Shown piece by piece: positions 1-64,000 of a stretch of DNA of 64,000 nt; within the stretch, counting starts at the first letter, position 1; every line of letters begins with the position of its first letter. A program made the position numbers and the translations under genes. The notes beneath the pieces are model-generated. The model saw only the letters and a list, made by a program, of their open reading frames with translations. It searched no databases and had not been told where the DNA came from. The DNA comes from an uncultured Candidatus Saccharibacteria bacterium (lineage in GTDB: Bacteria; Patescibacteriota; Minisyncoccia; UBA6257; 1-14-0-10-40-38). The stretch spans positions 232,977-296,976 of the forward strand of contig CAZIWN010000001.1 in the NCBI GenBank assembly GCA_964543265.1, given 5' to 3'.

Positions 1-1181
1 CAGATATCGACGACAAAATAATAAAAAGAGCTAAAGAACAAAACATAGATCCCTTAGATTTTGCCAAACTAATGACAAAGAATTATTTATCAGATATGAA
101 GTCTCTTGGCATAAACTCTGTCACCAAATATGCTCCGGCGACAAAATTCATCAAACAAATTGAATCTCAAGTAAATAATCTTATTAAAAAAGGATTTGCC
201 TATAAAATAGAAAACGATGGCTGGTATTTTGACATAAAAAAATTTCCAGAATACGGCAAACTTTCCCACAGAACAGCGCAAGGAGCAGAAGACTCAGTAA
301 GCAGAATTGATGATTCTGTATATAAACAAAGTAAGGGAGATTTTTGTCTTTGGAAATTTAAGCGCGATGGCGATCCTTTCTGGAAATCAAAAATTTTAGG
401 AGATGGCCGTCCTGGTTGGCACATAGAAGATACGGCGATTTCAGAAAAGTTCTTCGGACCTCAATATGATATCCACGGCGGAGGCTTAGATTTAAAGTTT
501 CCGCATCACGAAGCCGAAATCACACAACAAGAGTGCTCCTCCGGGCTCTCCCCTATGGTTAAAATTTGGATGCATAGCGGAATGCTCAATATTGAGGGTA
601 AAAAAATGTCTAAAAGTTTAAATAATTTTTTAACTATTCAAGATTATTTAAAAAATCACAGCACAGACTCTCTTAAATTACTAGTTTTTAGCACTCACTA
701 TCGTTCTTCTTTAGAATATTCTGATTCTTCAGTATCCCAAGCTGAAAACTCTCTAAAAACCATCAAAGAATTTTTAGTTAAAATAGATTTTTCTCAAAAA
801 TCAAAAGAAAAAGGAAATTTATCATTTGACCTTAAATCTTTTGAAGATAATTTCTCATCCGCCCTACAAAATGATTTAAATACTCCAGAAGCAATTTCTT
901 CTATTTTTTCTTTAATTAATGAAGTTAACAAGATTATTTGGAATTTAAATCTTATTTCCTTAAAAAATATACAAAAAACCATAAAAGACAAATTGGATTT
1001 GTTTGGTATTTCAACAAACTTAGACAAAGTACCTCAAAATATAAACAAGCTAGCCAAAGAACGAAAGTTATTAAGAGATTCTAAACAGTTTGTTAGAAGC
1101 GACGAGTTGAGAAAAAAAATAGAAGAGTTAGGATATAAAGTAGAAGACACGCCAAAGGGGCAAATAGTTTTCAAAAACTAA
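1..1181 (+). CDS. cysS: cysteinyl-tRNA synthetase, 5' truncated at window edge (frame open from nt 3)
   Basis: Class I aaRS motifs DIHGGGLDLKFPHHEAEI and KMSKS. The frame has no stop back to the window start, so the HIGH region must lie upstream. Confidence 0.8.
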   Translation, partial: DIDDKIIKRAKEQNIDPLDFAKLMTKNYLSDMKSLGINSVTKYAPATKFIKQIESQVNNLIKKGFAYKIENDGWYFDIKKFPEYGKLSHRTAQGAEDSVSRIDDSVYKQSKGDFCLWKFKRDGDPFWKSKILGDGRPGWHIEDTAISEKFFGPQYDIHGGGLDLKFPHHEAEITQQECSSGLSPMVKIWMHSGMLNIEGKKMSKSLNNFLTIQDYLKNHSTDSLKLLVFSTHYRSSLEYSDSSVSQAENSLKTIKEFLVKIDFSQKSKEKGNLSFDLKSFEDNFSSALQNDLNTPEAISSIFSLINEVNKIIWNLNLISLKNIQKTIKDKLDLFGISTNLDKVPQNINKLAKERKLLRDSKQFVRSDELRKKIEELGYKVEDTPKGQIVFKN

Positions 1182-1184
1182 ATC

Positions 1185-2534
1185 ATGACAAAAGTTCCTC
1201 CTCAAAATTTAGAAGCCGAACAATCTGTTTTGGGTTCATTAATGATAGATAAAGACGCCATATATAAAGTGGTTGATCTTTTATCTAGTGCAGATTTTTA
1301 CAAATCTTCACACGGCAAAATTTATGAAGCTATACTATCCATATATTCAAAAAATGATCCTATAGATATCTTAACCGTATCTTCAAAACTTAAAGAGATA
1401 AATCAATTAGATGAAGTTGGAGGATCAACATATCTCACCGATCTAATAAACGGAGTTCCAACATCATCCCATGTCGCCTATTACGCTAAAAAAGTTAAAG
1501 ATCAAAAAATATTAAGAGATCTCATCAGCGCTTCTTCCGATATAACAGAACAAGCATTCAACCAACCAGGAGACCTAGATGCAACCCTAGATGAAATAGA
1601 AAAGAAAATCTTTTCAATTTCTCAAAAAACAGTCACTCAAAATTTTACAGCCATCAAAGACGAGCTTCATTTAGCATATGAAAGAATAGAAGCCCTACAT
1701 CGCGGAGACGGACAATTAAGAGGAGTTCCTACCGGATTTCAAGAATTAGACAACATTCTTTCCGGTCTTCAAAAATCAGACTTAGTTGTTTTAGGCGCCA
1801 GACCATCTTTAGGAAAAACCTCTCTAATGTTAGACATTGCCAGACAAGCAGCGGTTCATCACGGACAATCAATTGGAATATTTTCTCTTGAAATGTCGCG
1901 CGAACAAATAATTGATCGTTTAATTTCTGCAGAAGCTCAAGTCCCTCTTTGGAAACTTCGCACAGGAAGGCTTTCTGATGACACAGATTTCGAACTTATT
2001 CAAAAAGCCCTAGACACTTTATCAAAGGCCAATATCTATATAGACGACACTCCGGCGCCAAATATTTTGCAAATGAGAGCCATGGCTCGCCGCCTTCAAG
2101 CAAATCACGGACTTCACATTATAATGGTAGATTACCTCCAATTAATTCAACCAAGAGTTGGCAACGATAATGCAGTCCAACAGATCACAGAAATTTCTAG
2201 AGGATTAAAAAATCTAGCCAGAGAATTAAAAATACCAGTTCTAGCACTCTCCCAATTATCTCGCGCAGTCGACCAAAGAGACGTTAAAGTTCCTAGACTT
2301 TCTGACTTAAGAGAATCTGGATCTATCGAACAAGACGCAGACGTTGTTATGTTTATTTACAGAAAAGACAGAGATAAAATGTCTCTATCTCCAGAAGAAG
2401 AAAATATGGCGGAGGTTATTATTGCTAAACATAGAAATGGACCACTAGGAACCGTTAGATTTAAATTTGACGCAGAAAAATCATCCTTCAAACCGATAGA
2501 TAAAATGCACATCGCGCCACCAGAGGGTTTTTAG
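1185..2534 (+). CDS. dnaB: replicative DNA helicase DnaB
   Basis: N-terminus NLEAEQSVLGSLM. Walker A GARPSLGKTS. RecA-like C-domain with ALSQLSR. 449 aa. Confidence 0.9.
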   Translation: MTKVPPQNLEAEQSVLGSLMIDKDAIYKVVDLLSSADFYKSSHGKIYEAILSIYSKNDPIDILTVSSKLKEINQLDEVGGSTYLTDLINGVPTSSHVAYYAKKVKDQKILRDLISASSDITEQAFNQPGDLDATLDEIEKKIFSISQKTVTQNFTAIKDELHLAYERIEALHRGDGQLRGVPTGFQELDNILSGLQKSDLVVLGARPSLGKTSLMLDIARQAAVHHGQSIGIFSLEMSREQIIDRLISAEAQVPLWKLRTGRLSDDTDFELIQKALDTLSKANIYIDDTPAPNILQMRAMARRLQANHGLHIIMVDYLQLIQPRVGNDNAVQQITEISRGLKNLARELKIPVLALSQLSRAVDQRDVKVPRLSDLRESGSIEQDADVVMFIYRKDRDKMSLSPEEENMAEVIIAKHRNGPLGTVRFKFDAEKSSFKPIDKMHIAPPEGF

Positions 2535-2548
2535 TTTTAATTTTACTT

Positions 2549-3169
2549 TTGATATTTAACTTTATGTATCCAGAACCAATTAAGAAAATTTCTAAAATAT
2601 TATCAGAATTTCCCGGCATTGGCCCCAGACAAGCCATAAGAATAGCTTTTTATTTAGCCAACCAAGGAAAAAACCTTGCGAACAACCTAGAAGAAGCACT
2701 AGAAGAATTAGGACATATAAAAATCTGCAAAGAATGCTTTTCTTCTTTCGAATTATCTAAAGGTGAAAACGGCCTTTGTCATATCTGCAAAGACAAAAAC
2801 AGAAAAGACAATATTATAGCCATAATAGAAAAAGAAACTGATTTAATCTCTTTAGAAAAAACAAAAGAATTTAAGGGAAAATATTTAGTTTTGGGAGAAA
2901 TTTCAAAAGACGGCATATTAAAAGGTGAGCAAAAATTAAGATTAAACTCGCTAAAAGAAAGACTGAGCAGCAATCCAGACAAGATCGAAGAGATAGTTTT
3001 AGCAATTAATCCTGGAACCTTAGGAGATATCGAATCTTCTCTGTTATTTAATGAATTAAAAAACTTCACCAATAAAATATCTCGCCTCGGACGAGGGCTT
3101 CCAACTGGCGGAGAAATAGAATTTGCTGATGACGAAACACTAAAAGGTGCCCTAGAAAATAGAAGATAA
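2549..3169 (+). CDS. recR: recombination protein RecR
   Basis: HhH motif EFPGIGPRQAIRIAF. C4 zinc finger CKEC..CHIC. Toprim-like C-terminus. About 200 aa. Confidence 0.9.
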   Translation: MIFNFMYPEPIKKISKILSEFPGIGPRQAIRIAFYLANQGKNLANNLEEALEELGHIKICKECFSSFELSKGENGLCHICKDKNRKDNIIAIIEKETDLISLEKTKEFKGKYLVLGEISKDGILKGEQKLRLNSLKERLSSNPDKIEEIVLAINPGTLGDIESSLLFNELKNFTNKISRLGRGLPTGGEIEFADDETLKGALENRR

Positions 3170-3170
3170 T

Positions 3171-3197
3171 AAAATCAGGACTTAAGTCCTGATTTTA
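3171..3197. terminator. bidirectional intrinsic terminator between convergent recR and rplU
   Basis: Hairpin aaaatcaggacttaagtcctgatttt with A/T runs on both sides. Confidence 0.6.
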
Positions 3198-3201
3198 TTA
3201 A

Positions 3202-3513
3202 TTATGCGGTAATTTTTGTGATCTGTATTTGAGAATAATTCTGTCTGTGTCCCTTTTTCTTTCTTTGTCTTGTTTTTGAGTGGTATTTAAAGACAATAAC
3301 CTTATCAGCCCTACCATTATCCAAAACCTTAGCTTCAACTTTAGCGCCAGCAAGAATAGGCTTACCTATTTGTATATCAGCACCCTTTATTACAGCCAAA
3401 ACCTGATCAAACATAAAAACCTCTCCCGGTTTTTTTTCGAGTTTTTCTATTTTTAACTTTGCCCCTTCGGCAACTTTATATTGTTTTCCTCCTGTTTTTA
3501 TAACTGCGAACAT
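3202..3513 (-). CDS. rplU: 50S ribosomal protein L21
   Basis: MFAVIKTGGKQYKV start. 103 aa. Confidence 0.9.
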   Translation of the reverse strand: MFAVIKTGGKQYKVAEGAKLKIEKLEKKPGEVFMFDQVLAVIKGADIQIGKPILAGAKVEAKVLDNGRADKVIVFKYHSKTRQRKKKGHRQNYSQIQITKITA

Positions 3514-3578
3514 ATTTTTATTCTAAATAATTTTCACTCCTTTTAATTCGTAATTTTAAACGCTTAAATTCTCCTTAT

Positions 3579-3947
3579 TTAGTTGGTTAATATGATAACA
3601 GATGTAAAAACTAAAATCAAGAGAAATAAAGACATTGTTGCAAAAGCCATTAATTTAGCTAAAAAAACGTCATTTTTATAAACCCTTCTAGATATAAATA
3701 AATTTAACAACAGAATAAAAAAGAAAAAAGCATATAACAAACCAATCTCTGTTTTTGAAAAAATATATTTTGAATAACCAGTCAAAGCCTTGATAACTAT
3801 ACTAAATTCACTACTCAAAAAATGAAAATAACTTAAAAAAAATGAAATCAATAAAACAATAAAAGATGCCACAAAACAAGATCTTATAAATCTATTTTCT
3901 TTTAAAAAAATGAATATTTTCAATGATGCTATATTTTTAAAAAACAT
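3579..3947 (-). CDS. hypothetical multi-pass membrane protein
   Basis: 122-aa ORF with 3-4 hydrophobic helices. No recognisable family. Confidence 0.35.
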   Translation of the reverse strand: MFFKNIASLKIFIFLKENRFIRSCFVASFIVLLISFFLSYFHFLSSEFSIVIKALTGYSKYIFSKTEIGLLYAFFFFILLLNLFISRRVYKNDVFLAKLMAFATMSLFLLILVFTSVIILTN

Positions 3948-4020
3948 ATTAATTTAAACTTACCAGCTATTAACATTCAATATTTTATGAAAAAACAAAT
4001 ACATTATATAATAATAACTA

Positions 4021-4353
4021 ATGGACAATCTAAATCAAGAAAATAATTTTGGCCAAGAGCCGATACAAAGTTTGAATCAAGAAAAAAAACCAACCATTAT
4101 AGTTATTTCAATAATAGGCGCCTTGTTTATTGTCGGAGCTGTATTGGGTTTTATATACATAAAAAAATCAAAACTCGGCAACGCTCCATACGGAGAAGTT
4201 ATTAATAAAACCTATACCAAAGAAGAAGTCTTGGATTCGATGAATGATAATCTTGTTAGAATTGAAAATCCAGCTATAGACCAAAAAGTTTTAAATAGCT
4301 TATCTGGAACTCCTAAAAAAACAACAAAAACGTCTAATACAATAAAAAAATAA
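4021..4353 (+). CDS. hypothetical single-pass membrane protein
   Basis: 110-aa ORF with one TM helix (IIVISIIGALFIVGAVLGFIYI) and a Lys/Thr-rich tail. Confidence 0.35.
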   Translation: MDNLNQENNFGQEPIQSLNQEKKPTIIVISIIGALFIVGAVLGFIYIKKSKLGNAPYGEVINKTYTKEEVLDSMNDNLVRIENPAIDQKVLNSLSGTPKKTTKTSNTIKK

Positions 4354-4362
4354 AGCAAAGAT

Positions 4363-4989
4363 ATGAATTGGGAAAAAACTAAAAAAATAATAGAAAGTCT
4401 TATAGCTGTAGCTGTCGTTTTTGCTGTCGCAAATAGCGCAAGAGGAGGCTGGAACAATAAGCCACCATCCGCTCCAGACAATAATCCAGTAGAGTTTGTA
4501 GATATCGGAACAAAAAACCAGTTAAAAGAAGGCTATCTTTATCTTAACTATGACGGAGAATTAAATGTACCAGGAACCGCACCAAGCGGATTAATTGTCT
4601 TCGGAGATCCGACTAATGGTAAGGTTGGTGTTGGAACCATCACCCCGACAGAAAAACTTGAAGTAGCCGGAAATGTTAATATAAATAAAACATCAGGAAA
4701 TCCAGATGGAGTCATTATTGCAAATGACACAATCGGTAACTGGGCCAGTAAAGATAGTGTTCTTAGGAAGTTTGATGATGGATTAATGTATTGGAGTCAG
4801 CCAGTGCAATGGCTGACTTTAACAAGCGATCATGCCAGTGGCCTTGACTGCCCAAACGGACTACCAACTCCAGCATCTTGTTCTAGTATTGGATACAAAG
4901 AATACAAAACAAATCCAAACATTGGCGAAATTTGCGTAAATGACACGACAAGTAATTACTCTTATTGGGTCAGAAATTGCTATAAATAA
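4363..4989 (+). CDS. secreted/anchored hypothetical protein, paralog of the next gene, Cys-rich C-terminus
   Basis: N-terminal hydrophobic anchor. Motif GVGTITPTEKLEVAGNVNI shared with the next ORF. Six Cys in the C-terminal 60 aa. Confidence 0.5.
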   Translation: MNWEKTKKIIESLIAVAVVFAVANSARGGWNNKPPSAPDNNPVEFVDIGTKNQLKEGYLYLNYDGELNVPGTAPSGLIVFGDPTNGKVGVGTITPTEKLEVAGNVNINKTSGNPDGVIIANDTIGNWASKDSVLRKFDDGLMYWSQPVQWLTLTSDHASGLDCPNGLPTPASCSSIGYKEYKTNPNIGEICVNDTTSNYSYWVRNCYK

Positions 4990-4992
4990 ATT

Positions 4993-5580
4993 ATGAAAAA
5001 AATAAAAACAATATTATTTGTATCGTTTGGGGTAATTTTCGCCTCAATAATAATAGCCAAAGCTTTCACTGAACCAATCAACACATCAATAAATCAAAGT
5101 ATTAAGGTTCCAATTAATATTGGACAATCTCCTCAATTTAAAGAGGGAGGATTGGGTGTAAACTCTGGTAAAGCTGATAATGGATTAATTATAGTAAATA
5201 CAACATCTCCAGGAGCAGAGGGTTTTGGTATCGGAGTTAAGTCTCCGTCAGAAAAACTGCAAGTAGAAGACGGAAACATCAGAATCACTAACGGAAACAT
5301 AGTGACCCCCATTAGCGGATCGGGAATTATAGATAGTTATCTTACGGCAACCACAACAAGCACATCAACAATGCAATGGTCAAATATTGCTTGGCTTAGC
5401 ATCCCAAGAGTAGACATAGTAACTGGAAGTGGAGCAAATTGTCTTAAAATTTGGCCAAGTTGCCCAGCTGGTTGGACAGAATATTCTCAAGAAATTTTCA
5501 GTGACACCTGCGCTTTATATGATGGAACATATAAATATATGGCTACTCGCACTTGTTATCAAAATTTCAACCCAAACTAA
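4993..5580 (+). CDS. secreted hypothetical protein, paralog of the previous gene
   Basis: Signal peptide. Motif GIGVKSPSEKLQVEDGNIRI. C-terminal Cys pattern CLKIWPSCPAGW...C..C. Only 3 bp from the previous gene. Confidence 0.5.
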   Translation: MKKIKTILFVSFGVIFASIIIAKAFTEPINTSINQSIKVPINIGQSPQFKEGGLGVNSGKADNGLIIVNTTSPGAEGFGIGVKSPSEKLQVEDGNIRITNGNIVTPISGSGIIDSYLTATTTSTSTMQWSNIAWLSIPRVDIVTGSGANCLKIWPSCPAGWTEYSQEIFSDTCALYDGTYKYMATRTCYQNFNPN

Positions 5581-5617
5581 ACAATATAAAGCTTTTGTTT
5601 GAGTATTTATTATAAAA

Positions 5618-6553
5618 ATGAAAAGATACCTTAAGGCGTTTCTGATAATTTTAATTATAGGCCTTTTTTCTATAATCTTAGTTAAAAAATCACTAAGCGG
5701 ATCATCTGGAAATATTACTGGATGGGTGTGGAGCGGATCATTTAATGATCAATATAATGGTTGCATGTTTTCACCGGAAAACTGCGGAAATTCTGGCTGG
5801 GTTTCATTGTCATCCTCAAACGACTATGCAGGAAAAGATCCAAACGGAGCAACTTATGGATTAAACGTCCCTTCAACAGATGGACCCGTTACGGGATATA
5901 TTTGGAGCTCTAATCTTGGATGGATAGATTTCCAACCAATCAATGGATTTCCAACAACTGGATGTAAGCCAACCCCGTGCCCAGATTATGGCGTAAAAAG
6001 GGTTGGAGATGATTTTTTTGGTTGGGCCAAAATACTTAGCATGACTGGTGCGGATGAGGGTTGGATTAAATCATCTGGAATAGCAAATGATGGATCGAGT
6101 TATGGAGTAACGGTAGATCAAATAGCTCAAACCGTTAGTGGAAAAATGTGGTCAAACGACATAGGTTGGCTTGATGTTAACGGGACTTTTTCTAATCCAC
6201 CATGCGACCCAGCCACAGACCCATCCTGTGCCCCTCCGCAGATTGGTTTAAATTCAACATGCTCAGGAACACCAAATCCTGCATATATTTCAACCGGAGG
6301 CAATATAAACTGGAAAGCAACTGTAATTAGCGACGGGGTTCCTCCATACACTTATTCCTGGACATTCACACCGGCACCAGATAGTAAAACCGGCTCAAAT
6401 GATCAAATATCAGCCAAATATTCTGTTCCGGGTCTAAAATCAGCTACGGTTGAAATCCTAGACAGCGTTGGCAGTACAACCTCATCGACCTGCAATGTGG
6501 ATATGCTTAAAACTGGAAAAGTAAAAGAAACCATACCTCTTCCGTTAGAATAA
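5618..6553 (+). CDS. secreted hypothetical protein with internal G(W/Y)xWS..N.GW(I/L)D repeats
   Basis: N-terminal anchor. Four degenerate ~40-aa repeats (GWVWSGSFND.., GYIWSSNLGWIDF, GWAKIL..DEGWIKSSG, KMWSNDIGWLDVNG). Cys-rich. Confidence 0.5.
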   Translation: MKRYLKAFLIILIIGLFSIILVKKSLSGSSGNITGWVWSGSFNDQYNGCMFSPENCGNSGWVSLSSSNDYAGKDPNGATYGLNVPSTDGPVTGYIWSSNLGWIDFQPINGFPTTGCKPTPCPDYGVKRVGDDFFGWAKILSMTGADEGWIKSSGIANDGSSYGVTVDQIAQTVSGKMWSNDIGWLDVNGTFSNPPCDPATDPSCAPPQIGLNSTCSGTPNPAYISTGGNINWKATVISDGVPPYTYSWTFTPAPDSKTGSNDQISAKYSVPGLKSATVEILDSVGSTTSSTCNVDMLKTGKVKETIPLPLE

Positions 6554-6569
6554 TTTTTATAAATAAGAA

Positions 6570-6605
6570 AAATCCCCGCGCCACTAACCCTTCGGGGATT
6601 TTTTA
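6570..6605 (+). terminator. intrinsic terminator downstream of 5618..6553
   Basis: Stem atccccg ... cggggat followed by a T-run. Confidence 0.6.
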
Positions 6606-6609
6606 ATCC

Positions 6610-6645
6610 AAGCTTGCGAATACTACGAGGAGGAATAACAAAGTA
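6610..6645 (+). repeat. intergenic structured repeat, copy 1 (3' half only, truncated)
   Basis: aagcttgcgaatactacgaggaggaataacaaagta matches the second half of the consensus (..AAGC.ATGCGGATACT.CGAGGAG.AAC.ACGAAGTA). Confidence 0.6.
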
Positions 6646-6672
6646 GATCGCTATTAAAATTGAAAAGCTTTT

Positions 6673-6746
6673 GCGCTCCTAATGGGAATCGAACCCATGT
6701 TTATGCCTTGAGAAGGCAACGTCCTAGGCCACTAGACGATAGGAGC
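6673..6746 (-). tRNA. tRNA-Glu (anticodon CTC)
   Basis: Reverse complement folds as a cloverleaf with acceptor GCTCCTA/TAGGAGC, T-loop TTCGATT and anticodon loop TTCTCAA. Confidence 0.8.
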
Positions 6747-6755
6747 TATAATTAT

Positions 6756-8036
6756 TTACTGCCGAACCAGCTCGTCGACTATCTTATCCATTTTTATACC
6801 TCTCGACCCCTTAATTAAAACCAAATCACCCTCTTTAATCAAGTTTCTTGCCTCTAGGGACGCAGTTTCCGAATCTAGGTACCTCTTTACATTCTTTTTA
6901 TTAAAACCAGCCCCCAAAGCCCCCTCTTCAATAAATCTAGCCTCTTCCCCAACTATAAACAAATAATCAAAGACCTTAGAAGCATAAGAGCCAACTTTTC
7001 TATGAGCTTCCTCGCTAAACCTGCCAAGCTCTAACATGCTTCCCAAAAAACCAATCCTCCTTCCAGACCTATTAATAGACTCTACTCCCTCTATAGCAGA
7101 TAAATAAGAAGCCAATGAAGCATTATAAGAATCATCCATAATTATAGAATTATTAACTCCCCTTAGAATATTCATTCTACTATGCTCCGGAAGAAACACG
7201 TTGAGACCCCTAGTGGCTTCGACTAAATTCATCCCCAAAGACAGTCCGCAAGCAACTGCAACCGCCGAAGCATAAGCCACTGGTTTACCGAATGAATTTC
7301 TTATTCTAACCGGAATAAAACTACCAGCATATTCCAGTTTAAAATTAACTTCTGGTTCACCATTTTCACTTATATTACTTTCATAAGAAGATATTTTTAA
7401 ATCATTATCTTTATTAAATCCAAACAATAAAATTTTAGCTCTGGTTCTCTTTTTTAATTCCTGAGTCCTTACATCATCTCCGTTTAAAATGGCGTACTGA
7501 GAAACATAAAATCCTTCAATTAACTTAGCTTTTTCTCTAAAAACAGCATCTGCGTCCAAATACTTGCCGACATGAGCAGGCGTCTCGCCGATAAAAGTTA
7601 TAACTCCTAAATCGGGGCGTATTTTTGAAACTAATTTTTTTATATCACCCGGACCATCGGCTCCATATTCTAAAACCAAAAAATCTGGATATTTTTTATT
7701 CTTGAAAAGAATATTGAAAATTGCTTCAAAAAATATTTGAAAAAATATCTTAAACTTAAAAAATCCAGAAAAATCCATATCTTCACCGGATTTACTTATA
7801 GCAACTAAGCTATCTGCTTTTAAACTCGAAATTACGGTTATAGGTAAGCCTACTTCATTATTAAAACTGCCAAAACTAGCCCTCACGTTGTATTTCGTGG
7901 ACAAAACAGCCTCGACAGCATTCTTGGCTGAAGTTTTACCAACAGAACCAGTTATTCCTATTACAAACGGTTTATATTTTCTAATAGTTAAACCAGCTAA
8001 AAAAAACAAAATATTGCTTAAAAATCTATTTTTCAC
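6756..8036 (-). CDS. murF: Mur ligase family, most like UDP-MurNAc-tripeptide--D-Ala-D-Ala ligase
   Basis: ATP-binding motif GITGSVGKTS. Mur ligase middle and C-terminal domains. Sits in the dcw cluster next to ftsI. Confidence 0.65.
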   Translation of the reverse strand: MKNRFLSNILFFLAGLTIRKYKPFVIGITGSVGKTSAKNAVEAVLSTKYNVRASFGSFNNEVGLPITVISSLKADSLVAISKSGEDMDFSGFFKFKIFFQIFFEAIFNILFKNKKYPDFLVLEYGADGPGDIKKLVSKIRPDLGVITFIGETPAHVGKYLDADAVFREKAKLIEGFYVSQYAILNGDDVRTQELKKRTRAKILLFGFNKDNDLKISSYESNISENGEPEVNFKLEYAGSFIPVRIRNSFGKPVAYASAVAVACGLSLGMNLVEATRGLNVFLPEHSRMNILRGVNNSIIMDDSYNASLASYLSAIEGVESINRSGRRIGFLGSMLELGRFSEEAHRKVGSYASKVFDYLFIVGEEARFIEEGALGAGFNKKNVKRYLDSETASLEARNLIKEGDLVLIKGSRGIKMDKIVDELVRQ

Positions 8037-8044
8037 TCTATTTC

Positions 8045-9730
8045 TTATTTATTCTTAATATCTGAAAGATTATCGGGCGGAACGTTAAAATATTCAAGAA
8101 GGTATCCCATTATATCCCTAAAGGCAGGAACAACGGTAACTCCGGCCAATGGACCTATTTCTGGCCTATCTATTTTTACCAAAACGGTTAACTTTGGATC
8201 TAATGCTGGAGCAAAACCTATAAATGTGTGGATATAAGCATTTTCTTCGTAACCAGAAGACTTAAGTTTAGAAATTTGAGCGGTTCCAGTTTTCCCAGCA
8301 ACATTATATTTAGGTATTTCAGCATATTTACCATTAATAACCGCCTGTATCATCATATCCCTAACCTTGGCAGATGTCTCACTAGAAGCAACGCGTCTTA
8401 CTACTTCTGGTTTTTCTGATTTGAAAATCAATGGACGCATAAGATTTCCCCCATTAGCAATTGCAGAAAAAGCACTGATCATTTCGATAGGAGTAACAGC
8501 AACACCCTGACCGAAAGATGCCGTAGCAACATTTATTTCCGGAACATCGTCCCCATCAAGAGATTTTAAATTACCCCTAATTTCCCCAGGTAAACTTATT
8601 CTTGTTTTTTCTCCAAAACCAAAATCATTAATAAATTTCTTAAATAAATCCTTTCCCAAAAGAGATGCAACATAAGCCGCACCAGTATTGATCGAATGAC
8701 CTATAACTTCCGTCATAGAAACCTTACCATAAGCCGTCTGATTAAAATTAGTAATCTTTTTCTTATTCAGAAGAAGAAATCCTTTATCAAAAAAAGTTGA
8801 TTCTGGTGTTATTTTTTTCTCCTCTATGCCAGCGAACATAGTAATTGGCTTCATAACAGATCCAGGCTCATATAAAAGCTGAATAGCGGGATTTATAAAA
8901 TTAGCTAATGGATATTTACTATAACTATTTGGATCAAAGCTGGGATAATTTGCTAAAGCCAAAATCCTACCTGTTTTTGGATCCTGAACAATAACCGAAC
9001 CGGAAGTAGCCTTCTTATCAACAACAACTTTTTCCAAAACTTCTTCAACCTTAGATTGGATATTTCTATCTATATTTAAAACAATATCTTCCCCAGATTT
9101 TCCAGGTAAAAGAACATTATCTTGAGATACCCCACTTTCACCATTCAAATCATCATTAAATAGACTTTCTATACCATATCTTCCTTTAACCTCATCATCT
9201 TCTCCGCTTGGACCAACAAATCCTATTACATGAGCAGCAAGTTTTTCGTATGGATAATATCTAGCTTCTCTTGAATCTATATAAACACCCGGCAAATTCA
9301 AATTTTGAACCTTTTCACCCTCATAATCAGACACCTTGAAAGCTATCTCTTCATAAAGATCATTTTTCTTTATTAATTTATTGGCTATCTTATTCTTATC
9401 CAAAGAAAGCGTATCTGAAAGAATTTCTGCTGTTTCTTGAGCATCAGCTATTTCTGAAGGTACAGCGTATATATATTTATATGGCTTATTTACGGCGGCT
9501 GGAATTAAATTATCATTTTTATCAGTAAAATAAATCTCTCCCCTCTTAGCTAAGGAATTTTTTAATCCCTTAAATTGGGCAAATGCTTTTTTAAAATAAA
9601 CATCTCCCTGGCTTATTTGAATCTTATATAAATTAGCTCCTAAAATAAAAAATAGGCTCAAAAAAACGCCTATCAAAAAAAACATTCTAAATTTTATATG
9701 ACTTTTCGTTTTAAAATTATGACTTTTCAT
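8045..9730 (-). CDS. ftsI: penicillin-binding protein 2 / FtsI-type transpeptidase
   Basis: N-terminal TM anchor. Active-site motifs SVMK, SIN-like and KTGTA. Sits in the dcw cluster. Confidence 0.8.
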   Translation of the reverse strand: MKSHNFKTKSHIKFRMFFLIGVFLSLFFILGANLYKIQISQGDVYFKKAFAQFKGLKNSLAKRGEIYFTDKNDNLIPAAVNKPYKYIYAVPSEIADAQETAEILSDTLSLDKNKIANKLIKKNDLYEEIAFKVSDYEGEKVQNLNLPGVYIDSREARYYPYEKLAAHVIGFVGPSGEDDEVKGRYGIESLFNDDLNGESGVSQDNVLLPGKSGEDIVLNIDRNIQSKVEEVLEKVVVDKKATSGSVIVQDPKTGRILALANYPSFDPNSYSKYPLANFINPAIQLLYEPGSVMKPITMFAGIEEKKITPESTFFDKGFLLLNKKKITNFNQTAYGKVSMTEVIGHSINTGAAYVASLLGKDLFKKFINDFGFGEKTRISLPGEIRGNLKSLDGDDVPEINVATASFGQGVAVTPIEMISAFSAIANGGNLMRPLIFKSEKPEVVRRVASSETSAKVRDMMIQAVINGKYAEIPKYNVAGKTGTAQISKLKSSGYEENAYIHTFIGFAPALDPKLTVLVKIDRPEIGPLAGVTVVPAFRDIMGYLLEYFNVPPDNLSDIKNK

Positions 9731-9808
9731 CCTAAATATTTTAAGAAAATGAAAACTGCTTCCAAAAACTTAAATAAAAATGGAAACTATTTTATTAAAA
9801 ACAAATTT

Positions 9809-10117
9809 CTAGTTCTGACTAGCTAATTTTAAACTATCTGTCTCGATATACAAAGGGGACTTTTCTAACACCAATCCTAAAAGTTTAGAATTAGCATTTT
9901 GAGCAGTAGAATTATTGTATTCATCTAAAGATTTAACTAATTCAAAATTTTTAGACTTCTCATTTTTTAAGCTTTCTTGGAGATTAGCAGAAGAGTTTCT
10001 TAAATTCATCGCAATATTATAGTTGTAAACCAAGATTGATAAAAAAGTTAAAGCTCCAACAACCAAAAAACTATTTATCCACATCATTATTCCTATTTTT
10101 TTATTTTTTAAATTCAT
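9809..10117 (-). CDS. FtsL/DivIC-like septum protein (small bitopic coiled-coil protein)
   Basis: 102 aa with one TM helix and a coiled-coil tail. Lies between rsmH and ftsI as in canonical dcw clusters. Confidence 0.4.
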   Translation of the reverse strand: MNLKNKKIGIMMWINSFLVVGALTFLSILVYNYNIAMNLRNSSANLQESLKNEKSKNFELVKSLDEYNNSTAQNANSKLLGLVLEKSPLYIETDSLKLASQN

Positions 10118-10127
10118 TTTTTTATTT

Positions 10128-11036
10128 TTATAAAATTTCTAATGCTCTAAGCTTTGCCGATCTCGATCTTCTATTATTTAAAATCTCATTTCTACTTGGT
10201 GGAATTGGTTTTTTTGTCAAAATTTTACCCAATCCATCTTTTTCCATATTCTTAAATTCATTTTTAACAACTTTATCTTCAAGAGACTGAAACGAAACCA
10301 CCACCACCCTTCCGCCAGGTTTTAAAATATATTTAGAATCTCTTAAAACCTTTTCTATTGCCCCCAATTCATCATTTATAAATATTCTGAAAGCTAAAAA
10401 TGTTCTAGTTGCTGGATGAATGCGTCCCATCTCATAATTTCTTGGTAAAATCTTCTTAATCGCATCAACAAGTTCAAAAGTTGTTTCTATAGGCTTTTTC
10501 CTCTGTGTTTCATATATTGAATCTGCAATTTTTCTAGCAAATCTCTCTCCGCTATAGTCTCTTAAAATTTTTTCGATTTCATCCTTTTTCAATCTCCTTA
10601 AAGCATCTCTTAATGGTTCTTTAGAGTCCTCATAAGTCATTAAAAGCGGTTCGTCTCTCATAAAAGAAAATCCCCTTCCATAATCCTCTATTTCCGGAGA
10701 AGAAAATCCAAGATCTAATACCAACCCATCAGCTTTTTCAACTAATGGATTTATAAATGACTCCCCCAATTCAGAAAAATTTCCCTGCTTAAAAATTAAA
10801 TTTCCAGAAGCCATTTCACCGCTAAATCTATTTTTTCCATTCTTTATAGCTACAGGACTCAAATCTACCGCCAACACAGTTCCATTATCTCCAACAGCTC
10901 CCAAAAACTCCCTAGTATATCCACCCTCTCCAAATGTTCCATCAATTATAAAATCTCCTTTTTTTGGTTTTAGACAATCTATAACTTCTTTTAAAAGTAC
11001 TGGAATGTGAGGCATTGTTTTATATTCCCAACTCAC
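10128..11036 (-). CDS. rsmH: 16S rRNA (cytosine1402-N4)-methyltransferase RsmH (MraW)
   Basis: HIPVLLKEVIDCL start. SAM-binding fold. Immediately follows mraZ. Confidence 0.9.
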   Translation of the reverse strand: MSWEYKTMPHIPVLLKEVIDCLKPKKGDFIIDGTFGEGGYTREFLGAVGDNGTVLAVDLSPVAIKNGKNRFSGEMASGNLIFKQGNFSELGESFINPLVEKADGLVLDLGFSSPEIEDYGRGFSFMRDEPLLMTYEDSKEPLRDALRRLKKDEIEKILRDYSGERFARKIADSIYETQRKKPIETTFELVDAIKKILPRNYEMGRIHPATRTFLAFRIFINDELGAIEKVLRDSKYILKPGGRVVVVSFQSLEDKVVKNEFKNMEKDGLGKILTKKPIPPSRNEILNNRRSRSAKLRALEIL

Positions 11037-11451
11037 CCATCTTTTCAGCTATTTCATCCGACTGTGATTCAGTTTTTGATTTATACTCCTTCCAAGAAGA
11101 TTCATCCCAAACTTCAATTCTATTAAACAATCCAGTCACAACTGCGTTTTTAGATAATCCAGCGTATTGCCTTAAATATTCTGGAATCAATATTCTTCCC
11201 TGAGTATCAACCTCAACATCAACAGCTCCAGACATCATAAGTCTCACAAAAGCCCTGGAATTAGCTTGAGCAAGAGGTAATTCTATAAGCTTGGTGGCCA
11301 ACTTATCCCACTCTGCTTTTGAAAATATAAATAAACACCTATCTAATCCCCTGGTAACAATCGCTCCAGAAACTAAACCCTTCCTGAACTTAGCAGGAAT
11401 TGCCATTCTACCCTTCAAATCTAAACTATGTGAATACTCTCCAATAAACAT
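11020..11451 (-). CDS. mraZ: transcriptional regulator MraZ
   Basis: MFIGEYSHSLDLKGRMAIPAKFR. Duplicated MraZ domain. 143 aa. Confidence 0.9.
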   Translation of the reverse strand: MFIGEYSHSLDLKGRMAIPAKFRKGLVSGAIVTRGLDRCLFIFSKAEWDKLATKLIELPLAQANSRAFVRLMMSGAVDVEVDTQGRILIPEYLRQYAGLSKNAVVTGLFNRIEVWDESSWKEYKSKTESQSDEIAEKMGELGI

Positions 11452-11474
11452 TATTTTTAAAGCAGTTTTTTAAG

Positions 11475-11514
11475 TTATCCCCAGATTCAGCGGTTATCCC
11501 CATAGTTATCCACA
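11475..11514 (+). promoter_or_regulatory. three direct repeats TTATCCCCA / TTATCCCCA / TTATCCACA (DnaA-box-like), 27-76 bp upstream of mraZ
   Basis: Boxes at 11475-11483, 11494-11502 and 11506-11514. The third box is a perfect DnaA-box consensus. On the mraZ-sense strand they read TGKGGATAAC x3. Confidence 0.55.
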
Positions 11515-11587
11515 ATTCCCCACCGCTCATTAAATATACCCCACTCCGCCCCAAACTTCAACAAATAAAACTGTTAATAAATAAAAA

Positions 11588-11623
11588 AATCTGCCTCGAA
11601 ATTTCTTAAGAGGCAGATTTTTA
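11588..11623. terminator. bidirectional terminator after the DUF305 gene
   Basis: ctgcctc-gaaatttctta-gaggcag, flanked by an A-run and a T-run. Confidence 0.55.
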
Positions 11624-11639
11624 TATAAATATACTTTTC

Positions 11640-12056
11640 TTAATTTATTTTTATCATCACATCATTAGAATCTTTGGATTTAAACCATTGCTGCAACCAA
11701 CCCTTCATCTTTTCAATTTCAGAAGTTTGTCCAGCAATAATATCACTAGATAGCATCAATATTTCTGGTCTGTGAGAAGTTATTAGTGCCTTATTTGCCA
11801 TTGAAACAGCTCCTTGGTGATGAGTGATCATCTCACCTAAAAAAGCCTTATCAAATTCATCGCCACTTAAACCATCCAAGCCAGACATCATACCCCTCAC
11901 GCTTTCGTTCATTCCAGAAACGAGCTTACTTCCAGACAAGTTATCAACCACCATATCAGATCCCTTACTCCCACCGTCAAATCCCCAAATCAAAAAACCT
12001 ACAAAAATACCCAAAACCAACAAGATCGCTCCACTAAAAAAATTATTCTTTTGCAT
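11640..12056 (-). CDS. DUF305-family (ferritin-like) secreted protein
   Basis: N-terminal TM/signal. HHQGAVSMA ... EIEKMKGWL motif pair typical of DUF305. Confidence 0.5.
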   Translation of the reverse strand: MQKNNFFSGAILLVLGIFVGFLIWGFDGGSKGSDMVVDNLSGSKLVSGMNESVRGMMSGLDGLSGDEFDKAFLGEMITHHQGAVSMANKALITSHRPEILMLSSDIIAGQTSEIEKMKGWLQQWFKSKDSNDVMIKIN

Positions 12057-12116
12057 ATTTTTATTAATTTTATTCCTTCAATATATTTTTAACAAAAAAA
12101 TATATCAATATCAAAT

Positions 12117-13070
12117 CTATACTAGCTCTACCAAGGCAGACGCCAAATAGCTCTCCCTCATAAGTGAACTGCCGTTCATAAAATCCTCATCTTGACCCAA
12201 AAAAGTTATTTTCTTAATCCTACCTCCGCTAAAAGCTGATAAGCTAATCATATTTTTCAAATCATTATTATTTATTTCACTAAAATTAGTAGCCACAAAT
12301 AAACATCCCCCAGGGTTAAGTATTTTTAAAGACATATCTATTAAAACTTGCATATCCTTCTTAACGCTAAAAGATTTGCCATCATGGGTAGAAAAAGAAG
12401 GAGGATCAATAATTACAATATCAAAATAATTATTCTTTTTTACTGCTATTTTTAAATATTCCACAGAATCAAAGACAGTAAATTCATTCTTATTAGGAAT
12501 AATTCCGTTTAATTCATAATTTATCTTTCCCCTATTCAATATCTTTTTACTTATATCAACATTCACGACATCCTTTGCTCCACCACTTCGGACATAAACC
12601 CCAAAAGAACAGGTGTATGCAAAAAGATTTAAAACTTTTTTATCTCGAGATAATCCTTTTATAACTTGCCTATTGCGCCTCATATCCAAAAACAAACCCG
12701 TATTTAAAGTATCGTTCATATCAACTTCAAACTTTAAACCGTTTTCTAGAACCACGGTTTTAGGATTACCAGAATCTATCCAAACTTCCGATCTAAAAGC
12801 ATCCTTTTTAGAAGACGCAGATTCTGTTCTGTCTTTTACAATAAAATACTCCCCACCAAAATCCCTAACAATATTAATTAATACCTCTTTTTCATTTAAC
12901 CACTTTTTATTAAAAATCTGAGCCACAAAATGCTTATTATGCTTTTCTAAAATCAATCCATCAAGATTATCGGCGATACCATTAACTAAGCGCACAGCGT
13001 TTGTGTTTTCTAAAATTTTTCCACGTTTATTAATAGCAGATATTAATAGATCAATAATTTGAATAACCAT
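12117..13070 (-). CDS. class I SAM-dependent rRNA methyltransferase, RlmI/RlmK-like
   Basis: Motif IVIIDPPSFS and a Rossmann-type MTase core. Confidence 0.6.
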   Translation of the reverse strand: MVIQIIDLLISAINKRGKILENTNAVRLVNGIADNLDGLILEKHNKHFVAQIFNKKWLNEKEVLINIVRDFGGEYFIVKDRTESASSKKDAFRSEVWIDSGNPKTVVLENGLKFEVDMNDTLNTGLFLDMRRNRQVIKGLSRDKKVLNLFAYTCSFGVYVRSGGAKDVVNVDISKKILNRGKINYELNGIIPNKNEFTVFDSVEYLKIAVKKNNYFDIVIIDPPSFSTHDGKSFSVKKDMQVLIDMSLKILNPGGCLFVATNFSEINNNDLKNMISLSAFSGGRIKKITFLGQDEDFMNGSSLMRESYLASALVELV

Positions 13071-13079
13071 TTATTTTAG

Positions 13080-13151
13080 TGCGCTTTGCTGGTATCGAAC
13101 CAGCGACCCCTTCAATGTGAATGAAGTGCTCTACCACTGAGCTAAAAGCGC
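13080..13151 (-). tRNA. tRNA-Val (anticodon CAC)
   Basis: Reverse complement GCGCTTTTAGCTCAGTGGTAGAGCACTTCATTCACATTGAAG...TTCGATACCAGCAAAGCGC. Anticodon loop TTCACAT. Confidence 0.8.
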
Positions 13152-13180
13152 ATAATCTAAATTAAAGTATAGTAAATATA

Positions 13181-13211
13181 AAAAATCTGTCCAAATTTGG
13201 ACAGATTTTTT
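13181..13211. terminator. bidirectional terminator
   Basis: aaaaaatctgtccaaatttggacagatttttt. Confidence 0.6.
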
Positions 13212-13231
13212 ATATAAGACAGATTTCAATC

Positions 13232-13600
13232 TTATTTCACCTCTACCTTGGCTCCAGCAGCTTCTAACTTAGTTTTCAAGTCAGTTGCTTCTTCTTTCTT
13301 AATTCCAGTTTTAACTGGCTTTGGAGCGCCATCAACTAAATCTTTAGCCTCCTTAAGTCCTAATCCCAAAGCTTCTCTCAAAACTTTAATGACTTGGATT
13401 TTTTGAGCTCCGCCATCAGTCAAAACAACATCAAACGCTGTTTTTTCTTCAGCAGCTTCAGCTCCAGCTCCACCACCCATTCCGGCAACTGGCATAGCCG
13501 CAGAAACTCCGAATTTTGCTTCCATCTTTTTTATTAATTCTGAAATTTCAACAACGGTCAAAGTTTCAACTTCAGAAATTATTTTATCTAACTTTTCCAT
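13232..13600 (-). CDS. rplL: 50S ribosomal protein L7/L12
   Basis: [32 protein letters not shown]. Ala-rich hinge. 122 aa. Confidence 0.9.
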
Positions 13601-13628
13601 ATTTTTAATTTATTTTTAACTTTTATAA

Positions 13629-14129
13629 TTATTTCTTTTTACCAACTTCATCCAACGTATACATCATTTTTCTTATTGGACCAGTAATAGCTCCCATAAG
13701 AAGTTGCAACAATACCTCTCTTGAAGGAAGTTTTGCAATTTCTGTAAACGCTTTAAGATCTAAGAAATTCTTTTTATTAATTTCATAAGCTCCTAAAATA
13801 TTTAGAACCTTCTTATCTTTAACAACTTCTTTTTGAAATTTATGAATTATTCCAGCAATAGAAGAGACATCTCCTTTTGCAAAAACTCCGGCAACCTGAG
13901 CTGTAAATGTTACTGGATCAAAATCTAATCCAGATTTTTTCATTGCCACAGCCAACAATCTCTTCTTAAAGATTCTTATTTGCCCACCTGCCGATTTTAA
14001 ATCTTTTTTCAATTTATTAACCGAAGCAGTTGGAATGCCGGTAAAATCTATAAATATCAAACTCTGATTCTTAGAAATTAAATCTCTTCCAAGCTTAATT
14101 TCCTTCGATTTCTGCTCTTTTGTTTTCAT
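13629..14129 (-). CDS. rplJ: 50S ribosomal protein L10
   Basis: 166 aa, L10 N-terminal pattern. Directly upstream of rplL. Confidence 0.85.
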   Translation of the reverse strand: MKTKEQKSKEIKLGRDLISKNQSLIFIDFTGIPTASVNKLKKDLKSAGGQIRIFKKRLLAVAMKKSGLDFDPVTFTAQVAGVFAKGDVSSIAGIIHKFQKEVVKDKKVLNILGAYEINKKNFLDLKAFTEIAKLPSREVLLQLLMGAITGPIRKMMYTLDEVGKKK

Positions 14130-14390
14130 TATTTTACTTATTATCTATCGTTCGACCATTTTATAAATGTCTCCTTAAAAAGAAAAAAGACGTGATTTCC
14201 ACGACTTTTGATTCAGAATACAAAAAACAGTATTCTCCTCGGAAGGACTTATTTGAATGCCCTCTGTCTTTGGAAACATAAAAATACTAACAGAATATAT
14301 AGCCAAAAGTCAAATATTGACTTTAAAACCTAAACGTAATACAATAACCCAACTGTCAATTGGGGGAAAAAGTAGTTCCTTTTGGCGGTA

Positions 14391-14445
14391 CCCCTGAATC
14401 TCGCACCACGGGCACCGGCGCGAGAATCAGGGGTTGTTTTTTTAT
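14391..14445 (+). terminator. GC-rich 14-bp hairpin plus T-run on the plus strand, with no annotated upstream plus-strand gene
   Basis: cccctgaatctcgc-accacgggcaccgg-cgcgagaatcagggg then ttgttttttta. Lies in the trmD-rplJ spacer. Confidence 0.5.
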
Positions 14446-14457
14446 AAAACAAATTTA

Positions 14458-15126
14458 TTACCGAGCACTCCTCCAATCTTCAATTTTTTTATGATCACCG
14501 GATAAAAGAACTTCTGGAACCTTTAATCTCTTTGTTTTTTTACCATTCTTTATCTCAAAAACTTCTGGACGAGTATAGGTTGGATAATAACCCTTAACAT
14601 CTTCCAAGGATTCATATTTCCCCAAAAAGCCAGGTATAAATCTCGAAACTGTCTCCATTAAAACCATGGCCGGAATCTCTCCACCAGACAAAACATAATC
14701 CCCAATAGAGACTTCCTCATCGGCAACATTTTCAGCCACTCTTTCATCTACGCCCTCATACCTTCCACAAATCAAAATCAATCTATCATATTTTGCCAAT
14801 CTTTTAGCCATTTCCGAATCAAGCTTCTTGCCCCTTGTAGAAAACAAAATGACCCTAGTTTTTTTATTTGGTTTCAATTTCTCTACGGCCTTATAAATTG
14901 GCTCAACTTTTAAAACCATTCCCGGACCCCCTCCATATGGACTTCCGTCAACCGTTCTGTGCTTATCTTCTGTGTAATCTCTTAGATCGTGAATTTTTAT
15001 ATTTAAAATTTCATTTTTTTTGGCGCGCTTAAAAAGCGATTCATTAAAATATGAATCAAAAATCTTTGGAAAAATCGTTATAATATCAAAATTTATTCTC
15101 TTTACAGCCTTTTTCATAACCACCAT
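14458..15126 (-). CDS. trmD: tRNA (guanine37-N1)-methyltransferase
   Basis: DIITIFPKIF...DLRDYT...SPYGGGPGMVL. SPOUT knot motifs. Confidence 0.9.
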   Translation of the reverse strand: MVVMKKAVKRINFDIITIFPKIFDSYFNESLFKRAKKNEILNIKIHDLRDYTEDKHRTVDGSPYGGGPGMVLKVEPIYKAVEKLKPNKKTRVILFSTRGKKLDSEMAKRLAKYDRLILICGRYEGVDERVAENVADEEVSIGDYVLSGGEIPAMVLMETVSRFIPGFLGKYESLEDVKGYYPTYTRPEVFEIKNGKKTKRLKVPEVLLSGDHKKIEDWRSAR

Positions 15127-15188
15127 ATAATACCAGAAATAATAAAATTTGTAAATAAATTACAAATCTTTCGATTATAAAAGATCAG

Positions 15189-15266
15189 CTACAAGGCGCG
15201 AGTGAGTACCGACTGAGATGTATTGATATAAATACTTCGAAGGAGGAGTGGAGTGAGCAACGCCGT
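15189..15266 (+). repeat. intergenic structured repeat, copy 2 (long subfamily with central palindrome)
   Basis: tacAAGGCGCGAGTGAGTACCGACTGAGATGTATTGATATAAATACTTCGAAGGAGGAG...AACGCCGTA. Flanked by inverted repeat cgattataaaagatcagc / gatgaattttataattg. Confidence 0.75.
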
Positions 15267-15323
15267 AGATGAATTTTATAATTGAAAGTATAAAAAAAAT
15301 GAGACCGATTGGTCTCATTTTTT

Positions 15324-15617
15324 TTACAACCCAGGTTCTACTCTTGGCGCCCTAGTCGATCCTTCTGGTTCGTCTATTTTAAGATTAACTCTTGCGTTGT
15401 GTTTTATTCCCACAATTCTTAAAAGGGATCTAATCGCTTTAGCGGTTGCCCCTTGTCTACCCACAACTTGACCCATATCTTCGGGATGAACTTTTAAAGT
15501 TAAAAGAACCCCCATCTCGTCAACTTTTCTATCGATTTTGACATCATCTGGATGATCAACAATCGCCTTAACTAAACTTTCTAAAAATTCTTGGTCTGCT
15601 ATTCTCATTTTCTTCAA
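15324..15617 (-). CDS. KH-domain RNA-binding protein (YlqC/UPF0109 family)
   Basis: GVLLTLKVHPEDMGQVVGRQGATAKAIRSLL. Conserved position between rpsP and trmD. Confidence 0.8.
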   Translation of the reverse strand: MKKMRIADQEFLESLVKAIVDHPDDVKIDRKVDEMGVLLTLKVHPEDMGQVVGRQGATAKAIRSLLRIVGIKHNARVNLKIDEPEGSTRAPRVEPGL

Positions 15618-15721
15618 AATTTATTTCTGATTCGTGACGACCTTTCCGCGTTAACTGCGTGACTAAATTATAAAATACAAAAACAAAAAATGAAATTAAC
15701 AACTAACCCGAAATAAAAATC

Positions 15722-16042
15722 TTATTTAGCCGCTTCAGCAGCTGCTGGTGCAGCTTTAGCTTCTTCTTTTGATTTCTTTGGTTTTGCGTGAACTGCAATC
15801 TTTTTTCCCTCAATAACCTTATTCGCAAGTAGTAAATTATGAACAGTATCGGTTGGTTGAGCTCCATTTTTAATCCAATATAAAACTCTTTCTTTATTGA
15901 TCTCTACCTTGTTTAATTCTGGGTTAAAATAGCCCAAATCCTCCAAAGATCTTCCAACCATAGTAGATCTTCTCTCATTAACAATAAGCCTATATGCTGG
16001 CTGGTGCTTCTTTCCTATTCTTTTTAGTTTAATTGCTAACAT
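15722..16042 (-). CDS. rpsP: 30S ribosomal protein S16
   Basis: MLAIKLKRIGKKHQPAYRLIV. Lys/Ala-rich C-terminal tail. Confidence 0.9.
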   Translation of the reverse strand: MLAIKLKRIGKKHQPAYRLIVNERRSTMVGRSLEDLGYFNPELNKVEINKERVLYWIKNGAQPTDTVHNLLLANKVIEGKKIAVHAKPKKSKEEAKAAPAAAEAAK

Positions 16043-16103
16043 TGTATTTGAATAAATATATGAGATATATAGTATTAGAAAACTTTAAACTTGTCAAAAA
16101 AAT

Positions 16104-18290
16104 CTAATCCAGCTTCAAAGATAAGAGTTTTGATGATCCATCCTCCCCCAAAGTAACACCATAAAGAACACTTGCAATCTCCATAGTTGCCCTATTATGA
16201 GTAACAATCAAAAATTGAGTTTTCTTTGAAAAATCCTTAATTAAAGAGCTTAATCTCTTAGTATTTGCCTCATCTAAAGCCGCATCAATTTCATCTAAAA
16301 CTAGAAATGGCGGAGGACTGACAGAAATCAAAGCAAATAATACTGCCAAAGAAACCAAGCTCTTCTCTCCTCCAGATAAAGACTCAAGAGAAGCGACTTT
16401 CTTTTTTGGTAACGAAACAGATATTTCAATACCTCCATGGTCAAATTTCTTCCGTTCCTCAATTTCCACCTCATCAGAATTATTTTTTGGAACAATTTCC
16501 TCTATCTCACCTTCAACAATCTCTTTAATTTCTTTTTTAACCAAGGTTAATTTTGCCGATCCGCCCTGAAACATTAATTTAAAATAATTAGTAAATTCAT
16601 GATTAATTTTAACCATGGCTTCCTTAAATTCTTTATGTATTTTTTCATCCAATTCCTTGATTAAAGAATTTAAATCTGCAAATGCTTTTTCCAAATCCTG
16701 AATTTGAGAAGATAAAAATGAATATCTAGCTTCAGTTTCCTTCGCTTCTTTTAAAAGAGATTCGTCCACCTCTCCAATAGCAGATATTTCCGATCTTAAT
16801 TTAAAAATTTTTCTTTCGGATTCTCTTGCCTCGCTTTCAGAGAATGAGTTAGTTAAACCCTCTTCCGAAACACCAAACTGCTTCATTTCTTTTAAGATTT
16901 CATCTTTAGAAATTAATATTTTTTCCAATTCAAAGGCAAATCTAGATCTAGAACTTAATAATTCTGATATTTCCCTATTTTTATCTTGAACCCTAATAAA
17001 AGACTTTTTAAAATTATCGTTAAATTCTTTGCTAGAATTAGAAATCTCCGCTTCCTCTTTTGAAAGAGATGATATTTCCATTTCTAGTTGCTTAAGATTC
17101 TCAAATAATTCTTTCTTCTTTTTTTCAAATTCTTCTCTTTCTACATTATTTGTAACTTCTGAAGTTTTTTCAGAATCTTCAAAAAAATTATCAATCTTTG
17201 AAATTAAATCTTTCAATGCAGATTTTAATATTTCAAAATCAGATAACTCATATGTCTCTTCTATTTTTTTTCTTACATCCTTAAAAAACACAACCACCTC
17301 TTCGCTATTTACCACCTTTTTATCCTTCTTTTTGGGTAAAAATTCGATTTGCGCCTCAATCTTTCCCAACTCCCTTTCTACATGAGACTTCTTTTCATAA
17401 ATCTGATTTTTCCTTTCTGCGACAGCTCTTCTTTTCTGCTCTTCCTCTTTTTTACTTTCCTTATTACTATCTTCTAAATTTTTTACCTCCTTTTCAAGCA
17501 AACCAAGCTCTTCTTTTCTAGCAGAAATAGCAATATCAATATTTTTTATATCTAGTCCGATTTTTTCTTCCTGTGTCTTATAAACACTTAATTTAGAACC
17601 ATAATAATTCTTTTCTAGATTAACTAGTTCATTCCTATATTCATCGTGCTTTTCCCATTTAGCCGCTTGGCGTCTCAAGACTTTCAAATGAGGCAAGATC
17701 TCTTCGGTCAGAGCTTTTGCCTTATCCATATTTATTCTTGTGCTTTCAAGCTTCAGTTCAGATTCATGTTTTTTTATCTGATAAGTTCTAAGTCCAAGAA
17801 TTTCTTCCAACATTTCTCTTCTCTCTTTTTCGCTGGCCTTTATGAAGATATCACTCTGTCCTTGATTGATGATGGTTAAACCTCTAGCGCCAAGCTTAGA
17901 TTTGGCAAAAAAATCTAAAATCTCTTTAGCTCTAACTTCTGAATCATTTATAAAGTATTTTGATGTTCCGTCTCTATCAATTCTTCTAGAAACAGTCACT
18001 TCCTCATATTCAACAGGAAAAAACTTTGAAGAATTATCGAGTGTCATTGAAGCCTGCGCAAACCCAGCTCTTGGCCTTGTTGGAGTACCAGAAAAAATCA
18101 AATCTTCTGCTTTTCCACCTCTCATATTTTTCGCCTCTCTTTCACCCAAAAGCCAACGGATGGCATCTATCACATTAGATTTTCCAGATCCATTAGGACC
18201 CACAACCGCCAAAACTCCTTCCGGAAAATCCAAAACCGCCTTTTCCGCAAAAGACTTAAATCCCAAAAGTTCCAATTTCTTCAAAAGCAT
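16104..18290 (-). CDS. smc: SMC-family chromosome partition ATPase (short-arm variant, 728 aa)
   Basis: N-terminus LELLGFKSF...GPNGSGKSN (Walker A). Long coiled-coil. C-terminal signature LSGGEKSLVSLAVLFAL and Walker B LDEIDAALD. Confidence 0.65.
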   Translation of the reverse strand: MLLKKLELLGFKSFAEKAVLDFPEGVLAVVGPNGSGKSNVIDAIRWLLGEREAKNMRGGKAEDLIFSGTPTRPRAGFAQASMTLDNSSKFFPVEYEEVTVSRRIDRDGTSKYFINDSEVRAKEILDFFAKSKLGARGLTIINQGQSDIFIKASEKERREMLEEILGLRTYQIKKHESELKLESTRINMDKAKALTEEILPHLKVLRRQAAKWEKHDEYRNELVNLEKNYYGSKLSVYKTQEEKIGLDIKNIDIAISARKEELGLLEKEVKNLEDSNKESKKEEEQKRRAVAERKNQIYEKKSHVERELGKIEAQIEFLPKKKDKKVVNSEEVVVFFKDVRKKIEETYELSDFEILKSALKDLISKIDNFFEDSEKTSEVTNNVEREEFEKKKKELFENLKQLEMEISSLSKEEAEISNSSKEFNDNFKKSFIRVQDKNREISELLSSRSRFAFELEKILISKDEILKEMKQFGVSEEGLTNSFSESEARESERKIFKLRSEISAIGEVDESLLKEAKETEARYSFLSSQIQDLEKAFADLNSLIKELDEKIHKEFKEAMVKINHEFTNYFKLMFQGGSAKLTLVKKEIKEIVEGEIEEIVPKNNSDEVEIEERKKFDHGGIEISVSLPKKKVASLESLSGGEKSLVSLAVLFALISVSPPPFLVLDEIDAALDEANTKRLSSLIKDFSKKTQFLIVTHNRATMEIASVLYGVTLGEDGSSKLLSLKLD

Positions 18291-18408
18291 AAAGTAAAAT
18301 TATAACAGAACCAATAAAAACAATGTATTCAAACCTCTTTAATTTAAATTCTTATATTCAACTAAAAATCGCTAGTGCTAGATAGATATAATTTTCAAAT
18401 TTTATAAA

Positions 18409-18473
18409 TACAAGGCGTTTCGACGAAGTTGTATCAGAGCCATGCGGATACTACGAGAAGAAACAACGAAGTA
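18409..18473 (+). repeat. intergenic structured repeat, copy 3 (short subfamily)
   Basis: tacAAGGCGTTTCGACGAAGTTGTATCAGAGCCATGCGGATACTACGAGAAGAAACAACGAAGTA. Confidence 0.8.
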
Positions 18474-18492
18474 TTTTTCAAAAATCAAAACA

Positions 18493-19176
18493 TTACAAAC
18501 TTAAAAGAGCTTTTTTGGCTGCGTCCACCTCTGCATCTTGCTTAGACTGTCCAGTTCCAGTCGCAATCAATTTTTCCCCAAAGAAAACTCCAGAAGTAAA
18601 AACTCTGGCATGGTCTGGTCCTTCTTCTCCTAAAACTTTATAAACTGGAGTTATTTTATTTTTCTCCTGTATTATTTCCTGTAACTTACTTTTGGCATCA
18701 TATTGCAAACCCTTAGCTAAAATCTCTTCTAAATTATTCATTACAAATTTCTTAATAAAAGCCTTGGCTGGCTTAATTCCCCCATCAAGATAAATTGCTC
18801 CAATAACAGCTTCTGCGCCATTAGCCAAAATAACATCTCTGGCTCTCCCAGAATCTTTTGCTTCTCCTTTAGAAAGCAAAATAAAATCATCTAATTTAAA
18901 ATCTCTGGCAATTTTCGCCATCATTTGAAAATTAACCAAAGCAGATCTTATCGGAGTTAATTTCCCTTCTGGGTGTTGCGGAAACAGTAAAAACAATTCC
19001 TCCGTTGTAATAAGCTCTAAAACAGCATCGCCCAAAAACTCCATTCTTTCGTTTTGGCCATACTGCCACTGCGGATTCTCATTCAAATATGAACGATGAG
19101 TCAGCGCTTCTTTTAGAAAATCCTGATTTTTAAATTTATAATCTATTATTTTTTCAAAACTCTTAAAATTATCCAT
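18493..19176 (-). CDS. rnc: ribonuclease III
   Basis: RNase III signature ERMEFLGDAVLEL. C-terminal dsRBD. Confidence 0.9.
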   Translation of the reverse strand: MDNFKSFEKIIDYKFKNQDFLKEALTHRSYLNENPQWQYGQNERMEFLGDAVLELITTEELFLLFPQHPEGKLTPIRSALVNFQMMAKIARDFKLDDFILLSKGEAKDSGRARDVILANGAEAVIGAIYLDGGIKPAKAFIKKFVMNNLEEILAKGLQYDAKSKLQEIIQEKNKITPVYKVLGEEGPDHARVFTSGVFFGEKLIATGTGQSKQDAEVDAAKKALLSL

Positions 19177-19184
19177 AATTAAAA

Positions 19185-19628
19185 TTATTTCTTTCCGTCA
19201 GCCTTCTTAGTCTCCTCTAAAGATCTATAAACAGAGCCCAAAACACCATTAATAAATTTTCCGGCATTCGGTCCAGCAAAATTCTTAGCAATCTCTATTG
19301 CCTCGTTAATAGCAACCTTTTCTGGCACTTCTTTTTTATCTTCAAAAACTAATTCATAAACACCAATTCTTAAGGCGTTTCTATCAACTAAAGAAATCTG
19401 CTCTAAAGGCCATTCACTAGCAGCTTTTCTAATAATATTATCTATCTCATTAAGATGAGTAACTATGCCGTTGATTAATCTCCAAGCAAAATCTGGCTCA
19501 TCAACACCATCGGCAAATTCTTTTAAATTTCTATCTAATATTTTTACCAAGTCTTCTCTGCGATCATAAAAATCCCACTCATAGAGAGATTGGAGAACCA
19601 CAGAGCGAATCAATTGGCGAGTTGCCAT
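19185..19628 (-). CDS. nusB: transcription antitermination factor NusB
   Basis: 147-aa all-helical NusB-like protein in its conserved neighbourhood. Confidence 0.8.
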   Translation of the reverse strand: MATRQLIRSVVLQSLYEWDFYDRREDLVKILDRNLKEFADGVDEPDFAWRLINGIVTHLNEIDNIIRKAASEWPLEQISLVDRNALRIGVYELVFEDKKEVPEKVAINEAIEIAKNFAGPNAGKFINGVLGSVYRSLEETKKADGKK

Positions 19629-19707
19629 ATATTTATATTTTAAAGAACAAAATTTAAAAAAACAATTAAGCTAATTAAGACAACTTAAACTTAAATCAAA
19701 AAACGAC

Positions 19708-19872
19708 TTAAGCCTTGGATCCGTAATTTCCGCACTGAGCGCAAGCCCTATGAGAAAAAACTGGTCCCTTGCATTTTTCGCAAACTAAAATATTGGTCTT
19801 CTTAAGAGCCAAATGAGATCTTCTTCTTCCAACTTTCGATTTTGAATGATGTTTTACTGGTACACCTCCCAT
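19708..19872 (-). CDS. rpmF: 50S ribosomal protein L32 (not in the ORF track; 54 aa)
   Basis: Hand translation gives MGGVPVKHHSKSKVGRRRSHLALKKTNILVCEKCKGPVFSHRACAQCGNYGSKA. This is the L32 basic N-terminus plus C4 zinc ribbon. Confidence 0.8.
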   Translation of the reverse strand: MGGVPVKHHSKSKVGRRRSHLALKKTNILVCEKCKGPVFSHRACAQCGNYGSKA

Positions 19873-19975
19873 ATTTTTTAATTTTTAAAATTTTATAAAC
19901 AAATTAAGCGATTTACAAAGAATAACTCAACTTTTTCAAAAAGTCCAGCCTATTTACAACAATCACTCACAACCA

Positions 19976-20004
19976 TTGACAATCTAATATTTTTCTGCTA
20001 GCAT
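19976..20004 (+). promoter_or_regulatory. sigma70-like promoter TTGACA-N17-TAGCAT for the GC-rich ORF
   Basis: TTGACA at 19976-19981 and TAGCAT at 19999-20004. SD aaggggaaaaga lies before the ATG at 20057. Confidence 0.45.
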
Positions 20005-20056
20005 ATAGCACAGTACCAGTTAAGAAGGGGAAAACCAAAGGCATAAGGGGAAAAGA

Positions 20057-20491
20057 ATGGACAGCGCAACCGCACCTCTTTCGACGACCCGTTTCGATCG
20101 GACCGGCTTCCAGTTCGACGTGAATTCCGAGATGCAAGAAAGCGTCTTCGACCTCGTCGAAGGCGCCCTGAATCGTGACGGCGAAGTGCGGGCAGAAGGA
20201 ATGCCCGACGAGATCGCCACGATCTCGGAAGCGCACATCTTCGCGGGCGAAGAAGGTCGAGTTCCGGCCACGCTCGAAGAAGCGATGAGCTTCGTCGAGC
20301 GCAACACGACAATCGCAGGTCACTGCGTGGTCGTAGCAACCGGAACCCAGACCTTCCACGGCGGAGAGTTTTTCGTCTTCGCGATTCGCAAGCACGAACG
20401 CGCAGACAAGACCGGCTTCGTCGTGACGACGATCCCGCTCACGAGCACGTGGGCGCGCCACTACAAGGTGGCGCACCTCTCAGCCACCTGA
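20057..20491 (+). CDS. hypothetical acidic 144-aa protein in a GC-rich (~60% GC) islet
   Basis: Only this frame and strand has a promoter, SD and downstream terminator. The three overlapping minus-strand ORFs are high-GC artefacts. Confidence 0.5.
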   Translation: MDSATAPLSTTRFDRTGFQFDVNSEMQESVFDLVEGALNRDGEVRAEGMPDEIATISEAHIFAGEEGRVPATLEEAMSFVERNTTIAGHCVVVATGTQTFHGGEFFVFAIRKHERADKTGFVVTTIPLTSTWARHYKVAHLSAT

Positions 20492-20504
20492 CCTGACCCC
20501 CCAA

Positions 20505-20566
20505 GCCCCGACACTAGAGCCTCTCGCGCACCGCGCGGAGCTCTAGCTGTCGGGGCTTCTTTTTTT
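20505..20566 (+). terminator. long GC-rich compound hairpin plus T-run after the GC-islet ORF
   Basis: gccccgacactagagcctctcgcgcaccgcgcggagctctagctgtcggggc then ttcttttttt. Confidence 0.7.
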
Positions 20567-20655
20567 ACAAAAAAACTTTGTATTTTTCCACTGACTAAAA
20601 TAGAATAAGAGTATTAATCTTAGAAAAATACCAAAATATTAATATTTTTAACAAA

Positions 20656-20718
20656 GACAAGGCGTTTTTGCGAAGCTGTATCAAGCAATGCGGATACAGC
20701 GAGTAAAAAGAACGCAGT
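20656..20718 (+). repeat. intergenic structured repeat, copy 4 (short subfamily), immediately upstream of dnaE
   Basis: gacAAGGCGTTTTTGCGAAGCTGTATCAAGCAATGCGGATACAGCGAGTAAAAAGAACGCAGTA. Its internal ATG is in frame with dnaE and creates a spurious N-terminal extension in the ORF track. Confidence 0.75.
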
Positions 20719-20747
20719 ATTTGTTAGTAAAGATTAATATTAAACCA

Positions 20748-23700
20748 ATGAAGTTTACTCATTTACACGTTCACTCTCATTATTCGCTACTAGATGGCCT
20801 TCCAAAAATCCCCGACCTCGTAAAAAGAGTTAAGGAATTAGGAATGGATTCCGTCGCTTTAACCGATCACGGTAATCTTTATGGCGCAATAGAATTTTAT
20901 AAAGAGGCAAAAAAACAAGGCATTAAACCAATTTTAGGAGTTGAAGCTTACATTTCTCCAAAAGGGATGGAAGACAAAGATAGTAATGATGAAAAATATT
21001 TTCATCTAACTCTTTTAGTAAAAGATAATAAGGGTTGGCAAAATTTAATTAAACTCGTAACCGAAGCTCATCTTAAGGGTTTTTACTATAAACCAAGGAT
21101 GGATAAAGAACTTTTGAGAAAATATTCCGAAGGACTTATTGCCCTATCTGGTTGTATTACGGGAGAAGTTTCTAGAAATATCTTATCCGGAAACTACGAA
21201 AAAGCTGTAGCGATGGCAAAAGAATATGAATCAATTTTTGGAAAGGGTAATTATTATTTAGAAGTTGGTAATCATCCAGGATTTAAAGACACGGTCAAAG
21301 CCAAGGAAGGGTTAATAAAAATTTCTAAGGAAACAGGAATTCCCCTAGTCGCCACTCAAGATCTTCACTACTTAAGAAAAGAAGATTCAGAATATCACGA
21401 CATCTTACTAGCCGTTCAAACCGGAAATAAATTAACCGATCCAGGTCGTCTTACATTAAAAGACGATGATTTTTCTATGACTAGCCCCGAAGAAATGGCT
21501 GAACGTTTTAAAGATATCCCAGAAGCCGTTTCAAATGCTTATGAAATATCTCAAATGTGCAACGTTGAGATTGAGCTTGGAAAAATAAAACTTCCAAAAT
21601 TTCAAGTTCCAACAGGAGAATCTGGAAATGAGTATTTGAGAAAATTAATTAATGAAAGACTTTCTGGAAAATACGAACAAAAAACTGAAGAAGTTTCTAA
21701 AAGAATAGAGATGGAATTGGGTGTTATAGAAAAAATGGGATTTGCTGATTATTTCTTAATCGTTCAGGACTTTATTAATTGGGCCAAAGATCATGGCATA
21801 GTTGTTGGCCCCGGAAGAGGATCTGCCGCAGGCAGCATCGTCTCTTACATACTAGGTATAACAGATATAGATCCAATTAAATACGATCTTCTTTTCGAAA
21901 GATTTTTAAACCCAGACAGAATTCAAATGCCTGATATAGACGTAGACATCACCGACATCCGTCGCGATGAAGTCTTGGGATATCTTCGAGAAAAATATGG
22001 AGAAGATAAGGTTGCTAACATTATCACTTTCGGAACCATGGCTGCTCGTGCCTCTATTAGAGATGTTGGCAGAACCATGGATCTTTCTTATTCATTTTGT
22101 GACCAAATCGCAAAAATGATTCCGGCAAATTTAGATTTAAAAGAAGCTCTAGAGCAAGTTGATGATTTAAATAAAATCTATAAGGCAGATAAAAATGCCA
22201 AAAAATTAATCGATGTTGCTCTTCATTTAGAAGGAGTTGCTCGACACGCCTCCGTTCACGCCTGCGGAACGGTTATTTCCAATGAAACACTTACCAACTA
22301 TCTCCCCCTTCAAAAAGCCCCACAAGATCCAAACATCACAATTACACAATTTGAAATGCATACCGTTGAAGATCTCGGTCTTCTAAAAATGGATCTTTTG
22401 GGTTTAAAAAATCTAACCATCATTGAAAACACAATTAATCTGGTTGAAGAAAGATTTGGCACTAAAATAAATATTTCTAAAATTCCAATAGATGACAAAA
22501 AAGCCTTTGCCCTTCTTCAAGCTGGAATCACTTGCGGCATTTTCCAATTTGAATCCGCTGGAATGACTCGCTACCTTAAAGAACTTAAACCAAGCGAAAT
22601 AGAAGATTTAATCGCTATGGTGGCCCTATATCGCCCAGGACCAATGGAACTTATTCCAGATTACATTGCCAGAAAACATAAAAAGAAACAGGTCGTCTAT
22701 CTCCATCCAAAACTAGAATCTGTTCTTAAAAATACCTATGGAATTATGATCTACCAAGAACAGCTCATGATGGGCGCTCGTGTTTTGGCTGGCTTCACGC
22801 TTGCCGAAGCAGACGTCTTAAGAAAAGCTGTCGGTAAAAAAATTAAAGAGCTTCTCCAAAAACAAAAAGATAAGCTTATTGATGGCTGTCAAAAAAATGG
22901 AGTCCCTAAAGATGTGGCAGAAAAATTCTGGGCACTAGTTGAGCCTTTCGATAGATACGGATTCAACAGAAGCCACGCCGCTGCTTACGCCATGATCGCC
23001 TATCGCACAGCCTACCTTAAAGCCAACTACCCAATTGAGTTTATGAACTCTTTGTTAAATTCTGATGCCGGAGACACTGAACGCGCCGCTTATTTGATTC
23101 AAGAGTGCAAAAAAATGAATCTTGAAGTTTTGCCACCAGACATCAATAAAAGCTCTGCTAACTTTTTTCCAGAATCAGAAAAAACAATCCGTTTTGGATT
23201 AACTGCGATTAAAAACGTTGGAGCTAATATCATAGAAGCCATAATTAATGAAAGAAGAAAGGGCGGAGAATTTAAAAACCTTTCAGACCTCATTTCTCGC
23301 GTTAAGCATAAAGATTTAAATAAAAAATCCCTAGAATCTCTGGTTAAATGTGGAGCCCTAGATTCTTTAGGTACAGAAAGAAACCAAATAATTTTAAATA
23401 TAGAAGAAATATTAAAATTTATCAGCAACATTAGAAAGTCTGAATCAGAAAATCAGATGGGTCTTTTTGGTGCCCCCAAAGCATCTAGTAATGCAATTAA
23501 ATTAAAGGAAGTTCCACCAGCCACAACAGCTGAAAAACTATTATGGGAAAAAGAATTATTGGGTCTTTATGTCACCGACCACCCATTAAGCTATCTAAAA
23601 CCAAAAATAGACTTAATGAAGGCTAGGCCAATTAATGAATGTATTACTAATGGAAATGAATCCGGGTATTTCAGAATTGCAGGACTTCTTTCCGGAATTA

Positions 23701-23909
23701 AAAAAATCACCACCAAGAGTGGCAAGCCAATGCTTTTCGCAAAACTAGAAGATTTTACTAGCTCTCTAGAATTAGTTGTTTTCCCAACTATGCTAGAAAA
23801 AAAGCCATTAGTCTGGAAAGAAAATGCAGTCTTGGCAGTTGTGGGTAAAATGGATTTTGCCAGAGGCGAACCGAAGATCATCTGCGAAGACGCCACAGAA
23901 ATTGTTTAA
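20748..23909 (+). CDS. dnaE: DNA polymerase III alpha subunit
   Basis: PHP domain start MKFTHLHVHSHYSLLDG. Pol III alpha core and OB-fold C-terminus. True start taken at the second Met (20748). Confidence 0.9.
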   Translation: MKFTHLHVHSHYSLLDGLPKIPDLVKRVKELGMDSVALTDHGNLYGAIEFYKEAKKQGIKPILGVEAYISPKGMEDKDSNDEKYFHLTLLVKDNKGWQNLIKLVTEAHLKGFYYKPRMDKELLRKYSEGLIALSGCITGEVSRNILSGNYEKAVAMAKEYESIFGKGNYYLEVGNHPGFKDTVKAKEGLIKISKETGIPLVATQDLHYLRKEDSEYHDILLAVQTGNKLTDPGRLTLKDDDFSMTSPEEMAERFKDIPEAVSNAYEISQMCNVEIELGKIKLPKFQVPTGESGNEYLRKLINERLSGKYEQKTEEVSKRIEMELGVIEKMGFADYFLIVQDFINWAKDHGIVVGPGRGSAAGSIVSYILGITDIDPIKYDLLFERFLNPDRIQMPDIDVDITDIRRDEVLGYLREKYGEDKVANIITFGTMAARASIRDVGRTMDLSYSFCDQIAKMIPANLDLKEALEQVDDLNKIYKADKNAKKLIDVALHLEGVARHASVHACGTVISNETLTNYLPLQKAPQDPNITITQFEMHTVEDLGLLKMDLLGLKNLTIIENTINLVEERFGTKINISKIPIDDKKAFALLQAGITCGIFQFESAGMTRYLKELKPSEIEDLIAMVALYRPGPMELIPDYIARKHKKKQVVYLHPKLESVLKNTYGIMIYQEQLMMGARVLAGFTLAEADVLRKAVGKKIKELLQKQKDKLIDGCQKNGVPKDVAEKFWALVEPFDRYGFNRSHAAAYAMIAYRTAYLKANYPIEFMNSLLNSDAGDTERAAYLIQECKKMNLEVLPPDINKSSANFFPESEKTIRFGLTAIKNVGANIIEAIINERRKGGEFKNLSDLISRVKHKDLNKKSLESLVKCGALDSLGTERNQIILNIEEILKFISNIRKSESENQMGLFGAPKASSNAIKLKEVPPATTAEKLLWEKELLGLYVTDHPLSYLKPKIDLMKARPINECITNGNESGYFRIAGLLSGIKKITTKSGKPMLFAKLEDFTSSLELVVFPTMLEKKPLVWKENAVLAVVGKMDFARGEPKIICEDATEIV

Positions 23910-23917
23910 AAATTAAA

Positions 23918-23958
23918 AACTGGCGGAAGCATCTTGCGTCATTCCGCCAGTTTTTTTC
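23918..23958 (+). terminator. intrinsic terminator after dnaE
   Basis: ctggcggaagcatcttgcgtcattccgccag then ttttttt. Confidence 0.7.
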
Positions 23959-23971
23959 TCCAACCTCATTA

Positions 23972-24172
23972 TTATTCAATAGAGGGCTCAGCAACAGTAG
24001 CACGGTCAAGAGCTCGTCTCACCCTTCTTCGAACATCATTTGCAATTTCATCTTCCCTGTTTCGACAGGGATGACAGTTAATAACGTGACTAAGTAAAGA
24101 ATAAAGACCAGATCTCAAATCAGCGCTCGCGCGATGCCACAGTTGATCACACTCTGAATCTGAAGGACTCAA
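23972..24172 (-). CDS. hypothetical 66-aa ORF in a mildly GC-elevated spacer (weak)
   Basis: ORF only. No homology recognised. Confidence 0.2.
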   Translation of the reverse strand: MSPSDSECDQLWHRASADLRSGLYSLLSHVINCHPCRNREDEIANDVRRRVRRALDRATVAEPSIE

Positions 24173-24289
24173 GACTCGCCTCCTTCACAATGAAGCCTAG
24201 AGAATATAAAAATATTAATTCCCAAACCAGCACCATGTCAATAATTGAATAAAATTCACTTTAAATATAGAATTTATAAAACGAAAAAT

Positions 24290-26035
24290 ATGGAAAAATC
24301 ACAAAAAATAGAAGGAATTCGACACTCTCTAGCTCATTTATTAGCCGCTTCTGTCTTAAAAAAATATAAGACCGCCAAGCTCGGCATCGGCCCAGCAATT
24401 GAAAATGGTTTTTATTATGATATCCAATTTAAAAATCCGATCACCGAAACCGATCTGGCAGAATTTGAAAAAGAAATTAAAAACTTAATTTCTCAAAAAT
24501 TAGAATTTAAAGGAGAAAAAATAACCCCCCTCAAAGCCAAAAAGCTTTTTGCTGGCCAGAAATTTAAACTCGACCTAATAAAAGAATTCGCCAAAGACAA
24601 AAAAGATTTAACCATCTACAAAACCGGAGAAGTCTTCACCGATCTCTGCAAAGGCGGACACATTAAGAATACTTCCGAAATTAATCCAGAAGCTTTTAAA
24701 CTAACCCACACAGCCGGAGCTTATTGGAGAGGAGATGAAAAAAATCCCCAACTTACCAGAATTTATGGATTAGCTTTCGAAAACAAAGAAGAATTAGAAA
24801 ATTATATTAAGCAACTAGAAGAAGCAAAGAAGAGAGATCATAAAGTTTTAGGACCTCAATTAGATCTTTTCACTTTTTCCGAGCTTGTTGGTCCTGGTCT
24901 TCCTCTTTGGACTCCAAAAGGAACTATTCTTAGAGACGAATTAGATAATTTCATCTGGCAATTAAGAAAAGAACGCGGTTATGAAAGAGTTGATATTCCC
25001 CATATCACGAAAATAACGCTTTATGAAAAAAGTGGTCATTGGGATAAATACAAAGATGATCTCTTTAAAATTAAAACTCGCGAAGATCACATGTATGCTA
25101 TGAAGCCCATGAACTGCCCGCACCATGCGCAGATTTATGCCCGCAAACAATGGAGCTACAGAGATCTCCCTCAAAGATATTCTTCTACTACAAAAGTTTA
25201 TAGAGACGAACAGTCTGGTGAGCTTGCCGGCCTTTCAAGGGTTCTTTCTATAACTCAAGATGATGCTCACGTTTTTTGCAGAAGCTCTCAAGTTAAAAAA
25301 GAAATGAGTAGCGTCTGGGATATTATAGAAACTTTCTATGGAACTTTTGGATTTAAACTAACTCCAAGACTTTCTCTTAGAGATCCAAAAAACAAAGAGA
25401 AATATTTAGGAACTCCAAAGATGTGGGAAGAAACCGAAAATGAATTAAGAGTATTAGTTAAAGAAAAAGGATCGAGTGCCGAAGAAGCTTTAGGAGAAGC
25501 CGCGTTTTATGGTCCTAAAATAGACTTTATGGCTAAAGATTCGTTGGGCAGAAGCTGGCAGGTTGCCACAATTCAACTAGACGTTAATCAACCAGAAAGA
25601 TTTAATCTTTCCTGTATCAATGAAGACGGCAAAGAAGAAAGAATCGCCATGATCCACGCCGCCATTATGGGTTCTATTGAGAGATTTTTATCAGTTTTAA
25701 TCGAACACTATGCTGGAGCCTTCCCTCTTTGGCTCTCCCCTGTTCAGGTTAGAATTTTGCCAGTTGGTGAAAAATTTTTAAATTACGCCAACGAAATAAA
25801 ATCAGAGTTAATTAAAAATAATATCCGCGTAGATTTGCCAGAGCCAAATGAAACACTCGGCAAAAGAATTCGTGCTGGAGAAATGGAAAAAATCCCAATG
25901 CTTTTAATCATCGGCGAAAAAGAAGTTACAGCCAAAAATGTAACCATGCGCCGTTACTCCGATAAATCGCAAAAAGAAATGACTATTAGCGAACTAGTTA
26001 GTACCATCCAAAAAGAAGTTAAAGAAAAGAAATAA
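24290..26035 (+). CDS. thrS: threonyl-tRNA synthetase lacking the N-terminal TGS domain
   Basis: Editing-domain motif RHSLAHLLA. Class II catalytic core. C-terminal anticodon-binding domain. ATG at 24290 preferred over the TTG at 24245. Confidence 0.85.
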   Translation: MEKSQKIEGIRHSLAHLLAASVLKKYKTAKLGIGPAIENGFYYDIQFKNPITETDLAEFEKEIKNLISQKLEFKGEKITPLKAKKLFAGQKFKLDLIKEFAKDKKDLTIYKTGEVFTDLCKGGHIKNTSEINPEAFKLTHTAGAYWRGDEKNPQLTRIYGLAFENKEELENYIKQLEEAKKRDHKVLGPQLDLFTFSELVGPGLPLWTPKGTILRDELDNFIWQLRKERGYERVDIPHITKITLYEKSGHWDKYKDDLFKIKTREDHMYAMKPMNCPHHAQIYARKQWSYRDLPQRYSSTTKVYRDEQSGELAGLSRVLSITQDDAHVFCRSSQVKKEMSSVWDIIETFYGTFGFKLTPRLSLRDPKNKEKYLGTPKMWEETENELRVLVKEKGSSAEEALGEAAFYGPKIDFMAKDSLGRSWQVATIQLDVNQPERFNLSCINEDGKEERIAMIHAAIMGSIERFLSVLIEHYAGAFPLWLSPVQVRILPVGEKFLNYANEIKSELIKNNIRVDLPEPNETLGKRIRAGEMEKIPMLLIIGEKEVTAKNVTMRRYSDKSQKEMTISELVSTIQKEVKEKK

Positions 26036-26068
26036 GATCATAAAATTTAAAACGGCCATCTAGCCGTT

Positions 26069-27526
26069 TTAAATTTTTAACAACTCTTCTCTAAAAATCT
26101 TCTGCAATATCCCCGGATTCCCCTTTCCTTTTAAAGCACCCATCGCACGCCCAACCAAAAACTGCAAAGCATTTTCTTTTCCTTTTTTGAAGTCTTCTAT
26201 AGCTCTCGGGTTTTCTGCTAATATTTTATGCGCCAAAAGCTTTAATTCGTTTTCATCAGAAACCTGTTCCAATCCTAGCGAGCTTAAAAGATTATGTGGA
26301 TCTTCTCCCGTTTCAAACATTTTTTTCAAAATATCTTTAGCCGATCTCGAAGAAACTTTATTATGAGAAATCATTTCTATCAGATCAGAAAAGTTTTCTG
26401 GATTTATTTTAATATCGCCGAATCCGAATTTCGAAGCCGACATCAAACCCATTAAATCAGATGTTAAATAGTTATAAATCAGCTGAATTTCTTTTTTAGT
26501 ATTAATATCGTCCTCTGCTTCAATTTCAGACACAGATTCTTCAAAAAAACTCGCCAATGCCAAATCTTGGATCAGAATATTCGCCTGCTCTTCATTTAAA
26601 CCATATTCCTTTTGGAATCTCAATCTTTTAATACCTGGTAATTCTGGAATACTAGCCTTAATTTCTTTTAAACTTATTTTAGATAAATCGAGTGGCGGAA
26701 TATCTGGATCTGGAAAATATCTATAATCATGGGCAGATTCTTTTGATCTTTGCGAAAAAGTCGTTCCAGTATTTGCATCCCATCCACGAGTCTCCTGAAC
26801 AACCTTACCCCCCGATTCTAAAACTCCCTCTTGTCTTTTAAGTTCATATTCAATCGCACCCCTAACAGATGAAAAAGAAGCAATGTTTTTTACCTCAACC
26901 TTTGTTCCAAATTTAAATTCGCCATTTACAATCGTCCCTAAACTCACGTTAGCCTCAACCCTCATTAAACCACGCTCCATATCCGCATCAGATGCCCCCA
27001 AGTATTTCAAAGTTAATTGTAGCTCTTTTGCAAATTCCGATGCCTGTTCGGCACTTTTAATATCTGGTTCGGTTACCAATTCCATTAAAGGCACTCCGGC
27101 TCTATTATAGTCAACAAAAGACACCTCATTGCCATTCTTATCCTTCCCGTGCTCCAAGCTAGCCGTATCCTCTTCTAAATGAATTCTAGTGAGTTTTACA
27201 CCCCTTAAAACCCCTCCAAATACTAAAGGAAGGTCGTACTGTGATATCTGATAAGCCTTGGGTATATCTGGATAAAAATAATTTTTCCTATCAAATTTTG
27301 AAAATTGAGGAATATCTCCCTGAAGCGCCATTCCTATTTTTAAAACCAATTCCACCGCTTTTTTATTTACCACCGGCAAAGTCCCTGGGTGAGCTAAACA
27401 AATTGGACAAGTATTTTTATTCGGCTCAATATTAAAAGTCTCATTAAGACACGAGCAAAACATTTTCGTTTTTGTTTTTAATTCAGCGTGTATTTCAAGA
27501 CCGATGGTTGGAATGTATTTAGACAT
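26069..27526 (-). CDS. gatB: Asp/Glu-tRNA(Asn/Gln) amidotransferase subunit B
   Basis: MSKYIPTIGLEIHAELKTKTKMFCSC. C-terminal GatB/YqeY domain. Start trimmed to MSKYIP. Confidence 0.9.
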   Translation of the reverse strand: MSKYIPTIGLEIHAELKTKTKMFCSCLNETFNIEPNKNTCPICLAHPGTLPVVNKKAVELVLKIGMALQGDIPQFSKFDRKNYFYPDIPKAYQISQYDLPLVFGGVLRGVKLTRIHLEEDTASLEHGKDKNGNEVSFVDYNRAGVPLMELVTEPDIKSAEQASEFAKELQLTLKYLGASDADMERGLMRVEANVSLGTIVNGEFKFGTKVEVKNIASFSSVRGAIEYELKRQEGVLESGGKVVQETRGWDANTGTTFSQRSKESAHDYRYFPDPDIPPLDLSKISLKEIKASIPELPGIKRLRFQKEYGLNEEQANILIQDLALASFFEESVSEIEAEDDINTKKEIQLIYNYLTSDLMGLMSASKFGFGDIKINPENFSDLIEMISHNKVSSRSAKDILKKMFETGEDPHNLLSSLGLEQVSDENELKLLAHKILAENPRAIEDFKKGKENALQFLVGRAMGALKGKGNPGILQKIFREELLKI

Positions 27527-27628
27527 AAAATCGTTATGTAGAAGTATAGAAAAAAAACAAACCCTAAACAAGTAAAATAAAAAACAAACCCGGTCGCCTG
27601 ATTTCTCAAGCTACCGGGTTTTAGATCA

Positions 27629-27654
27629 GATCAGCGGATTCTCACCCGCTGATC
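27629..27654. repeat. GC-rich stem-loop with 9-bp perfect stem (gatcagcgg ... ccgctgatc)
   Basis: Read directly. Sits at the left edge of the GC-rich islet. Confidence 0.7.
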
Positions 27655-27924
27655 ACGGACAGATGCATGCATCTGTCCGCCACCGAAAGAAGACCTGCCC
27701 TGACGAATCGTCGTCGTCCGATCGGGACGAACAGAGCACCTGAGACACCGACCAGCCACGAGCCGTCGGCTACAGGCCGGACAGTTGTCCCCTCGAGGGT
27801 TCACGAACGCCACCGGCGTCAGAAACGCCTCGAACGGCACCCGCCTCTCTGGACGCTTCTTCTCGTCGCACGGAATCGCCCCGCCACCAGCAAGCGACGC
27901 CGCAAGCATTCCCACAAGCATCAT
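27631..27924 (-). CDS. small (97 aa) protein with hydrophobic N-terminus and CxxC..CxxC zinc-ribbon, in a ~62% GC islet
   Basis: Strong SD GGGAGGAG 8 nt before the ATG. CPACS...CLRC pair. The opposite-strand ORFs are considered artefacts. Confidence 0.4.
   Translation of the reverse strand: MMLVGMLAASLAGGGAIPCDEKKRPERRVPFEAFLTPVAFVNPRGDNCPACSRRLVAGRCLRCSVRPDRTTTIRQGRSSFGGGQMHASVRDQRVRIR
27657..27678. repeat. 22-bp perfect palindrome ggacagatgcatgcatctgtcc
   Basis: Read directly. Centre is TGCATGCA. Confidence 0.8.
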
Positions 27925-28064
27925 CTGCCTTCTCCTCCCGTTAAAGAAAAGTGCTAAAAAACATTATAAAACTTTTAAAGATATAAATCAAAATTAAATT
28001 TGCCTTAGAAAAAATATAGGCATACCATTATTTCAGCACCACAAAACCAAAAAAGGAGAATGTT

Positions 28065-28865
28065 ATGGCAAAAATCTTCATTGCCAACATTCCCGTTTGG
28101 CATGGAGGATTGGTTAAGGTTCTTAGGGGGCTTGGAATTCACGACAAACTAATTGTGATTAGTGCAGAAATAGCAAATGGCCTTGCCGGAGAAGAGATTG
28201 ACGAAAGAAGACTTCCTGATTCAGAAGCTGTTCACTGCGCCAAGCAACACGTCTGGTCCAGGGTGGAACTACTTACTCTTAAAAATATAGAAAAAATAAG
28301 AGATGACAAAGATATTGCCGTAAGCGCCACAGACGACGAAGTTACAAGGCGAGTTATAGCAAAAGTGTTTCCCAAGGCAAGGATCGCTTGGCTTAACACC
28401 TTCTCAAAAGCAGAAAGTGTAGGCAGAGACGCTGTGGTAATAGTCGAAGAAGCATCCGTTCAAGTAAGAGAAATTCGACTAATGATGCTTGCCGAAGCTC
28501 AAGCCAAGCTTTCCCCGCTCAAAGACCTTCTCTCTGGCGCAGTTCTATCCTCAGAAGATGGTCGATTCTTGGGCAAAGCTGGCATCAGACACCTACCCAC
28601 CGAATTCGAGCCATTTCTTGACGACAATCGCCTCTCCATCGCCCATCCGATCGCAATACTCGTTGCCCTGTCTGCCAGAAACGGATTGTCTATTATGGGA
28701 TCGACAATTTACTCCACCGATTTTCCTTGCACCACTTGCGCTAAGATCATAGGTGTTTCCGGAATAAAGACTGTTTTTGTAAAATACGGAAACAATACAA
28801 GAAGCCTGCAAATACTCCGCGCCTTTGGAGTAAAAGTAATAAGAATTGTGTCCAAAAAAGACTAG
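28065..28865 (+). CDS. cytidine/dCMP-deaminase-fold protein with atypical active site (HPI instead of HAE; PCTTC retained)
   Basis: C-terminus AHPIAILVAL...FPCTTCAKIIGVSGIKTVFV aligns to the dCMP deaminase HAE...PCxxC...GIK..VY pattern. About 45% GC. Confidence 0.45.
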   Translation: MAKIFIANIPVWHGGLVKVLRGLGIHDKLIVISAEIANGLAGEEIDERRLPDSEAVHCAKQHVWSRVELLTLKNIEKIRDDKDIAVSATDDEVTRRVIAKVFPKARIAWLNTFSKAESVGRDAVVIVEEASVQVREIRLMMLAEAQAKLSPLKDLLSGAVLSSEDGRFLGKAGIRHLPTEFEPFLDDNRLSIAHPIAILVALSARNGLSIMGSTIYSTDFPCTTCAKIIGVSGIKTVFVKYGNNTRSLQILRAFGVKVIRIVSKKD

Positions 28866-28905
28866 TGCCAAGTTACCGCATGCGGTAACTTGGCACTGTT
28901 TTTTT
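28864..28905 (+). terminator. 34-bp perfect palindrome plus T-run (terminator of 28065..28865)
   Basis: agtgccaagttaccgcatgcggtaacttggcact then gttttttt. Confidence 0.75.
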
Positions 28906-29158
28906 ACTGCTGACGAAAGTATCCGGCTGGCCTGGTGTGAGAGCCATCTGGTGGACGCCTTGGTGGAGTATATCCACAGCCATTACACATCCGTAGACGA
29001 GCATCAATATTTGTAGATTTGCATTTTGGACAACAATCAACAGAGATAGCAGTCGATACAGCCGGCTTCTTCTCCGAAGACTTACATCCAGTAATACAAC
29101 AACCATTTCGGTTGAGTTCCCGAAACGCTCTGCAAATTTTACAAAGTCCTGTAGCCAT
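28904..29158 (-). CDS. Cys-rich 84-aa zinc-ribbon-like protein
   Basis: 14 Cys (CKIC, CC..GC, CCPKC, CNGCG). Strong SD aaggggagg before the ATG. Preferred over the overlapping 113-aa frame. Confidence 0.4.
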   Translation of the reverse strand: MATGLCKICRAFRELNRNGCCITGCKSSEKKPAVSTAISVDCCPKCKSTNIDARLRMCNGCGYTPPRRPPDGSHTRPAGYFRQQ

Positions 29159-29297
29159 CTGACCTCCCCTTGTCTAAGAAAGAATTCCTTGTTCTGCAGT
29201 TTAGGATAAAACAAAACACCAAACTCTTACAAGCCCTCAATCATTACAAAAATATTATAAACATTGATTATCATACTTAATAATGTAGAATCGTAAT

Positions 29298-29972
29298 ATG
29301 GCACTATCAGACAAGAGAATATTGGAAGCAAAAGAAAAAGGAGATATTTTAATTCATCCTTTTGATAAAAAAAACTTAGCCACTTCAAGCTACGACGTTA
29401 CTTTAGGCGAATTCTATTTTCGCGAACAAATTCCAGACAAATATCACAATAAAATCTATAATATTTGGGACAAAAACCACATCGACAGAGTTTGGGGCGT
29501 AAATTTTCACAAAGCTATAACCGCCAAAGAAGCTTTTAAAAATTTTAATTTTGAATTTAACAACTTAAAACCAACCGAAAAAGTAATTCTTTTAGAACCA
29601 GGGGAAACAATTTTAGCTCACACCAACGAATTTATTGGTGGTCTAAACCACATCACCACCATGATGAAAGCTCGTTCTTCTCTTGGAAGAAGTTTTATAG
29701 AAGTTTGTAAATGTGCCGGCTGGGGCGACGTTGGCTACGTTAATCGTTGGACCATGGAAATTACTAACAATTCAAAAAGTTATATTATTCCACTCGTAGT
29801 TGGCAGAAGAATAGCTCAAATCATTTTCTTTGAAACTGGTGAAATTTTAGGCAGCGACTACACAAAAACAGGAAAATATAACACGACAACAGATTTAGAA
29901 AAATTAAAAAAAGAATGGAATCCATTTATGATGCTTCCAAGATTAGATAAGGATCGAGATATTAAAAAATAA
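29298..29972 (+). CDS. dcd: dCTP deaminase (Dcd/dUTPase superfamily)
   Basis: N-terminus MALSDKRIL..SSYDVTLG and core SSLGRSF..GWGDVG..WTMEITN align to E. coli Dcd. Confidence 0.75.
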   Translation: MALSDKRILEAKEKGDILIHPFDKKNLATSSYDVTLGEFYFREQIPDKYHNKIYNIWDKNHIDRVWGVNFHKAITAKEAFKNFNFEFNNLKPTEKVILLEPGETILAHTNEFIGGLNHITTMMKARSSLGRSFIEVCKCAGWGDVGYVNRWTMEITNNSKSYIIPLVVGRRIAQIIFFETGEILGSDYTKTGKYNTTTDLEKLKKEWNPFMMLPRLDKDRDIKK

Positions 29973-29990
29973 ATTTCATTCTAATTATAA

Positions 29991-30818
29991 ATGAAAATTT
30001 ATAACGATGTTCTAAAAAAAATCTTAGAAAACGGCGTTGATAGAAAAGGTAGAAATGCTATGACTCGCGCACTTTTTGCAATTCAAATGCGTTTTAACTT
30101 AGAAGATGGATTTCCAGCCGTAACCACTAAACAATTAGCGTTTAATGGAGTAAAAAGCGAATTACTTTGGTTTTTAGAAGGTAGTAATAGCGACGAAAGA
30201 TTAAAAGAGATTTTAGGAAAAGATCGCACAATTTGGACCGATAATGCTAATGCTCCATATTGGATAGATAAAGCAAAATTTCCAGGAGATCTCGGAAGAA
30301 TTTATGGAGTTCAATGGAGGCACTGGAAAAGAACAGACGGAAAAGAAGTAGATCAAATAGCTCATCTTATTAATAAACTAAAAACAGACCCAAACGATCG
30401 TCGCCTGGTAGTTACCTCCTGGAATCCAGGAGAATTAGATCAAATGGCCCTCCCTCCTTGTCATATGATTTTTCAATTCTTTGCCGCTAATGGAAAACTT
30501 TCTTTACACATGACTCAACGCAGTTGCGATATGTTTTTGGGGGTTCCGTTTAATATCGCCTCTTATTCGCTGCTCTTAGCCATGATTGCGCAAGTGGTTA
30601 ACATGACTCCACACGAGTTTGTAATCACCCTCAATGATGCTCATATTTATCACGAACATTTTGATGCAGTAAAAGAACAATTATCCAGAGAACCAAAAAA
30701 ACTGCCAAAACTTTGGCTAAATCCAGAAATTAAAGATATAAATAAATTTACAATGGATGATATTAAGCTTGTAGACTATGAACACTATCCAACTATCAAA
30801 GCCAAAATGATAGTTTAA
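29991..30818 (+). CDS. thyA: thymidylate synthase
   Basis: QMRFNLEDGFPAVTTK, catalytic PPCH, RSCDMFLGVPFNIASY. Asn at the dUMP-specificity position. Confidence 0.9.
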   Translation: MKIYNDVLKKILENGVDRKGRNAMTRALFAIQMRFNLEDGFPAVTTKQLAFNGVKSELLWFLEGSNSDERLKEILGKDRTIWTDNANAPYWIDKAKFPGDLGRIYGVQWRHWKRTDGKEVDQIAHLINKLKTDPNDRRLVVTSWNPGELDQMALPPCHMIFQFFAANGKLSLHMTQRSCDMFLGVPFNIASYSLLLAMIAQVVNMTPHEFVITLNDAHIYHEHFDAVKEQLSREPKKLPKLWLNPEIKDINKFTMDDIKLVDYEHYPTIKAKMIV

Positions 30819-30822
30819 AATA

Positions 30823-30851
30823 AAAAAACCGCCATCTCGGCGGTTTTTTTA
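30823..30851. terminator. bidirectional terminator between thyA and rplK
   Basis: aaaaaaaccgccatctcggcggttttttt. Confidence 0.7.
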
Positions 30852-30853
30852 TT

Positions 30854-31279
30854 TTAGTCTTTAACCTCAATACCCATATTCTTTGCTGTTCCTGCGATAA
30901 TTCTCACAGCAGCATCGATATTATCCGTATTTAAATCGGCTTTCTTCTTTTCAGCTATATCCCTTAAATCAGCTTTAGTAACTGTTCCAACTTTTGTTTT
31001 ATTTGGAACTCCAGATCCTTTTTCAATCTTAGCTGCCTTCTTAAGCAAAGATGAAGCTGGAGGGGTTTTTAATATGAAACTAAACGATCTATCTTCATAA
31101 ATAGTGATAACTGCTGGCACAACATCTCCAACCATTTCCTTGGTTTTATCATTAAATTCCTTACAAAAACCAGCGATATTAATACCCTGTGGTCCGAGAG
31201 CTGTTCCTATTGGTGGTTGAGGAGTAGCCTTACCTGCCTCTATTTGAAGTTTTATTACTGCCTTAATTCCTTTTGCCAT
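30854..31279 (-). CDS. rplK: 50S ribosomal protein L11
   Basis: [35 protein letters not shown]. Start trimmed to MAKGIK. Confidence 0.9.
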
Positions 31280-31407
31280 GTTTTTATTGTTTATACATAA
31301 TACATCGAACAAATTTAAAAATCAAACGCCAAAACAAAAAACCAACAATATTAAGATTTTTCATAAATACAGCCTAATTTTTCAATCTTGAAATATTAAA
31401 TAGTTAT

Positions 31408-31488
31408 ATGCAAGGCTTGGCCGAGAAGCGAACCGAGATGTACTAAATATTAGTACTTCGAGGGAGCATCGGAGGCCGTAACGAAGCA
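31408..31488 (+). repeat. intergenic structured repeat, copy 5 (long subfamily, central palindrome gtactaaatattagtac)
   Basis: atgCAAGGCTTGGCCGAGAAGCGAACCGAGATGTACTAAATATTAGTACTTCGAGGGAGCATCGGAGGCCGTAACGAAGCA. Flanks aaatagttat / gatagctattt are inverted. Confidence 0.8.
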
Positions 31489-31512
31489 GATAGCTATTTA
31501 AAATTTCAAAAA

Positions 31513-32166
31513 CTAAAGCTTTTGGACTTGCAAACTGTCTAACTCTACGGAAGTCTCTCTGCCGAATATAGTAACCAATACCTTTATCTTGCCTTTTTCA
31601 GCGTCAATTTCAGAAATCTTAGCATCATAATCCTTAAAAGGACCATCGGTAATCTTAATCATATCACCGACTTTCATATCAATATTAAACTTCATCTCCT
31701 TACCCTCCATCTTACCCATCAATTCCTCTATTTCTTTTCTTGAAAGTGGGCTTGGCATAGTTGATTCAGCACCAACGAACCCTGTAACGCGAGGAGTGTT
31801 TCTAACCACATACCAAGAATCATCAGTCATAATCATATCTACCAAAACATATCCGTGATAAATTTTTTCGTCAGCAACCTTTCTCTTTCCGTTCTTAATC
31901 TTAACTTTTTTCTCTTTTGGAACTAAAACATTAAAAATCTTATCTTCCATTCCCAAAGTTTCAACTCTTTGTTTTAAATACCTAACAACGGCATCTTCAT
32001 AGCCAGAATAGGTATGCACGGCATACCAATTTCTTTCTGAACTATTCTTTTTTCCAACAACATCACTCTCCCTCGCAGGATCAAGTAAATTACCTATTTT
32101 CTCAACTTCCTTATTTCCAGATTCTTCCGTAGGCAAATTTGCTCCAACGTTTAATTCGTCTGCCAT
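31513..32166 (-). CDS. nusG: transcription termination/antitermination factor NusG (about 40-aa acidic N-terminal extension)
   Basis: NGN domain (WYAVHTYSGYE) plus KOW (FKVGDMIKITDGPF). Lies between secE and rplK. Confidence 0.85.
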   Translation of the reverse strand: MADELNVGANLPTEESGNKEVEKIGNLLDPARESDVVGKKNSSERNWYAVHTYSGYEDAVVRYLKQRVETLGMEDKIFNVLVPKEKKVKIKNGKRKVADEKIYHGYVLVDMIMTDDSWYVVRNTPRVTGFVGAESTMPSPLSRKEIEELMGKMEGKEMKFNIDMKVGDMIKITDGPFKDYDAKISEIDAEKGKIKVLVTIFGRETSVELDSLQVQKL

Positions 32167-32173
32167 AAAATTT

Positions 32174-32353
32174 TTAAATTATTGTATTTAAAAGATACCC
32201 GAAAACAAAGTCCATTGCTCCCAAGAAAAAAGCTAAGAAAATAGAAAGTCCGATAACGATCAAGGTAAGCTTTCTGGTTTCTGCAAATGTTGGCCAGTTT
32301 ATTCGCCTAAATTCTTGATGCGCGTCTGCGAAAAACAATTTAATTCTATTCAT
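32174..32353 (-). CDS. secE: preprotein translocase subunit SecE (59 aa; below the ORF-track cutoff)
   Basis: Hand translation gives MNRIKLFFADAHQEFRRINWPTFAETRKLTLIVIGLSIFLAFFLGAMDFVFGYLLNTII. Single TM. Conserved secE-nusG order. Confidence 0.7.
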   Translation of the reverse strand: MNRIKLFFADAHQEFRRINWPTFAETRKLTLIVIGLSIFLAFFLGAMDFVFGYLLNTII

Positions 32354-32500
32354 GGAAATATTATATGATATTACGGCTTAAAACGGCAAATGTCAACCGA
32401 GTAGTAGAAATCCGACTATGGATTTTGTCGCCTTGCGATCAGTCAGATTTTCGCTACCTGGTCAACCTCCCCAGAGATTGTTTCGCGATGATTAATTAAG

Positions 32501-32566
32501 TACAAGGAGCAACGACGAAGCTGTATTTGAGCCATGCGGATACTGCAAGGAGTTGGCGACGTAGTA
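32501..32566 (+). repeat. intergenic structured repeat, copy 6 (short subfamily)
   Basis: tacAAGGAGCAACGACGAAGCTGTATTTGAGCCATGCGGATACTGCAAGGAGTTGGCGACGTAGTA. Flanks attaattaag / aattaattaat are inverted. Confidence 0.8.
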
Positions 32567-32590
32567 ATTAATTAATAAGCGCGAAACACC

Positions 32591-34648
32591 CTATCCGCTG
32601 ATATCGAGATTTTTAACTAGAAGAGCATTAGCCTGTATAAACATTTTCCTAGGCTGAACCTCCTCGCCCATTAAGACATCAAATAATTTATCGGCTGCTT
32701 CAGCATCTTCAACGGCAACCTGGAATAACAATCTATTTGCCGGATTCATTGTCGTCTCCCAAAGCTGATCTGGATTCATCTCTCCTAAACCTTTATATCT
32801 CTGTATACTTATTCCCTTAGTATTACTATCATCAAAAACCTCTTCCACTTGGTCTTTTCCTTCTTTAACATTTTTCGCCTTTGCTTTTTGAGCCTTAATA
32901 TCCTGAAGTTCTTTTACGGTTTTATCTTTTTCTTTATCAGAATAAACATACCTCACCTCCTTTCCAGATTGAACTCTATAAAGTGGTGGTTGGGCAATAT
33001 AAAGATATCCAGCCTCTACAATTGGTTGGAAATATCTATAGAAAAGAGTAAGTAGTAAAGTTCTAATATGAGCTCCGTCAACATCTGCATCTGTCATTAA
33101 AACGATTTTATGATATCTGATTTTTGTAATATCAAACGTGTCAGCTATAGCTGTTCCAATTGCAACAACTAAAGATTTAATCTCTTTATTAAGTAACATC
33201 TTGTCTATTCTAGACTTTTCCACATTTAAAATTTTTCCTCTTAAGGGAAGAATGGCTTGAGTTCTTCTGTCTCTTCCAGATTTTGCAGATCCGCCTGCGC
33301 TATCTCCTTCAACTATAAACAGTTCCGATTCTTCTGGTTTTCTAGAGCTACAATCGGCAAGTTTTCCAGGCAAGGTCAAACCCTCCAAGGCACCCTTTCT
33401 CAAAACCATATCCTTCGCAGCTTTGGCGGCTTTTCTAGCTTTTAAAGCCAAAATACATTTTTCAATAATAGCCTTTCCGTCTTGAGTATTTCTCAATAAG
33501 AAATCTTTCAGAGCTTCGCCAACCACTGCTTCAACCGCAGTCCTCGCCTCAACGCTTCCAAGCTTGGCTTTTGTCTGTCCCTCAAATTGAGGTTCAGGAA
33601 TTTTTACCGAAACAATTCCTATAATTCCCTCTCTAACGTCATCTCCAGAAAAAGCATCTTCATTAGCTTTTAAATATCCTCCATCGCGAGCAAAATCATT
33701 TAATCCCCTAGTTAAAGCCGATCTAAAACCAGTTATGTGAGTTCCTCCATCTGGAGTGTGAATATTATTAGCGAAACTTAATTCTTTTATTTCAAATTCA
33801 TCACCGTAAGTAAAAGCTGCTTCTACTTCTAATTTTTCATAGTCTTTCTTTACATAAAAATTAGACCCTAAAATAGGTTTTCTGGAAGATGCTAAATGAT
33901 TTAGAAAAGAGTTCAATCCACCATCAAAGCAAAATCCAAAATAAGAAATATTTTTACTATCCCTAGCATCAACAACCTCCATTCTGATTCCAGCAGTCAA
34001 AAATGCCTGTTGCCTTAAACGATCTAAAATCTTTTTTAAATCAAAATTGGTATCTGGAAAAATTTCTGGATCTGGCTGGAACATTATCTTGGTTCCAGTT
34101 TTTTCAGATTTTCCAATTTTCTTAACCGGCCCCTGAACTTTTCCTTTTTTATATTCTTGAACATGAACTCCCCCATCTCTTTGAATTTCCGCCTTCATCC
34201 AAGTCGAAAGAGCGCAAACCACAGACGATCCCACTCCATGAAGACCTCCGGAAACCTTATAAGAATCTCCTCCGAATTTTCCTCCAGCGTGAAGCGTGGT
34301 TAAAACTGTTTCAAGTGTAGATTTTTTTGTTTGCGGATGTATTTCAACCGGAATTCCTCTTCCATCGTCAGTTACGGCTACAATATTATCCTCCAACAAC
34401 TCAACGCGGATATTCTTTGCATATCCGGCCATAGCTTCGTCGATTGAGTTGTCTACTATTTCCCAAATTAAGTGGTGCAATCCTTCTGGTCCAGTTGTTC
34501 CAATATACATTCCAGGACGCTTTCTAACAGGATCCAAACCCTCTAATACGAAAATATCCTTCGCTCCATACGACGCCGGTTTTTTATCTTCTTTTTTCGA
34601 TTCCTTTTTATCTTCTTTTTTAACCTCTTCTTGATCGTTTTTTGCCAT
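32591..34648 (-). CDS. gyrB: DNA gyrase subunit B
   Basis: GHKL ATPase (N..D..G motifs), Toprim (EGDSAGG, PLRGKILNVEK), C-terminal tail. Confidence 0.95.
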   Translation of the reverse strand: MAKNDQEEVKKEDKKESKKEDKKPASYGAKDIFVLEGLDPVRKRPGMYIGTTGPEGLHHLIWEIVDNSIDEAMAGYAKNIRVELLEDNIVAVTDDGRGIPVEIHPQTKKSTLETVLTTLHAGGKFGGDSYKVSGGLHGVGSSVVCALSTWMKAEIQRDGGVHVQEYKKGKVQGPVKKIGKSEKTGTKIMFQPDPEIFPDTNFDLKKILDRLRQQAFLTAGIRMEVVDARDSKNISYFGFCFDGGLNSFLNHLASSRKPILGSNFYVKKDYEKLEVEAAFTYGDEFEIKELSFANNIHTPDGGTHITGFRSALTRGLNDFARDGGYLKANEDAFSGDDVREGIIGIVSVKIPEPQFEGQTKAKLGSVEARTAVEAVVGEALKDFLLRNTQDGKAIIEKCILALKARKAAKAAKDMVLRKGALEGLTLPGKLADCSSRKPEESELFIVEGDSAGGSAKSGRDRRTQAILPLRGKILNVEKSRIDKMLLNKEIKSLVVAIGTAIADTFDITKIRYHKIVLMTDADVDGAHIRTLLLTLFYRYFQPIVEAGYLYIAQPPLYRVQSGKEVRYVYSDKEKDKTVKELQDIKAQKAKAKNVKEGKDQVEEVFDDSNTKGISIQRYKGLGEMNPDQLWETTMNPANRLLFQVAVEDAEAADKLFDVLMGEEVQPRKMFIQANALLVKNLDISG

Positions 34649-34824
34649 ATATTATTAAATAAAATAAGCTCTTAATAAGAGTTTTTGAACTACTTAATTA
34701 TATCAAAAAACTGGCCACAAAACAAGCAATTTTTACAAAAGAAAACCACCTACATTACTGTAAGTGGTCGAGGTTGAAACGCTATTTTCAAAAAGTGTCT
34801 ACAAATATCATCACCAAGCCCCTA

Positions 34825-35427
34825 TTATTTCCGTCTAATGAGAGCATAACGGCGGTCGTTCCATTCATCATCCAACCACAAACATCCCCAGAACCACCTG
34901 TAACCGCTCCAAAATAAATGACGAATACATATACCTCCAGCATCATCACGATATCTTGTTCCCCAGAAAAAGATCCATCCGATCCTCTTCCAATCATCGG
35001 GAATGAGCTCTGGGTAGGTAATTAAGTAATCAAGAACATTGGCGTTCAAAACCGGCTCTTTCTCAAGCTCTTTAAGGAGCTTATGGCCTTTAATAACCCT
35101 TCCATTTTGTTGGTTCGGCGAAAGATGCAACACTACAGCCGACAGGTTCCAGTTCAGAACTCCATCTCTTATATGATTTTCCACCTTAAGTCCATCTGGG
35201 ACTAACGGCTTGGCGTCGCAATCGATCTCCCGATTCCGATTATCCGACCCCAAATCAAGTAAATGCCGAAATGCATCTCGATCGACACCATCAACATTTC
35301 CATCTAGTAAATCTGACAATAAACCAGATTCAAGTAGATTCTGTAGGCGTTCTGGAGAAATACGTTTTTCCAGAACCATCTCTAAGATCTTCAAGCCTTG
35401 TGGCAGGGTTGCCAATTTCATTGACAA
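34825..35427 (-). CDS. hypothetical 200-aa protein with Trp-rich C-terminus in a ~45% GC islet
   Basis: ORF with SD AAGGA. Composition atypical for this genome. No family recognised. Confidence 0.3.
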   Translation of the reverse strand: MSMKLATLPQGLKILEMVLEKRISPERLQNLLESGLLSDLLDGNVDGVDRDAFRHLLDLGSDNRNREIDCDAKPLVPDGLKVENHIRDGVLNWNLSAVVLHLSPNQQNGRVIKGHKLLKELEKEPVLNANVLDYLITYPELIPDDWKRIGWIFFWGTRYRDDAGGICIRHLFWSGYRWFWGCLWLDDEWNDRRYALIRRK

Positions 35428-35721
35428 GTCCTTTTAGCTAAGGCGTCGCCGTAATCACTCCAATGCGGAGCAACTTTAGCGGGCCGATTGTGTTGCTTGG
35501 TCATAGCTTAAAAAGCTCATATTTTGTTATTTTTTTACATTAAATATTTTACTCTTTACAAAACACAAGCCCTTAAAGCTATGACCACTTTTATTACCAC
35601 TTTTTAATTAAATTGTAATGTGCTAATTAAATTTATATCACATTAATCCTTAAATGGTCAATTACTAATACACATTACTAAATATATTAGGTAATTATTT
35701 TTTAAATTCAAAAACGGCTAG

Positions 35722-35799
35722 ATGCAAGGCTTGGGCGAGAAGCGATTGAGGTGTATTAATTTAATACTCCGAAAGAGCATCGAAGACCATAACGAAGCA
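35722..35799 (+). repeat. intergenic structured repeat, copy 7 (long subfamily)
   Basis: atgCAAGGCTTGGGCGAGAAGCGATTGAGGTGTATTAATTTAATACTCCGAAAGAGCATCGAAGACCATAACGAAGCA. 24-bp inverted flanks tttaaattcaaaaacggctagatg / cagatggctgtttttcaatttaaa. Confidence 0.8.
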
Positions 35800-35822
35800 G
35801 ATGGCTGTTTTTCAATTTAAAA

Positions 35823-37118
35823 CTACCTAATAACAGCCTTCAAATCCTTAACCGTCATCTCCTCAACCTGCTTGTGAATTACGTTTATTTCTTCGTTAGT
35901 AAGCGTTCTTTCATGAGATCGATAAACAACTCTAAAGGTATAACTTTTTTTATTTTCTCCAAATTTTTTTGCGTTTTCAAATTGATCAATCAATTTAACT
36001 TCTTCTGCCAAATCCCCTGCGCAGTGTCTCACAATTTCATAAAATCCATTTAAAGATGTGGATTTATCTACAATAAAAGAAATGTCGCGGATAATTTCTG
36101 GATATTTGCTAACCTCCTCATAAACACTATTAATATTCTTAAATTGCTTTGTGATTCTTTCATCTTCAGACCACAAAACTCTAATATCTGGGATTTTCAT
36201 TTTCATAATTGCCAATCTTTCTAATCCGAATCCGAAAGCCCAGCCATTATAAATTTCTGGATCTAATCCAAAATTCCTTAAAACGTTATTATGCACGATT
36301 CCCGCACCCACAACCTCAAGCCAATCATTACCCCATTTAATTTCAATCTGAGTTGATGGATTTGTGAAAGGAAAGGCGTCGTCCAAAAACCTATATTCAA
36401 TAGAATTTCCAAAAACAGACTTCATAATATTCGCCAAAACATCCTGCAACATTTTCAGCGTTACTATTTTTTCGCTTTTTTTAGATACAAACATTCCATC
36501 TATCTGATGAAATACAGGAAAATGTTTTCTATCAATCTCATCTTTTCTATAAACTTTTCCGTAACACAATTCTCCCACCCAGCCATTTTTATTTAATCTT
36601 TCAAGAACCTCTTTGTCGCTTAAATAATAAAGCCACATAGAAGTCGTGTGAGTTCTAAGGATTCTTTCAGAATCTAAAAAATAAGTATCGGTTGGCCTTC
36701 TTCCTGGATGTTCTTGTGGAAAATTAAATAAATCAAAAGCATTTTTCACGGTTACAGTTTCCGGAATTTTAACCACATCAAAACCCTTAAAATCTTTAAT
36801 TTTTAAAATCTCATCCAAAATAAACTTAACTGGCGAATTTTCTTTGCGAGCTAAATCTGGCATTGCCATTAATCGCTTCAAGCGCACAGCATCAAAATCG
36901 TTTCCTTTTAAAATCCCAGCAACAACTGGCTTTTCTTTTAAATCTTCATACTCAATAAAGCTCCCTCCTGTTGGAGCTTTTATTTTCAAATCTTTTCTTA
37001 AAAATTGAGACTCTGGTGCGGTCTGCTTCTTTAAAAAAATAGGTGTTTTCTTTTTTAAGGTTGTCTTTTTATAAGTCTTCTTGGCTTTCAAATTTCCTTT
37101 CATCTTCATTTTATTCAT
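35823..37118 (-). CDS. pheS: phenylalanyl-tRNA synthetase alpha subunit with Lys-rich N-terminal extension
   Basis: Class II motif 3 GWAFGFGLERLAIMK. N-terminus MNKMKMKGNLKAKKTYKKTTLKKK. Confidence 0.85.
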   Translation of the reverse strand: MNKMKMKGNLKAKKTYKKTTLKKKTPIFLKKQTAPESQFLRKDLKIKAPTGGSFIEYEDLKEKPVVAGILKGNDFDAVRLKRLMAMPDLARKENSPVKFILDEILKIKDFKGFDVVKIPETVTVKNAFDLFNFPQEHPGRRPTDTYFLDSERILRTHTTSMWLYYLSDKEVLERLNKNGWVGELCYGKVYRKDEIDRKHFPVFHQIDGMFVSKKSEKIVTLKMLQDVLANIMKSVFGNSIEYRFLDDAFPFTNPSTQIEIKWGNDWLEVVGAGIVHNNVLRNFGLDPEIYNGWAFGFGLERLAIMKMKIPDIRVLWSEDERITKQFKNINSVYEEVSKYPEIIRDISFIVDKSTSLNGFYEIVRHCAGDLAEEVKLIDQFENAKKFGENKKSYTFRVVYRSHERTLTNEEINVIHKQVEEMTVKDLKAVIR

Positions 37119-37131
37119 AAAATTTTATTAG

Positions 37132-37203
37132 TAGCAGGGGTGGGAATCGGACCCACGGCCTAGCGCTTATGAAACGCTCGCTCTACCATTGAGCTACCCT
37201 GCC
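37132..37203 (-). tRNA. tRNA-Met or tRNA-Ile2 (anticodon CAT), elongator type
   Basis: Reverse complement GGCAGGGTAGCTCAATGGTAGAGCGAGCGTTTCATAAGCGCT...GGTCCGATTCCCACCCCTGCT. Anticodon loop TTCATAA. Confidence 0.75.
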
Positions 37204-37293
37204 ATATATTTACCCGATTAATAATAATTTTTTTGCGCAAAAAAAGCAAAATTTTAATGCCCCCATTTCGGGGGGCACTAAAATTAACATTTG

Positions 37294-37365
37294 TTGCGGA
37301 GGCCGGACTTGAACCGGCGACCTCCTGGTTATGAGCCAGACGAGCTACCACTGCTCTACTCCGCG
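37294..37365 (-). tRNA. initiator tRNA-fMet (anticodon CAT)
   Basis: Reverse complement CGCGGAGTAGAGCAGTGGTAGCTCGTCTGGCTCATAACCAGGAGGTCGCCGGTTCAAGTCCGGCCTCCGCA. C1 x A72 mismatch. Confidence 0.75.
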
Positions 37366-37513
37366 TCTTTATTATATAATAAAATCCCATATTTGCGCAA
37401 TAGTCAAATAAGCCTTATTTTAAAGGATTTATAGAACCATCTAATAAATAGACGCTACAACTTGATTATAGTGATAAAAATATTTATACTTCTCAAGTCA
37501 GAATAAAAGAAAT

Positions 37514-37585
37514 GCAGTGGTAGCTTAGCGGCAAAGCACCTCCCTGTCACGGAGGGGACCGCGGGTTCAAATCCCGTCCACTGCG
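37514..37585 (+). tRNA. tRNA-Asp (anticodon GTC)
   Basis: GCAGTGGTAGCTTAGCGGCAAAGCACCTCCCTGTCACGGAGG...GGTTCAAATCCCGTCCACTGCG. Confidence 0.85.
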
Positions 37586-37595
37586 CAAAAATAAA

Positions 37596-37632
37596 AACAA
37601 GACGGCCTCGTGCCGTCTTGTTTTTATTTATT
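37596..37632. terminator. bidirectional terminator (after tRNA-Asp on the plus strand and gatCAB on the minus strand)
   Basis: aaaaacaagacggcctcgtgccgtcttgttttt. Confidence 0.7.
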
Positions 37633-37760
37633 ATGTCTGGCGAGATTTGAACAGGGGTGGCGCTGGAGGGGGCGAATATAGCCACCTCCAATGCGGAAAC
37701 ATTAAAACCGATTGGTTTTAAAAATTTTCAATTTTGAAAATTTGTTCAAATACCCGTCTT

Positions 37761-39227
37761 TTAAAAAGATTCGTAATACTGTCCCATTCCCAATATATCC
37801 GCCTCTCTGAAAGATTTTCCGATTAATTGAAATCCAACCGGCAAGCTATTAATTCCTTTAACCGGAATCGAAATTCCAGGAAGCCCAGCCAAGTTAACTG
37901 GAATTGTAAAAATATCAGACAAATACATTGCCAATGGATCTGCAGATTTTTCTCCAATCTTAAAAGCTACAGTTGGAGAAACAGGAGTCAAAATAACATC
38001 AACTTCTTTAAATGCATCTGTAAAATCTTTTTTAACCAAACTCCTCACCTTCTGCGCCTTAGAATAATAGGCATCATAATATCCAGAAGACAAAACATAA
38101 GTTCCCAAAATTATTCTTCTCTTAGGTTCATCTCCAAATCCTTGAGTTTTATTTTTTACATATAAATCTAAAAGATTTTTGGCCTCGGAGCGAACATTCC
38201 CAACTTTCGCATATCTAATTCCATCAAATCTAGCCAAATTAGAACTAGCTTCGGCCGGTAAAATTATGTAATAACAAGAAAGTGCATATTTTGTATTCGG
38301 CAGAGACACCTCTTTAATTTCAAATCCAGATTTTTTATAAAAATCTATAACCGAATTAATCCCCTGCTTTGTAGACTCATCCATTCCCTCAAGATTAAAA
38401 TACTCTTTAGGAATACCGATTTTTAACTTCTTAACTTTTTCAAAATCAGGATTAATTAAATCTTCGCCATATTTTATATCCTGAGAAGTTCCATCGTTCT
38501 TATCTATTCCAGAAATTGTCTTAAAAATAGTTGCCACATCTTTTACGGTTTTAGCAAAAGGGCCAATCTGATCCAAAGAAGATGCCAAGGCAATAGCTCC
38601 AAATCGAGAAACCGCCCCATATGTTGGTTTTAATCCCACAACTCCGCAAAGAGATGCTGGTTGCCTTATAGATCCCCCAGTATCAGTTCCAAGTGATCCT
38701 AAAGCCATTCCCGAGGCCACAGCCACAGCCGATCCACCAGAAGAACCACCTGGCACCCTTTCTAAGTCATGTGGATTTCTAGTTTTCTGATAAGCAGAAT
38801 TTTCAGTTGAAGAACCCATCGCAAACTCATCTAAATTAAGTTTTCCTAAAAATATTACTCCAGCGGATTTAAGTTTCTTAATAACCGTTGCGTCATAACT
38901 TGCAATATAATTTTCTAATAATTTAGATCCAGCCGTAGCCCTGTGTCCTCTTATTAAAATATTATCTTTAATAGCCATAGGCACAGCAAACATAGGTTGA
39001 TTTTTAATAACCTCCACGCCCTCAAGAGCAATTTTTTCATCTGCTTTTTTTGCTTCAGCTAAAGCTGAATCCTTCATTAGACTTAGATAAGCTCCAAGCT
39101 TTGAGTCTTCAGTCTCAATAATGCTAAAAAGATTTTCAAAAAAAGATAAGGCGGTAAAATCTTTATTTAAAAGTCCTTGATGATATTTTTCGATTGTAAA
39201 ATCCTTGATATTCATACAATTATTCAA
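37761..39227 (-). CDS. gatA: Glu-tRNA(Gln) amidotransferase subunit A (amidase signature)
   Basis: GGSSGGSAVAVASG amidase signature. Ser-cisSer-Lys triad context. 488 aa. Confidence 0.9.
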   Translation of the reverse strand: MNNCMNIKDFTIEKYHQGLLNKDFTALSFFENLFSIIETEDSKLGAYLSLMKDSALAEAKKADEKIALEGVEVIKNQPMFAVPMAIKDNILIRGHRATAGSKLLENYIASYDATVIKKLKSAGVIFLGKLNLDEFAMGSSTENSAYQKTRNPHDLERVPGGSSGGSAVAVASGMALGSLGTDTGGSIRQPASLCGVVGLKPTYGAVSRFGAIALASSLDQIGPFAKTVKDVATIFKTISGIDKNDGTSQDIKYGEDLINPDFEKVKKLKIGIPKEYFNLEGMDESTKQGINSVIDFYKKSGFEIKEVSLPNTKYALSCYYIILPAEASSNLARFDGIRYAKVGNVRSEAKNLLDLYVKNKTQGFGDEPKRRIILGTYVLSSGYYDAYYSKAQKVRSLVKKDFTDAFKEVDVILTPVSPTVAFKIGEKSADPLAMYLSDIFTIPVNLAGLPGISIPVKGINSLPVGFQLIGKSFREADILGMGQYYESF

Positions 39228-39540
39228 AAACAGGTGGAACTTTTAATAAATTCCCATCCTTGTCTGGAAACTCAGAAACACAAAGAGAATTGTCTAAATT
39301 ATCCACCACCACTTCATCTTCCCTCATTACGTTTTTTAAATCGCCACCAGAAAAAATCGGTGACACCTTACTAGTATCAACGGCATTTAAATCATTAAAA
39401 TAGTCTAAAATCTTTCCTAAATCATTTAAAAACCTCTCTTCTTGATCAGGACGAACATCAAACCTAGCAAGTTTTGCTAGATGTTCTAAATCTTTCTTTT
39501 CCAGTTTTGACATTCTTTTATTATATATAAACAGATTCAA
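39220..39540 (-). CDS. gatC: Glu-tRNA(Gln) amidotransferase subunit C
   Basis: MSKLEKKDLEHLAKLARFDV. About 100 aa. Overlaps the gatA start. Confidence 0.8.
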   Translation of the reverse strand: MNLFIYNKRMSKLEKKDLEHLAKLARFDVRPDQEERFLNDLGKILDYFNDLNAVDTSKVSPIFSGGDLKNVMREDEVVVDNLDNSLCVSEFPDKDGNLLKVPPVFE

Positions 39541-39555
39541 AAAACAAAAACAAAC

Positions 39556-41604
<2,049 letters not shown>

Positions 41605-41669
41605 TCAAATAATACCAAAAAAACCAGACTTAAACCAAAAAAAACTCATCTCTTTTTTAGATAAATAAG

Positions 41670-41736
41670 TACAAGAAGCGACGACGAAGCTGTATATAAG
41701 CGAAAGCGAATACTGCGAGGAGGAGACGACGAAGTA
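41670..41736 (+). repeat. intergenic structured repeat, copy 8 (short subfamily)
   Basis: tacAAGAAGCGACGACGAAGCTGTATATAAGCGAAAGCGAATACTGCGAGGAGGAGACGACGAAGTA. Perfect ~21-bp inverted flanks tctcttttttagataaataag / attatttatctaaaaagagat. Confidence 0.85.
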
Positions 41737-41745
41737 ATTATTTAT

Positions 41746-42207
41746 CTAAAAAGAGATACTAAAGGCTCTAGCGGCCGACCCAGCTCTTCCGACAGATTTA
41801 ATACAAGTAAGAACATCTGGAGTCGTTCCCTCATCATGAACCGCACCAAAAGGACAGCCAGCATCTTTAGAAATTAAAAGCTCATAAGTCTGATTGTCGG
41901 TTAATTTACCAGTAAAAGAATTATCATATTGATTATTTCCAGACTCCAAACAAACATCAGTAGAGGCGATAAGCGCCTGATCTGGTGCATTTAAATTATT
42001 ACACCTAAAAACCTTAAAAAGACCTCTCTCCAACGCTGCGTCTGCGGAATATATTGCCTTAACGGAATCAACGGCTATATTCGTTTGTCTAGTTTGATTT
42101 AAGGTTAAAACACCAGCAACAGTAGTTGCGACCAAAAATACAGACGCCAAAAACAAAACAGTAACCAACATAACTTGCCCAGAACTATTTTTATTAAAAA
42201 AGTACAT
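41746..42207 (-). CDS. pilus-assembly / minor pilin-like protein (PilX-like N-terminal helix)
   Basis: N-terminal hydrophobic helix MLVTVLFLASVFLVATTVAGVL. Position in the pilin cluster. Confidence 0.4.
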   Translation of the reverse strand: MYFFNKNSSGQVMLVTVLFLASVFLVATTVAGVLTLNQTRQTNIAVDSVKAIYSADAALERGLFKVFRCNNLNAPDQALIASTDVCLESGNNQYDNSFTGKLTDNQTYELLISKDAGCPFGAVHDEGTTPDVLTCIKSVGRAGSAARAFSISF

Positions 42208-42215
42208 TTTTTAAA

Positions 42216-42773
42216 TTATTCAAAATTTCTTGCAGAAGTTGTCATTTGTAAATCGGTAAATATTCCAGTCAACTTTGGATCCTTTGACCCAACTCTTAAA
42301 AATAAATTTACTCTCGAAGGCCATTCTTCTCCAAAACTAGATAATAATTTTAAGTCAACTAACCTCACCTCAAAAATCTGCACATCAACCAAAGATGAAG
42401 TTAATCTTTCAAAAGTAACTCCCAAATCATCACTTTTTTCTACTGATTTTTCTACAGAGTTAAGTCTATATATGGAATCTCCTCCTTTTGCATTTCTGAA
42501 TCTAAAGGAATTACCAACATCTCCACCAATACAACTACCAGAAAAATCAGCAACACAAAAACTAGATCCAGTTCTAATATCTCTGGAAATAGATTCTAAA
42601 ACTAAACTAGAATTATCATTTGTAGCCATAAGAGAAATAACCGCTTTTTGCACTCTTAAAGAATTAACGAATATTCCAGAAACAATACCCACTAGAATAA
42701 CGAAAATAGCCATCGAGACCAAGAGCTCAACAACAGTAAATCCATTATTAATTTTAATTTTTAATCTTTGCAT
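42216..42773 (-). CDS. type IV minor pilin-like protein (prepilin N-methylation motif)
   Basis: NNG-FTVVELLVSMAIFVILVGIVSGIF (G|FTxxE). Confidence 0.6.
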   Translation of the reverse strand: MQRLKIKINNGFTVVELLVSMAIFVILVGIVSGIFVNSLRVQKAVISLMATNDNSSLVLESISRDIRTGSSFCVADFSGSCIGGDVGNSFRFRNAKGGDSIYRLNSVEKSVEKSDDLGVTFERLTSSLVDVQIFEVRLVDLKLLSSFGEEWPSRVNLFLRVGSKDPKLTGIFTDLQMTTSARNFE

Positions 42774-42785
42774 TTTAATGTTGCT

Positions 42786-43418
42786 TTACGGCGTTCTCCA
42801 TGGAAGAAAAAAGTCTTGAACCAATAACGAAAACTTACCACCCTTACTTTCCCAACCAACAGCAGAAGTCACTCTATATTCTAAATCTAAATCCGGAGTT
42901 GCCCCAGAATGGGGATCATCTATTATTATAAGTCTTTTAAATTTAGTCCTATTTCCAGAAGGATCATAAGAATATCTGCCCGCATCAGAATAAGTTATAT
43001 TTCTAGCATCCGAACAGCTAAAAAGAAGATCATACACATTTTTCTTATTTGGCTCTCCGCCAATAACACAAGAATCTATTTTTCTTAAAACATTATCATC
43101 AAAACCAACTTCATAAATACCAGCCTCAATCTTTCCCGCGCCCCAACCATAAAAAGAATACGGAGAGGCATTATCTCTTTCTATAATATATTGTCTATCA
43201 AAAAAATTCTTTATTATTTCAATCCCCTCAGCCGATAAAAACGTTGCCGTATAAGTATCACCATTAATTCTATTAAAACCCAAAGACTTATTTAATAAAG
43301 TTACAATACCCAAAACAGCAGCAATAATCGCCGATGATGCTACCAATAATTCTATGATGGATTGACCTTTATTTTTATGAAAAATCATATTTGATTCAAT
43401 TTTTTCAAAGTCTAGCAA
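42786..43418 (-). CDS. type IV minor pilin-like protein
   Basis: KGQSIIELLVASSAIIAAVLGIV prepilin-like leader and helix. Confidence 0.5.
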   Translation of the reverse strand: MLDFEKIESNMIFHKNKGQSIIELLVASSAIIAAVLGIVTLLNKSLGFNRINGDTYTATFLSAEGIEIIKNFFDRQYIIERDNASPYSFYGWGAGKIEAGIYEVGFDDNVLRKIDSCVIGGEPNKKNVYDLLFSCSDARNITYSDAGRYSYDPSGNRTKFKRLIIIDDPHSGATPDLDLEYRVTSAVGWESKGGKFSLLVQDFFLPWRTP

Positions 43419-44080
43419 GAGGTTGTAAACTCATCTAAATTAATCTGAGAGGATCTATTTATTTTTATTAAAGAACATCCACCTCCAGAAAATTCAAGCT
43501 GAACATTAGCCTCCTTATAGCTAGGACTATCTGGATTAAAAATAACAGTTGGATCTGGTGGCTGAAAGAAAACATCCATAGAAGTTTTTGAAGAAGCTGA
43601 GCTACAAGAAAATCCGGAAGGTAAAACATCTAAGCATTTAAATTCTAATATATTTTTATCAAGAGTTCCTTTTTCAAAAACCTGAGCCGGCTCAGACGGA
43701 TCAAAAACTCCAACACTAGATCCAGAACATGTCCCCGATGGATCTATATCTTTATATACATAATAAGAATCATCACCCGAAGAATTCTTTTCAAAATGAA
43801 CTCCCCATCCGCAAATAATCTCCGTTGGTCTAATTCCGGAAATAGTAAATTGAGTGGGCTGATAAGTTTCTAATGAATATGATTTAGCTTTAAAAATGGC
43901 GCTCACGACCAATGATCTTTCGTTTGAAAAAATTAAAAACTTTCTACTATCTCCAGAATAAATTATTAAAATAGATGAAAGGACAACTGAGATACCAAGA
44001 ACAACCACCATCTCGATAACGGTAAAAGCTGACTCTGAAAAGAATTTTTTAAAAAATTTACTACCAATCATTAATTTCAT
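43412..44080 (-). CDS. type IV minor pilin-like protein
   Basis: SAFTVIEMVVVLGISVVL prepilin-like helix. Confidence 0.5.
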   Translation of the reverse strand: MKLMIGSKFFKKFFSESAFTVIEMVVVLGISVVLSSILIIYSGDSRKFLIFSNERSLVVSAIFKAKSYSLETYQPTQFTISGIRPTEIICGWGVHFEKNSSGDDSYYVYKDIDPSGTCSGSSVGVFDPSEPAQVFEKGTLDKNILEFKCLDVLPSGFSCSSASSKTSMDVFFQPPDPTVIFNPDSPSYKEANVQLEFSGGGCSLIKINRSSQINLDEFTTSC

Positions 44081-44085
44081 CCTGA

Positions 44086-45045
44086 CTAATTAATCGGAAA
44101 AAGGCTAAAATAAAAATTTAAAATATCAACACCAAAAAACATTACAACCACAGTGGAAAGAACGATAAACGGACCAAACGGCACCAACGTTTTCATCCCT
44201 GCCCTTTTCCCCAACATTAAAATTATACTCCAAAAAGAACCTATTATAAACGAACCCAAAAGAGCCAAAATAATATCTGGCCAACCCAATAAAACACCCA
44301 AAGCTATCGCTAACTTAACATCGCCAAAGCCCATTCCCCTGCCTCTGCTTAAAAAATATATTCCTCCAAATAAAACCAAACCAAAACCCAACCCCAATAC
44401 ACTAGAAATAAAAATTGAATCTCTAAATCCGAACAATGAAGCATAATGACCTAAAAACGAAAATCTATAAAAATCAAATAAAGAATATTTATATTTAATA
44501 AAAGCTAAAATAATCCCAAGGATTAAAATTAATAAATTCGAACTATCGGGTATAATCCGCAGTCTCAAATCAACTAAAGAAATAAAAACCAGAGTTAGTA
44601 AAAATAATATATAAATTCCGCATAAAATATAAAAAACAACAGGCATAGACCCGATAACAAACTTAAATTCATAAACCCTATTAACTAATTTAGGAACAAA
44701 AACAAAGATTAAACCAGAGATAATCTCGATTATTGGATACTGAAAAGATATTTTTTGCTTACAATTACCACACCTCCCCAAAAGGAATAAGAAACTTAAA
44801 ATGGGAATCAAGTTTATCCAAGAAATTTCCTTACCACAACTCATACAATTGCTTCTTCCAGAAATCTTCTTTAAATCAAAAACTTTTCCATCTTCAGAAT
44901 ATCTTAAAGACAAAACATTTAAAAAACTTCCAAACAATGTTCCAAAAACAAAAAGTATAAAATTTATCATAAAAATATTATTTATTTGTTTTGAATTATA
45001 AATGTCAGCTACAAGGCGCGAGTGAACAAAGACTAATATTATCAC
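44086..45045 (-). CDS. pilD: prepilin peptidase (A24 family)
   Basis: N-terminal CxxC..CGNC zinc motif. 6-8 TM helices. Aspartyl peptidase A24 region. Confidence 0.8.
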   Translation of the reverse strand: MIILVFVHSRLVADIYNSKQINNIFMINFILFVFGTLFGSFLNVLSLRYSEDGKVFDLKKISGRSNCMSCGKEISWINLIPILSFLFLLGRCGNCKQKISFQYPIIEIISGLIFVFVPKLVNRVYEFKFVIGSMPVVFYILCGIYILFLLTLVFISLVDLRLRIIPDSSNLLILILGIILAFIKYKYSLFDFYRFSFLGHYASLFGFRDSIFISSVLGLGFGLVLFGGIYFLSRGRGMGFGDVKLAIALGVLLGWPDIILALLGSFIIGSFWSIILMLGKRAGMKTLVPFGPFIVLSTVVVMFFGVDILNFYFSLFPIN

Positions 45046-45058
45046 ACATTAATTAATC
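45010..45058 (+). repeat. intergenic structured repeat, copy 9a (degenerate 5' part of long subfamily)
   Basis: agctacaaggcgcgagtga is identical to the 19-mer in copy 2. The rest has decayed. Confidence 0.55.
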
Positions 45059-45073
45059 TTTATTTGAGATGAG

Positions 45074-45138
45074 TACAAGACGCGACGACGAAAGTGTACA
45101 TAAGCTAAGCGAGTACTCTGAGGAGGAGCAACGCAGTA
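45074..45138 (+). repeat. intergenic structured repeat, copy 9b (short subfamily), tandem to 9a
   Basis: tacAAGACGCGACGACGAAAGTGTACATAAGCTAAGCGAGTACTCTGAGGAGGAGCAACGCAGTA. 12-bp inverted flanks tatttgagatga / tcatctcaaata. Confidence 0.8.
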
Positions 45139-45155
45139 ATCATCTCAAATATAAA

Positions 45156-45749
45156 TTAATTCCCGTAGAAGCATTCTTTGTTACCCATACAATAATAATC
45201 CCCATCGCAATCTATCCCTCCAGGATAAAGATTCTTACAAGACTCAGAAGAGCAAGAAACCGGTGACAATTTAGAAATTATATCTGCATTATCGATATCA
45301 TCACTTAAAAATTTACTATCAGCAGAAATCCTAGCCCTTAAAATATAGCACTGACCTCTCGGTATAGACGTTCCAGAACCAAGCTGCACAAAATAACTAT
45401 AAGTTTCACCCAAGGAAACATCTGGATCGTTTTGTAGCGGCTCCAATCCTATATCTGCTCTTTTTAATATATCAGACAACTCTTGCCAACTTAAAGGATC
45501 TTCACCTGGGTTATTAGGAGTAACAGCTCCACGACACTCAGAAGACACTATACTGCCAGGATAAAAACCGCATTTCAATTTAAAAAGCTCTAAAGATTGA
45601 GCCGCACTCTTCAAATCTGCAACTCTTTGATCATCTTTTGTTTTTTTTCTCACATCCAATAAACTAGGCAAAACAAGGGAAATAATAACGCCGATAACGC
45701 CGATAACTATTAATATTTCAACCAATGTAAAACCCTTTTTATTGAACAC
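45156..45749 (-). CDS. type IV pilin
   Basis: KKGFTLVEILIVIGVIGVIISL prepilin motif. Cys pair near the C-terminus. Confidence 0.7.
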   Translation of the reverse strand: MFNKKGFTLVEILIVIGVIGVIISLVLPSLLDVRKKTKDDQRVADLKSAAQSLELFKLKCGFYPGSIVSSECRGAVTPNNPGEDPLSWQELSDILKRADIGLEPLQNDPDVSLGETYSYFVQLGSGTSIPRGQCYILRARISADSKFLSDDIDNADIISKLSPVSCSSESCKNLYPGGIDCDGDYYCMGNKECFYGN

Positions 45750-46263
45750 CGACGCAATAAATATTATCTACACCTCCATTAATACCACAACTAAAACTAG
45801 TGAAATAACTTGTGAAATTAATATCCCCGTCATCTATATCAGACTTTAAAGCAGAATTATCGGTTTCTAAATGAGCGGTTAAAATATATGCTTGATTAGT
45901 TGTTCCTGGATGATATTCATAATTAGGCACAGAACCAACTTCAAATGGGATTCTAACATTTAACGAGCTCTTTAAAACAGACGACAATAGCGTTCCATCC
46001 GTCCAAGCTCCATCAGAAAAATTACCAGGAGTACATGAAGCACCAGCTCCAGCCGCTCCTCCAGGATAATATCCACATTTATTGTAATAAAGCTCTAGCG
46101 CACTCTGAACCTGCTTCAAATCAGCAATTCTTCTAGCATCACGAGCAGATTGCCTAGCTCCATTTAAACTCACTAAAAGCGCCGAAGCTAAAATACCGAT
46201 AATAGCTATTACTATTAATAATTCCACCAGAGTAAAACCTTTCCTATTTTTAATTTTATTCAT
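45739..46263 (-). CDS. pilA: type IV pilin (candidate major pilin)
   Basis: RKGFTLVELLIVIAIIGILASALL. C-terminal Cys pair. Confidence 0.7.
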   Translation of the reverse strand: MNKIKNRKGFTLVELLIVIAIIGILASALLVSLNGARQSARDARRIADLKQVQSALELYYNKCGYYPGGAAGAGASCTPGNFSDGAWTDGTLLSSVLKSSLNVRIPFEVGSVPNYEYHPGTTNQAYILTAHLETDNSALKSDIDDGDINFTSYFTSFSCGINGGVDNIYCVGVQ

Positions 46264-46303
46264 ATATTTTTAATTCTTCTAATTTGGATTTATAAAGAGC
46301 AGA

Positions 46304-46367
46304 TACGAGACGTTTCGAGGAAGTTGCATCAAGCTATGCGGATACTACGACGAGAAACAACGAAGTA
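46304..46367 (+). repeat. intergenic structured repeat, copy 10 (short subfamily)
   Basis: tacGAGACGTTTCGAGGAAGTTGCATCAAGCTATGCGGATACTACGACGAGAAACAACGAAGTA. Confidence 0.8.
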
Positions 46368-46388
46368 TATGCCTTTATAAATTCAAAT

Positions 46389-47600
46389 TTATCTAATGAC
46401 TTGTATTAAATTATATATCGGAAGTAGTAGCGCCGCAAACATAAACCCAACCATTAAACCCAAAAACACCATTATAACTGGCTGTATTAATTCAGAGATA
46501 TTAGAAACTAAATTATCAACCTCTCTAGAATAGAAGGAATTTACCTTCTGAAACATTTCTTCCAATTTTCCAGTCTGCTCACCCACAGATATCATCTGCG
46601 TCACAATTGGCGGAAAATATTTAGCATAAAGCTGAAATGCTTGGCTTAATTGTTCACCCCTCCTAAGTCTTTCAACAATTTCGTGTATTACCTCTTCGTA
46701 CAACTCACTGCCAACAGTGTGACCAGCAATCTCCAAAGATTGAGTTATAGGAATTCCTCCCTTAATTAAAACGCTAGCCACTTCAGAAAATCTTGCAATG
46801 TATAATTTTCTGAAAAGATTACCAAGTCCAGGAATTGCCAAAACAATTTGATTTAAAATAGCTTTTCCCTCCCTGCTCCTGAAATAATCCAAAACAATAA
46901 TTAAAAATATTATTATAAAAACAATAATTCCAGCCCACCATTCATTAATAAAGTCTCCTAAACTTAGAAATATTCTAGTTATTAAAGGAAGCTCAAAATT
47001 AGCTTCAGTAAAAATAGGTTTTATCTGCGGAAAAACTAAACCAACCAAAACTCCTCCAACTATAAGCGATAAGCTGATTACAAAAACAGGATAAATCATA
47101 GCTGTCCTCACCTTCGAAGATAAAAGAAGCTCTTTTTCTAAATAATTAGCTAAATACTCCATCACCTCCTCTAGCCTTCCGGTAACTTCAGCAGATTGGA
47201 CCAAATTTACATAGAAATCAAAAAATATATTTCCATGTTTTTGTAAGGATTGAGAGAAAGAAAGTCCAGAACTTATATCCTGAGAAATTTCATATAAAGC
47301 CTCCTTTAAAACAGAATTAGTTGTTTGATAATAAAGAGAATTTAAAGAGTCTGTTAGTGATATTTTCGCGCCCAACATCGCGGCAAATTGTCTAGTAAAT
47401 ATCGCTAAATCTTTAGATTTAACCCTTTTCCAAAAAAGAAAAATTTCGTTATACCATTTAGGCTCCGAATATTTATCTATGCTTAAAATAAAAAGATCAT
47501 GAGAAATTAAGACACTAGTCGCAGTATCTTTATCCACAGCCTCAACATTACCCACCTGAAGCTCTCCAGTTTTTGTTCTTGCGCTGTATCTAAATTTCAT
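46389..47600 (-). CDS. pilC: type IV pilus assembly platform protein PilC (GspF family)
   Basis: Duplicated GspF domains. 403 aa. Three TM segments. Confidence 0.85.
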   Translation of the reverse strand: MKFRYSARTKTGELQVGNVEAVDKDTATSVLISHDLFILSIDKYSEPKWYNEIFLFWKRVKSKDLAIFTRQFAAMLGAKISLTDSLNSLYYQTTNSVLKEALYEISQDISSGLSFSQSLQKHGNIFFDFYVNLVQSAEVTGRLEEVMEYLANYLEKELLLSSKVRTAMIYPVFVISLSLIVGGVLVGLVFPQIKPIFTEANFELPLITRIFLSLGDFINEWWAGIIVFIIIFLIIVLDYFRSREGKAILNQIVLAIPGLGNLFRKLYIARFSEVASVLIKGGIPITQSLEIAGHTVGSELYEEVIHEIVERLRRGEQLSQAFQLYAKYFPPIVTQMISVGEQTGKLEEMFQKVNSFYSREVDNLVSNISELIQPVIMVFLGLMVGFMFAALLLPIYNLIQVIR

Positions 47601-47620
47601 AATTCCTATTTTTTATTTCT

Positions 47621-48694
47621 CTACATTCTCTCTAATAAAATTCTTAATTCTGATTGATTTAAAGAATAAAGCTCAGCAACCTCTGGAGAAATTATCCTCT
47701 GCCTTACTAAATTAGCAAGAGATCTATTTAAAGTAATCATTCCTTCCTGCATGTTTGTCTCTATTACCAAATCTATCTGATAAGCCTTTCTCTCTCTAAT
47801 TAAGTTTCTTATAGCAGAATTCACAAACATTATTTCGCAAACAGGTATACGCCCTCCTCCAACCTTAGGAAGAAGTCTTTGAGAAACTATAGCCACAAGA
47901 GTTGCAGCAAGCTGAGAAGTAACTTGACCCTGTTGCTCGGCAGGAAAACTGTCTATTATTCTGTCTATTGTCTGAGCAGCTGAATTTGTATGAAGAGTGG
48001 AAAAAACTAAGTGTCCAGTTTCAGCAGCTGTCATGGCTGTAGAAATTGATATAACGTCTCTCATTTCTCCTATCATAACAACGTCTGGGTCCTGTCTTAA
48101 AAGAGATTTAAGTGCGTGATGAAAGCTAATAGTATCTGTCCTCACCTCTCTTTGTGAAATAATTGACCTGTCCTGTGCAAAAAGATATTCGATAGGATCC
48201 TCAATTGTAACAATATGTTCAGTTCTCGTATGATTAACTTCATCAACTAGGGCCGCCAAACTAGTAGATTTTCCATGACCAGCGGGACCCACAAAGAGAA
48301 CAAATCCTTGAGATAGTTTAGTTAAGTCATGAAGTACTGGAGGTAATCCCAATTGCTCAATAGTTTTAACCTTACTAGGAATAAGCCTTAAAGCAGCAGC
48401 CATATAACCTCTTTGAAAAAAAACATTTACCCTAAACCTAGCCTTATCTTCATAAGAATATGAAAAGTCCAATTCGCGCCTAGCTGCAAATTCTTGACTC
48501 TGAGAATCAGTTAGAAGAGACGTCACCAACCCTTCCGCAATTTCCGGAGAAACTATCGGCTCAGCATCAACGGGAACCAACACTCCATCAATTCTCAAGC
48601 TTGGCTTTTTACCAACACCTATATGAATATCTGAAGCATTTTGCTTAACCGCCAAAAGCATCAAACTCTCTAACCTATCTTTATAGTCAGTCAT
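47621..48694 (-). CDS. pilT: twitching-motility retraction ATPase PilT
   Basis: Walker A GPAGHGKST, Asp box, Walker B DPDVVMIGEMRD, His box. 357 aa. Confidence 0.85.
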   Translation of the reverse strand: MTDYKDRLESLMLLAVKQNASDIHIGVGKKPSLRIDGVLVPVDAEPIVSPEIAEGLVTSLLTDSQSQEFAARRELDFSYSYEDKARFRVNVFFQRGYMAAALRLIPSKVKTIEQLGLPPVLHDLTKLSQGFVLFVGPAGHGKSTSLAALVDEVNHTRTEHIVTIEDPIEYLFAQDRSIISQREVRTDTISFHHALKSLLRQDPDVVMIGEMRDVISISTAMTAAETGHLVFSTLHTNSAAQTIDRIIDSFPAEQQGQVTSQLAATLVAIVSQRLLPKVGGGRIPVCEIMFVNSAIRNLIRERKAYQIDLVIETNMQEGMITLNRSLANLVRQRIISPEVAELYSLNQSELRILLERM

Positions 48695-48790
48695 ATTTGT
48701 TTATTTATAAATTATAACTTATTTAGTAATCCCCTGCGAAGTGTAAAAATATATAAAATCTATTTAAGAAAATTATAAAAATTAAGAAAG

Positions 48791-48855
48791 TGCGCAGAGC
48801 GACGACGAAGTTGCATTAAAGCTGTGCGGATACTGCGAGGAGAAACGACAAAGCA
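48791..48855 (+). repeat. intergenic structured repeat, copy 11 (short subfamily)
   Basis: tgcGCAGAGCGACGACGAAGTTGCATTAAAGCTGTGCGGATACTGCGAGGAGAAACGACAAAGCA. Confidence 0.8.
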
Positions 48856-48875
48856 ATTTCTTCATTTTTATAATT

Positions 48876-50615
48876 TTAAACCACTTCCGTTTCGCTAATT
48901 ACATCCTCTATCGAAACAAGTCCCTGCAAAGCTTTTATAATTCCGTCTTGCCTCAATGAGACCATTCCTTGTCTTTCAGCTTCCTTAGAAATATCATTCT
49001 CTGAAAAATTCTTTCCGGCCAAAATCTGAGACAATTCTTTTGTCATCTCAAAAACTTCAAAAATAGCCACACGACCAACTATTCCCTTATTTTTACAAAC
49101 CTTACAACCATTAGCTTTATACACCTTAAACGGTTCTTTTATCTGAAACTTGCTCTGTATGGAAGATAATTCTTTCTTTATAACATTTAAAATCTCTGGT
49201 GATGGATCGTGCGACGTCTTACAGTTATCGCACAATTTAGAAATCAATCTTTGTCCCGCCATAGCAGAAATCGCGGAAGGTAAAAGATATCCAGAAACAC
49301 CCAAATCTATTAATCTAGGAATAACTCCGACAGCATTATTTGTGTGTAAAGTTGAAAGCAGTATGTGACCAGTTAAAGCAGCATTAACGGCCAAATCTGC
49401 AGTTTCTTTATCGCGAATTTCTCCAACCATTAAAATATCCGGATCTTGTCTTAATATTTCTCTAAGTCCTGACGCAAAGCTATATCCTATCTCTGGCTTA
49501 ATTTGAGATTGATTAATGCCCTCAATCGTATATTCAACAGGATCTTCCAAACTCATAACATTAACATTTTCCTTATTTAAAATTTTCATCAGAGCATACA
49601 AAGTGGTTGTTTTTCCTGATCCAGTTGGACCAGTTAGAAGAACCATACCATAAGCCCTCTCTATAGCCCTTCTTAGAATTTCCGAGCTTTGTCCAACAAT
49701 ACCCAAATCCTCAAGATTTTTTAAGCCAGTAGCGCTATCCAAAACCCTCAAAGCAACCTTTTCGCCATTAGGTGTTGGGAAAGTTGAAACCCTGAAATCT
49801 ATTTCCTTTTCAAAAATCATCGTCCTAAATCTTCCATCTTGGGGAATCCTGGTTTCATCCAGCTTCAAACTAGAAAGAATTTTTACACGAGAAACTATGG
49901 CCTGAGATAATTCTGGAGGAAAAGAAGTGTATTCTTCTAAATTTCCATTTAATCTAAATCTAACCCTAGTCTTTAGTCTTCCCGGCTCTATATGAATATC
50001 AGATGCTTTAGCCCCCACAGCCTCTTTCAAAAGACCAGAAACTATTCTTATTATGGGAGCGCCAATTTCTTTATTTGAAGAACTGGCTTCATCTAGCTTA
50101 ATAATTTTTTGAAACGATTTAAATTCGTCAGCTCCTTTTTCCGATTTTAAAAAACTTAAAGCTTCCTTTATCTCATCCGATATTGGATTATATTTATTAA
50201 TTACCGCATAAACATCAGAAGGAGTAACTATATAAACACCAAGGTTAACCTTTTCTCTTGAAGCTAAAAATTTTAAAGCCTGCTGGGCTTGTGTATCGTC
50301 TGGATTCACCATTCCAACCACAATCATATCCTGAGTTCTACTCATAGGAGTCATCTTAAAACTCCTAGCATTATCAAAAGGAATTAACTTAACTAAATCT
50401 TCTGATATAGAAGCAACATCTATTTTTTTAAAAGGTATTTTTAAGATTCTTGATTTTATCTTAGCAACATCATCTTCGGAAACTAAATTATCAGAATAAA
50501 TAACCTCTTCAGCAGTTTTTTTTACAGAATCAGCCTCTCTTAAAACCCTAGACCCATCTTCTTGTGTTAAAAGACCTTCTGTTACTAAGGCAGAAATTAA
50601 ATCCTGGTTTTTCAT
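48876..50615 (-). CDS. pilB: type IV pilus assembly ATPase PilB (GspE family)
   Basis: N-terminal GspII domain. Walker A GPTGSGKTT. Tetracysteine CDNC...CKVC. 579 aa. Confidence 0.85.
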   Translation of the reverse strand: MKNQDLISALVTEGLLTQEDGSRVLREADSVKKTAEEVIYSDNLVSEDDVAKIKSRILKIPFKKIDVASISEDLVKLIPFDNARSFKMTPMSRTQDMIVVGMVNPDDTQAQQALKFLASREKVNLGVYIVTPSDVYAVINKYNPISDEIKEALSFLKSEKGADEFKSFQKIIKLDEASSSNKEIGAPIIRIVSGLLKEAVGAKASDIHIEPGRLKTRVRFRLNGNLEEYTSFPPELSQAIVSRVKILSSLKLDETRIPQDGRFRTMIFEKEIDFRVSTFPTPNGEKVALRVLDSATGLKNLEDLGIVGQSSEILRRAIERAYGMVLLTGPTGSGKTTTLYALMKILNKENVNVMSLEDPVEYTIEGINQSQIKPEIGYSFASGLREILRQDPDILMVGEIRDKETADLAVNAALTGHILLSTLHTNNAVGVIPRLIDLGVSGYLLPSAISAMAGQRLISKLCDNCKTSHDPSPEILNVIKKELSSIQSKFQIKEPFKVYKANGCKVCKNKGIVGRVAIFEVFEMTKELSQILAGKNFSENDISKEAERQGMVSLRQDGIIKALQGLVSIEDVISETEVV

Positions 50616-50621
50616 TTTTAT

Positions 50622-50915
50622 CTAAAAAGGAACAAATGGATTTTCTCGACCATTAACACCGAACCCAGGTTTTGGAGCAAAACTTCTTAATTTTTCCAAA
50701 TCTTTATTTTTAAAAACAGCGCTCGGATCTATATATTGAGAATTAGCAATAATCTCAGCCTCTTTTAAACCAACCGGTAAAATTACTTCAAATTTAGGAG
50801 TGTCGGAAAAAAACAAATAATAAGCAGCCACTACAAAAAAACCGATTATAAAAAGAACAGTTGTCCACCTCACCCAATTTATTTTAGCTTGCTTAGGTTC
50901 AAATATTATTGCCAT
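50622..50915 (-). CDS. small bitopic protein in the pilus locus
   Basis: 97 aa with one TM helix. Function unknown. Confidence 0.3.
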   Translation of the reverse strand: MAIIFEPKQAKINWVRWTTVLFIIGFFVVAAYYLFFSDTPKFEVILPVGLKEAEIIANSQYIDPSAVFKNKDLEKLRSFAPKPGFGVNGRENPFVPF

Positions 50916-50920
50916 AAATT

Positions 50921-51475
50921 TTATTCAGTATAATAAGTATTTAATACGACCGAGTAAGAATTATTACCCTTATCATCTGGAATAATATTCATAGAAACAA
51001 TGTCCATAATTCTCATATTTTTTTCCACGTCAGTTATAAATGTCTTGAATTTTTCATAAGGACCCTTTAATTGCAATTTAACTTGCAAAACTGAATTTTG
51101 AGTAAAGTCTCTGCCTTTAGCAGACTTATTTGGAAGAAGATTAAAATCTAAAGAAACTAAAAGTATTCCATCAATTTTAGAAATTGCATTTATTTGATAC
51201 AAAAAAGATTCATACTCAGGATCTTTCGGAACTATATTTAAAGCATTTTTTTCAAGATTAGCTAATTGGTCCTGATAATTAGAAAGCACATCCTTAACTT
51301 TTGCCACAACACTTTCTTGGTTTGCTATTGTAGATTTATTCGCAGAATATTCCCCTCTTAAAACCGATACCTGGCTATAAGCTGGTCTTAAAAAGAACAA
51401 AAACAAAATAATGGAACCAAATAAAAGCCCCAGACTTAAAACCAAACTTATAAATCTTTTAGATGATCCTTTCAT
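50921..51475 (-). CDS. PilO-like pilus assembly protein
   Basis: Single N-terminal TM, coiled-coil, periplasmic domain. Position after pilN. Confidence 0.5.
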   Translation of the reverse strand: MKGSSKRFISLVLSLGLLFGSIILFLFFLRPAYSQVSVLRGEYSANKSTIANQESVVAKVKDVLSNYQDQLANLEKNALNIVPKDPEYESFLYQINAISKIDGILLVSLDFNLLPNKSAKGRDFTQNSVLQVKLQLKGPYEKFKTFITDVEKNMRIMDIVSMNIIPDDKGNNSYSVVLNTYYTE

Positions 51476-52017
51476 TTTTGAGATTTTAAGAAGTTATTAT
51501 TAAAATAAACACTTAGATCAAATTCCACCTTTCCACCCTCAATTAATCTCGCATTAGTTGTCTGATATTTAGAAACATAATCCAAACTATTTATTAACGA
51601 AATCTGATAGGACAAAATATCGTAATCACGAGCAATTCCTCTTAAGTTAAGCTTTGCTCCCTGAACATCAAAATCAAAACTTTTCCAAAAAATAGACTTG
51701 TTTGTATTAAACTGTAAAAAATCAAAAACTCTAGAGGCAACAAGTCTAGAATTTAATAATCTATCTATAGAAACTAGTTCCCTCTCAAAGCTTTGAAACC
51801 TATCCTGATCCTCTCGTGAAATTTCATTAGCCAACGAATTTAAACTATCTTTAGTTTCCGCAATTCTTTTTTCTAAAAGAGGAACATATCCAAAACTCAA
51901 ACCCAAATAAGAAATTAAAATTAAAGAAAAAATTACCACTAAAAAACTCAAAAGTTTAGAAGCTCCCTCAGGCCTCAACTCATCCTTAAATTGTGGATTT
52001 TTATTAAAATCTGCCAT
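51472..52017 (-). CDS. PilN-like pilus assembly protein
   Basis: Short cytoplasmic N-terminus, TM helix, coiled-coil. Overlaps pilO by 4 nt. Confidence 0.5.
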   Translation of the reverse strand: MADFNKNPQFKDELRPEGASKLLSFLVVIFSLILISYLGLSFGYVPLLEKRIAETKDSLNSLANEISREDQDRFQSFERELVSIDRLLNSRLVASRVFDFLQFNTNKSIFWKSFDFDVQGAKLNLRGIARDYDILSYQISLINSLDYVSKYQTTNARLIEGGKVEFDLSVYFNNNFLKSQK

Positions 52018-52061
52018 TTTTTATACAAATTTCTCTACAAAATCTTGAAAGATAAAGTAAT

Positions 52062-52127
52062 TACAAGGAGCTCTGACGAAGCCGTATTAAAGCCAAGCAC
52101 ATACGGCAAGAAAGAATCGATGCAGTA
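52062..52127 (+). repeat. intergenic structured repeat, copy 12 (short subfamily, perfect internal stem gccgtat/atacggc)
   Basis: tacAAGGAGCTCTGACGAAGCCGTATTAAAGCCAAGCACATACGGCAAGAAAGAATCGATGCAGTA. Confidence 0.8.
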
Positions 52128-52148
52128 ATTGGCTAGTTTGCAAATATT

Positions 52149-53222
52149 TTAAACGTAAGCCTTGATGGCTGCGCCAATCGCTACTCCCAAATTAACCCCC
52201 ATCCCCTTCAAAACATTTTCCAAGATTTTGTCGTAATTCAAATCCTTAAATGGATCTGCCTTAACAACTTTCACGCCCAATTTGCTTTCAAAATAAGATT
52301 CTATTCCAAACAAATTAGAGCTTCCTCCAGACAAAATCGCCAAGCTGACCTTCTCTCCATAATTAGACTCAAAATTTGAGACAAGACGCTTCGCCTCATA
52401 AAGTATAACATCTAAGACAGGTGTAATTAGTGTGGATAACTCGTGCTCTCCAGACGAACCATAAAGACCTCTTTCTTTTTTAAAGTCTTCTGATCTTCTT
52501 GGGTGAATATTTAATCCATTTGATATAGTTTGAGTAATCGAACTGCCGGCAAAATCGGTCTGACCTAAAGATTTTAAAAGCCCGTTATTTGAGATTGCAA
52601 TCGCGCTAGACCTAGCCCCTATATCAATAATTAATTGATTTTCAGAAACACCCCTGGTTAACGCTCTAGCTAGGCTTATTCCTTCAACCTCCAAAGAAAC
52701 TAATTTTAAGCCAGCGTAAGCAAATATGCTTTGATATTTTGATATCAAATCTTTTGGAACAGCTACCAAAAGAACCTGATTCTTTTTTAATCCAGACTCA
52801 TCAACTCGCTCCCCAACCTTCATCCAATCTAAAGCAATGGTATTGAGCGGCAACGGTATATATTGCTGCGCCTGTAAATCTATAAATTTTTTAATTTCAG
52901 AATCTGTCATCGCCGGCACTTCAGCTAAAGTTGTAAAAACAGAAAAAGCAGAAATAGAAGCATTAGCTTCTTTTGTTTTAAAGCCGGCTTTTTGAACTAA
53001 AAGTTTTAACATCGGACCGACAACCTCTTCAGAAATCTTTAAACTGCTTGTTTGAAATGCTTCATTAAATCTTTCTAAATAAGAATAAATATCAAGCACT
53101 CCATAATTTCCCAAAGTTAGCGTATTTCCAGATCTTAAAACTTCAGCGATTTTTATTGACGTAGTTCCTATATCAACCCCCAAAAAAGAATTACCCTTTA
53201 ATATTGAGCTAAAAAGAGACAT
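52149..53222 (-). CDS. pilM: type IV pilus assembly ATPase-fold protein PilM
   Basis: Actin-like fold start FLGVDIGTTSIKIAEV. Start trimmed to MSLFSSIL, which removes the overlap with comFC. Confidence 0.8.
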   Translation of the reverse strand: MSLFSSILKGNSFLGVDIGTTSIKIAEVLRSGNTLTLGNYGVLDIYSYLERFNEAFQTSSLKISEEVVGPMLKLLVQKAGFKTKEANASISAFSVFTTLAEVPAMTDSEIKKFIDLQAQQYIPLPLNTIALDWMKVGERVDESGLKKNQVLLVAVPKDLISKYQSIFAYAGLKLVSLEVEGISLARALTRGVSENQLIIDIGARSSAIAISNNGLLKSLGQTDFAGSSITQTISNGLNIHPRRSEDFKKERGLYGSSGEHELSTLITPVLDVILYEAKRLVSNFESNYGEKVSLAILSGGSSNLFGIESYFESKLGVKVVKADPFKDLNYDKILENVLKGMGVNLGVAIGAAIKAYV

Positions 53223-53262
53223 ATTTGATTGTTTGTAATAAAATTGTAACATAAAAAATGAG

Positions 53263-53979
53263 ATGAAAAAAATTCTCATCTGCATAAAAACATTAATCAT
53301 CGATTGTCTTTTTCCCAACATCTGCGGTTTTTGCGAAAAAAATCTAGAAAAAAAGACTGAGATAAACGGTTTATGCGATAATTGTTTTCATAAAATTGAA
53401 ATCTATGATTTTTTCTCTTGCGGGAAATGCTTCGCTCGCTTACCAAATAATAAAAAAATCTGTCACCAGGAATTGAAATATATTTTAGGTAGCGCTTCAA
53501 CTTTTAAAAACGAAATAATTCAAAAATTAATAAAAGGGCTCAAATATGAAAGGCGTCAAAATTTGAGCCTACCAGCATCTCAAATAATTAAATTATTTAT
53601 CCAAAAAACAAACTTTAATTTCAAGGATTATTTAATAATTCCAATACCAATTCATAAATCAAAAGAAAAAATAAGAGGATTTAATCACGCAGAATTAATC
53701 GGAGAGCATCTCTCAAAATCAAACGACCTAAGAATGATAAAAAATTGCCTGATAAAATCAAAAAACACCAAATCCCAAACCGAAACAGAAAATCATGAAG
53801 AAAGATTTAAAAATATAAAAGATAGTTTCTTGATTAAAAATCCCGAATTAATAAAAAACCAAAACATAATCCTACTAGACGATGTCTCAACCAGTGGCGC
53901 AACCCTAAGTGAAGCCAGTGAAATCTTAAAAAAATCCGGAGCCAAAAATATAATTGCCCTAGTCCTAGCAAAAGCATAA
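53263..53979 (+). CDS. comFC: competence protein ComFC (phosphoribosyltransferase-type)
   Basis: N-terminal C4 zinc finger CGFC..CDNC..CGKC. PRTase motif IILLDDVSTSGATL. Confidence 0.8.
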   Translation: MKKILICIKTLIIDCLFPNICGFCEKNLEKKTEINGLCDNCFHKIEIYDFFSCGKCFARLPNNKKICHQELKYILGSASTFKNEIIQKLIKGLKYERRQNLSLPASQIIKLFIQKTNFNFKDYLIIPIPIHKSKEKIRGFNHAELIGEHLSKSNDLRMIKNCLIKSKNTKSQTETENHEERFKNIKDSFLIKNPELIKNQNIILLDDVSTSGATLSEASEILKKSGAKNIIALVLAKA

Positions 53980-54018
53980 AAACCACATAGGATTTATAAT
54001 TTAAATAAATTTAAAAAA

Positions 54019-54094
54019 TACGAGGAGTTTCGACGAAGGTGTATGTAAGCCACGCGAATACTCCGAGGAGAAAACGACAAAGTATTTTTTAAAT
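54019..54094 (+). repeat. intergenic structured repeat, copy 13 (short subfamily)
   Basis: tacGAGGAGTTTCGACGAAGGTGTATGTAAGCCACGCGAATACTCCGAGGAGAAAACGACAAAGTA. Perfect 16-bp inverted flanks aaataaatttaaaaaa / ttttttaaatttattt. Confidence 0.85.
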
Positions 54095-54103
54095 TTATTT
54101 AAA

Positions 54104-55300
54104 TTAATACCCTTCTTGTTTTTCTGCGTCTATAACATATTGCCCAACATCCACAACTTGCGCCTTAGTTACTTTTTTCAAAGATTTTGAAGAAATTCCA
54201 TTACCATCAACATCAACAGTAATCAATCCAGAAACTCCAGACCAATTAGTTAAAGACTTCATCCATTCAGAAATATTTTTTATATTAACTTCTCCCCCAT
54301 GATAATTTGCGGAAAAAGCATCCTTAATCACAAAAAGAGCATCATAAGCATAAAAAGCCATTCCTATCGGATATTCTCCATAAACAGCCTTATATTCTTC
54401 TCTAAAATTTTGAGCTGCTAAATTATTCTTCCAATCTATATCAGTTGATATAGCTAAAGATCCCTCAAACGTTTTTGGATTCTTTGAGATGTTTTCGCTA
54501 TCAAAAATAGAAATTGGCGAAGCAAAATATGCATTAATTCCTTTTTCTCTTATTTTCTTTAAAATTTCAAAGCTATTATCTTTTGAATCCACGGCGACAT
54601 AAACAGCTTCCGGTTTTATAGTCTTAATTTCATCTATAATTTCCTGCGTGTCTTTTGAAAAATCAACCGCAGAATCTAAAACAACTTCACCGTCCGATTC
54701 TGAAAAATATTTTCTAAAACTATCAGATGATGCTTCTCCAAATTTAGTTTTATCGTGAAGTATCGCAGATTTACTAACTTTAAGATCGTTTATAAAATAA
54801 TTTGCCAAAAAAGAACCTTCAAAAAAGTCTGGCGAAGTTACAGAATAAGCAGACTCACCAGCCCCAGATACTCCATAATCAAGACCAGAATAAGAAACCA
54901 TAATTCCGCCATAATTTTTTACAACTCCAGAGATAGAAGCCACCTCTTCCTTGCACGATCCGGCAATTATAATTTTTATTCCCAAATCTATTAATTTTTT
55001 AGCAGACTCTCCGCTTTTTTTAGAATCACAACCTCCATCCTCAAAAACTACGCTTATCTTCCTTCCATCCACGCCTCCGACATCATTAATTTTTTTCTGC
55101 CCAAGCTCCAATGCCCCCTTAACAGCCAAAACTTCAACAGAGTCATTATCCATAGGCAAAATAGCCCCAATCTTTATTTCAGACTGAGAATCGGAAGAAT
55201 AATTAGGAAATATAGCAAAACCACCAATTGCAAAAACGGCTATCAAAAAAACAAAAGTTATAATCCTTATCATTAGCTTAAATAGTATATAATTAAACAA
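54104..55300 (-). CDS. ABC transporter substrate-binding protein, type-1 PBP (Leu/Ile/Val-binding family)
   Basis: Signal/TM anchor. IKIGAILPM..G..A..GA.LA periplasmic binding fold. Confidence 0.65.
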   Translation of the reverse strand: MFNYILFKLMIRIITFVFLIAVFAIGGFAIFPNYSSDSQSEIKIGAILPMDNDSVEVLAVKGALELGQKKINDVGGVDGRKISVVFEDGGCDSKKSGESAKKLIDLGIKIIIAGSCKEEVASISGVVKNYGGIMVSYSGLDYGVSGAGESAYSVTSPDFFEGSFLANYFINDLKVSKSAILHDKTKFGEASSDSFRKYFSESDGEVVLDSAVDFSKDTQEIIDEIKTIKPEAVYVAVDSKDNSFEILKKIREKGINAYFASPISIFDSENISKNPKTFEGSLAISTDIDWKNNLAAQNFREEYKAVYGEYPIGMAFYAYDALFVIKDAFSANYHGGEVNIKNISEWMKSLTNWSGVSGLITVDVDGNGISSKSLKKVTKAQVVDVGQYVIDAEKQEGY

Positions 55301-55397
55301 TCGCCATTAATTTCAATCAATCTTATTTCCAATATATATTAAAAGAGCAGTCAAATCAATTTAATCGTCACAAAAGCATTTAAAATACGTTACCTAA

Positions 55398-55952
55398 ATG
55401 GAATTGAAAAATAACAACATAGAAGAATTAATGAATTTGGCAGTATCTGGAGATAATGACGCTTTTAAAGAAATTTACAATAACTTCTTTACCCCAGTAT
55501 ACAAATACGTCTTAACCAGAACATTAAGAGACGATTTAGCCAAAGACATATCTCAGACGGTTTTTTTAAAAAGCTTTGAGAATATAAAAAGATATAAATA
55601 TCAAGGCAAATCACCGCTAGCCTATTTTTTTACCATAGCCAAGAACGAAATAGTGAACGAGTGGCGAAAAAATAATAAAATCCATCAACAACCTATAGAA
55701 GAATTAGAAGAAAAGATTAAATCAGATTATCGCATTGAAACGGTGGCAGAAAATAATTTAAATTTAGATAAATTAAAATCAGCTATCGCCCACCTAACAG
55801 AAGAACAGCAAGAATTAATATCATTAAAGTTTATAAGCGGACTAGAAAATTCAGAAATCAGCGAAATAATGAATAAATCAGAAGAAGCAATTAGACAAAT
55901 GCAGTTTAGAGCCCTAAAAGCCATTAAAGAGAAAATTAAAAGAAATGAATAA
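55398..55952 (+). CDS. ECF-type RNA polymerase sigma factor
   Basis: Region 2 (YNNFFTPVYKYV) and region 4 HTH (LISLKFISGLENSEISEIMNKSEEAIRQ). Confidence 0.8.
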   Translation: MELKNNNIEELMNLAVSGDNDAFKEIYNNFFTPVYKYVLTRTLRDDLAKDISQTVFLKSFENIKRYKYQGKSPLAYFFTIAKNEIVNEWRKNNKIHQQPIEELEEKIKSDYRIETVAENNLNLDKLKSAIAHLTEEQQELISLKFISGLENSEISEIMNKSEEAIRQMQFRALKAIKEKIKRNE

Positions 55953-56571
55953 AGATATTAAAAAAGAAGATTTATTGGAAAAGATAATTAAAGACATAAA
56001 ATCAGACAAATTAAGTCCTGATAGTTTTTCCAATGACCAAGAATTGAAAGAACTGTCTAATATTGCCAAATCTCTTTTCGATAATTCAAAAAAAATAACA
56101 CCACCAGAATCTTATTTAAAATCAGCAATCTCAAATATTGGGAATAACGTCACGGAAGTAAATCGTGAACGTTATCAAAATAGAGGGTTTAAGGGTCGGT
56201 CCTCTAATCTCAGTAATTGGGATTTAATACTAAATTTCATGAATAAAACAAAAGTATTGATTCCTGCAGGACTTGTAATATTAGTCCTCGTCATAACAGG
56301 AATAAAGGTAAAAGGTTCCCAAGATATATCAGTTTTAAACAAAGAATTCGAAAGCATAGAAAGTTTAGATTCGGAATTTTCAAATGTCATTGATCAAGAA
56401 ATCGATAATAGCGACATCTCGACATATCTAAGCTCAAATTCTTCACCAGCAGACTATTCAGAAGAAATTAAAATTGAGGATGATTCTGCGGAAATAAATT
56501 CTTTAGAATCAAGCTTCAATTCATTAATAGATGATGAAAATCAGACAAACTCAATATCGTCATCATTCTAA
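55945..56571 (+). CDS. putative anti-sigma factor (bitopic membrane protein)
   Basis: Overlaps the sigma gene stop. Central TM VLIPAGLVILVLVITGI. Confidence 0.4.
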   Translation: MNKDIKKEDLLEKIIKDIKSDKLSPDSFSNDQELKELSNIAKSLFDNSKKITPPESYLKSAISNIGNNVTEVNRERYQNRGFKGRSSNLSNWDLILNFMNKTKVLIPAGLVILVLVITGIKVKGSQDISVLNKEFESIESLDSEFSNVIDQEIDNSDISTYLSSNSSPADYSEEIKIEDDSAEINSLESSFNSLIDDENQTNSISSSF

Positions 56572-56607
56572 AAAACAGTCGAAGAACGAAAACAATAAAT
56601 TAAAAAA

Positions 56608-57291
56608 ATGAAAAAACAATTAACAATTTTAGGATTAGCTGGAGTTATGATCCTTGTAGGATTAACATCCGCTAATGCCCAAGAAGCAAGATCTATTATG
56701 GGGGGAGGAAAACAGGTTATTCTCAAGGGCGATAATCTCAAATCTGTAATCAAACAATCTGGCCCAAATGGATTAATCCAAATGATGACCGCCAGATTAA
56801 ATATGATTTACAGCAACAAAAACGTCACACCTGAAATAAAAGCCAAGATAGATTCATTAAAATCAAAGCTTCAAGTTTCAGAACCGTTTGAAAACAAAAC
56901 CAACAGAGCAGAAATACAAGCTCTTTGGCAAGATATTTTAAAATCTACAAATCAGTTGAGAAAAGAGGTTAGATCAGAAAAGGCTTTAAAGATTTTTGCG
57001 GAAGTAGATGTCCACATCACAAAAATCACAGAAAGAGCTAATAATTTAAAATCAAAAGCCAATGATAAACCAGAAGCTTTAGATTTAATCAACAAAGCCC
57101 TTACATTAATCGACTCCGCTAAAGCAAACCTTGCCACAGCTAAAGCCAGAGCCAATGATGAAGACTTAGAAGGATTAAGGAAGTTCGTCAAAACAAATAT
57201 TTTTGATGTTTTGAAAGAAGCCCATAAAAATCTTCAATCATCTCACAGTATTCTCAAGGGAGATACTAGAAACGAAGAAGGAAATAACTAA
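56608..57291 (+). CDS. secreted alpha-helical hypothetical protein
   Basis: Signal peptide and helical repeats. Follows the sigma/anti-sigma pair. Confidence 0.4.
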   Translation: MKKQLTILGLAGVMILVGLTSANAQEARSIMGGGKQVILKGDNLKSVIKQSGPNGLIQMMTARLNMIYSNKNVTPEIKAKIDSLKSKLQVSEPFENKTNRAEIQALWQDILKSTNQLRKEVRSEKALKIFAEVDVHITKITERANNLKSKANDKPEALDLINKALTLIDSAKANLATAKARANDEDLEGLRKFVKTNIFDVLKEAHKNLQSSHSILKGDTRNEEGNN

Positions 57292-57301
57292 TATTCCTTA
57301 A

Positions 57302-57337
57302 ACAAAAAAAACACCCCATATGGGGTGTTTTTTTGTT
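57302..57337. terminator. bidirectional terminator between convergent genes
   Basis: aaaaaaaacaccccatatggggtgtttttttg. Confidence 0.7.
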
Positions 57338-57348
57338 TTCTATAAAAT

Positions 57349-57906
57349 TTACAAAGCCCTAGCAACCAATCCTATAGCCAGTATTCCAATAAAATTAGAA
57401 ATTAAAGAAATAGGAATAAACCAAGTAGTCTTCATTTTTGAAAAACCCAACAAGCTAATCCCCAATTCATCTGGAAAAGGAGAAGCGATAATAAGAACTC
57501 CAATAACAAAAGCAAACCATCTAAACAACCTCAATCTAAAAAAAGCTCTAACTCTTTTACCAGCTCCTTGGTGTTTTAATAATTCGCTTAAGTGCTCTGA
57601 AAATCTGTCTTTAAAAAATCTAAATATAACTAAATCTCCAATAACCGCACCTAAAGATCCCAAAATGGCAGTTACTAAAACAGAATCAACCCTAGCAATC
57701 TCTCCCAAGGCAACTATTGCCGGAGCAGTTGTAAAAGCGGAAGTAAAAAATATTCCAGCTATAAAACTTCCAAGAAATTCCAGCTCCCTAGTAGAAGCCA
57801 ATAAATCCATCAAAATACCAGTCTTAACTAAAAGAACGGCAATTATAATGCTAAAAAAAATTATTACTAAATCTTGAAGTAAAAATATCTTTTGACGCTT
57901 AGACAT
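57349..57906 (-). CDS. YqaA/DedA-family (VTT-domain) small membrane protein
   Basis: SFIAGIFFTSAFTTAP...AILGSLGAVIGDLVIFRFF resembles E. coli YqaA. Preferred over the overlapping plus-strand ORF. Confidence 0.45.
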   Translation of the reverse strand: MSKRQKIFLLQDLVIIFFSIIIAVLLVKTGILMDLLASTRELEFLGSFIAGIFFTSAFTTAPAIVALGEIARVDSVLVTAILGSLGAVIGDLVIFRFFKDRFSEHLSELLKHQGAGKRVRAFFRLRLFRWFAFVIGVLIIASPFPDELGISLLGFSKMKTTWFIPISLISNFIGILAIGLVARAL

Positions 57907-57921
57907 TCATCTAATTCTAAC

Positions 57922-58668
57922 CTACGCTTCTATTTTCCTAAAGAGGTAACTTCCCAATCCCATAAATACTGATATTCCAATAAGTAGCGCGATCAAATCC
58001 ACAGTCAACCCAAAGTGATAATCCCCTAAAAACATTCCCCTTAAAGCATCCACCCCATAAGACAAAGGATCAACTTTTGCAATTACATTAATCGCTGAAG
58101 GCAATCCTTTTAATGGAAATAAAGATCCAGATAAAAAAAATATTGGCATCACTAAAAAGTTCATAATAAGCTGAAATCCCTGCATATCATCTAAAGTTGA
58201 AGCAATTGCCGTTCCAAGAGCCGTAAACAAAACCGCAATCATAAACATAATTAAAATTGCTATAGATAATAAGATTAAATGCTCTGGTCTAAATCCAACG
58301 AGTAATGATAGAAATAGAACTATTAATCCCTGAATAGTGGCCACAGTTGCTCCTCCAAGCGTCCTGCCAAGCATAATGGTAAATCTAGATACTGGCGCAA
58401 CCAGTGTCTCTTTCAAAAATCCAAACTGCTTATCCCAAATAATTTCTATACCAGAAAATATAGCAGTAAAAAGTATGCTCATAGAGATAATTCCCGGAGC
58501 TAAAAATTGGATATAGTTCCCGCCTCCGGCTTGAGTATAAATTGGACCAAATCCAAATCCTAACGCCACCAAAAACAAAATTGGTTGCCCCAAAGAACCG
58601 ATCATCCTAGCCTTACTCCTAAAATACCTCTTCAACTGCCTTAACCACAAAATATAAATTGTAGACAT
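57922..58668 (-). CDS. ABC-2 type transporter permease
   Basis: Six TM helices. ABC-2 family pattern. Adjacent to the ATPase. Confidence 0.75.
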   Translation of the reverse strand: MSTIYILWLRQLKRYFRSKARMIGSLGQPILFLVALGFGFGPIYTQAGGGNYIQFLAPGIISMSILFTAIFSGIEIIWDKQFGFLKETLVAPVSRFTIMLGRTLGGATVATIQGLIVLFLSLLVGFRPEHLILLSIAILIMFMIAVLFTALGTAIASTLDDMQGFQLIMNFLVMPIFFLSGSLFPLKGLPSAINVIAKVDPLSYGVDALRGMFLGDYHFGLTVDLIALLIGISVFMGLGSYLFRKIEA

Positions 58669-58680
58669 AATTATTTTTAT

Positions 58681-59478
58681 TTATCTTTTTCCGCCCCACA
58701 TTTTGCGCATCTGTCGCATATGATCTTTTGAAGACGCCTCTTCTTCTCTAATTTCGTGTCCAGTAAGCGAAAGAAACGCCTCTTCTAAAGATTTTGAATT
58801 AGTTTTATTTTTCAATTCTTCCGCCGTTCCCAAAGCAATCATTTTTCCATGATCAATAATGGCAATCCTATGCGCAATTTTTTCTGCTTCTTCCATATAG
58901 TGAGTCGAAAAGAAAATCGTCATTCCCTCTTCTTTGTTAAGTTTGGCAATATAATTCCACATATGATTTCTGGTTTGCGGATCAAGTCCAAGCGTTGGCT
59001 CATCTAAAAACAAAACTTTTGGATGATGAAGTAGGCCTCTGGCAATTTCCAATCTCCTTTTCATTCCTCCAGAAAAGTTTTTCACCAAATCATCTTTTCT
59101 GTCTGCCAAATCAACAAATTTCAACATTTGGTCAATTCTTGTTTGCTTATCTTTTTTAGGCACAGCATATAAAACCGCGTGCAAATCTAAATTTTCATAA
59201 GCGGTAAGTTCATCATCTAAGCTATGATCTTGAAACACAATTCCAAAATGATGCCTCACCTTATCTCCTTCTTTTAAAACATTATCTCCATTCAAATGAA
59301 TCTCCCCTGCTGTTGGAGCAAGTAGCGTGGTAAGCATCTTGATTGTTGTCGACTTTCCCGAGCCATTAGGCCCTAAAAACGCAAAAATCTCCCCTTTTTT
59401 AACCTCAAACGAGATATCTGAAACCGCCACGAAATCCTTAAATTTCTTAGTTAAATTCTTTACTTCAATTATATTCAT
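58681..59478 (-). CDS. ABC transporter ATP-binding protein
   Basis: Walker A GPNGSGKST, signature LSGGMKRRLEIARGL, Walker B LFLDEPT. Confidence 0.85.
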   Translation of the reverse strand: MNIIEVKNLTKKFKDFVAVSDISFEVKKGEIFAFLGPNGSGKSTTIKMLTTLLAPTAGEIHLNGDNVLKEGDKVRHHFGIVFQDHSLDDELTAYENLDLHAVLYAVPKKDKQTRIDQMLKFVDLADRKDDLVKNFSGGMKRRLEIARGLLHHPKVLFLDEPTLGLDPQTRNHMWNYIAKLNKEEGMTIFFSTHYMEEAEKIAHRIAIIDHGKMIALGTAEELKNKTNSKSLEEAFLSLTGHEIREEEASSKDHMRQMRKMWGGKR

Positions 59479-59510
59479 AAATTAATGAAATATAATTGTC
59501 TCACAAAAAC

Positions 59511-60029
59511 CTAGATATTTCTAGAATCATACGCCCAATGAAGCATGGCTTGTCTTTGCCTTCTTCTGCAAGACAAATCTAATGACTCGCAATATTTTTT
59601 AATTTGAACCAAGTGTCTTCTTATAGCAACCCATCTTTTTATCTGCCTATCATCTTCTTCCGGAATGCGCCTCCCCATATAATACCTGCAATACCACTCA
59701 AACCATCCCCTAGGATCACTCGAATATATCCAACCCCTCTTTCTCCACTCAGATAAGGGTTGACTGGCATCCACTTTAAAAAAATTAACCTCAATATCTT
59801 TCTTTAGAGACATTTTCGCTTTTTTAAACCAATCCGAAGGATATTCCCCTTTAGCATCATTCATATACTTTCCTCCAAAAACTCCCAACTCCAACATTTC
59901 CTTAGGTGTAAGTTCAGGTTTAAATCTAGGATCAAAATTCTTACCCATTGGTTCAGTTAAATAATATTCATACCCACTCTGCATTTTATTATTCACCTTA
60001 ACCAATTTCTTTTTAAAATTACTTTTCAT
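59511..60029 (-). CDS. hypothetical 172-aa basic protein, last gene of the island operon
   Basis: ORF with W/R-rich segment GWFEWYCRYYMGRR..RQIKRW. No family recognised. Confidence 0.4.
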   Translation of the reverse strand: MKSNFKKKLVKVNNKMQSGYEYYLTEPMGKNFDPRFKPELTPKEMLELGVFGGKYMNDAKGEYPSDWFKKAKMSLKKDIEVNFFKVDASQPLSEWRKRGWIYSSDPRGWFEWYCRYYMGRRIPEEDDRQIKRWVAIRRHLVQIKKYCESLDLSCRRRQRQAMLHWAYDSRNI

Positions 60030-60050
60030 TTTAAAAAAACAAATAAAATA

Positions 60051-61145
60051 CTATATTCCAGATTTTATTCGATTATCTTGCCTACATAACATCTGACAAT
60101 TTTCCGTGACAGTTTTTCCTCCTTCGCGCCAAGGCTTAATATGATCGGCTTCCATATCTTCTATTTCAAAAGTTTTCTTACATTTTTTACAAATACCTTT
60201 TTGACGCTCATAAGTCTCCCTTTTCATTTTTTCAGTGAAAGAGCGGATGTTGAGATATTTTTCTTGTCGAGTCAAAATATAAGGATAAATCCCAGACTTT
60301 TTTGTGACATCTTCGTCTTGCATTAACTCGGTTATTTCTTTTTCTAATTTTTTAGAATCTAACTTTTTATCTTTAAATTCGTTATACAACTCACCCCATT
60401 CTACGTGAGTCATTTCGCGGCGATAATTTGGAAATATTTTTTGTACCCAAGCAATCACATCTTGAAAATATTTCCACAGCTTATCGGCATCTTTATCTTT
60501 CTGATGCTTACCCATATAATCTTCAATTTTGTCATTACTGATCCAGCGCAATACTGTCTCCAAATATTCTTGACGATTTAGCTGCCCACTCACGTAATCT
60601 TTGGCCAGTAGATATGCCGGCGCGTTACTCTTACTGAAATACCTCTTGGCATCGGTTACCCACGGCCCGGAATAAATGGCATTTAAAAGTTCCTGCGGAG
60701 TCAGTTTCTCGCCGGCCGTGTTAATAACCTTAAACCAAGCAAGTTTTTCATCATCCGTGCCTTCGCAAAAATATACCATAAGCGGATAGTCTCGGATTTT
60801 CTTTTTCTCTTCCTCGGTCAAATTCTCAAAATACATCTGATATCCACGATTCACGACGTTAAAATCTCCCGCCAAAAAGTTACAGATACTAACGGTGCGC
60901 TGTTGACCATCAAGAATTTCGAAACTTCCGTCTATATTCTTCACCCAATACATTGCATTCAGCGGGAATCCACCCATCACTGAATTAACGACAGCAATCT
61001 GCTGTTCGGGTTTGTAAATAAACTCGCGCTGATATTTCGGGCGAATATTTAATTTTCCACCATAGCCCACCACGCCCTCCTCTTCACTGTTTTTATATCC
61101 GTCAACTATTTCATGTATTGGAATTTGATGTAATTCTATTTTCAT
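60051..61145 (-). CDS. DUF262 (ParB/GmrS-like NTPase) + C-terminal HNH nuclease fusion; GmrSD-like type IV restriction candidate
   Basis: N-terminal DUF262-type motifs (ILDGQQR). C-terminal HNH CKKCKK...ADHIKPW..GG..ENCQMLC..N. Confidence 0.65.
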   Translation of the reverse strand: MKIELHQIPIHEIVDGYKNSEEEGVVGYGGKLNIRPKYQREFIYKPEQQIAVVNSVMGGFPLNAMYWVKNIDGSFEILDGQQRTVSICNFLAGDFNVVNRGYQMYFENLTEEEKKKIRDYPLMVYFCEGTDDEKLAWFKVINTAGEKLTPQELLNAIYSGPWVTDAKRYFSKSNAPAYLLAKDYVSGQLNRQEYLETVLRWISNDKIEDYMGKHQKDKDADKLWKYFQDVIAWVQKIFPNYRREMTHVEWGELYNEFKDKKLDSKKLEKEITELMQDEDVTKKSGIYPYILTRQEKYLNIRSFTEKMKRETYERQKGICKKCKKTFEIEDMEADHIKPWREGGKTVTENCQMLCRQDNRIKSGI

Positions 61146-61156
61146 ATTATTTTTGA

Positions 61157-61876
61157 TTAATTGTGTTGGACTTTTAGCTTATGCGTCTCATAGCTCAAGT
61201 GATTATCTCTAATATTAGATGCGATTTCTATATATTTTTTATGTTCCTTAATAAAATCTTCAAACAAAACTGGCAATATAAAAGAGTGGTCGTTCCCTCG
61301 ATGAATTTCATTTCTTTTACAAGAATTACAATTAAATGTATCCTTATTAATTTTATTGAACATATTTTCCCTTAATAAGTAAAAAAGTGTAGGCGTATTC
61401 CAAGTTCTTGTATTACAAAAAACACAATTATGAAAAGTCACTAAATATTCATAGCTTTTATTAAGGTCTGGCAATACTACTGCGAGCATGGCATTTGTTC
61501 TACTTGTTTTACCTCCTCTTCTTTTGTCGTTTCTTAGAGAATAAGATATTTCGTTGGGTATCCACTGCTCTTTTTCTATTTTGGTTCTGTCAAACATATT
61601 GGGGGATACTAAAACTATAGTCACAGAACTATCAAAAATTTTACCTTTTAATTTTGTATCAATTGTATCATTTGAAAATTCAGCCAGCGATTCATTATCT
61701 TTTTCACCCTTAAAAATATTATCGCCATTTTTTGTAAGTAATGTTTCTAAAAAATTAACATAATGTCTCGCGGTTATTTTATTGTCGGTATCTTTACCTA
61801 TTTCATAACTAAAAAAATCACTATAGTTATATACATTACTGTCTTTGTGTTTGTAGCTAATAAAAACTTTGGCCAT
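61157..61876 (-). CDS. TIR-domain protein (ThsB/DUF1863-like) with C-terminal CxxC..CxxC segment
   Basis: MAKVFISYKHKD...IVLVSPNMF...EQWIPNEI matches the bacterial TIR pattern. The C-terminus has CVFCN...CNSC. Confidence 0.6.
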   Translation of the reverse strand: MAKVFISYKHKDSNVYNYSDFFSYEIGKDTDNKITARHYVNFLETLLTKNGDNIFKGEKDNESLAEFSNDTIDTKLKGKIFDSSVTIVLVSPNMFDRTKIEKEQWIPNEISYSLRNDKRRGGKTSRTNAMLAVVLPDLNKSYEYLVTFHNCVFCNTRTWNTPTLFYLLRENMFNKINKDTFNCNSCKRNEIHRGNDHSFILPVLFEDFIKEHKKYIEIASNIRDNHLSYETHKLKVQHN

Positions 61877-61880
61877 ACGT

Positions 61881-62318
61881 TTAAGCGATTAATTTTATTA
61901 TTATAACCATTGCTAAGCAAAGAATGCCGTAAAATCCCAGAAGTATTGGGGAGAAAATGGAGGCGAAAAGTGTTTTATCTGCATGAGTTTTAAATTCGCC
62001 AATATTCATAGAGAAATCAATTTCCTCCTCAGGGATTTTTCTTACTTTATCATGCAAACCACGAAATTTACGCTCCAACGATAGAAAGTAACCATCGTAA
62101 ATCCAGAATAAAACTAATAAAATAAAAAACAAAACTGGTGCCCACTTCGCAACATTTAATAAGTCAGAAGTCGATACAGCGAAAAGACCGGCAAGAAGTG
62201 TTATTGACCAACCTCTTAGATAAAACAGGTTTCCACCCATACGATCAATGACCCCCTGGATCATTTGTAAATGAGCAATTTTATTTGGACAATGTTTGTA
62301 TTCTTTTAGATTTTCCAT
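61881..62318 (-). CDS. small 3-TM membrane protein (candidate effector)
   Basis: 145 aa with three predicted TM helices. 4-nt gap to the TIR gene and 1-nt gap to the MTase gene. Confidence 0.45.
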   Translation of the reverse strand: MENLKEYKHCPNKIAHLQMIQGVIDRMGGNLFYLRGWSITLLAGLFAVSTSDLLNVAKWAPVLFFILLVLFWIYDGYFLSLERKFRGLHDKVRKIPEEEIDFSMNIGEFKTHADKTLFASIFSPILLGFYGILCLAMVIIIKLIA

Positions 62319-62319
62319 A

Positions 62320-63390
62320 TTATTTTTTCCTTTTAATTAAAATTCGTGCGTACAATTCTTTATTTGTCCCAGGTAAAATACCACGATGTTTATGCAGAGG
62401 ATCTTTTCTTAATCTTTCTACTTCTGGTGTCTTGTCACCACTATGAGTCTGACCTATAACCTCAAATTGATCGGGATTATATTTATCAATAAAAGTAAGA
62501 GGAACACCCATGACGCCACTATAATCCATAGGAATTTCAGAAACTTTTGATACTTCAATAGCATCATAATTGTCATACTTTGGATATTCTTCAGGTTTAT
62601 AGTTTTTATAAAAAGTCATTTTCTCGTGGCGTTTTAAGGTATCAAGATTCGTGAACCACAAAATACGCCCCATACTAAAATATTTTATACCGTCTACAAT
62701 TTTTTTTCTTGATTCCGTCTCTATGTCATAATCTTTGGGAACCTGAAACCATTTTGTGCCACCATTATCATAACCAAGCCACAATTTATTTTCCTTGATA
62801 AGTTTGAAAATTTCTTTATACGTTATAGCGTTCTGATCACCGAGAATCAAAAACTTTTTCCTATATTCAACAAGTTGTGCCACGTATTCTCGAAATAAAG
62901 AAAACGGCGGATTGGTGACTACAATGTCTGCTTCTTTGAGCAATTCAACACACTCATCGCTTCTAAAATCGCCACCGCCTTTTAAGGGAGCGGATACATT
63001 GGCGTCGTGCTTAAGTAGATACTCTACATCAGCCAAGTCTATAGAACCGTCAGTGTTGCTATCCGGAACTTTATTAATTTCAATCTTTATTGGCTGCTTA
63101 CCTTTAGACCCAGCTATTTTAGGTAGTGACAATTGTCCCCCAATAATTGGCGAACCGCTGCAACTGGTAGTAATCAGTTTCTTGAGTTTTAATTCGTTAA
63201 ATTTAGAAGCAAAATATTTGAAAAAATTGCTTTCAAACGGATCATCGCAGTTACAATACACTACCTTATCATTGAACTGATCTTTATAGTGCTTAAGCTC
63301 TTTTTCGATATCAACAAGCTGGGTATAAAACTCATCTTTTTTTGCCTTGCTTGCCCTATGTAAATTCTTATTTAAAGATTTGGTCGCCAT
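62320..63390 (-). CDS. N6-adenine DNA methyltransferase, EcoRI-methylase-like family
   Basis: DEFYTQ...KVVYCNCDDPFESNFFKYF...DIVVTNPPFSLFREY...KYDNYDAI pattern. Start trimmed to MATKSL because the ORF-track N-terminus is a read-through of tRNA-Ser. Confidence 0.7.
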   Translation of the reverse strand: MATKSLNKNLHRASKAKKDEFYTQLVDIEKELKHYKDQFNDKVVYCNCDDPFESNFFKYFASKFNELKLKKLITTSCSGSPIIGGQLSLPKIAGSKGKQPIKIEINKVPDSNTDGSIDLADVEYLLKHDANVSAPLKGGGDFRSDECVELLKEADIVVTNPPFSLFREYVAQLVEYRKKFLILGDQNAITYKEIFKLIKENKLWLGYDNGGTKWFQVPKDYDIETESRKKIVDGIKYFSMGRILWFTNLDTLKRHEKMTFYKNYKPEEYPKYDNYDAIEVSKVSEIPMDYSGVMGVPLTFIDKYNPDQFEVIGQTHSGDKTPEVERLRKDPLHKHRGILPGTNKELYARILIKRKK

Positions 63391-63408
63391 TGTTTCAATC
63401 AAAATTTG

Positions 63409-63495
63409 CGGTGAGGGCGAGATTCGAACTCGCGATGCCCTTTCGGACATAACAGTTTTCAAGACTGTCGCCTTAGACCACTCGGCCACCTCACC
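63409..63495 (-). tRNA. tRNA-Ser (anticodon TGA), long variable arm
   Basis: Reverse complement GGTGAGGTGGCCGAGTGGTCTAAGGCGACAGTCTTGAAAACTGT-variable arm-GCGAGTTCGAATCTCGCCCTCACCG. Confidence 0.85.
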
Positions 63496-63571
63496 TTAAA
63501 AACAAAGTAAATTTAAACACAAAAACAAGCAAAACTCAACTTTTTACCCCCATATTCCCAACTATCGTTTA

Positions 63572-64000
63572 TTAACCCAAAAACTGTCTCAAATTAGCAT
63601 CTATAGCCCCAGCACCCATAAATACCAAAACACTCTTAGCTTCTAGGTTATTATTTAAAGTTTTAATTACCGATTCAAAATCTGGCGAATAAAAAACTTT
63701 TTTCCTTTTCTTTTTTAATTCTTGAGTTAAAGCAAAAGCATCTTTTGGCTCGGCAAGTTCATGTCTGGCAACAGAAAGTTTTAACGATCCAATTTTTGAT
63801 AAATTATCTTTATCGTCTCTGCCTAAAACTCTATATGCAGGGAGTATTATCGTTAAATCTGAATTAGTAAAAGAAGAAACGAAATCTGGAAAGAGCGCCT
63901 CCAATCTTTTTGCCTGATGCGGCTCAAAAATACAAACTATTTTTTCATTTTTGTGCTTTTCTTTAAAAGCTTTCAAGGTCGCCTTAATTTCTGTTGGGTG
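63572..64000 (-). CDS. murC: UDP-N-acetylmuramate--L-alanine ligase, C-terminal part (5' end beyond window)
   Basis: C-terminal Mur ligase domain, IVCIFEPHQAKR...VLVFMGAGAIDANLRQFLG. Frame open to the window end. Confidence 0.55.
   Translation of the reverse strand, partial: HPTEIKATLKAFKEKHKNEKIVCIFEPHQAKRLEALFPDFVSSFTNSDLTIILPAYRVLGRDDKDNLSKIGSLKLSVARHELAEPKDAFALTQELKKKRKKVFYSPDFESVIKTLNNNLEAKSVLVFMGAGAIDANLRQFLG

Follow-up and report, generated by a model that had tools for sequence, protein, structure and literature searches.

A GC-rich patch in an AT-rich CPR genome: an old, vertically inherited, fast-evolving gene cluster with a probable pseudo-deaminase

The GC-rich patch analysed here, which lies in the AT-rich genome of a CPR bacterium, is a gene cluster of long standing that has been passed on vertically and evolves fast, and its recent import is unlikely. 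The account that we consider probable as a whole is that the segment is resident in the conserved thrS-gatB-...-thyA-rplK neighbourhood, of which it forms an accessory part, in a Paceibacteria-like CPR lineage, that its three transcription units descend vertically and change rapidly, that its deaminase-fold protein has become a pseudo-enzyme, and that its palindromes are RNA hairpins. Separate units are proposed for the genes of a 97-aa protein (ZnR97), a 266-aa protein (deam266) and an 84-aa protein (Cys84). An earlier note on this DNA (the window, a stretch of 64,000 nucleotides) had ascribed the patch, together with the 20057 islet, to a common foreign source. This claim was supported in part: the two islets do share atypical traits, but a foreign source is not supported, as the genes are syntenic in relatives, their dS is near that of the flanks, and searches yielded neither a donor nor a phage, plasmid, integrase or att-like repeat. 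The case calls for caution in island calling, as a compositional island in an AT-rich genome need not be a recent import.

In the window, the islet has thrS, gatB, dcd and thyA as neighbours, and its genes are syntenic in L002 and L005, and partly in L008, three related Paceibacteria-like lineages. Around canonical members of the deaminase family in other CPR genomes, the order is thrS-gatB-...-deaminase-...-thyA-rplK-nusG-gyrB, and the window deaminase is found in exactly that slot, the same as that of the canonical member P0015. L011, with the order thrS-gatB-CTP_transf-deaminase-HIT-DHFR-thyA-rplK-nusG-secE-gyrB, has the same backbone order as the window. By its position, the deam266 protein is the orthologue here of a dCMP deaminase family with two domains, a cytidylyltransferase-like N domain and a deaminase domain. 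An assembly chimera was ruled out by an independent Logan assembly (L001), which is 100% identical over the islet as well as over gatB and the deaminase gene, and by conservation among relatives.

Amino-acid identity between the lineages amounts to 91-97% for the flanking housekeeping genes and to 41-56% for the islet genes, with dN of 0.02-0.06 and 0.36-0.58, and dN/dS of 0.03-0.05 and 0.2-0.35, respectively. The dS of the islet genes (1.4-1.9) is equal to that of the flanks (0.66-1.3) or up to about twice as high, these being rough estimates from the four lineages known, with dS near or partly at saturation. Since dS lies near that of the flanks while amino-acid divergence is 10-20 times that of the flanking housekeeping genes, vertical inheritance with fast evolution is indicated. 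A contig scan for further relatives returned the L008 genome only, and two metagenome scans returned none. In L008 the ZnR gene is absent and the Cys gene carries an in-frame stop, which suggests that both are dispensable. Further variable small ORFs led by Shine-Dalgarno (SD) sites are located between housekeeping genes.

Signs of mobility were sought and not encountered at this locus. Homologues or DNA of the islet were absent from phages, plasmids and viral contigs in blastn, tblastn and exact-pattern scans, on which grounds a phage, plasmid or viral origin was rejected. No integrase or transposase was found near the islet and no tRNA adjoining it, and the only flanking or att-like direct repeats were AT-rich ones at chance level. 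The locus thus lacks the integrase, repeats and tRNA target of a genomic island, and it is present and syntenic in relatives.

The elevated GC reported earlier is genuine across 27600-27900 (59-65%) and in ZnR97, but it does not extend to the third codon positions of Cys84. Gene GC is 62.6% in ZnR97, 44.8% in deam266 and 45.9% in Cys84, against 35% in the host, and the corresponding GC3 values are 0.64, 0.41 and 0.32, against 0.28 (sd 0.044). The excess in Cys84, whose GC3 is host-like, resides mostly in codon position 2 and comes from amino-acid composition; in ZnR97 the GC is flat over codon positions. The proposed resemblance to the 20057 islet in composition and ribosome-binding sites was borne out by raised GC content, GC-rich codon usage and strong SD sites, the last being present in all four islet genes (4/4) against 2/39 long ORFs (9/65 under a generous test) of an SD-poor host. 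Elevated GC3 and strong SD sites are common to both islets and are kept in relatives. Syntenic, AT-rich homologues had been named as the sign of a native origin; the homologues are indeed syntenic, but their GC content is high as well.

A GC3 of 0.6-0.74 has been retained by lineages at least 1 synonymous substitution per site apart, and thus some force maintains it. As neutral amelioration over the observed divergence should erase such a signal, composition alone does not identify a relic of import. GC-rich codons and strong SD sites would rather be conserved, maintained properties of these genes than a fading import signature, and selection may be what keeps the GC high. GC-biased conversion at recombination hot spots was considered and is unsupported, the clearly mosaic thrS and dcd having host-like GC3 (0.29-0.30). 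Translational selection for C-ending codons is no straightforward fit either, with mainly G or T at third positions of ZnR97 and many G-ending codons in p144 of the 20057 islet.

A rather unlikely alternative, though one of some substance, is ancient horizontal acquisition, in which GC-rich, SD-led, moron-like units (ZnR97, Cys84 and p144) would have come from one GC-rich, SD-using source before the lineages split, and been kept since. The GC3 of 0.64-0.74 against 0.28 in the host would fit such a history, as would the distribution of SD sites (4/4 islet genes, 2/39 long ORFs), the promoter and terminator that each cassette has of its own, the status of all cassettes as orphans, their variable presence (ZnR is missing from L008) and the further small SD-led ORFs scattered variably amid housekeeping genes. 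Prophage morons are likewise self-contained sets of promoter, SD, small ORF and terminator, with GC unlike that of their neighbours, placed between conserved genes. However, protein, phage, plasmid and viral searches gave neither donor nor homologue, integrase and flanking repeats were not found, dS is comparable to that of the flanks, neutral amelioration should have wiped out the GC3 signal, and the deaminase is orthologous, by position, to a gene native to CPR genomes. Unlike morons, the islet cassettes were found without a prophage or mobile-element context and without homologues in phage collections, and they are vertical across species.

The composition could also reflect a gene class of its own in this SD-poor lineage of 35% GC, made up of small orphans that evolve fast (ZnR97, Cys84, p144 and possibly others) and in which selection actively maintains GC-rich codons and strong SD sites. 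Such genes might follow a separate, SD-dependent expression regime suited to GC-rich, highly structured mRNAs, possibly with an RNA-level function, and ZnR97 and Cys84 might be partners of the pseudo-deaminase, which keeps its zinc. We put this forward tentatively and consider it quite unlikely in this full form. In a genome that otherwise hardly uses SD, the strong sites of these few genes make them a tractable case for the study of CPR translation initiation.

The ZnR97 ORF (27631..27924) had been described correctly as to length, GC content (62.6%) and the presence of paired CxxC motifs, but it lies on the minus strand, and the hairpins thought to precede it are inside its 3' end (codons ~82-97). 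Its product is basic (pI 11.4), with a hydrophobic N-terminal segment, a basic linker and a zinc ribbon of the type CPxC-x8-CxxC (CPAC-x8-CLRC); a moderate hydropathy peak suggests that the N-terminal segment may be a membrane anchor. The SD, GGGAGGAG (27932..27939, minus strand), is retained in L002 as GGGAGGGG and in L005 as GGGGGGAA, and the predicted sigma-70-type promoter (27963..27991, minus strand; TTGATT, a 17-nt spacer and TATAAT, 10/12 matches) is within a divergent-promoter spacer block conserved in both. L002 and L005 carry orthologous ORFs that agree with it in start, SD and cysteine pattern, with C48, C51, C60 and C63 invariant across the three species. Conservation is confined to the sense-frame translation, and dN/dS is 0.31-0.35. 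Identity follows the order position 2 > position 1 > position 3 when the window is compared with L002 or L005, and in the L002-L005 pair position 1 slightly exceeds position 2.

The Cys84 ORF (28904..29158), on the minus strand as reported, encodes 84 amino acids, but the cysteines number 10 and not 14. The protein is basic, with two zinc-ribbon-like CxxC...C/CxxC pairs, and its ORF is preceded closely by AAGGGGAGG, with the SD GGGGAGG at 29163..29169 (minus strand), also in agreement with the earlier description. Its orthologues keep the CxxC...C and C...CxxC arrangements, the C-terminal tail TPPRxPPxDxxxxPAGY[FY]R is conserved, and dN/dS is 0.20-0.27; Cys84 would be a small double zinc-ribbon protein expressed from its own transcription unit. 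The conservation of start, SD and cysteines, the restriction of conservation to the sense frame and the codon-position pattern indicate that ZnR97 and Cys84 are coding. As far as can be judged from their sequences, both are real, clade-restricted zinc-ribbon orphans: a profile search of 5.8 billion proteins gave no relatives beyond the clade, no Pfam or NCBIfam family was found for the small cassette proteins, and no curated zinc-ribbon family matched significantly (Pfam DZR, E 0.11; bL32/eL37 in PDB, E 0.04-0.14). The two zinc-ribbon micro-proteins have mostly been missed by automatic annotation; the source records carry no annotation of the ZnR97 ORF.

This missing annotation is one of several points in favour of a rival view, namely that the 62%-GC stretch 27586-27960 is a structured non-coding RNA gene, for instance a regulator of the adjacent deaminase-like gene, and that the 97-aa ORF is accidental. 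The DifV sRNA and the DcdV deaminase of Vibrio offer an analogy for an RNA regulating an adjacent deaminase. The stretch divergently adjoins the deaminase-fold gene, its complete transcript folds much more strongly than shuffled versions do (z = -6.05), long antisense ORFs are open too, and its GC is flat over codon positions. The fold signal, however, stems from three 3' hairpins, with z of only -1.2 to -2.4 in the ORF body, and the RNAalifold consensus is weak (covariation term -2.2 kcal/mol, many broken pairs). Moreover, the start codon, the SD and the four ribbon cysteines are kept although the DNA has diverged beyond blastn detection, conservation is limited to the sense translation, position 3 is the least conserved in 3/3 pairs and position 2 the most in 2/3, and dN/dS is about 0.3. 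Against Rfam 15, the GC islet gave no match at gathering thresholds and chance-level ones only at E<=10; with ARAGORN also empty, known RNAs (RNase P RNA, tmRNA, SRP RNA, 6S RNA, a riboswitch or an intron) were rejected. We regard an RNA gene as distinctly improbable. A specific conserved RNA structure as the cause of the high GC was rejected on the weak z of the ORF body and the scant RNAalifold covariation.

The deaminase-fold gene was recognized correctly in the earlier note, with its 266 codons and ~45% GC (28065..28865, plus strand; 44.8% GC), and its AGGAG SD (28054..28058, plus strand) is conserved in all four species. Residues 1 to ~112 of this two-domain protein adopt a cytidylyltransferase-like fold (HIGH-type Rossmann), and residues ~130-262 a dCMP-deaminase fold with the three-layer alpha/beta/alpha arrangement of the CDA fold. 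PF00383 is matched with 28.2 bits (gathering score 25; E 1.9e-6), and PDB profile matches are dCMP deaminases (E 6e-9 to 3e-6). The zinc ligands H194, C222 and C225 are invariant in 50/50 aligned sequences, and full-length homologues number 255 family representatives at E<=1e-10. The protein is collinear over its full length with an unnamed two-domain 'long dCMP deaminase' family (~275-300 aa, in CPR and other bacteria; ComEB / T4 Cd / cyanophage S-TIM5 type, PF00383), with which it shares the H/C/C zinc ligands, PCxxCA, an N domain with the PVxHxG motif (as PVxHxGY) and a slot near thyA. It differs from this family in its identity, 26% against 37% among the other members, and in the absence of the upstream CTP_transf_like partner gene.

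The catalytic residues set deam266 further apart. The HAE glutamate, the proton shuttle, is required in cytidine and dCMP deaminases. Its position is occupied in deam266 by Ile196, and in the relatives by Thr, Ala and Val, so that HAE has become HP[I/T/A/V] in 4/4 clade members. All of the ~148 other family members checked keep H-x-E, with Glu in 46/46 other aligned members. About 11 residues have been deleted before the HxE helix, and deam266 has lost 14 of 38 family-conserved columns, including Asn174 (N174I), FLRWD and DWWR; GDP, present in the family, is lost as well. Since the catalytic Glu and about 14 other family-conserved positions are gone, the clade protein is probably a pseudo-enzyme. 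On the other hand, 84 columns are invariant within the clade, including the pocket motifs GIRHLPxExEPFL and RLSIxHP, so that an altered instead of a lost activity is possible.

The opposite case would be that deam266 is still active, through another general base or in another nucleotide-modifying reaction, perhaps as a fast-evolving anti-phage nucleotide-depletion effector acting with the small zinc-ribbon proteins. The invariance of zinc ligands and many pocket residues within the clade, together with purifying selection (dN/dS of 0.16-0.27), would agree with this, and fast evolution beside variable small neighbours recalls defence loci. Like DcdV-type anti-phage dCTP deaminases, deam266 joins an N-terminal nucleotide-binding domain to a C-terminal dCMP-deaminase-like one, and a structured transcript divergently adjoins it, though here the transcript appears to be protein-coding. 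Unlike them, it has an N domain that is cytidylyltransferase-like and not kinase-like, lacks the catalytic Glu and stands in a housekeeping context. With the anti-phage dCTP deaminase models, agreement is partial and limited to a stretch of ~35 residues around PCxxC: NF041025 aligns with residues 203-238 at 29.7 bits, far under the cut-off of 400 and short of the full length with its N-terminal kinase-like domain, and the PADLOC dCTPase model gives 32.6 bits over 35 residues, on which a defence system was rejected. Furthermore, the replacement of Glu differs per species (I, T, A, V), which argues that no substitute catalytic side chain exists at that position; loss also extends to the conserved Asn and to the Gly of the loop, the neighbourhood is one of housekeeping dTMP synthesis, the protein is a positional orthologue of ordinary dCMP deaminases, and no other defence genes were found nearby. 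An active enzyme is, in our estimate, highly improbable.

We return to the pseudo-enzyme. Having lost a segment of the substrate loop and about 14 positions conserved in the family, besides the catalytic glutamate, deam266 of this clade is most likely no deaminase now. What survives, under purifying selection of reduced strength, may be a zinc-containing protein that probably binds nucleotides and has a regulatory or scaffolding function. Provision of dUMP precursors to ThyA would then fall to the neighbouring dCTP deaminase (dcd), a replacement suggested by gene adjacency. A catalytically inactive deaminase-fold subunit is known in ADAT3/Tad3 of the eukaryotic tRNA A34 deaminase, which works on tRNA in a heterodimer with the active paralogue ADAT2. 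The two proteins are not closely related; the ancestry of deam266 is dCMP deaminase and not TadA, and no active paralogue partner was seen here. What makes the case worth attention is that, in a reduced CPR genome, the catalytic Glu of a housekeeping dCMP deaminase has disappeared in situ, with zinc site and purifying selection retained; a probable pseudo-deaminase beside an alternative dCTP-deaminase route to dUMP bears on the rewiring of nucleotide metabolism in ultra-small symbionts.

As for the palindromes, all those reported earlier are present. In the predicted intrinsic terminator of the ZnR97 transcript (27586..27621, minus strand), a 16-bp stem with interruptions precedes UUUGUUUUUU on the minus strand; the element would insulate gatB, which lies downstream in the same orientation, and L002 and L005 possess an equivalent hairpin and U-run. 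Within the last ZnR97 codons lies the 9-bp perfect stem with an 8-nt loop seen at the left edge (27629-27654, minus strand), which is lineage-specific and absent from L002 and L005. The perfect 22-bp palindrome (27657-27678) proved to extend to 24 bp (27656-27679, minus strand; 12-bp stem), and is likewise lineage-specific and situated in the 3' end of ZnR97. Unlike intrinsic terminators, it has no U-run and is inside an ORF, and thus is not a terminator by itself; it and the 9-bp element would be additional 3' hairpins placed before the actual terminator of ZnR97.

The perfect 34-bp palindrome that ends the deaminase gene (28864-28897, no strand assigned), between the convergent deam266 and Cys84, is a predicted bidirectional, Rho-independent terminator. 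A T-run follows the stem on both strands, and a consensus terminator scan scores both. The hairpin folds with z = -7.7 and has equivalents in L002, L005 and L008; over the four species its stem is 100% paired, with compensatory double changes in 9/15 pairs, a degree reached in 0/500 shuffles, while slid controls collapse. It resembles known bidirectional intrinsic terminators in its GC-rich perfect hairpin, A-run and T-run flanks, convergent genes and compensatory stem, and differs from the usual intrinsic terminators in an unusually long stem (15-17 bp) and in conserved CATG loop and CCG/CGG closing pairs. The long perfect palindromes would thus act as RNA hairpins.

That they are instead DNA-level sites bordering an inserted element (att-like, operators of a dimeric regulator, or restriction-modification GCATGC sites) is a very remote prospect, already refuted, if weakly; the palindromes behave as terminators and not as att sites. 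The idea could draw on the perfection of both palindromes (0/100 shuffles for either), on their common GCATGC centre, noted earlier, which occurs nowhere else in the 64 kb although 6.3 +/- 3 such sites would be expected, on their position near the edges of the GC-elevated region and on the CCGCATGCGG core kept in 3/4 species, but the 34-bp arms vary between species with pairing kept (the 9 compensatory pairs), which argues that structure and not a recognition sequence is selected, T-runs occur on both strands of an element placed exactly between convergent stop codons, the 24-bp palindrome is missing from relatives that still have the gene, the two are unrelated beyond the 6-nt centre, each is unique in the window, and neither a recombinase nor direct repeats nor copies in phages or plasmids were found. 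Other perfect or long palindromic terminators are common across the window.

The window has a GC content of about 35% and carries dnaE, thrS, gatB, dcd, thyA and rplK, a housekeeping set typical of CPR (Paceibacteria-like) genomes, while GC in the islet reaches 59-65% at 27600-27900 and 42-52% elsewhere. Most sequence features listed in the earlier note were present: a 9-bp stem-loop (27629-27654), a perfect palindrome (27656-27679), the 97-aa zinc-ribbon ORF ZnR97 (27631-27924, minus strand, preceded by GGGAGGAG), the 266-aa ORF of the deaminase-fold protein deam266 (28065-28865, plus strand), a perfect 34-bp palindrome (28864-28897) and the 84-aa cysteine-rich ORF Cys84 (28904-29158, minus strand, preceded by AAGGGGAGG). 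The left palindrome, described there as 22 bp long, is indeed perfect (27657-27678), but its real span is 24 bp; Cys84 contains 10 cysteines instead of 14; and because ZnR97 lies on the minus strand, the left-edge hairpins are located not ahead of this gene but inside its last ~16 codons.

It was also proposed that this islet and the one at 20057 (p144 gene) had a common foreign source. An atypical style is common to both, but we found neither a donor nor signs of mobility (no phage, plasmid or viral match for the islet, and no integrase, tRNA target or flanking repeat), and the islet genes are old residents. Close homologues of deam266 number only three among 5.8 billion proteins, and all of them (in L002, L005 and L008) share the neighbourhood p143-dnaE-thrS-gatB-[small ORF]-deaminase-[small ORF]-dcd-thyA-rplK-nusG-gyrB. 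AT-rich syntenic homologues had been named as a mark of native origin; syntenic homologues exist, but the gatB-deaminase islet has 58-65% GC in L002 and L005 too. Between the window and L002 or L008, amino acid identity is 91-97% for the housekeeping flanks, 41% for the ZnR protein, 54-56% for the deaminase and 55% for the Cys-rich protein. By the Nei-Gojobori method, flanks and islet genes gave dS of 0.66-1.3 and 1.4-1.9, dN of 0.02-0.06 and 0.36-0.58, and dN/dS of 0.03-0.05 and 0.2-0.35, respectively; dS is thus of the same order, whereas amino acid divergence of the islet genes is 10-20 times higher. The simplest reading of these sequence comparisons is vertical inheritance under much weaker purifying selection rather than recent import. 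An ancient import of small cassettes, to which the shared atypical style could be ascribed, seems to us rather unlikely.

GC3 of ZnR97 is 0.64 (0.59-0.60 in the relatives) and that of p144 is 0.74 (0.56-0.60), compared with 0.28 (sd 0.044) for the host; deam266 reaches 0.41, and the GC excess of Cys84 comes mostly from codon position 2. In a simple two-state amelioration model, no ancestral GC3 leaves 0.6 after neutral decay at the divergence of L005. Therefore, the composition is being maintained, or the genes moved after the species split; such later movement is hard to reconcile with their deep divergence and their fixed position. An assembly artefact is ruled out by L001, assembled independently from another data set and 100% identical across gatB, the islet and the deaminase gene.

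The host genome is SD-poor and hardly uses Shine-Dalgarno sequences: an SD core precedes the first ATG in only 2 of 39 window ORFs of at least 200 aa (9 of 65 by a generous test). SD sites of at least 5 nt precede all four islet genes (Fisher 4e-5 and 6e-4), and some other small window ORFs also have one. In many window genes, the stretch directly adjoining the start codon is AT-rich or TATAAT-like. Between dnaE and thrS lies another small SD-led cassette, the third of its kind; it consists of a 66-aa TTG-start ORF (23972-24172, minus strand, ~45% GC) with an AGGAGG SD, a TTGACA/TAATAT promoter (~24210-24242) and a hairpin terminator (~23925-23965). The same slot in L002 holds a different ORF of 109 aa.

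The score of deam266 against Pfam PF00383 is just over threshold, and its PDB profile matches are dCMP deaminases. An exhaustive HMM search returned a family of 255 representatives at E<=1e-10 (1,729 at E<=0.001), labelled just 'dCMP deaminase' in source records; most of the best matches align over their full length, about 275-300 aa. The canonical (HAE) long enzymes have a separate CTP_transf_like gene upstream or overlapping, and one is fused to such a domain. This conserved pair of a cytidylyltransferase-family and a deaminase gene, seen at L009 4887-6377 and L011 5450-6834 and in protein P0029, is apparently an uncharacterised module; its partner gene is missing from the window clade, where it has been lost. 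Since the canonical gene of L011 occupies the same slot (thrS-gatB-...-thyA-rplK-nusG-secE-gyrB), deam266 is its positional orthologue and, judged by position, native. H-x-E is retained in every other family member examined; in all four proteins of the clade, the residue after HP is instead I, T, A or V. These four also lack ~11 residues ahead of the HxE helix, and of the 38 columns conserved across the family 14 are lost in them, among these N174I, FLRWD and DWWR; the zinc ligands and PVxHxG are retained. The protein is under purifying selection, with 84 columns invariant within the clade. Overall, these proteins belong to a known enzyme family but are a novel form of it, with degenerate catalytic features. 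A zinc-dependent ligand-binding, regulatory or scaffolding function may have been retained, and dcd, as gene adjacency suggests, could supply the dUMP route to ThyA.

The genes deam266 and Cys84 converge, and the 34-bp palindrome sits exactly between their stop codons, with a T-run after the stem on both strands and a terminator score in both directions. An equivalent hairpin occupies this position in all four species; in the alignment every cell pairs, and 9 of 15 pairs changed on both sides, a covariation reached in 0 of 500 shuffles and collapsing in slid controls. Such double-sided changes show that the hairpin is what selection preserves rather than any recognition sequence, and the element fits a putative bidirectional intrinsic terminator. 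An att or operator site is argued against by this compensatory pattern. ZnR97 has a putative terminator of its own at 27586-27621, where a U-run comes directly after the hairpin; L002 and L005 have equivalents. Two additional hairpins, the 9-bp stem-loop and the 24-bp palindrome, are specific to the window lineage and lie in the non-conserved C-terminal tail of the ZnR97 ORF. The islet terminators are ordinary, though unusually long. The 64 kb contain just two GCATGC sites, each at a palindrome centre, and 3 of 4 species keep the CCGCATGCGG core in the terminator at the deaminase gene; the common centre is possibly a coincidence, since ~1 in 64 pairs would match by chance. Long perfect or near-perfect palindromes (A-run/GC core/T-run) recur at window gene ends (3167-3200, 13176-13215, 15291-15326, 26042-26077, 30816-30856, 37589-37629 and 57305-57334), consistent with bidirectional terminators. 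The 13176 and 27656 palindromes have the arm GGACAGA/TCTGTCC in common.

Both zinc-ribbon genes flanking deam266 are unannotated orphans, found in this clade only. For ZnR97, neither Rfam nor ARAGORN gave a match in the region. The whole transcript folds with z = -6, a signal due to the three hairpins at its 3' end; for the body of the ORF, z is only -1.2 to -2.4, and RNAalifold found little covariation. ORFs in L002 and L005 share its position, strand, M-[IM]-L-x-G start, strong SD and promoter (TTGATT-17-TATAAT). The ribbon cysteines (CPxC-x8-10-CxxC, n=4) and a D-x-CP motif are invariant despite DNA beyond blastn reach, the sense-frame translation alone is conserved, and conservation is lowest at codon position 3 in each of the three pairs (highest at position 2 in two). 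These features favour a coding gene. The product is very basic (pI 11.4), and at its N terminus a hydrophobic segment precedes a basic linker, which suggests that the protein is anchored in the membrane there and has its zinc ribbon in the cytoplasm. In RNAalifold consensus, a pyrimidine tract, CUUUUCUUU, in the 5' UTR (27940-27960, minus strand) can pair with the SD and might perhaps sequester it. L008 (Baikal Paceibacterota) has no ZnR gene, its gatB-deaminase spacer being only 134 bp (L008 9867-10001).

Cys84 is conserved in L002 and L005, with two CxxC-type knuckle pairs, a TPPRxPPxDxxxxPAGY[FY]R tail and dN/dS of 0.20-0.27. In L008, an in-frame TAG interrupts the Cys-rich gene (10810-11130) at the conserved C-[NS]-[GS]-C position, and conservation extends past it; possible causes are a nonsense mutation, recoding and a sequencing error.

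In the 20057 islet, p144 is a 144-aa acidic orphan gene (20057-20491, plus strand, SD GGGGAAAAG) with a terminator hairpin at ~20503-20558 and no match in Pfam, NCBIfam, PADLOC, PHROG or phage searches. It is conserved upstream of dnaE (80% aa identity in L002, 53% in L008; dN/dS 0.19-0.39), and its mRNA folds far beyond shuffles (z = -5.4; -3.6 in L002, -2.4 in L008).

Three further observations concern the surrounding genes. The window dcd (dCTP deaminase; 29298-29972, plus strand) is inverted relative to L002 (11236-11892), L005 (11234-11890) and L008 (11225-11881) and 48-51% identical to them, their mutual identity being 89-93%, which suggests replacement or inversion in the window lineage. 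L005 lacks thyA between dcd and rplK and has there a 120-aa ORF of unknown function (L005 11897-12589). The window thrS (24290-26035) is mosaic, with 66% identity to L002 and L008 and 79% to the more distant L005; ThrRS of L002 and L008 are 92% identical, and window thrS GC3 is host-like (0.30). This mosaicism is evidence for allele exchange within the neighbourhood.

Follow-up and report, generated by a model that had tools for sequence, protein, structure and literature searches.

A probable pseudo-enzyme of the dCMP deaminase family beside dcd and thyA in a small Paceibacterota clade

Main finding

The gene at 28065..28865 of the window (the whole stretch of DNA analysed, 64,000 nucleotides) encodes a two-domain protein that descends from a CPR two-domain dCMP deaminase. 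It has probably lost catalysis and been kept in a non-catalytic role once the supply of dUMP had passed to dCTP deaminase. An inactive pseudo-enzyme or regulator was among the options raised by an earlier sequence-only reading of this DNA, and it is the best reading of the evidence given here. The open reading frame is real, and its assignment as a deaminase stands well above chance by Pfam, phmmer and Foldseek.

Gene and expression signals

28065..28865, plus strand: putative two-domain pseudo-deaminase gene, 266 aa, stop codon included (list of open reading frames)
28053..28059, plus strand: Shine-Dalgarno sequence AAGGAGA (AGGAG), 6 nt 5' of the ATG (read in the sequence)
28863..28898, both strands: bidirectional intrinsic terminator with a 16-bp stem and T-runs flanking on both strands (terminator scan and sequence)

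A search of protein databases gives one match at 100% identity, encoded on a 307-kb NCBI contig, and three intact orthologues that share 53-56% identity with the product. The terminator is placed right at the stop codon of the gene. A search for structured RNA in the GC-rich flanks with Rfam (gathering threshold for the whole window, E≤1 on 27400-29400) returned only tRNAs located elsewhere.

Deaminase domain and the lost glutamate

28476..28862, plus strand: C-terminal domain of CMP/dCMP deaminase fold, aa 138-266 (Pfam, phmmer against PDB, Foldseek, order of secondary structures)
28644..28652, plus strand: His194-Pro195-Ile196 in place of His-Ala-Glu (read in the sequence)
28725..28739, plus strand: Pro221-Cys222-Thr-Thr-Cys225, the zinc-binding PCxxC motif (read in the sequence)

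The C-terminal domain matches Pfam PF00383 over aa 138-239 (28.2 bits, gathering cut-off 25; E 1.9e-6), and phmmer against PDB finds the PBCV-1 bi-DCD 7fh4 (E 2.6e-6), the T4 dCMP deaminase (3.2e-6) and the S-TIM5 dCMP deaminase (4.5e-5). With the AF2 model, which is mediocre over the full protein (pLDDT 67, and below 50 in loop 176-192), the top Foldseek matches are the human, S-TIM5, T4 and PBCV-1 dCMP deaminases (E 3.5e-9 to 1.3e-8, probability 1.00), and the predicted topology of the domain is a1-b1-b2-a2-b3-a3-b4-a4-b5. The sequence-only reading had recognised a deaminase pattern in the C-terminal 90 aa; fold and motif stand, but the domain is larger (about 130 aa, 138-266) and the N-terminal domain had gone unnoticed. 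Canonical dCMP deaminases (DCTD; T4 Cd, S-TIM5, S. mutans and human enzymes; ComEB clade) match the domain best in both sequence and structure, and it resembles them in the helix-4-division deaminase topology, the zinc site of His and PCxxC, and SGIK-x-V.

Of the features of the PF00383 superfamily, the fold and the three predicted zinc ligands are present and the catalytic Glu of HxE is absent. The predicted ligands H194, C222 and C225 are invariant in 153/153 aligned sequences. Three independent alignments (HMMER pairwise, MAFFT with 72 active relatives, and hhalign) agree in placing Ile196 opposite the catalytic Glu, so the replacement of the proton-shuttle Glu by Ile, with the zinc ligands retained, holds as first read. 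Neither this protein nor any of the three orthologues contains the tripeptide [H/C]-x-E; no alternative alignment can therefore restore HxE. The motif at this position is HPI here and HPT, HPA and HPV in the orthologues, leaving position 196 unconstrained in the clade (I, T, A or V). The Glu is essential in this class of deaminases, as the inactive E400A mutant of CDADC1 illustrates (PMC12088426). The clade protein probably no longer deaminates cytosine nucleotides.

Remodelled loop at the former active site

28572..28652, plus strand: remodelled former active-site loop GKAGIRHLPTEFEPFLDDNRLSIAHPI, aa 170-196 (identity and alignments)

No other stretch of the protein is as well conserved as this loop, whose mean pairwise identity is 81% against 61% for the domains, as far as the coarse site-wise resolution of four clade members goes. 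Within it, Ile174 replaces the Asn of the family motif G(Y/W)N, and a deletion preceding His194 leaves the insert before the zinc His 11 residues shorter than in the protein's own two-domain family. The loop is rich in invariant charged residues (R175, H176, E180, E182, D187 and R189), and the invariant pattern of the clade reads GIRHLPTEFEPFL...RLSIxHP, with Arg175 and Glu182 specific to it. Because E180 and H176 are already present in the active family, they are not compensatory novelties. Other family-invariant residues missing from the clade are Y16, L114-R115-W116, D152, W154 and R155, besides N174.

Enzymes of the dCMP deaminase/ComEB clade have a set of characteristic features (PMC3239186) with which the protein was also compared. 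Their Asn at the end of strand 2 (NxxP or G(Y/W)N(A/G)), which touches the substrate sugar in G-Y-N-A (PMC12088426), is absent, and Ile174-Arg175 stands instead, in a register against GWNG of S-TIM5 that was obtained via the family profile. The Cys after helix 1 corresponds to Leu152 (Asp in active two-domain relatives), and the N-A two residues after HxE is absent, the sequence reading H-P-I-A-I-L. TxxxT of strand 3 is found here as T214-x-x-x-T218 and is missing in some orthologues; the Tyr between strand 4 and helix 4 is Tyr241 here and occurs in no clade orthologue.

Could the protein still be an enzyme, its zinc site served by a relocated general acid/base (for example Glu182, Glu180 or His176 in the loop GIRHLPTEFEPFL) and its substrate or chemistry altered, as a deaminase or another hydrolase? 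The zinc ligands are strictly kept, the pocket loop combines its high identity with many invariant charged residues, and pseudo-enzymes whose catalytic residues have moved are a known phenomenon (PMC10211241). However, Glu196 was lost together with the sugar-positioning Asn, Arg155, Trp154, Asp152, Arg115-Trp116 and the 11 insert residues; moreover, position 196 is free to vary, E180 and H176 are nothing new, and dN is about ten times that of the neighbouring enzymes. The deaminase of altered chemistry proposed earlier is accordingly judged unlikely, and a continued enzymatic function of any kind is quite doubtful.

N-terminal domain and linker

28065..28400, plus strand: N-terminal domain, aa 1-112, a degenerate Rossmannoid fold like that of HIGH-superfamily cytidylyltransferases
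28101..28112, plus strand: His13-Gly14-Gly15-Leu16, degenerate counterpart of HxGH (H-x-G-Y in active relatives; family alignment)
28401..28475, plus strand: variable linker, aa 113-137, in which the family motif F-L-R-W-D has become F-S-K-A-E

The N-terminal domain is predicted to resemble a HIGH-type cytidylyltransferase (HldC/RfaE-II-like), an assignment resting on the fold; it has no Pfam match. P10, V11, H13 and G15 are conserved family-wide, while Y16 is changed to L in the clade. With hhalign, HxGY falls in register with the HxGH of HldC-like partner proteins at a weak, non-significant E of 0.074. The domain stops at about residue 112 without a TTSTS-like motif; the partner proteins carry VHxGH and TTSTSAKLR. 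Compared with HldC, RfaE domain II and glycerol-3-phosphate cytidylyltransferase, it has Leu for the second His of HxGH (active relatives have Tyr) and is missing both the C-terminal ISSTxxR-type motif and the final third of the fold. When the N-domain alignment was used in a word-indexed search for other architectures, two fragments and one family member came back, and nothing else. The linker has a pairwise identity of 29% among the four orthologues, against 61% in each domain, and L114, R115 and W116 are lost from it.

The active two-domain family

About 250 full-length relatives at 50% clustering are found in Patescibacteria and Saccharibacteria, under database names such as deaminase or dCMP deaminase. 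The 255 family representatives at E≤1e-10 are nearly all 270-310 aa long and co-linear with the protein described here. Its full-length HMMER matches run from E 6e-29 to 1e-13, at 25-29% identity. HxE is present in 149/149 relatives examined and the Asn of G(Y/W)N in 146 of them. Six active loci were examined: a gene for an HldC-like PF01467 protein lies immediately upstream in all six, thyA is present in five, DHFR or dUTPase in most, dUTPase itself in three and a full-length dcd in none. The active relatives are single-copy in the loci seen. The Saccharibacteria active cluster sits inside secE-nusG-rplK...rplJL, the same neighbourhood as that of the pseudo-deaminase gene, and the two-domain deaminase is in some cases fused to an HldC-like PF01467 domain, Actinomadura (WP_121436526) being an example.

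The clade shares with these proteins its length and co-linear architecture, the residues P10, V11, H13, G15, R48, F113, P178, D187, R189 and H194, PCxxC, a thyA neighbourhood in most loci and, in one Saccharibacteria locus, secE-nusG-rplK. Unlike them, it lacks the catalytic Glu, the G(Y/W)N Asn, R155, W154, D152, the LRWD motif, Y16 and the 11 insert residues; it has no upstream HldC-like partner, dcd rather than dUTPase lies nearby, and its stem branch is very long.

Membership and genomic position of the clade

Members of the family without the Glu number four among 5.8 billion proteins, all from Paceibacterota. The clade represents one small freshwater lineage, and the host is an ultra-small bacterium. 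A scan of JGI metagenomes with clade-specific peptides for further members found nothing, and the one genome that a GTDB scan recovered was the Baikal MAG, which was known before. The four members form a monophyletic group, and the branch leading to them is the longest internal one in the family tree (0.222; median 0.009).

All four related Paceibacterota genomes share one slot, gatB - pseudo-deaminase gene - dcd - (thyA) - rplK-nusG-secE-gyrB, in which dcd adjoins the pseudo-deaminase gene in 4/4 and thyA in 3/4. None of these four loci has a gene for the HldC-like PF01467 partner, and the 64-kb window as a whole contains none either. HMM and phmmer searches of the window found no second deaminase, HldC-like partner, dUTPase, DHFR, Tmk, NadD, HIT or HD protein; likewise the family HMM found no second family member in the window, and there is no adjacent paralogue at the four loci.

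These searches bear on another possibility, namely that the protein is the non-catalytic subunit of a hetero-oligomer like Tad2/Tad3, its partner being an active deaminase paralogue encoded elsewhere. Such a partnership is the classic fate of deaminase folds that lose the Glu and keep the zinc: Tad3, without the Glu of HxE, pairs with Tad2 (PMC3239186), and oligomerisation is obligatory for dCMP deaminases, whose sites lie between subunits (PMC12088426). It is nevertheless unlikely, given a window without a second family member, four loci without an adjacent paralogue, and active relatives that are single-copy in the loci seen.

Selection and divergence

The pseudo-deaminase gene remains under purifying selection. 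By the NG86 method its dN is 0.28-0.42 and its omega 0.17-0.27, whereas GatB, ThyA, L11, NusG and GyrB have a dN of 0.02-0.07 and an omega of about 0.03 in the three closely related loci; the amino acids of the protein thus change about ten times faster than those of its neighbours. Over the four clade members dS exceeds 1, frameshifts are absent, the open reading frames are intact at 266-272 aa, 106 positions are invariant, and both domains are equally conserved (61%). The identity of 53-63% found in every pair of pseudo-deaminases is explained by relaxed constraint, with no need for replacement. Recent horizontal transfer was rejected as the cause of the divergence, since dS is near or above 1 for every gene pair and very strong constraint acts on the flanks.

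A functionless relic heading for loss, with selection relaxed once dcd had made the gene redundant, would also show missing catalytic residues, a tenfold faster change and a linker whose 29% identity means many sites drifting freely; the restriction to four sequences among 5.8 billion proteins and the stop codon in small open reading frame B of one genome (see below) would fit it too. Against it, four independent lineages have kept an intact open reading frame of 266-272 aa at dS above 1, with 106 invariant residues that include long blocks, omega is 0.17-0.27 and not near 1, and a strong Shine-Dalgarno sequence and a dedicated terminator have been kept. Decay of this kind is therefore improbable as an account of the gene.

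Base composition and the question of phage origin

The compositional anomaly noticed at first reading is real. The stop-to-stop frame 28020-28862 has a GC content of 0.444 and a GC3 of 0.41 (annotated gene, GC 0.45), against 0.350 ± 0.033 and 0.279 ± 0.045 for the 42 open reading frames of at least 200 aa, among which it ranks top in GC and second in GC3. The raised GC is common to all four orthologues, which means that it does not reflect a recent acquisition by this genome.

The sequence-only reading had taken the composition as a hint of phage-derived nucleotide-metabolism cargo; an anti-phage, dCTP-depleting deaminase may be considered with it. Besides the GC above that of the genome, local matches point that way (NCBIfam NF041025, 29.7 bits; PADLOC dCTPase, 32.6 bits; PHROG dCMP deaminase, E 7e-13). 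These matches, however, span only about 35-60 residues around PCxxC (aa 203-238 for NF041025, aa 204-238 for PADLOC), the cut-off of NF041025 is 400 bits, and a depleting deaminase would need the catalytic Glu, which is missing. Four genomes keep the gene in the same chromosomal slot, neither an integrase nor a tRNA lies close by, and the nearest relatives are chromosomal, in dTMP-synthesis clusters. In 50,697 phage genomes tblastn found no full-length relative; the C-terminal domain alone is shared, at 30-36% identity, with ordinary phage dCMP deaminases. A scan of IMG/VR found nothing sharing the N-domain or the full length. The anti-phage dCTP deaminase was rejected for want of a full-length match to the model of a kinase-like N-domain with an active deaminase. 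Both the phage and the defence origin are extremely unlikely.

The account of the gene as a dead descendant leaves its raised GC in all four genomes unexplained.

Neighbouring genes

29298..29972, plus strand: dcd, dCTP deaminase-like gene (Pfam DCD, E 3.4e-30)
29991..30818, plus strand: thyA, thymidylate synthase (Pfam Thymidylat_synt, E 8.4e-102)
28904..29158, minus strand: small open reading frame B, convergent, 84 aa, Cys-rich, zinc-ribbon-like (tblastn; same place in 4/4 loci)
27631..27924, minus strand: small open reading frame A, divergent, 97 aa, with a hydrophobic N-terminus and CxxC...CxxC, 63% GC (in 3/4 loci)

The dcd product scores 82.4 bits against NCBIfam dCTP_deam, under the cut-off of 92.8. 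The dcd of the window, unlike the pseudo-deaminase gene, looks replaced and inverted. The gene had been described as lying directly upstream of dcd-thyA; the adjacency is correct, but a spacer of 432 bp separates it from dcd and contains the terminator and the conserved antisense open reading frame of 84 aa, and dcd has a promoter-like site of its own at 29264-29291 (promoter scan). The pseudo-deaminase gene is thus predicted to be transcriptionally insulated from dcd-thyA. Small open reading frame B is 34-55% identical across the four loci, has an in-frame stop in one of them, and matched no known family in family searches. Small open reading frame A is 36-40% identical in three of the four loci, with its Shine-Dalgarno sequence and ATG conserved.

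Proposed history and function

The ancestor would have been a protein of the active type, with a degenerate cytidylyltransferase-like N-domain and a zinc dCMP-deaminase domain carrying HAE, PCxxC and the G(Y/W)N Asn. In the Paceibacterota lineage the neighbouring dcd can supply dUMP, and the adjacent gene for the HldC-like partner has been lost. The clade protein retains the three protein zinc ligands and the His-Gly loop of the N-domain, and has a new invariant charged loop at the old active site. The dC-to-dT route suggested earlier for dcd and thyA stands, yet it is already complete without the clade protein, and the gene is likely a leftover of the alternative dCMP-deaminase route; this pathway-switch argument concerns a single evolutionary event.

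By analogy with the N-terminal pseudo-domain of CDADC1 or with Tad3/ADAT3, the clade protein may, at lower confidence, have a non-catalytic binding role in deoxypyrimidine metabolism, with zinc as a stabiliser, and act as a regulator, sensor or scaffold. The pseudo-domain of vertebrate CDADC1 (HAG for HAE) has likewise lost the proton-shuttle Glu and kept the His/Cys/Cys zinc site; it is DCTD-like and has a non-catalytic, architectural role (PMC12088426). Its zinc site is closed by a fourth protein ligand, Glu157. In CDADC1, however, the same chain also carries an active deaminase domain, whereas the clade protein has no deaminase domain other than the dead one, which is joined to a nucleotidyltransferase-like domain. 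The Glu was lost independently in each, and beyond the superfamily the sequences are unrelated. In Tad3/ADAT3, too, the Glu of HxE is missing while the zinc ligands remain, and the protein persists as a non-catalytic partner (PMC3239186); the name given to PDB 7nz7_B is 'probable inactive ... protein 3'. This subunit of the eukaryotic tRNA A34 deaminase, however, belongs to the TadA/Tad2 clade, acts on tRNA and has a known active partner.

Since the protein has lost the canonical residues for nucleotide contact, a role as a nucleotide sensor is not directly supported; its pocket may have another ligand or none. A more specific proposal, of low probability, is that the remodelled loop GIRHLPTEFEPFL...RLSIxHP and the retained His-Gly loop of the N-domain hold a new function, either as a ligand sensor or regulator of the dCTP-deaminase/thymidylate-synthase route, possibly with the flanking Cys-rich mini-proteins, or in new zinc-dependent chemistry.

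Significance

Eukaryotic examples of deaminase folds that lack the Glu and keep the zinc are on record (Tad3/ADAT3 and the N-domain of CDADC1), and we know of no description of a free-standing bacterial pseudo-dCMP-deaminase. The family offers a clean evolutionary contrast between about 250 active relatives in a similar neighbourhood and one small clade that loses catalysis where dcd is present. In the extremely reduced genomes of CPR bacteria every retained gene is expected to matter, and the clade is a tractable example of a switch from the dCMP deaminase to the dCTP deaminase route that leaves a pseudo-enzyme behind in such genomes. If the pocket does have a new function, the protein would be a neofunctionalised bacterial pseudo-dCMP-deaminase, new as far as we know, and not a passive remnant. 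The analysis also exposes a widespread module of Patescibacteria, in which the gene for an HldC-like nucleotidyltransferase is followed by that for a deaminase with a degenerate N-domain outside Pfam, usually in a dTMP-synthesis neighbourhood. This module is undescribed and may be a more interesting target than the pseudo-deaminase itself.

Gene and genomic setting

The genome of the window has a GC content of about 35% and a gene content typical of the CPR (thrS, gatB, thyA, rplK, nusG, secE, gyrB). Among named relatives of the pseudo-deaminase, the nearest comes from Lake Baikal MAG G188 ('Candidatus Paceibacterota/Pacebacteria'). The pseudo-deaminase gene has its own Shine-Dalgarno sequence and ends at a terminator, and so forms a separate transcription unit. 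The features of the locus are:

27631-27924, minus strand: small ORF A, 97 aa, N-terminus hydrophobic, CxxC...CxxC ribbon, 63% GC
28065-28865, plus strand: pseudo-deaminase gene, 266 aa, AGGAG Shine-Dalgarno sequence 6 nt upstream
28863-28898: bidirectional terminator, perfect 16-bp stem, overlapping the pseudo-deaminase stop codon
28904-29158, minus strand: small ORF B, 84 aa, Cys-rich (several CxxC pairs), PAGY(F/Y)R conserved at the C-terminus, convergent with the pseudo-deaminase gene
29298-29972, plus strand: dcd, 432 bp downstream of the pseudo-deaminase gene, with its own promoter-like site
29991-30818, plus strand: thyA, 18 bp after dcd

Domain architecture

The protein consists of two domains. 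Four lines of evidence assign the CMP/dCMP deaminase fold to the C-terminal one (aa 138-266): its Pfam PF00383 match exceeds the gathering threshold; its best PDB sequence matches are dCMP deaminases; Foldseek with the AF2 model placed the human, S-TIM5, T4 and PBCV-1 dCMP deaminases at the top (E 3.5e-9 to 1.3e-8); and the strands and helices of the model follow the order seen in the superfamily's helix-4 division (classification of PMC3239186). The zinc-ligand motifs are kept (His194, Pro221-Cys222-x-x-Cys225), and Ile196 occupies the Glu position in concordant HMMER, MAFFT and hhalign alignments. The deaminase fold with a Glu-to-Ile replacement claimed by the sequence-only reading is thereby confirmed; refutation by an alternative alignment restoring HxE fails, since no [H/C]xE tripeptide occurs anywhere in the protein.

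Residues 1-112 have no match in Pfam, NCBIfam or PHROG, and their AF2 model is confident (pLDDT 87.6, 57-sequence alignment). An invariant P-V-W-H13-G-G-L16 loop after strand 1 sits at the place of HxGH in HIGH-superfamily cytidylyltransferases; profile-profile alignment gives the same register, non-significantly (E 0.074). The domain lacks the second His of HxGH and the last third of the fold with its ISSTxxR-type motif. The N-domain is no competent member of the nucleotidyltransferase family and would at best be a nucleotidyltransferase-type binding module.

Relatives and clade-specific losses

Among 5.8 billion clustered proteins only three close homologues were found (53-56% identity). When the profile of the four sequences was searched exhaustively with HMMER, 255 cluster representatives reached E<=1e-10, almost all of them 270-310 aa long and co-linear across both domains. 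Those that carry a name are called 'deaminase' or 'dCMP deaminase' and come from Patescibacteria and Saccharibacteria. HxE is present in 149 of 149 relatives examined (HAE in 116), and the Asn equivalent to that of the G(Y/W)N(A/G) motif in 146 of the 149. Four Paceibacterota proteins, including that of the window, have HP[I/T/A/V] in place of HxE, Ile in place of this Asn and an 11-residue deletion in the insert before the zinc His; the family-invariant Asp152, Trp154, Arg155, Tyr16 and Leu-Arg-Trp 114-116 are missing from them. They are monophyletic, and no other internal branch of the family tree comes near theirs in length. Catalytic and substrate-contact residues were lost in concert, and in this clade only.

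Catalysis requires the Glu as proton shuttle (CDADC1 E400A is inactive), and the Asn of G-Y-N-A touches the substrate sugar, the motif marking the allosteric site of DCTD (PMC12088426). From these roles we strongly infer that the clade has lost hydrolytic cytosine deamination. The pseudo-deaminase is very probably no cytosine-nucleotide deaminase and descended from an active two-domain dCMP deaminase.

Selection

Among all four genomes dS is about 1-2.5, and synonymous sites are saturated.

Substitution rates in the pseudo-deaminase gene and in genes of the same loci
GatB, ThyA, L11, NusG, GyrB (three closely related loci): dN 0.02-0.07, omega ~0.03
Pseudo-deaminase gene: dN 0.28-0.42, omega 0.17-0.27

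The pseudo-deaminases are 53-63% identical to one another, versus 91-98% for the neighbouring proteins among the three closest genomes. The gene has therefore shed much constraint, yet is far from neutral: purifying selection is relaxed but real. That it is a functionless relic is unlikely; all four ORFs are intact (266-272 aa), with 106 invariant positions. Conservation across the orthologues is 61% in each domain and 29% in the linker. Conservation peaks (81%) in the remodelled loop of the former active site, GIRHLPTEFEPFL..RLSIxHP. We read this pattern as retention of a fold that zinc stabilises and in which the pocket would still matter, either for structure, possibly through a zinc site closed by four ligands like that of the CDADC1 N-domain, or for the binding of a newly acquired partner or ligand. 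A relocated catalytic residue or new chemistry is unlikely.

Composition and small ORFs

In all four orthologues the pseudo-deaminase gene has a raised GC content (0.42-0.49 versus 0.36-0.40 for the genome), also at GC3; with selection relaxed and the genome AT-rich, the expected shift is the reverse. Active relatives, which carry HxE, show no consistent elevation. Phage cargo or a defence deaminase is a very remote prospect.

Small ORF B occurs at the equivalent position in all four loci (34-55% identity), with an in-frame stop in L007, and has no family in Pfam, NCBIfam, PHROGs or PADLOC. In the other three orthologue loci (L001, L007, L008) it follows dcd in the same orientation, which suggests a possible dcd-small ORF B operon. 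Small ORF A lies in a GC-rich islet (27600-27930, 59-65% GC in a 35% GC genome) without an Rfam match. L001 and L008 share its strong Shine-Dalgarno sequence and ATG, and L007 lacks the ORF; GC1/GC2/GC3 are 0.64/0.59/0.64, so a codon-position signal is absent.

A second GC-rich islet (~20000-20550, 55-68% GC) lies between rpmF (19708-19872, minus) and dnaE (20688-23909, plus); its overlapping ORFs of 144 aa (plus) and 169 aa (minus) have no Pfam or Rfam match. Besides the pseudo-deaminase gene, one more ORF of the window stands out in composition, a 200-aa ORF (34825-35427, minus; GC 0.44, GC3 0.43) without a Pfam match, between gyrB and a downstream 431-aa ORF (35823-37118, minus).

Genomic context

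In six of six loci of active relatives examined the deaminase gene is directly preceded by an HldC/RfaE-domain-II-like nucleotidyltransferase gene, often with overlapping stop and start. This partner is highly conserved (48-76% identity), with HxGH and TTSTSAKLR intact. Such genes, outside the window, are:

L004, 4437-4988
L005, 4435-5004
L013, 5410-5955
L014, 5392-5994
L015, 5432-6001

In Actinomadura WP_121436526 (469 aa) the two-domain deaminase carries a genuine PF01467 domain as an N-terminal fusion. thyA is present in five of the six loci, and DHFR, dUTPase, tmk, thyX and HIT in varying subsets. In one Saccharibacteria genome the active cluster lies inside secE-nusG-rplKA...rplJL.

The four dead versions occupy a conserved slot: gatB, (small ORF A), pseudo-deaminase gene, small ORF B, dcd, (thyA), rplK-nusG-secE-gyrB. 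They thus again adjoin the secE-nusG-rplK block, and thyA in three of four loci. The HldC-like partner is missing from these loci, and a dCTP deaminase of 218-224 aa adjoins; within the 64-kb window no HldC-like partner, dUTPase, DHFR, tmk or second deaminase was detected.

The genome carrying P0003 retains pseudo-deaminase and dcd, but between dcd and rplK an unannotated ORF of 120-130 aa (L008:7897-8259, L009:4340-4732; no Pfam match) takes the place of thyA. The dcd of the window lies on the strand opposite to those of L001 (7236-7892), L007 (7225-7881) and L008 (7234-7890) and is 49-53% identical to them, while those three share 89-93%; this speaks for an inversion combined with xenologous replacement in the window lineage. 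It scores 82.4 bits against NCBIfam dCTP_deam, under the cut-off of 92.8, and no close phage relative of it was found. ThrRS (thrS, 24290-26035 in the window; also L001, L007, L008) is a mosaic of 59-92% identity that does not track the flanking genes (window-L001: 67%, versus 98% for the adjacent GatB), which suggests allele replacement through recombination.

Comparison with known systems and interpretation

Homology places the pseudo-deaminase in the PF00383 superfamily and in a so far undescribed family of two-domain deaminases of the CPR. The catalytic features that define these two groups and the dCMP deaminase/ComEB clade are lacking: HxE, the Asn ending strand 2 and the second zinc site are absent, and the insert is truncated. 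The CDADC1 N-terminal pseudo-domain and Tad3/ADAT3 are likewise Glu-less, zinc-retaining and non-catalytic, and would be its closest analogies; unlike them, the pseudo-deaminase is the sole deaminase domain of its protein, without an identified active partner. A Tad3-like role beside an active paralogue elsewhere is about as unlikely as a relic. Tentatively, the pseudo-deaminase may be a non-catalytic binding, regulatory or scaffolding protein tied to deoxypyrimidine metabolism.

The context pattern fits a switch in which dUMP supply would have moved from the dCMP-deaminase to the dCTP-deaminase route, and the old dCMP deaminase would have stayed behind; the correlation is only suggestive because it reflects a single evolutionary event. 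The HldC-like nucleotidyltransferase and the two-domain deaminase, usually near dTMP-synthesis genes of Patescibacteria, form a three-part module that appears undescribed; the N-domain of the deaminase has no Pfam family.

Follow-up and report, generated by a model that had tools for sequence, protein, structure and literature searches.

The stretch of DNA analysed here, referred to as the window, is 64 kb long. Pfam annotation of its genes gave housekeeping functions, an operon for type IV pili, RNase III and a small cluster that looks defence-like. The spacer between nusG and rplK contains a hairpin on the plus strand, copy 5 (31388–31509), which ends 3 nt from the stop codon of nusG (31513–31515, minus strand) and lies upstream of rplK. 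The fold consists of an A+T-rich, copy-specific lower stem and a core. Alignment and pair counts place the conserved core (ATATGC...GCAGAT) at 31406–31491 on the plus strand, with purine-only loops between its helices. The core scored 92.5 bits with R2, the covariance model of the long form of the element. The apical helix with its loop, GTACTAA-ATA-TTAGTAC, occupies 31440–31456 in the fold (plus strand; alignment columns 41–47 and 51–57). Copy 5 is one copy of an undescribed, multi-copy, rod-shaped hairpin element found in several tiny-genome Parcubacteria (Paceibacteria). Rfam 15 gave no gathering-score match in the window, none at E ≤ 10 for 31290–31530, and none at E ≤ 1 for ten metagenome loci. 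No description of the element was found in full-text literature searches. The best named matches of the NusG homologs were Harrisonbacteria and Wolfebacteria (Parcubacteria/Patescibacteria). The same genome was also detected in two public sequencing runs (SRR12487045 and DRR736439).

The window contains three long, nine short and two truncated copies. All 14 are intergenic and on the plus strand. R2 retrieved the three long copies, and R1, the covariance model of the short form, combined with a repeat search, retrieved the nine short copies at 75–92 bits. The second long copy, copy 7 (35700–35822), abuts the stop codon of pheS (35823–35825, minus strand) with a gap of 0 nt; its core lies at 35720–35802 and its apical palindrome at 35753–35767, and it scored 85.4 bits with R2. 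The third and more divergent long copy, copy 2 (15168–15288; R2, 71.6 bits), lies between a KH-domain gene (15324–15617, minus strand) and trmD, with its apical helix at 15220–15235.

The short copies were recognised by R1, mostly together with the fold and Pfam annotation of the neighbouring genes. One lies 15 nt beyond the stop codon of the RNase III gene (18405–18477; 91.6 bits), and another lies between two divergent genes, a hypothetical gene and dnaE (20652–20723; 75.7 bits). Copy s32500 (32497–32570; whole hairpin 32479–32588) lies 2 nt beyond the gyrB stop codon. At 41666–41740, the hairpin (41648–41757) overlaps the stop codon of the gene at 41746–42207. The copy at 45070–45142 overlaps the stop codon of a pilin gene and abuts a truncated long-form copy (44989–45039), which retains the 5′ half of an element resembling copy 2 (75% identity), with some 20 nt of its lower stem. 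Further short copies lie at the stop codon of pilC (46300–46371), at the stop codon of a pilB-like ATPase gene (48787–48859) and about 17 nt beyond the pilM stop codon (52058–52131). The copy at 54015–54088, also detected as an inverted repeat, lies between convergent genes and has a perfect 25-bp copy-specific lower stem (53997–54021 with 54082–54106). The second truncated copy is the 3′ half of a short form downstream of tRNA-Glu on the minus strand (6610–6650); like the truncated long form, it was found by the repeat search. The window copies are 1.2–14 kb apart, with housekeeping genes between them.

Each copy is a single imperfect hairpin with a whole length of about 110–125 nt when folded with its flanks. 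The minimum free energy (MFE) folds gave one continuous rod for all three long copies, and likewise for the 12 window copies with flanks. When 30-nt flanks were included, nearly every window copy extended into a long, copy-specific lower stem. The 100-nt stretch of copy 5 folded at −37.3 kcal/mol (z = −5.4) and its complement strand at −26.3 kcal/mol; for the 100-nt stretch of copy 7, the values were −30.6 kcal/mol (z = −3.9) and −16.4 kcal/mol. The fold of copy 2 had z = −1.5, and copy 5 with its flanks folded at −46.9 kcal/mol. The conserved core of the long form is about 85 nt long and reads AGATGC-AAGGC-helix-GAGrAGCG-..-apical helix-..-GAGCAyCG-..-helix-AACGAAG-GCAGAT. Watson–Crick helices of 2–8 bp alternate with internal loops of A and G, many of which are 5′-GA/3′-AG tandem mismatches, some with one additional purine. 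At its two ends, the core reads AGATGC...GCAGAT in long copies and TAC...GTA in short ones, with CTAC...GTAG in copy 2 alone. Among the window copies, the lower stems are mutually unrelated; a stem is shared only between the loci L077 and L081 and, in part, between copies 5 and 7. Next to the core, at the stem junction, TAC/GTA or TGC/GCA is conserved. The lower stem often has an A-tract and a T-tract around a short G+C stem and then looks like a bidirectional intrinsic terminator.

The central palindrome is the apical helix of the rod, and its sequence is free to vary while pairing holds. It paired in the MFE folds of copies 5, 7 and 2. Copy 5 carries GTACTAAATATTAGTAC (31440–31456), which differs from the GTATTAATTTAATAC of copy 7 (35753–35767). 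The GTATTGATATAAATAC that the first-pass annotation assigned to the centre of copy 2 is present at 15220–15235 and pairs as the apical helix, but it forms only 4–5 bp and is an imperfect palindrome. The variation of this helix had been described as covariation-like, and the data bear this out: both sides change and pairing is kept (GTAC/GTAC and GTAT/ATAC in the window). In homologs from elsewhere the helix reads CCGTAC/GTACGG, CAATAGG/CCTATTG or GTCGACC/GGTCGGC. It is G+C-rich there, which excludes the possibility that the palindromes are unpaired, low-complexity AT runs.

Compensatory changes were found along the whole rod. The long-form pair statistics were calculated from ten distinct sequences. 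With the structure read from the copy 5 fold, which favours the unslid register, 89.6% of the cells were in standard pairs, compared with 73.0 ± 1.5% in shuffles (0 of 500 reached the observed value) and 25–45% when the 3′ partners were slid. We consider the bias of a structure derived from copy 5 a minor concern, given the effect size and the independent retrieval of homologs. Both sides had changed in 20 of the 28 pairs. In the short form, 94.2% of cells were paired, with double changes in 9 of 19 pairs. The long-form result is among the clearest covariation signals obtainable from ten sequences.

The purine-rich strand is the plus strand, and it is antisense to the flanking genes. In the paired columns of the long form, it showed 19 G.U cells versus 5 A.C cells; the short form had no such excess (3 G.U versus 5 A.C). 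An ungapped arm-against-arm count of G.T and A.C in the lower stems was uninformative because of bulges, and fixed alignment columns were used instead. The internal loops of the long form contained 144 A, 95 G, 18 C and no T. The plus strand was also the better fold in 9 of the 12 window copies. Judging from these base counts, the element appears to be selected as a single-stranded fold of the purine-rich strand. The purine-only internal loops point to a specific protein partner. We propose that the structure and the loop purines are conserved because a putative protein recognises the single-stranded purine strand.

The long form had been regarded as a subfamily with an extra central palindrome. 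The covariance-model alignment contradicts this, because the GTAT...ATAC helix of the short form falls on the same R2 model positions as the apical helix of the long form. What the short form lacks is an inner module, GAGrAGCG...GAGCAyCG. Nor is the long form a local oddity, as an ortholog was found in the nusG–rplK spacer of the closest relative and six distinct versions were found in metagenomes. The long form is the widespread form and probably the older one.

The closest relative, L060, is syntenic with the window, and its NusG is 79% identical. The homologous long-form element in its nusG–rplK spacer has ATGAA/TTCAT where copy 5 has the helix TTGGCC/GGCCGT. No other copy was found in 20 syntenic kb of L060, and its gyrB–secE spacer lacks the element, unlike that of the window (32497–32570). 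Where the window carries copy 7, L060 shows nothing more than a 6-bp hairpin (TGGCTA-AAA-TAGCCA) with TTTTT after it. Copy 7 reads CGGCTAGA-core-GATGGCTG, again with TTTTT after it, and is as far from the pheS stop codon as the bare hairpin of L060. This arrangement suggests that the core was inserted into the loop of a resident hairpin, or that the apex was precisely deleted in L060. Three further relatives (NusG 74–77% identical) had no copy in 43 kb.

Metagenomes were scanned with a pattern that fixed only three short motif anchors and left the helices unspecified. The scan gave 16 loci, of which 12 were true homologs representing six distinct sequences on contigs of 43–62% GC. In all 12 true matches, the segments between the anchors were complementary and formed the same rod. 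The core was 72–79% identical between genomes of 34% and 57–62% GC. One carrier contig was checked and was Kaiserbacteria/Paceibacterota-like by GyrA. Four Kaiserbacteria-like loci with GyrA 88–93% identical to that of the carrier had no copy in 77 kb. An empty-site comparison downstream of gyrA in these relatives failed, as the spacers were too diverged to align. In one metagenome, two different loci share a 122-nt hairpin, lower stem included, at 100% identity. The element also breaks metagenome assemblies: two contigs of another metagenome terminate within it. A short-form pattern search of genome contigs gave 57 single matches in unrelated phyla, none of them multi-copy, which we read as chance. 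Three pattern scans of viral contigs gave no true copy.

The position of the element relative to genes is nearly constant. In 11 of the 12 window copies, the hairpin base lies between 12 nt of overlap with and 35 nt past the stop codon of a minus-strand gene. On the metagenome contigs, the element likewise follows directly on an opposite-strand gene (gyrA, rseP, tmRNA or a hypothetical gene) or lies between divergent genes. Bidirectional intrinsic terminators resemble the element in that the hairpin comes right after the stop codon and the stems are copy-specific. Copy 7 and the loci L071, L079 and L082 also share the A-tract/G+C stem/T-tract design, with T4–T6 after the G+C stem on both strands. 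The element differs from such terminators in having an 85-nt conserved, covarying rod in place of a 3–8 nt loop. Moreover, several copies have no clean U-tract (copy 5, L067 and L072), which weakens a possible terminator role of copy 5. A consensus terminator scan listed none of the elements; its loop limit of 8 nt makes it blind to hairpins with a long "loop". In Neisseria, inverted pairs of DNA uptake sequences act as terminators.

The best reading of these data is a new REP/MITE-like family of structured palindromic repeats of Parcubacteria, to which we assign a probability of roughly 0.55. The family behaves like a repeat: it is multi-copy and patchy among close relatives, identical copies occur at different loci, and a truncated long copy abuts a short one. 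REP/REPIN sequences are repetitive extragenic palindromes mobilised by RAYT or IS200-IS605-type Y1 transposases, and they can double as terminators or mRNA stabilisers. They occur as many extragenic hairpin copies per genome, and 14 such copies (12 complete and 2 truncated) were found here in 64 kb. The element shares with them the location mostly at gene 3′ ends, copy numbers from few to very many with lineage-specific bursts, a hairpin unit whose pairing is kept by compensatory changes, and a plausible strand-specific recognition of single strands. The differences are also clear. The unit is 75–125 nt long with a conserved 85-nt core, whereas REPs measure 20–40 nt, and the unit has no GT[AG]G head. 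Rather than being simple inverted copies of each other, the arms keep purine.purine mismatches. Across genera of 34–62% GC the core is conserved, whereas REPs are species-specific. Our literature searches found no description of REPIN-RAYT systems in CPR bacteria.

Hairpin MITEs such as the Correia elements of Neisseria and the ERIC/IRU of enterobacteria are also intergenic, imperfect palindromes of about 100–150 nt. Correia/ERIC-type MITEs are co-transcribed with their neighbours, and the resulting long RNA hairpins serve as substrates of RNase III/E and influence mRNA stability. Conservation across genera is likewise known for ERIC. The window copies differ from these MITEs in that they have copy-specific lower stems without conserved terminal inverted repeats, no fixed target-site duplication, purine-only loops and a strict orientation to the flanking genes.

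As a REP/REPIN- or MITE-like palindromic repeat, the element may be selfish or domesticated. It would be copied into, or along with, hairpins at gene 3′ ends. There it may be tolerated, or it may be useful as a terminator, as a hairpin that protects the 3′ end or as an RNase III site. The purine-rich strand, as ssDNA or RNA, would be the form that a putative protein recognises through the purine loops.

Several observations do not fit easily with this palindromic-repeat reading. Pfam detected no transposase, Y1_Tnp/RAYT-like gene or other candidate mobilising protein among 59 scanned ORFs of the window, which covers 64 kb of a contig of at least 307 kb, and 20 ORFs of the fetched loci. At clean hairpin boundaries, no direct repeats were found at copy 2, copy 5, s48790, L060 and L067, and repeats of 4–5 nt were found only at L077 and L081. 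There is thus no consistent target-site duplication, which counts against a mobile element. The lower stems differ between copies and therefore cannot be transposase-bound terminal repeats. Such strong conservation of the core across genera is unusual among selfish repeats and is just as compatible with a host function. The purine strand, which folds better, is not obviously transcribed, nor would it be expected to be the exposed strand at the replication fork, and both points speak against the best reading.

The copies could instead be a family of small structured RNA genes on the purine-rich strand, antisense to their neighbours and kept for a host function, with the tandem G.A loops as a protein-binding scaffold (K-turn-like or loop-E-like). 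The 19 G.U versus 5 A.C cells and the purine-only loops without U agree with a plus strand that acts as a folded molecule. The strong covariation, the 72–79% core identity across genomes of very different GC and the retention of the nusG–rplK copy at the orthologous position in L060 also fit. However, no recognisable plus-strand promoter lies upstream, although the promoter consensus scan was uninformative, with promoter-like sites at or below the shuffle expectation, and the flanks of the element show no conserved motif upstream. The element is missing from most close relatives, and the number of copies per 64 kb varies between 0 and at least 12. Identical copies at two loci, contigs breaking inside the element and truncated copies are likewise unexpected for such a gene. 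The features that define a K-turn are absent, namely the 3-nt bulge and the C/D box sequences. Taken together, we consider an RNA gene family rather unlikely, but still a serious rival to the palindromic-repeat reading. A kink-turn or box C/D RNA was rejected on the same grounds: the tandem 5′-GA/3′-AG is present, but the loops are 2×2, 2×3 or 1×1, without a 3-nt bulge and without RUGAUGA/CUGA boxes.

A more speculative idea, to which we give a low probability, is that the rods are the nucleic-acid partner of a dedicated putative protein system of Paceibacteria. This could be a domesticated single-strand (HUH-type) transposase with its hairpins, on the pattern of REPIN-RAYT, or a set of dispersed protein-bound RNAs at gene 3′ ends. 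The latter version would involve genome-wide hairpins that mark or regulate gene 3′ ends, with a snoRNA-like or TIGR-like distribution.

It is very unlikely that the copies belong to a TIGR-Tas system as dispersed units resembling stem-loop tigRNAs, that is, box C/D-type dual-spacer guides bound by a Nop-domain Tas protein. According to two papers (PMC12045711; bioRxiv 10.64898/2026.09.09.750476), TIGR-Tas systems are common in Patescibacteria, and stem-loop tigRNAs have variable palindromic stems that are conserved only beside the boxes. The same papers (PMC12045711; bioRxiv 10.64898/2026.09.09.750476) state that the tigRNA loop forms a secondary hairpin in the CPR TasR clades and that PateTasR uses two symmetric CUU/UG boxes. 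The element resembles the stem-loop tigRNAs (Faure et al. 2025, PMC12045711; Xu et al. 2026, bioRxiv 10.64898/2026.09.09.750476) in its occurrence in Patescibacteria, its variable palindromic stem, its pseudo-two-fold halves, an optional secondary loop hairpin and CUU...UG motifs on one strand. Read in the gene-sense direction, each short-form half has CUU-N13-(U/C)G next to the helix, and the copy-specific lower stems are conserved only at TAC/GTA or TGC/GCA. TasA and dead TasR proteins also occur in Minisyncoccota. However, the would-be 13-nt CUU–UG spacers are mostly conserved between copies (CGUCG..CUCCU), and they are complementary to and covary with each other, unlike independent guides. 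The copies form no tandem array but are scattered 1.2–14 kb apart among housekeeping genes. No Nop/Tas protein was found by Pfam among the scanned window ORFs, no tas gene lies nearby, and PDB sequence searches of four hypothetical window proteins gave nothing relevant. The long form has about 26 nt per side, including a 6-bp helix, which misfits the 14-nt boxC–spacer–boxD interval (boxC–9nt–boxD geometry). In addition, the strand evidence favours the opposite strand as the folded one.

The relationship between copies 5 and 7 was also compared. Two arms that the first-pass annotation had described as shared are real: CAAGGCTTGGSCGAGAAGCGA (31411–31431 and 35725–35745) and GAGCATCGRAGRCCRTAACGAAGCA (31464–31488 and 35775–35799). 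Each had exactly 2 matches, compared with 0.00 expected in 100 shuffles. The core identity between copies 5 and 7 was 83%. It was 73% between copy 5 and the L060 ortholog, 77% between copy 7 and that ortholog, and 72–79% between copy 5 and the Kaiserbacteria-type copies. The two copies are thus closest to each other, but "nearly identical", as they had been called, is an overstatement. Several of the core differences between them are compensatory or G.U. Their outer flanks, also said to be related, are indeed similar over about 13 nt on each side, but these flanks are the lower part of the hairpin stem and not neighbouring DNA. Both sequences show that this shared stem of about 13 bp differs by T-A to C-G, A-T to G.T and T-A to T.G changes.

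Whether the two copies arose by a recent segmental duplication of a chromosomal block was considered, and this is highly improbable. The similar flanks would fit a block duplication, but they form the two stem arms, where the copies differ from each other by compensatory or wobble changes. Past the base of the stem, neither the sequence nor the flanking genes are related: copy 5 has nusG and rplK as neighbours, and copy 7 has pheS and a hypothetical gene. No homology is shared beyond the hairpin, and therefore there was no segmental duplication; the identity of only 83% also speaks against a recent event. The first-pass suggestion of a recent duplication including flanks is reasonable as regards a within-lineage duplication with about 13 bp of stem on each side, but it was not recent, as about 17% of the core positions differ.

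On the palindromic-repeat reading, the following history may be proposed. Copy 5 is probably older than the split from L060, because its ortholog sits in the same nusG–rplK spacer of L060. Copy 7 is probably a paralog that was derived from, or converted by, copy 5 after this split, because the identity between copies 5 and 7 is 83% compared with 73–77% to the L060 ortholog. The nine short copies would represent a lineage-specific burst of a derivative that had lost one inner module.

A chance resemblance among unrelated intrinsic terminators or A+T-rich palindromes would agree with the location of the copies directly after stop codons and with the A-tract/T-tract flanks of several copies, but it is virtually excluded by an 85-nt core that is 70–83% identical between copies and genomes, by the zero chance matches expected for either arm, by homologous helices that are G+C-rich in other genomes and by the conserved non-Watson–Crick loop residues.

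Some other identities were also rejected. For an integron attC site, the RYYYAAC...GTTRRRY boxes are absent on both core strands, the copies are flanked by nusG, gyrB, pheS and pil genes, and there is no integrase. For a small ORF, the conserved ATG of AGATGCAAGG opens ORFs of 11–24 codons in some copies only. Copy 2, L072 and every short copy lack this ATG; the frame is interrupted by indels, and variation follows the helices instead of codons. GAAGCAG/CAAGGCAGAUG and GAGCCGUA presumably resemble SRP RNA and domain V of group II introns, respectively. Both resemblances were dropped, since the helices are not conserved in sequence and Rfam gave no SRP or intron match.

One hairpin of 110–125 nt per about four spacers of the 64-kb window is a notable investment for the very small, tightly packed genomes of Parcubacteria. 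The covariance models R1 and R2 would permit a phylum-wide census of the element. If the rods are the partner of a dedicated protein, they would constitute a new class of structured elements in bacteria with the most reduced genomes. Should the element prove mobile, it would represent a new repeat type whose spread relies on neither conserved termini nor target duplications. As a host element, it would amount to a common 3′-end signal for termination, processing or stability in a phylum whose gene expression signals are almost unknown.

The highest density of hairpin copies in the window was found along the type IV pilus operon (41746-53321, minus strand), which encodes pseudopilins, PilD, PilC, two T2SSE ATPases, PilO and PilM. 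Five short-form copies occupy spacers of the operon, and a sixth lies just past pilM. Another short-form hairpin is located 15 nt past the stop codon of the RNase III gene (18493-19176, minus strand). RNase III typically acts on long imperfect RNA hairpins. Beside copy 7, the long-form copy that abuts the pheS stop codon, a gene for a Trp-rich hypothetical protein of 200 aa (34825-35427, minus strand) sits between pheS and gyrB; the protein had no match in Pfam or among PDB sequences. In the closest relative genome (L060) and in two loci of further relatives (L065 and L066), pheS and gyrB are adjacent. Therefore, the Trp-rich protein gene is a lineage-specific gain adjoining copy 7.

The product of pheS (35823-37118, minus strand) is a single-chain PheRS 431 aa long, in which an FDX-ACB anticodon-binding domain at the C-terminus accompanies the class II core (tRNA-synt_2d); this layout is the mitochondrial-type monomeric architecture. 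pheT is absent from the immediate neighbourhood of pheS. The same PheRS architecture was also present in L060, L065 and L066 and in a further relative (L058). Two minus-strand tRNA-Met(CAT) genes, spaced 90 nt apart, and an adjoining divergent tRNA-Asp gene are located at 37131-37586. The gene order around the ribosomal proteins was also recorded. The gene after rplK (L11; 30854-31312, minus strand) is a convergent thyA, not rplA (L1), and no Ribosomal_L1 domain was detected among the scanned ORFs of the window. The region downstream of rplK is arranged in the same way in L060, L065 and L066. The rplJ-rplL pair (13232-14129, minus strand) is 17 kb from rplK.

Four consecutive plus-strand genes (4021-6553) encode hypothetical proteins of 110, 208, 195 and 311 aa, none with a Pfam match. 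Because two of them have in common a 42-nt stretch with 71% identity (4625-4666 and 5225-5266), these two genes may be paralogs. A defence-like cluster at 60051-63489 (minus strand) comprises a GmrSD_N + HNH endonuclease, a TIR-domain protein resembling ThsB, and an adenine methyltransferase of the EcoRI type; no hairpin element was found in this part of the window. Outside the window, a 92-aa GIY-YIG nuclease is encoded by a free-standing gene on the metagenome contig L069 (6031-6309, plus strand), 1.2 kb from the element of that contig. HNH genes occur in the Kaiserbacteria-like loci L083 and L086, and L086 additionally has an rve integrase gene. None of these GIY-YIG, HNH and rve genes has an evident connection to the element.

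Two identical metagenomic copies (L077, 1475-1562; L081, 733-820) have hairpin bases bordered by the short direct repeats CATTA/CATTA and ATAG/ATAG. Such repeats at the hairpin base were seen in no other copy; they may be due to chance or may point to the mechanism of insertion. On the metagenome contig L072 (region 1760-2255), a long-form element lies between ssrA and infC, 25 nt beyond the tmRNA gene's 3' end, with smpB adjoining. This position, like that of the truncated window copy after tRNA-Glu, indicates that the element is located 3' of RNA genes as well as of protein genes.
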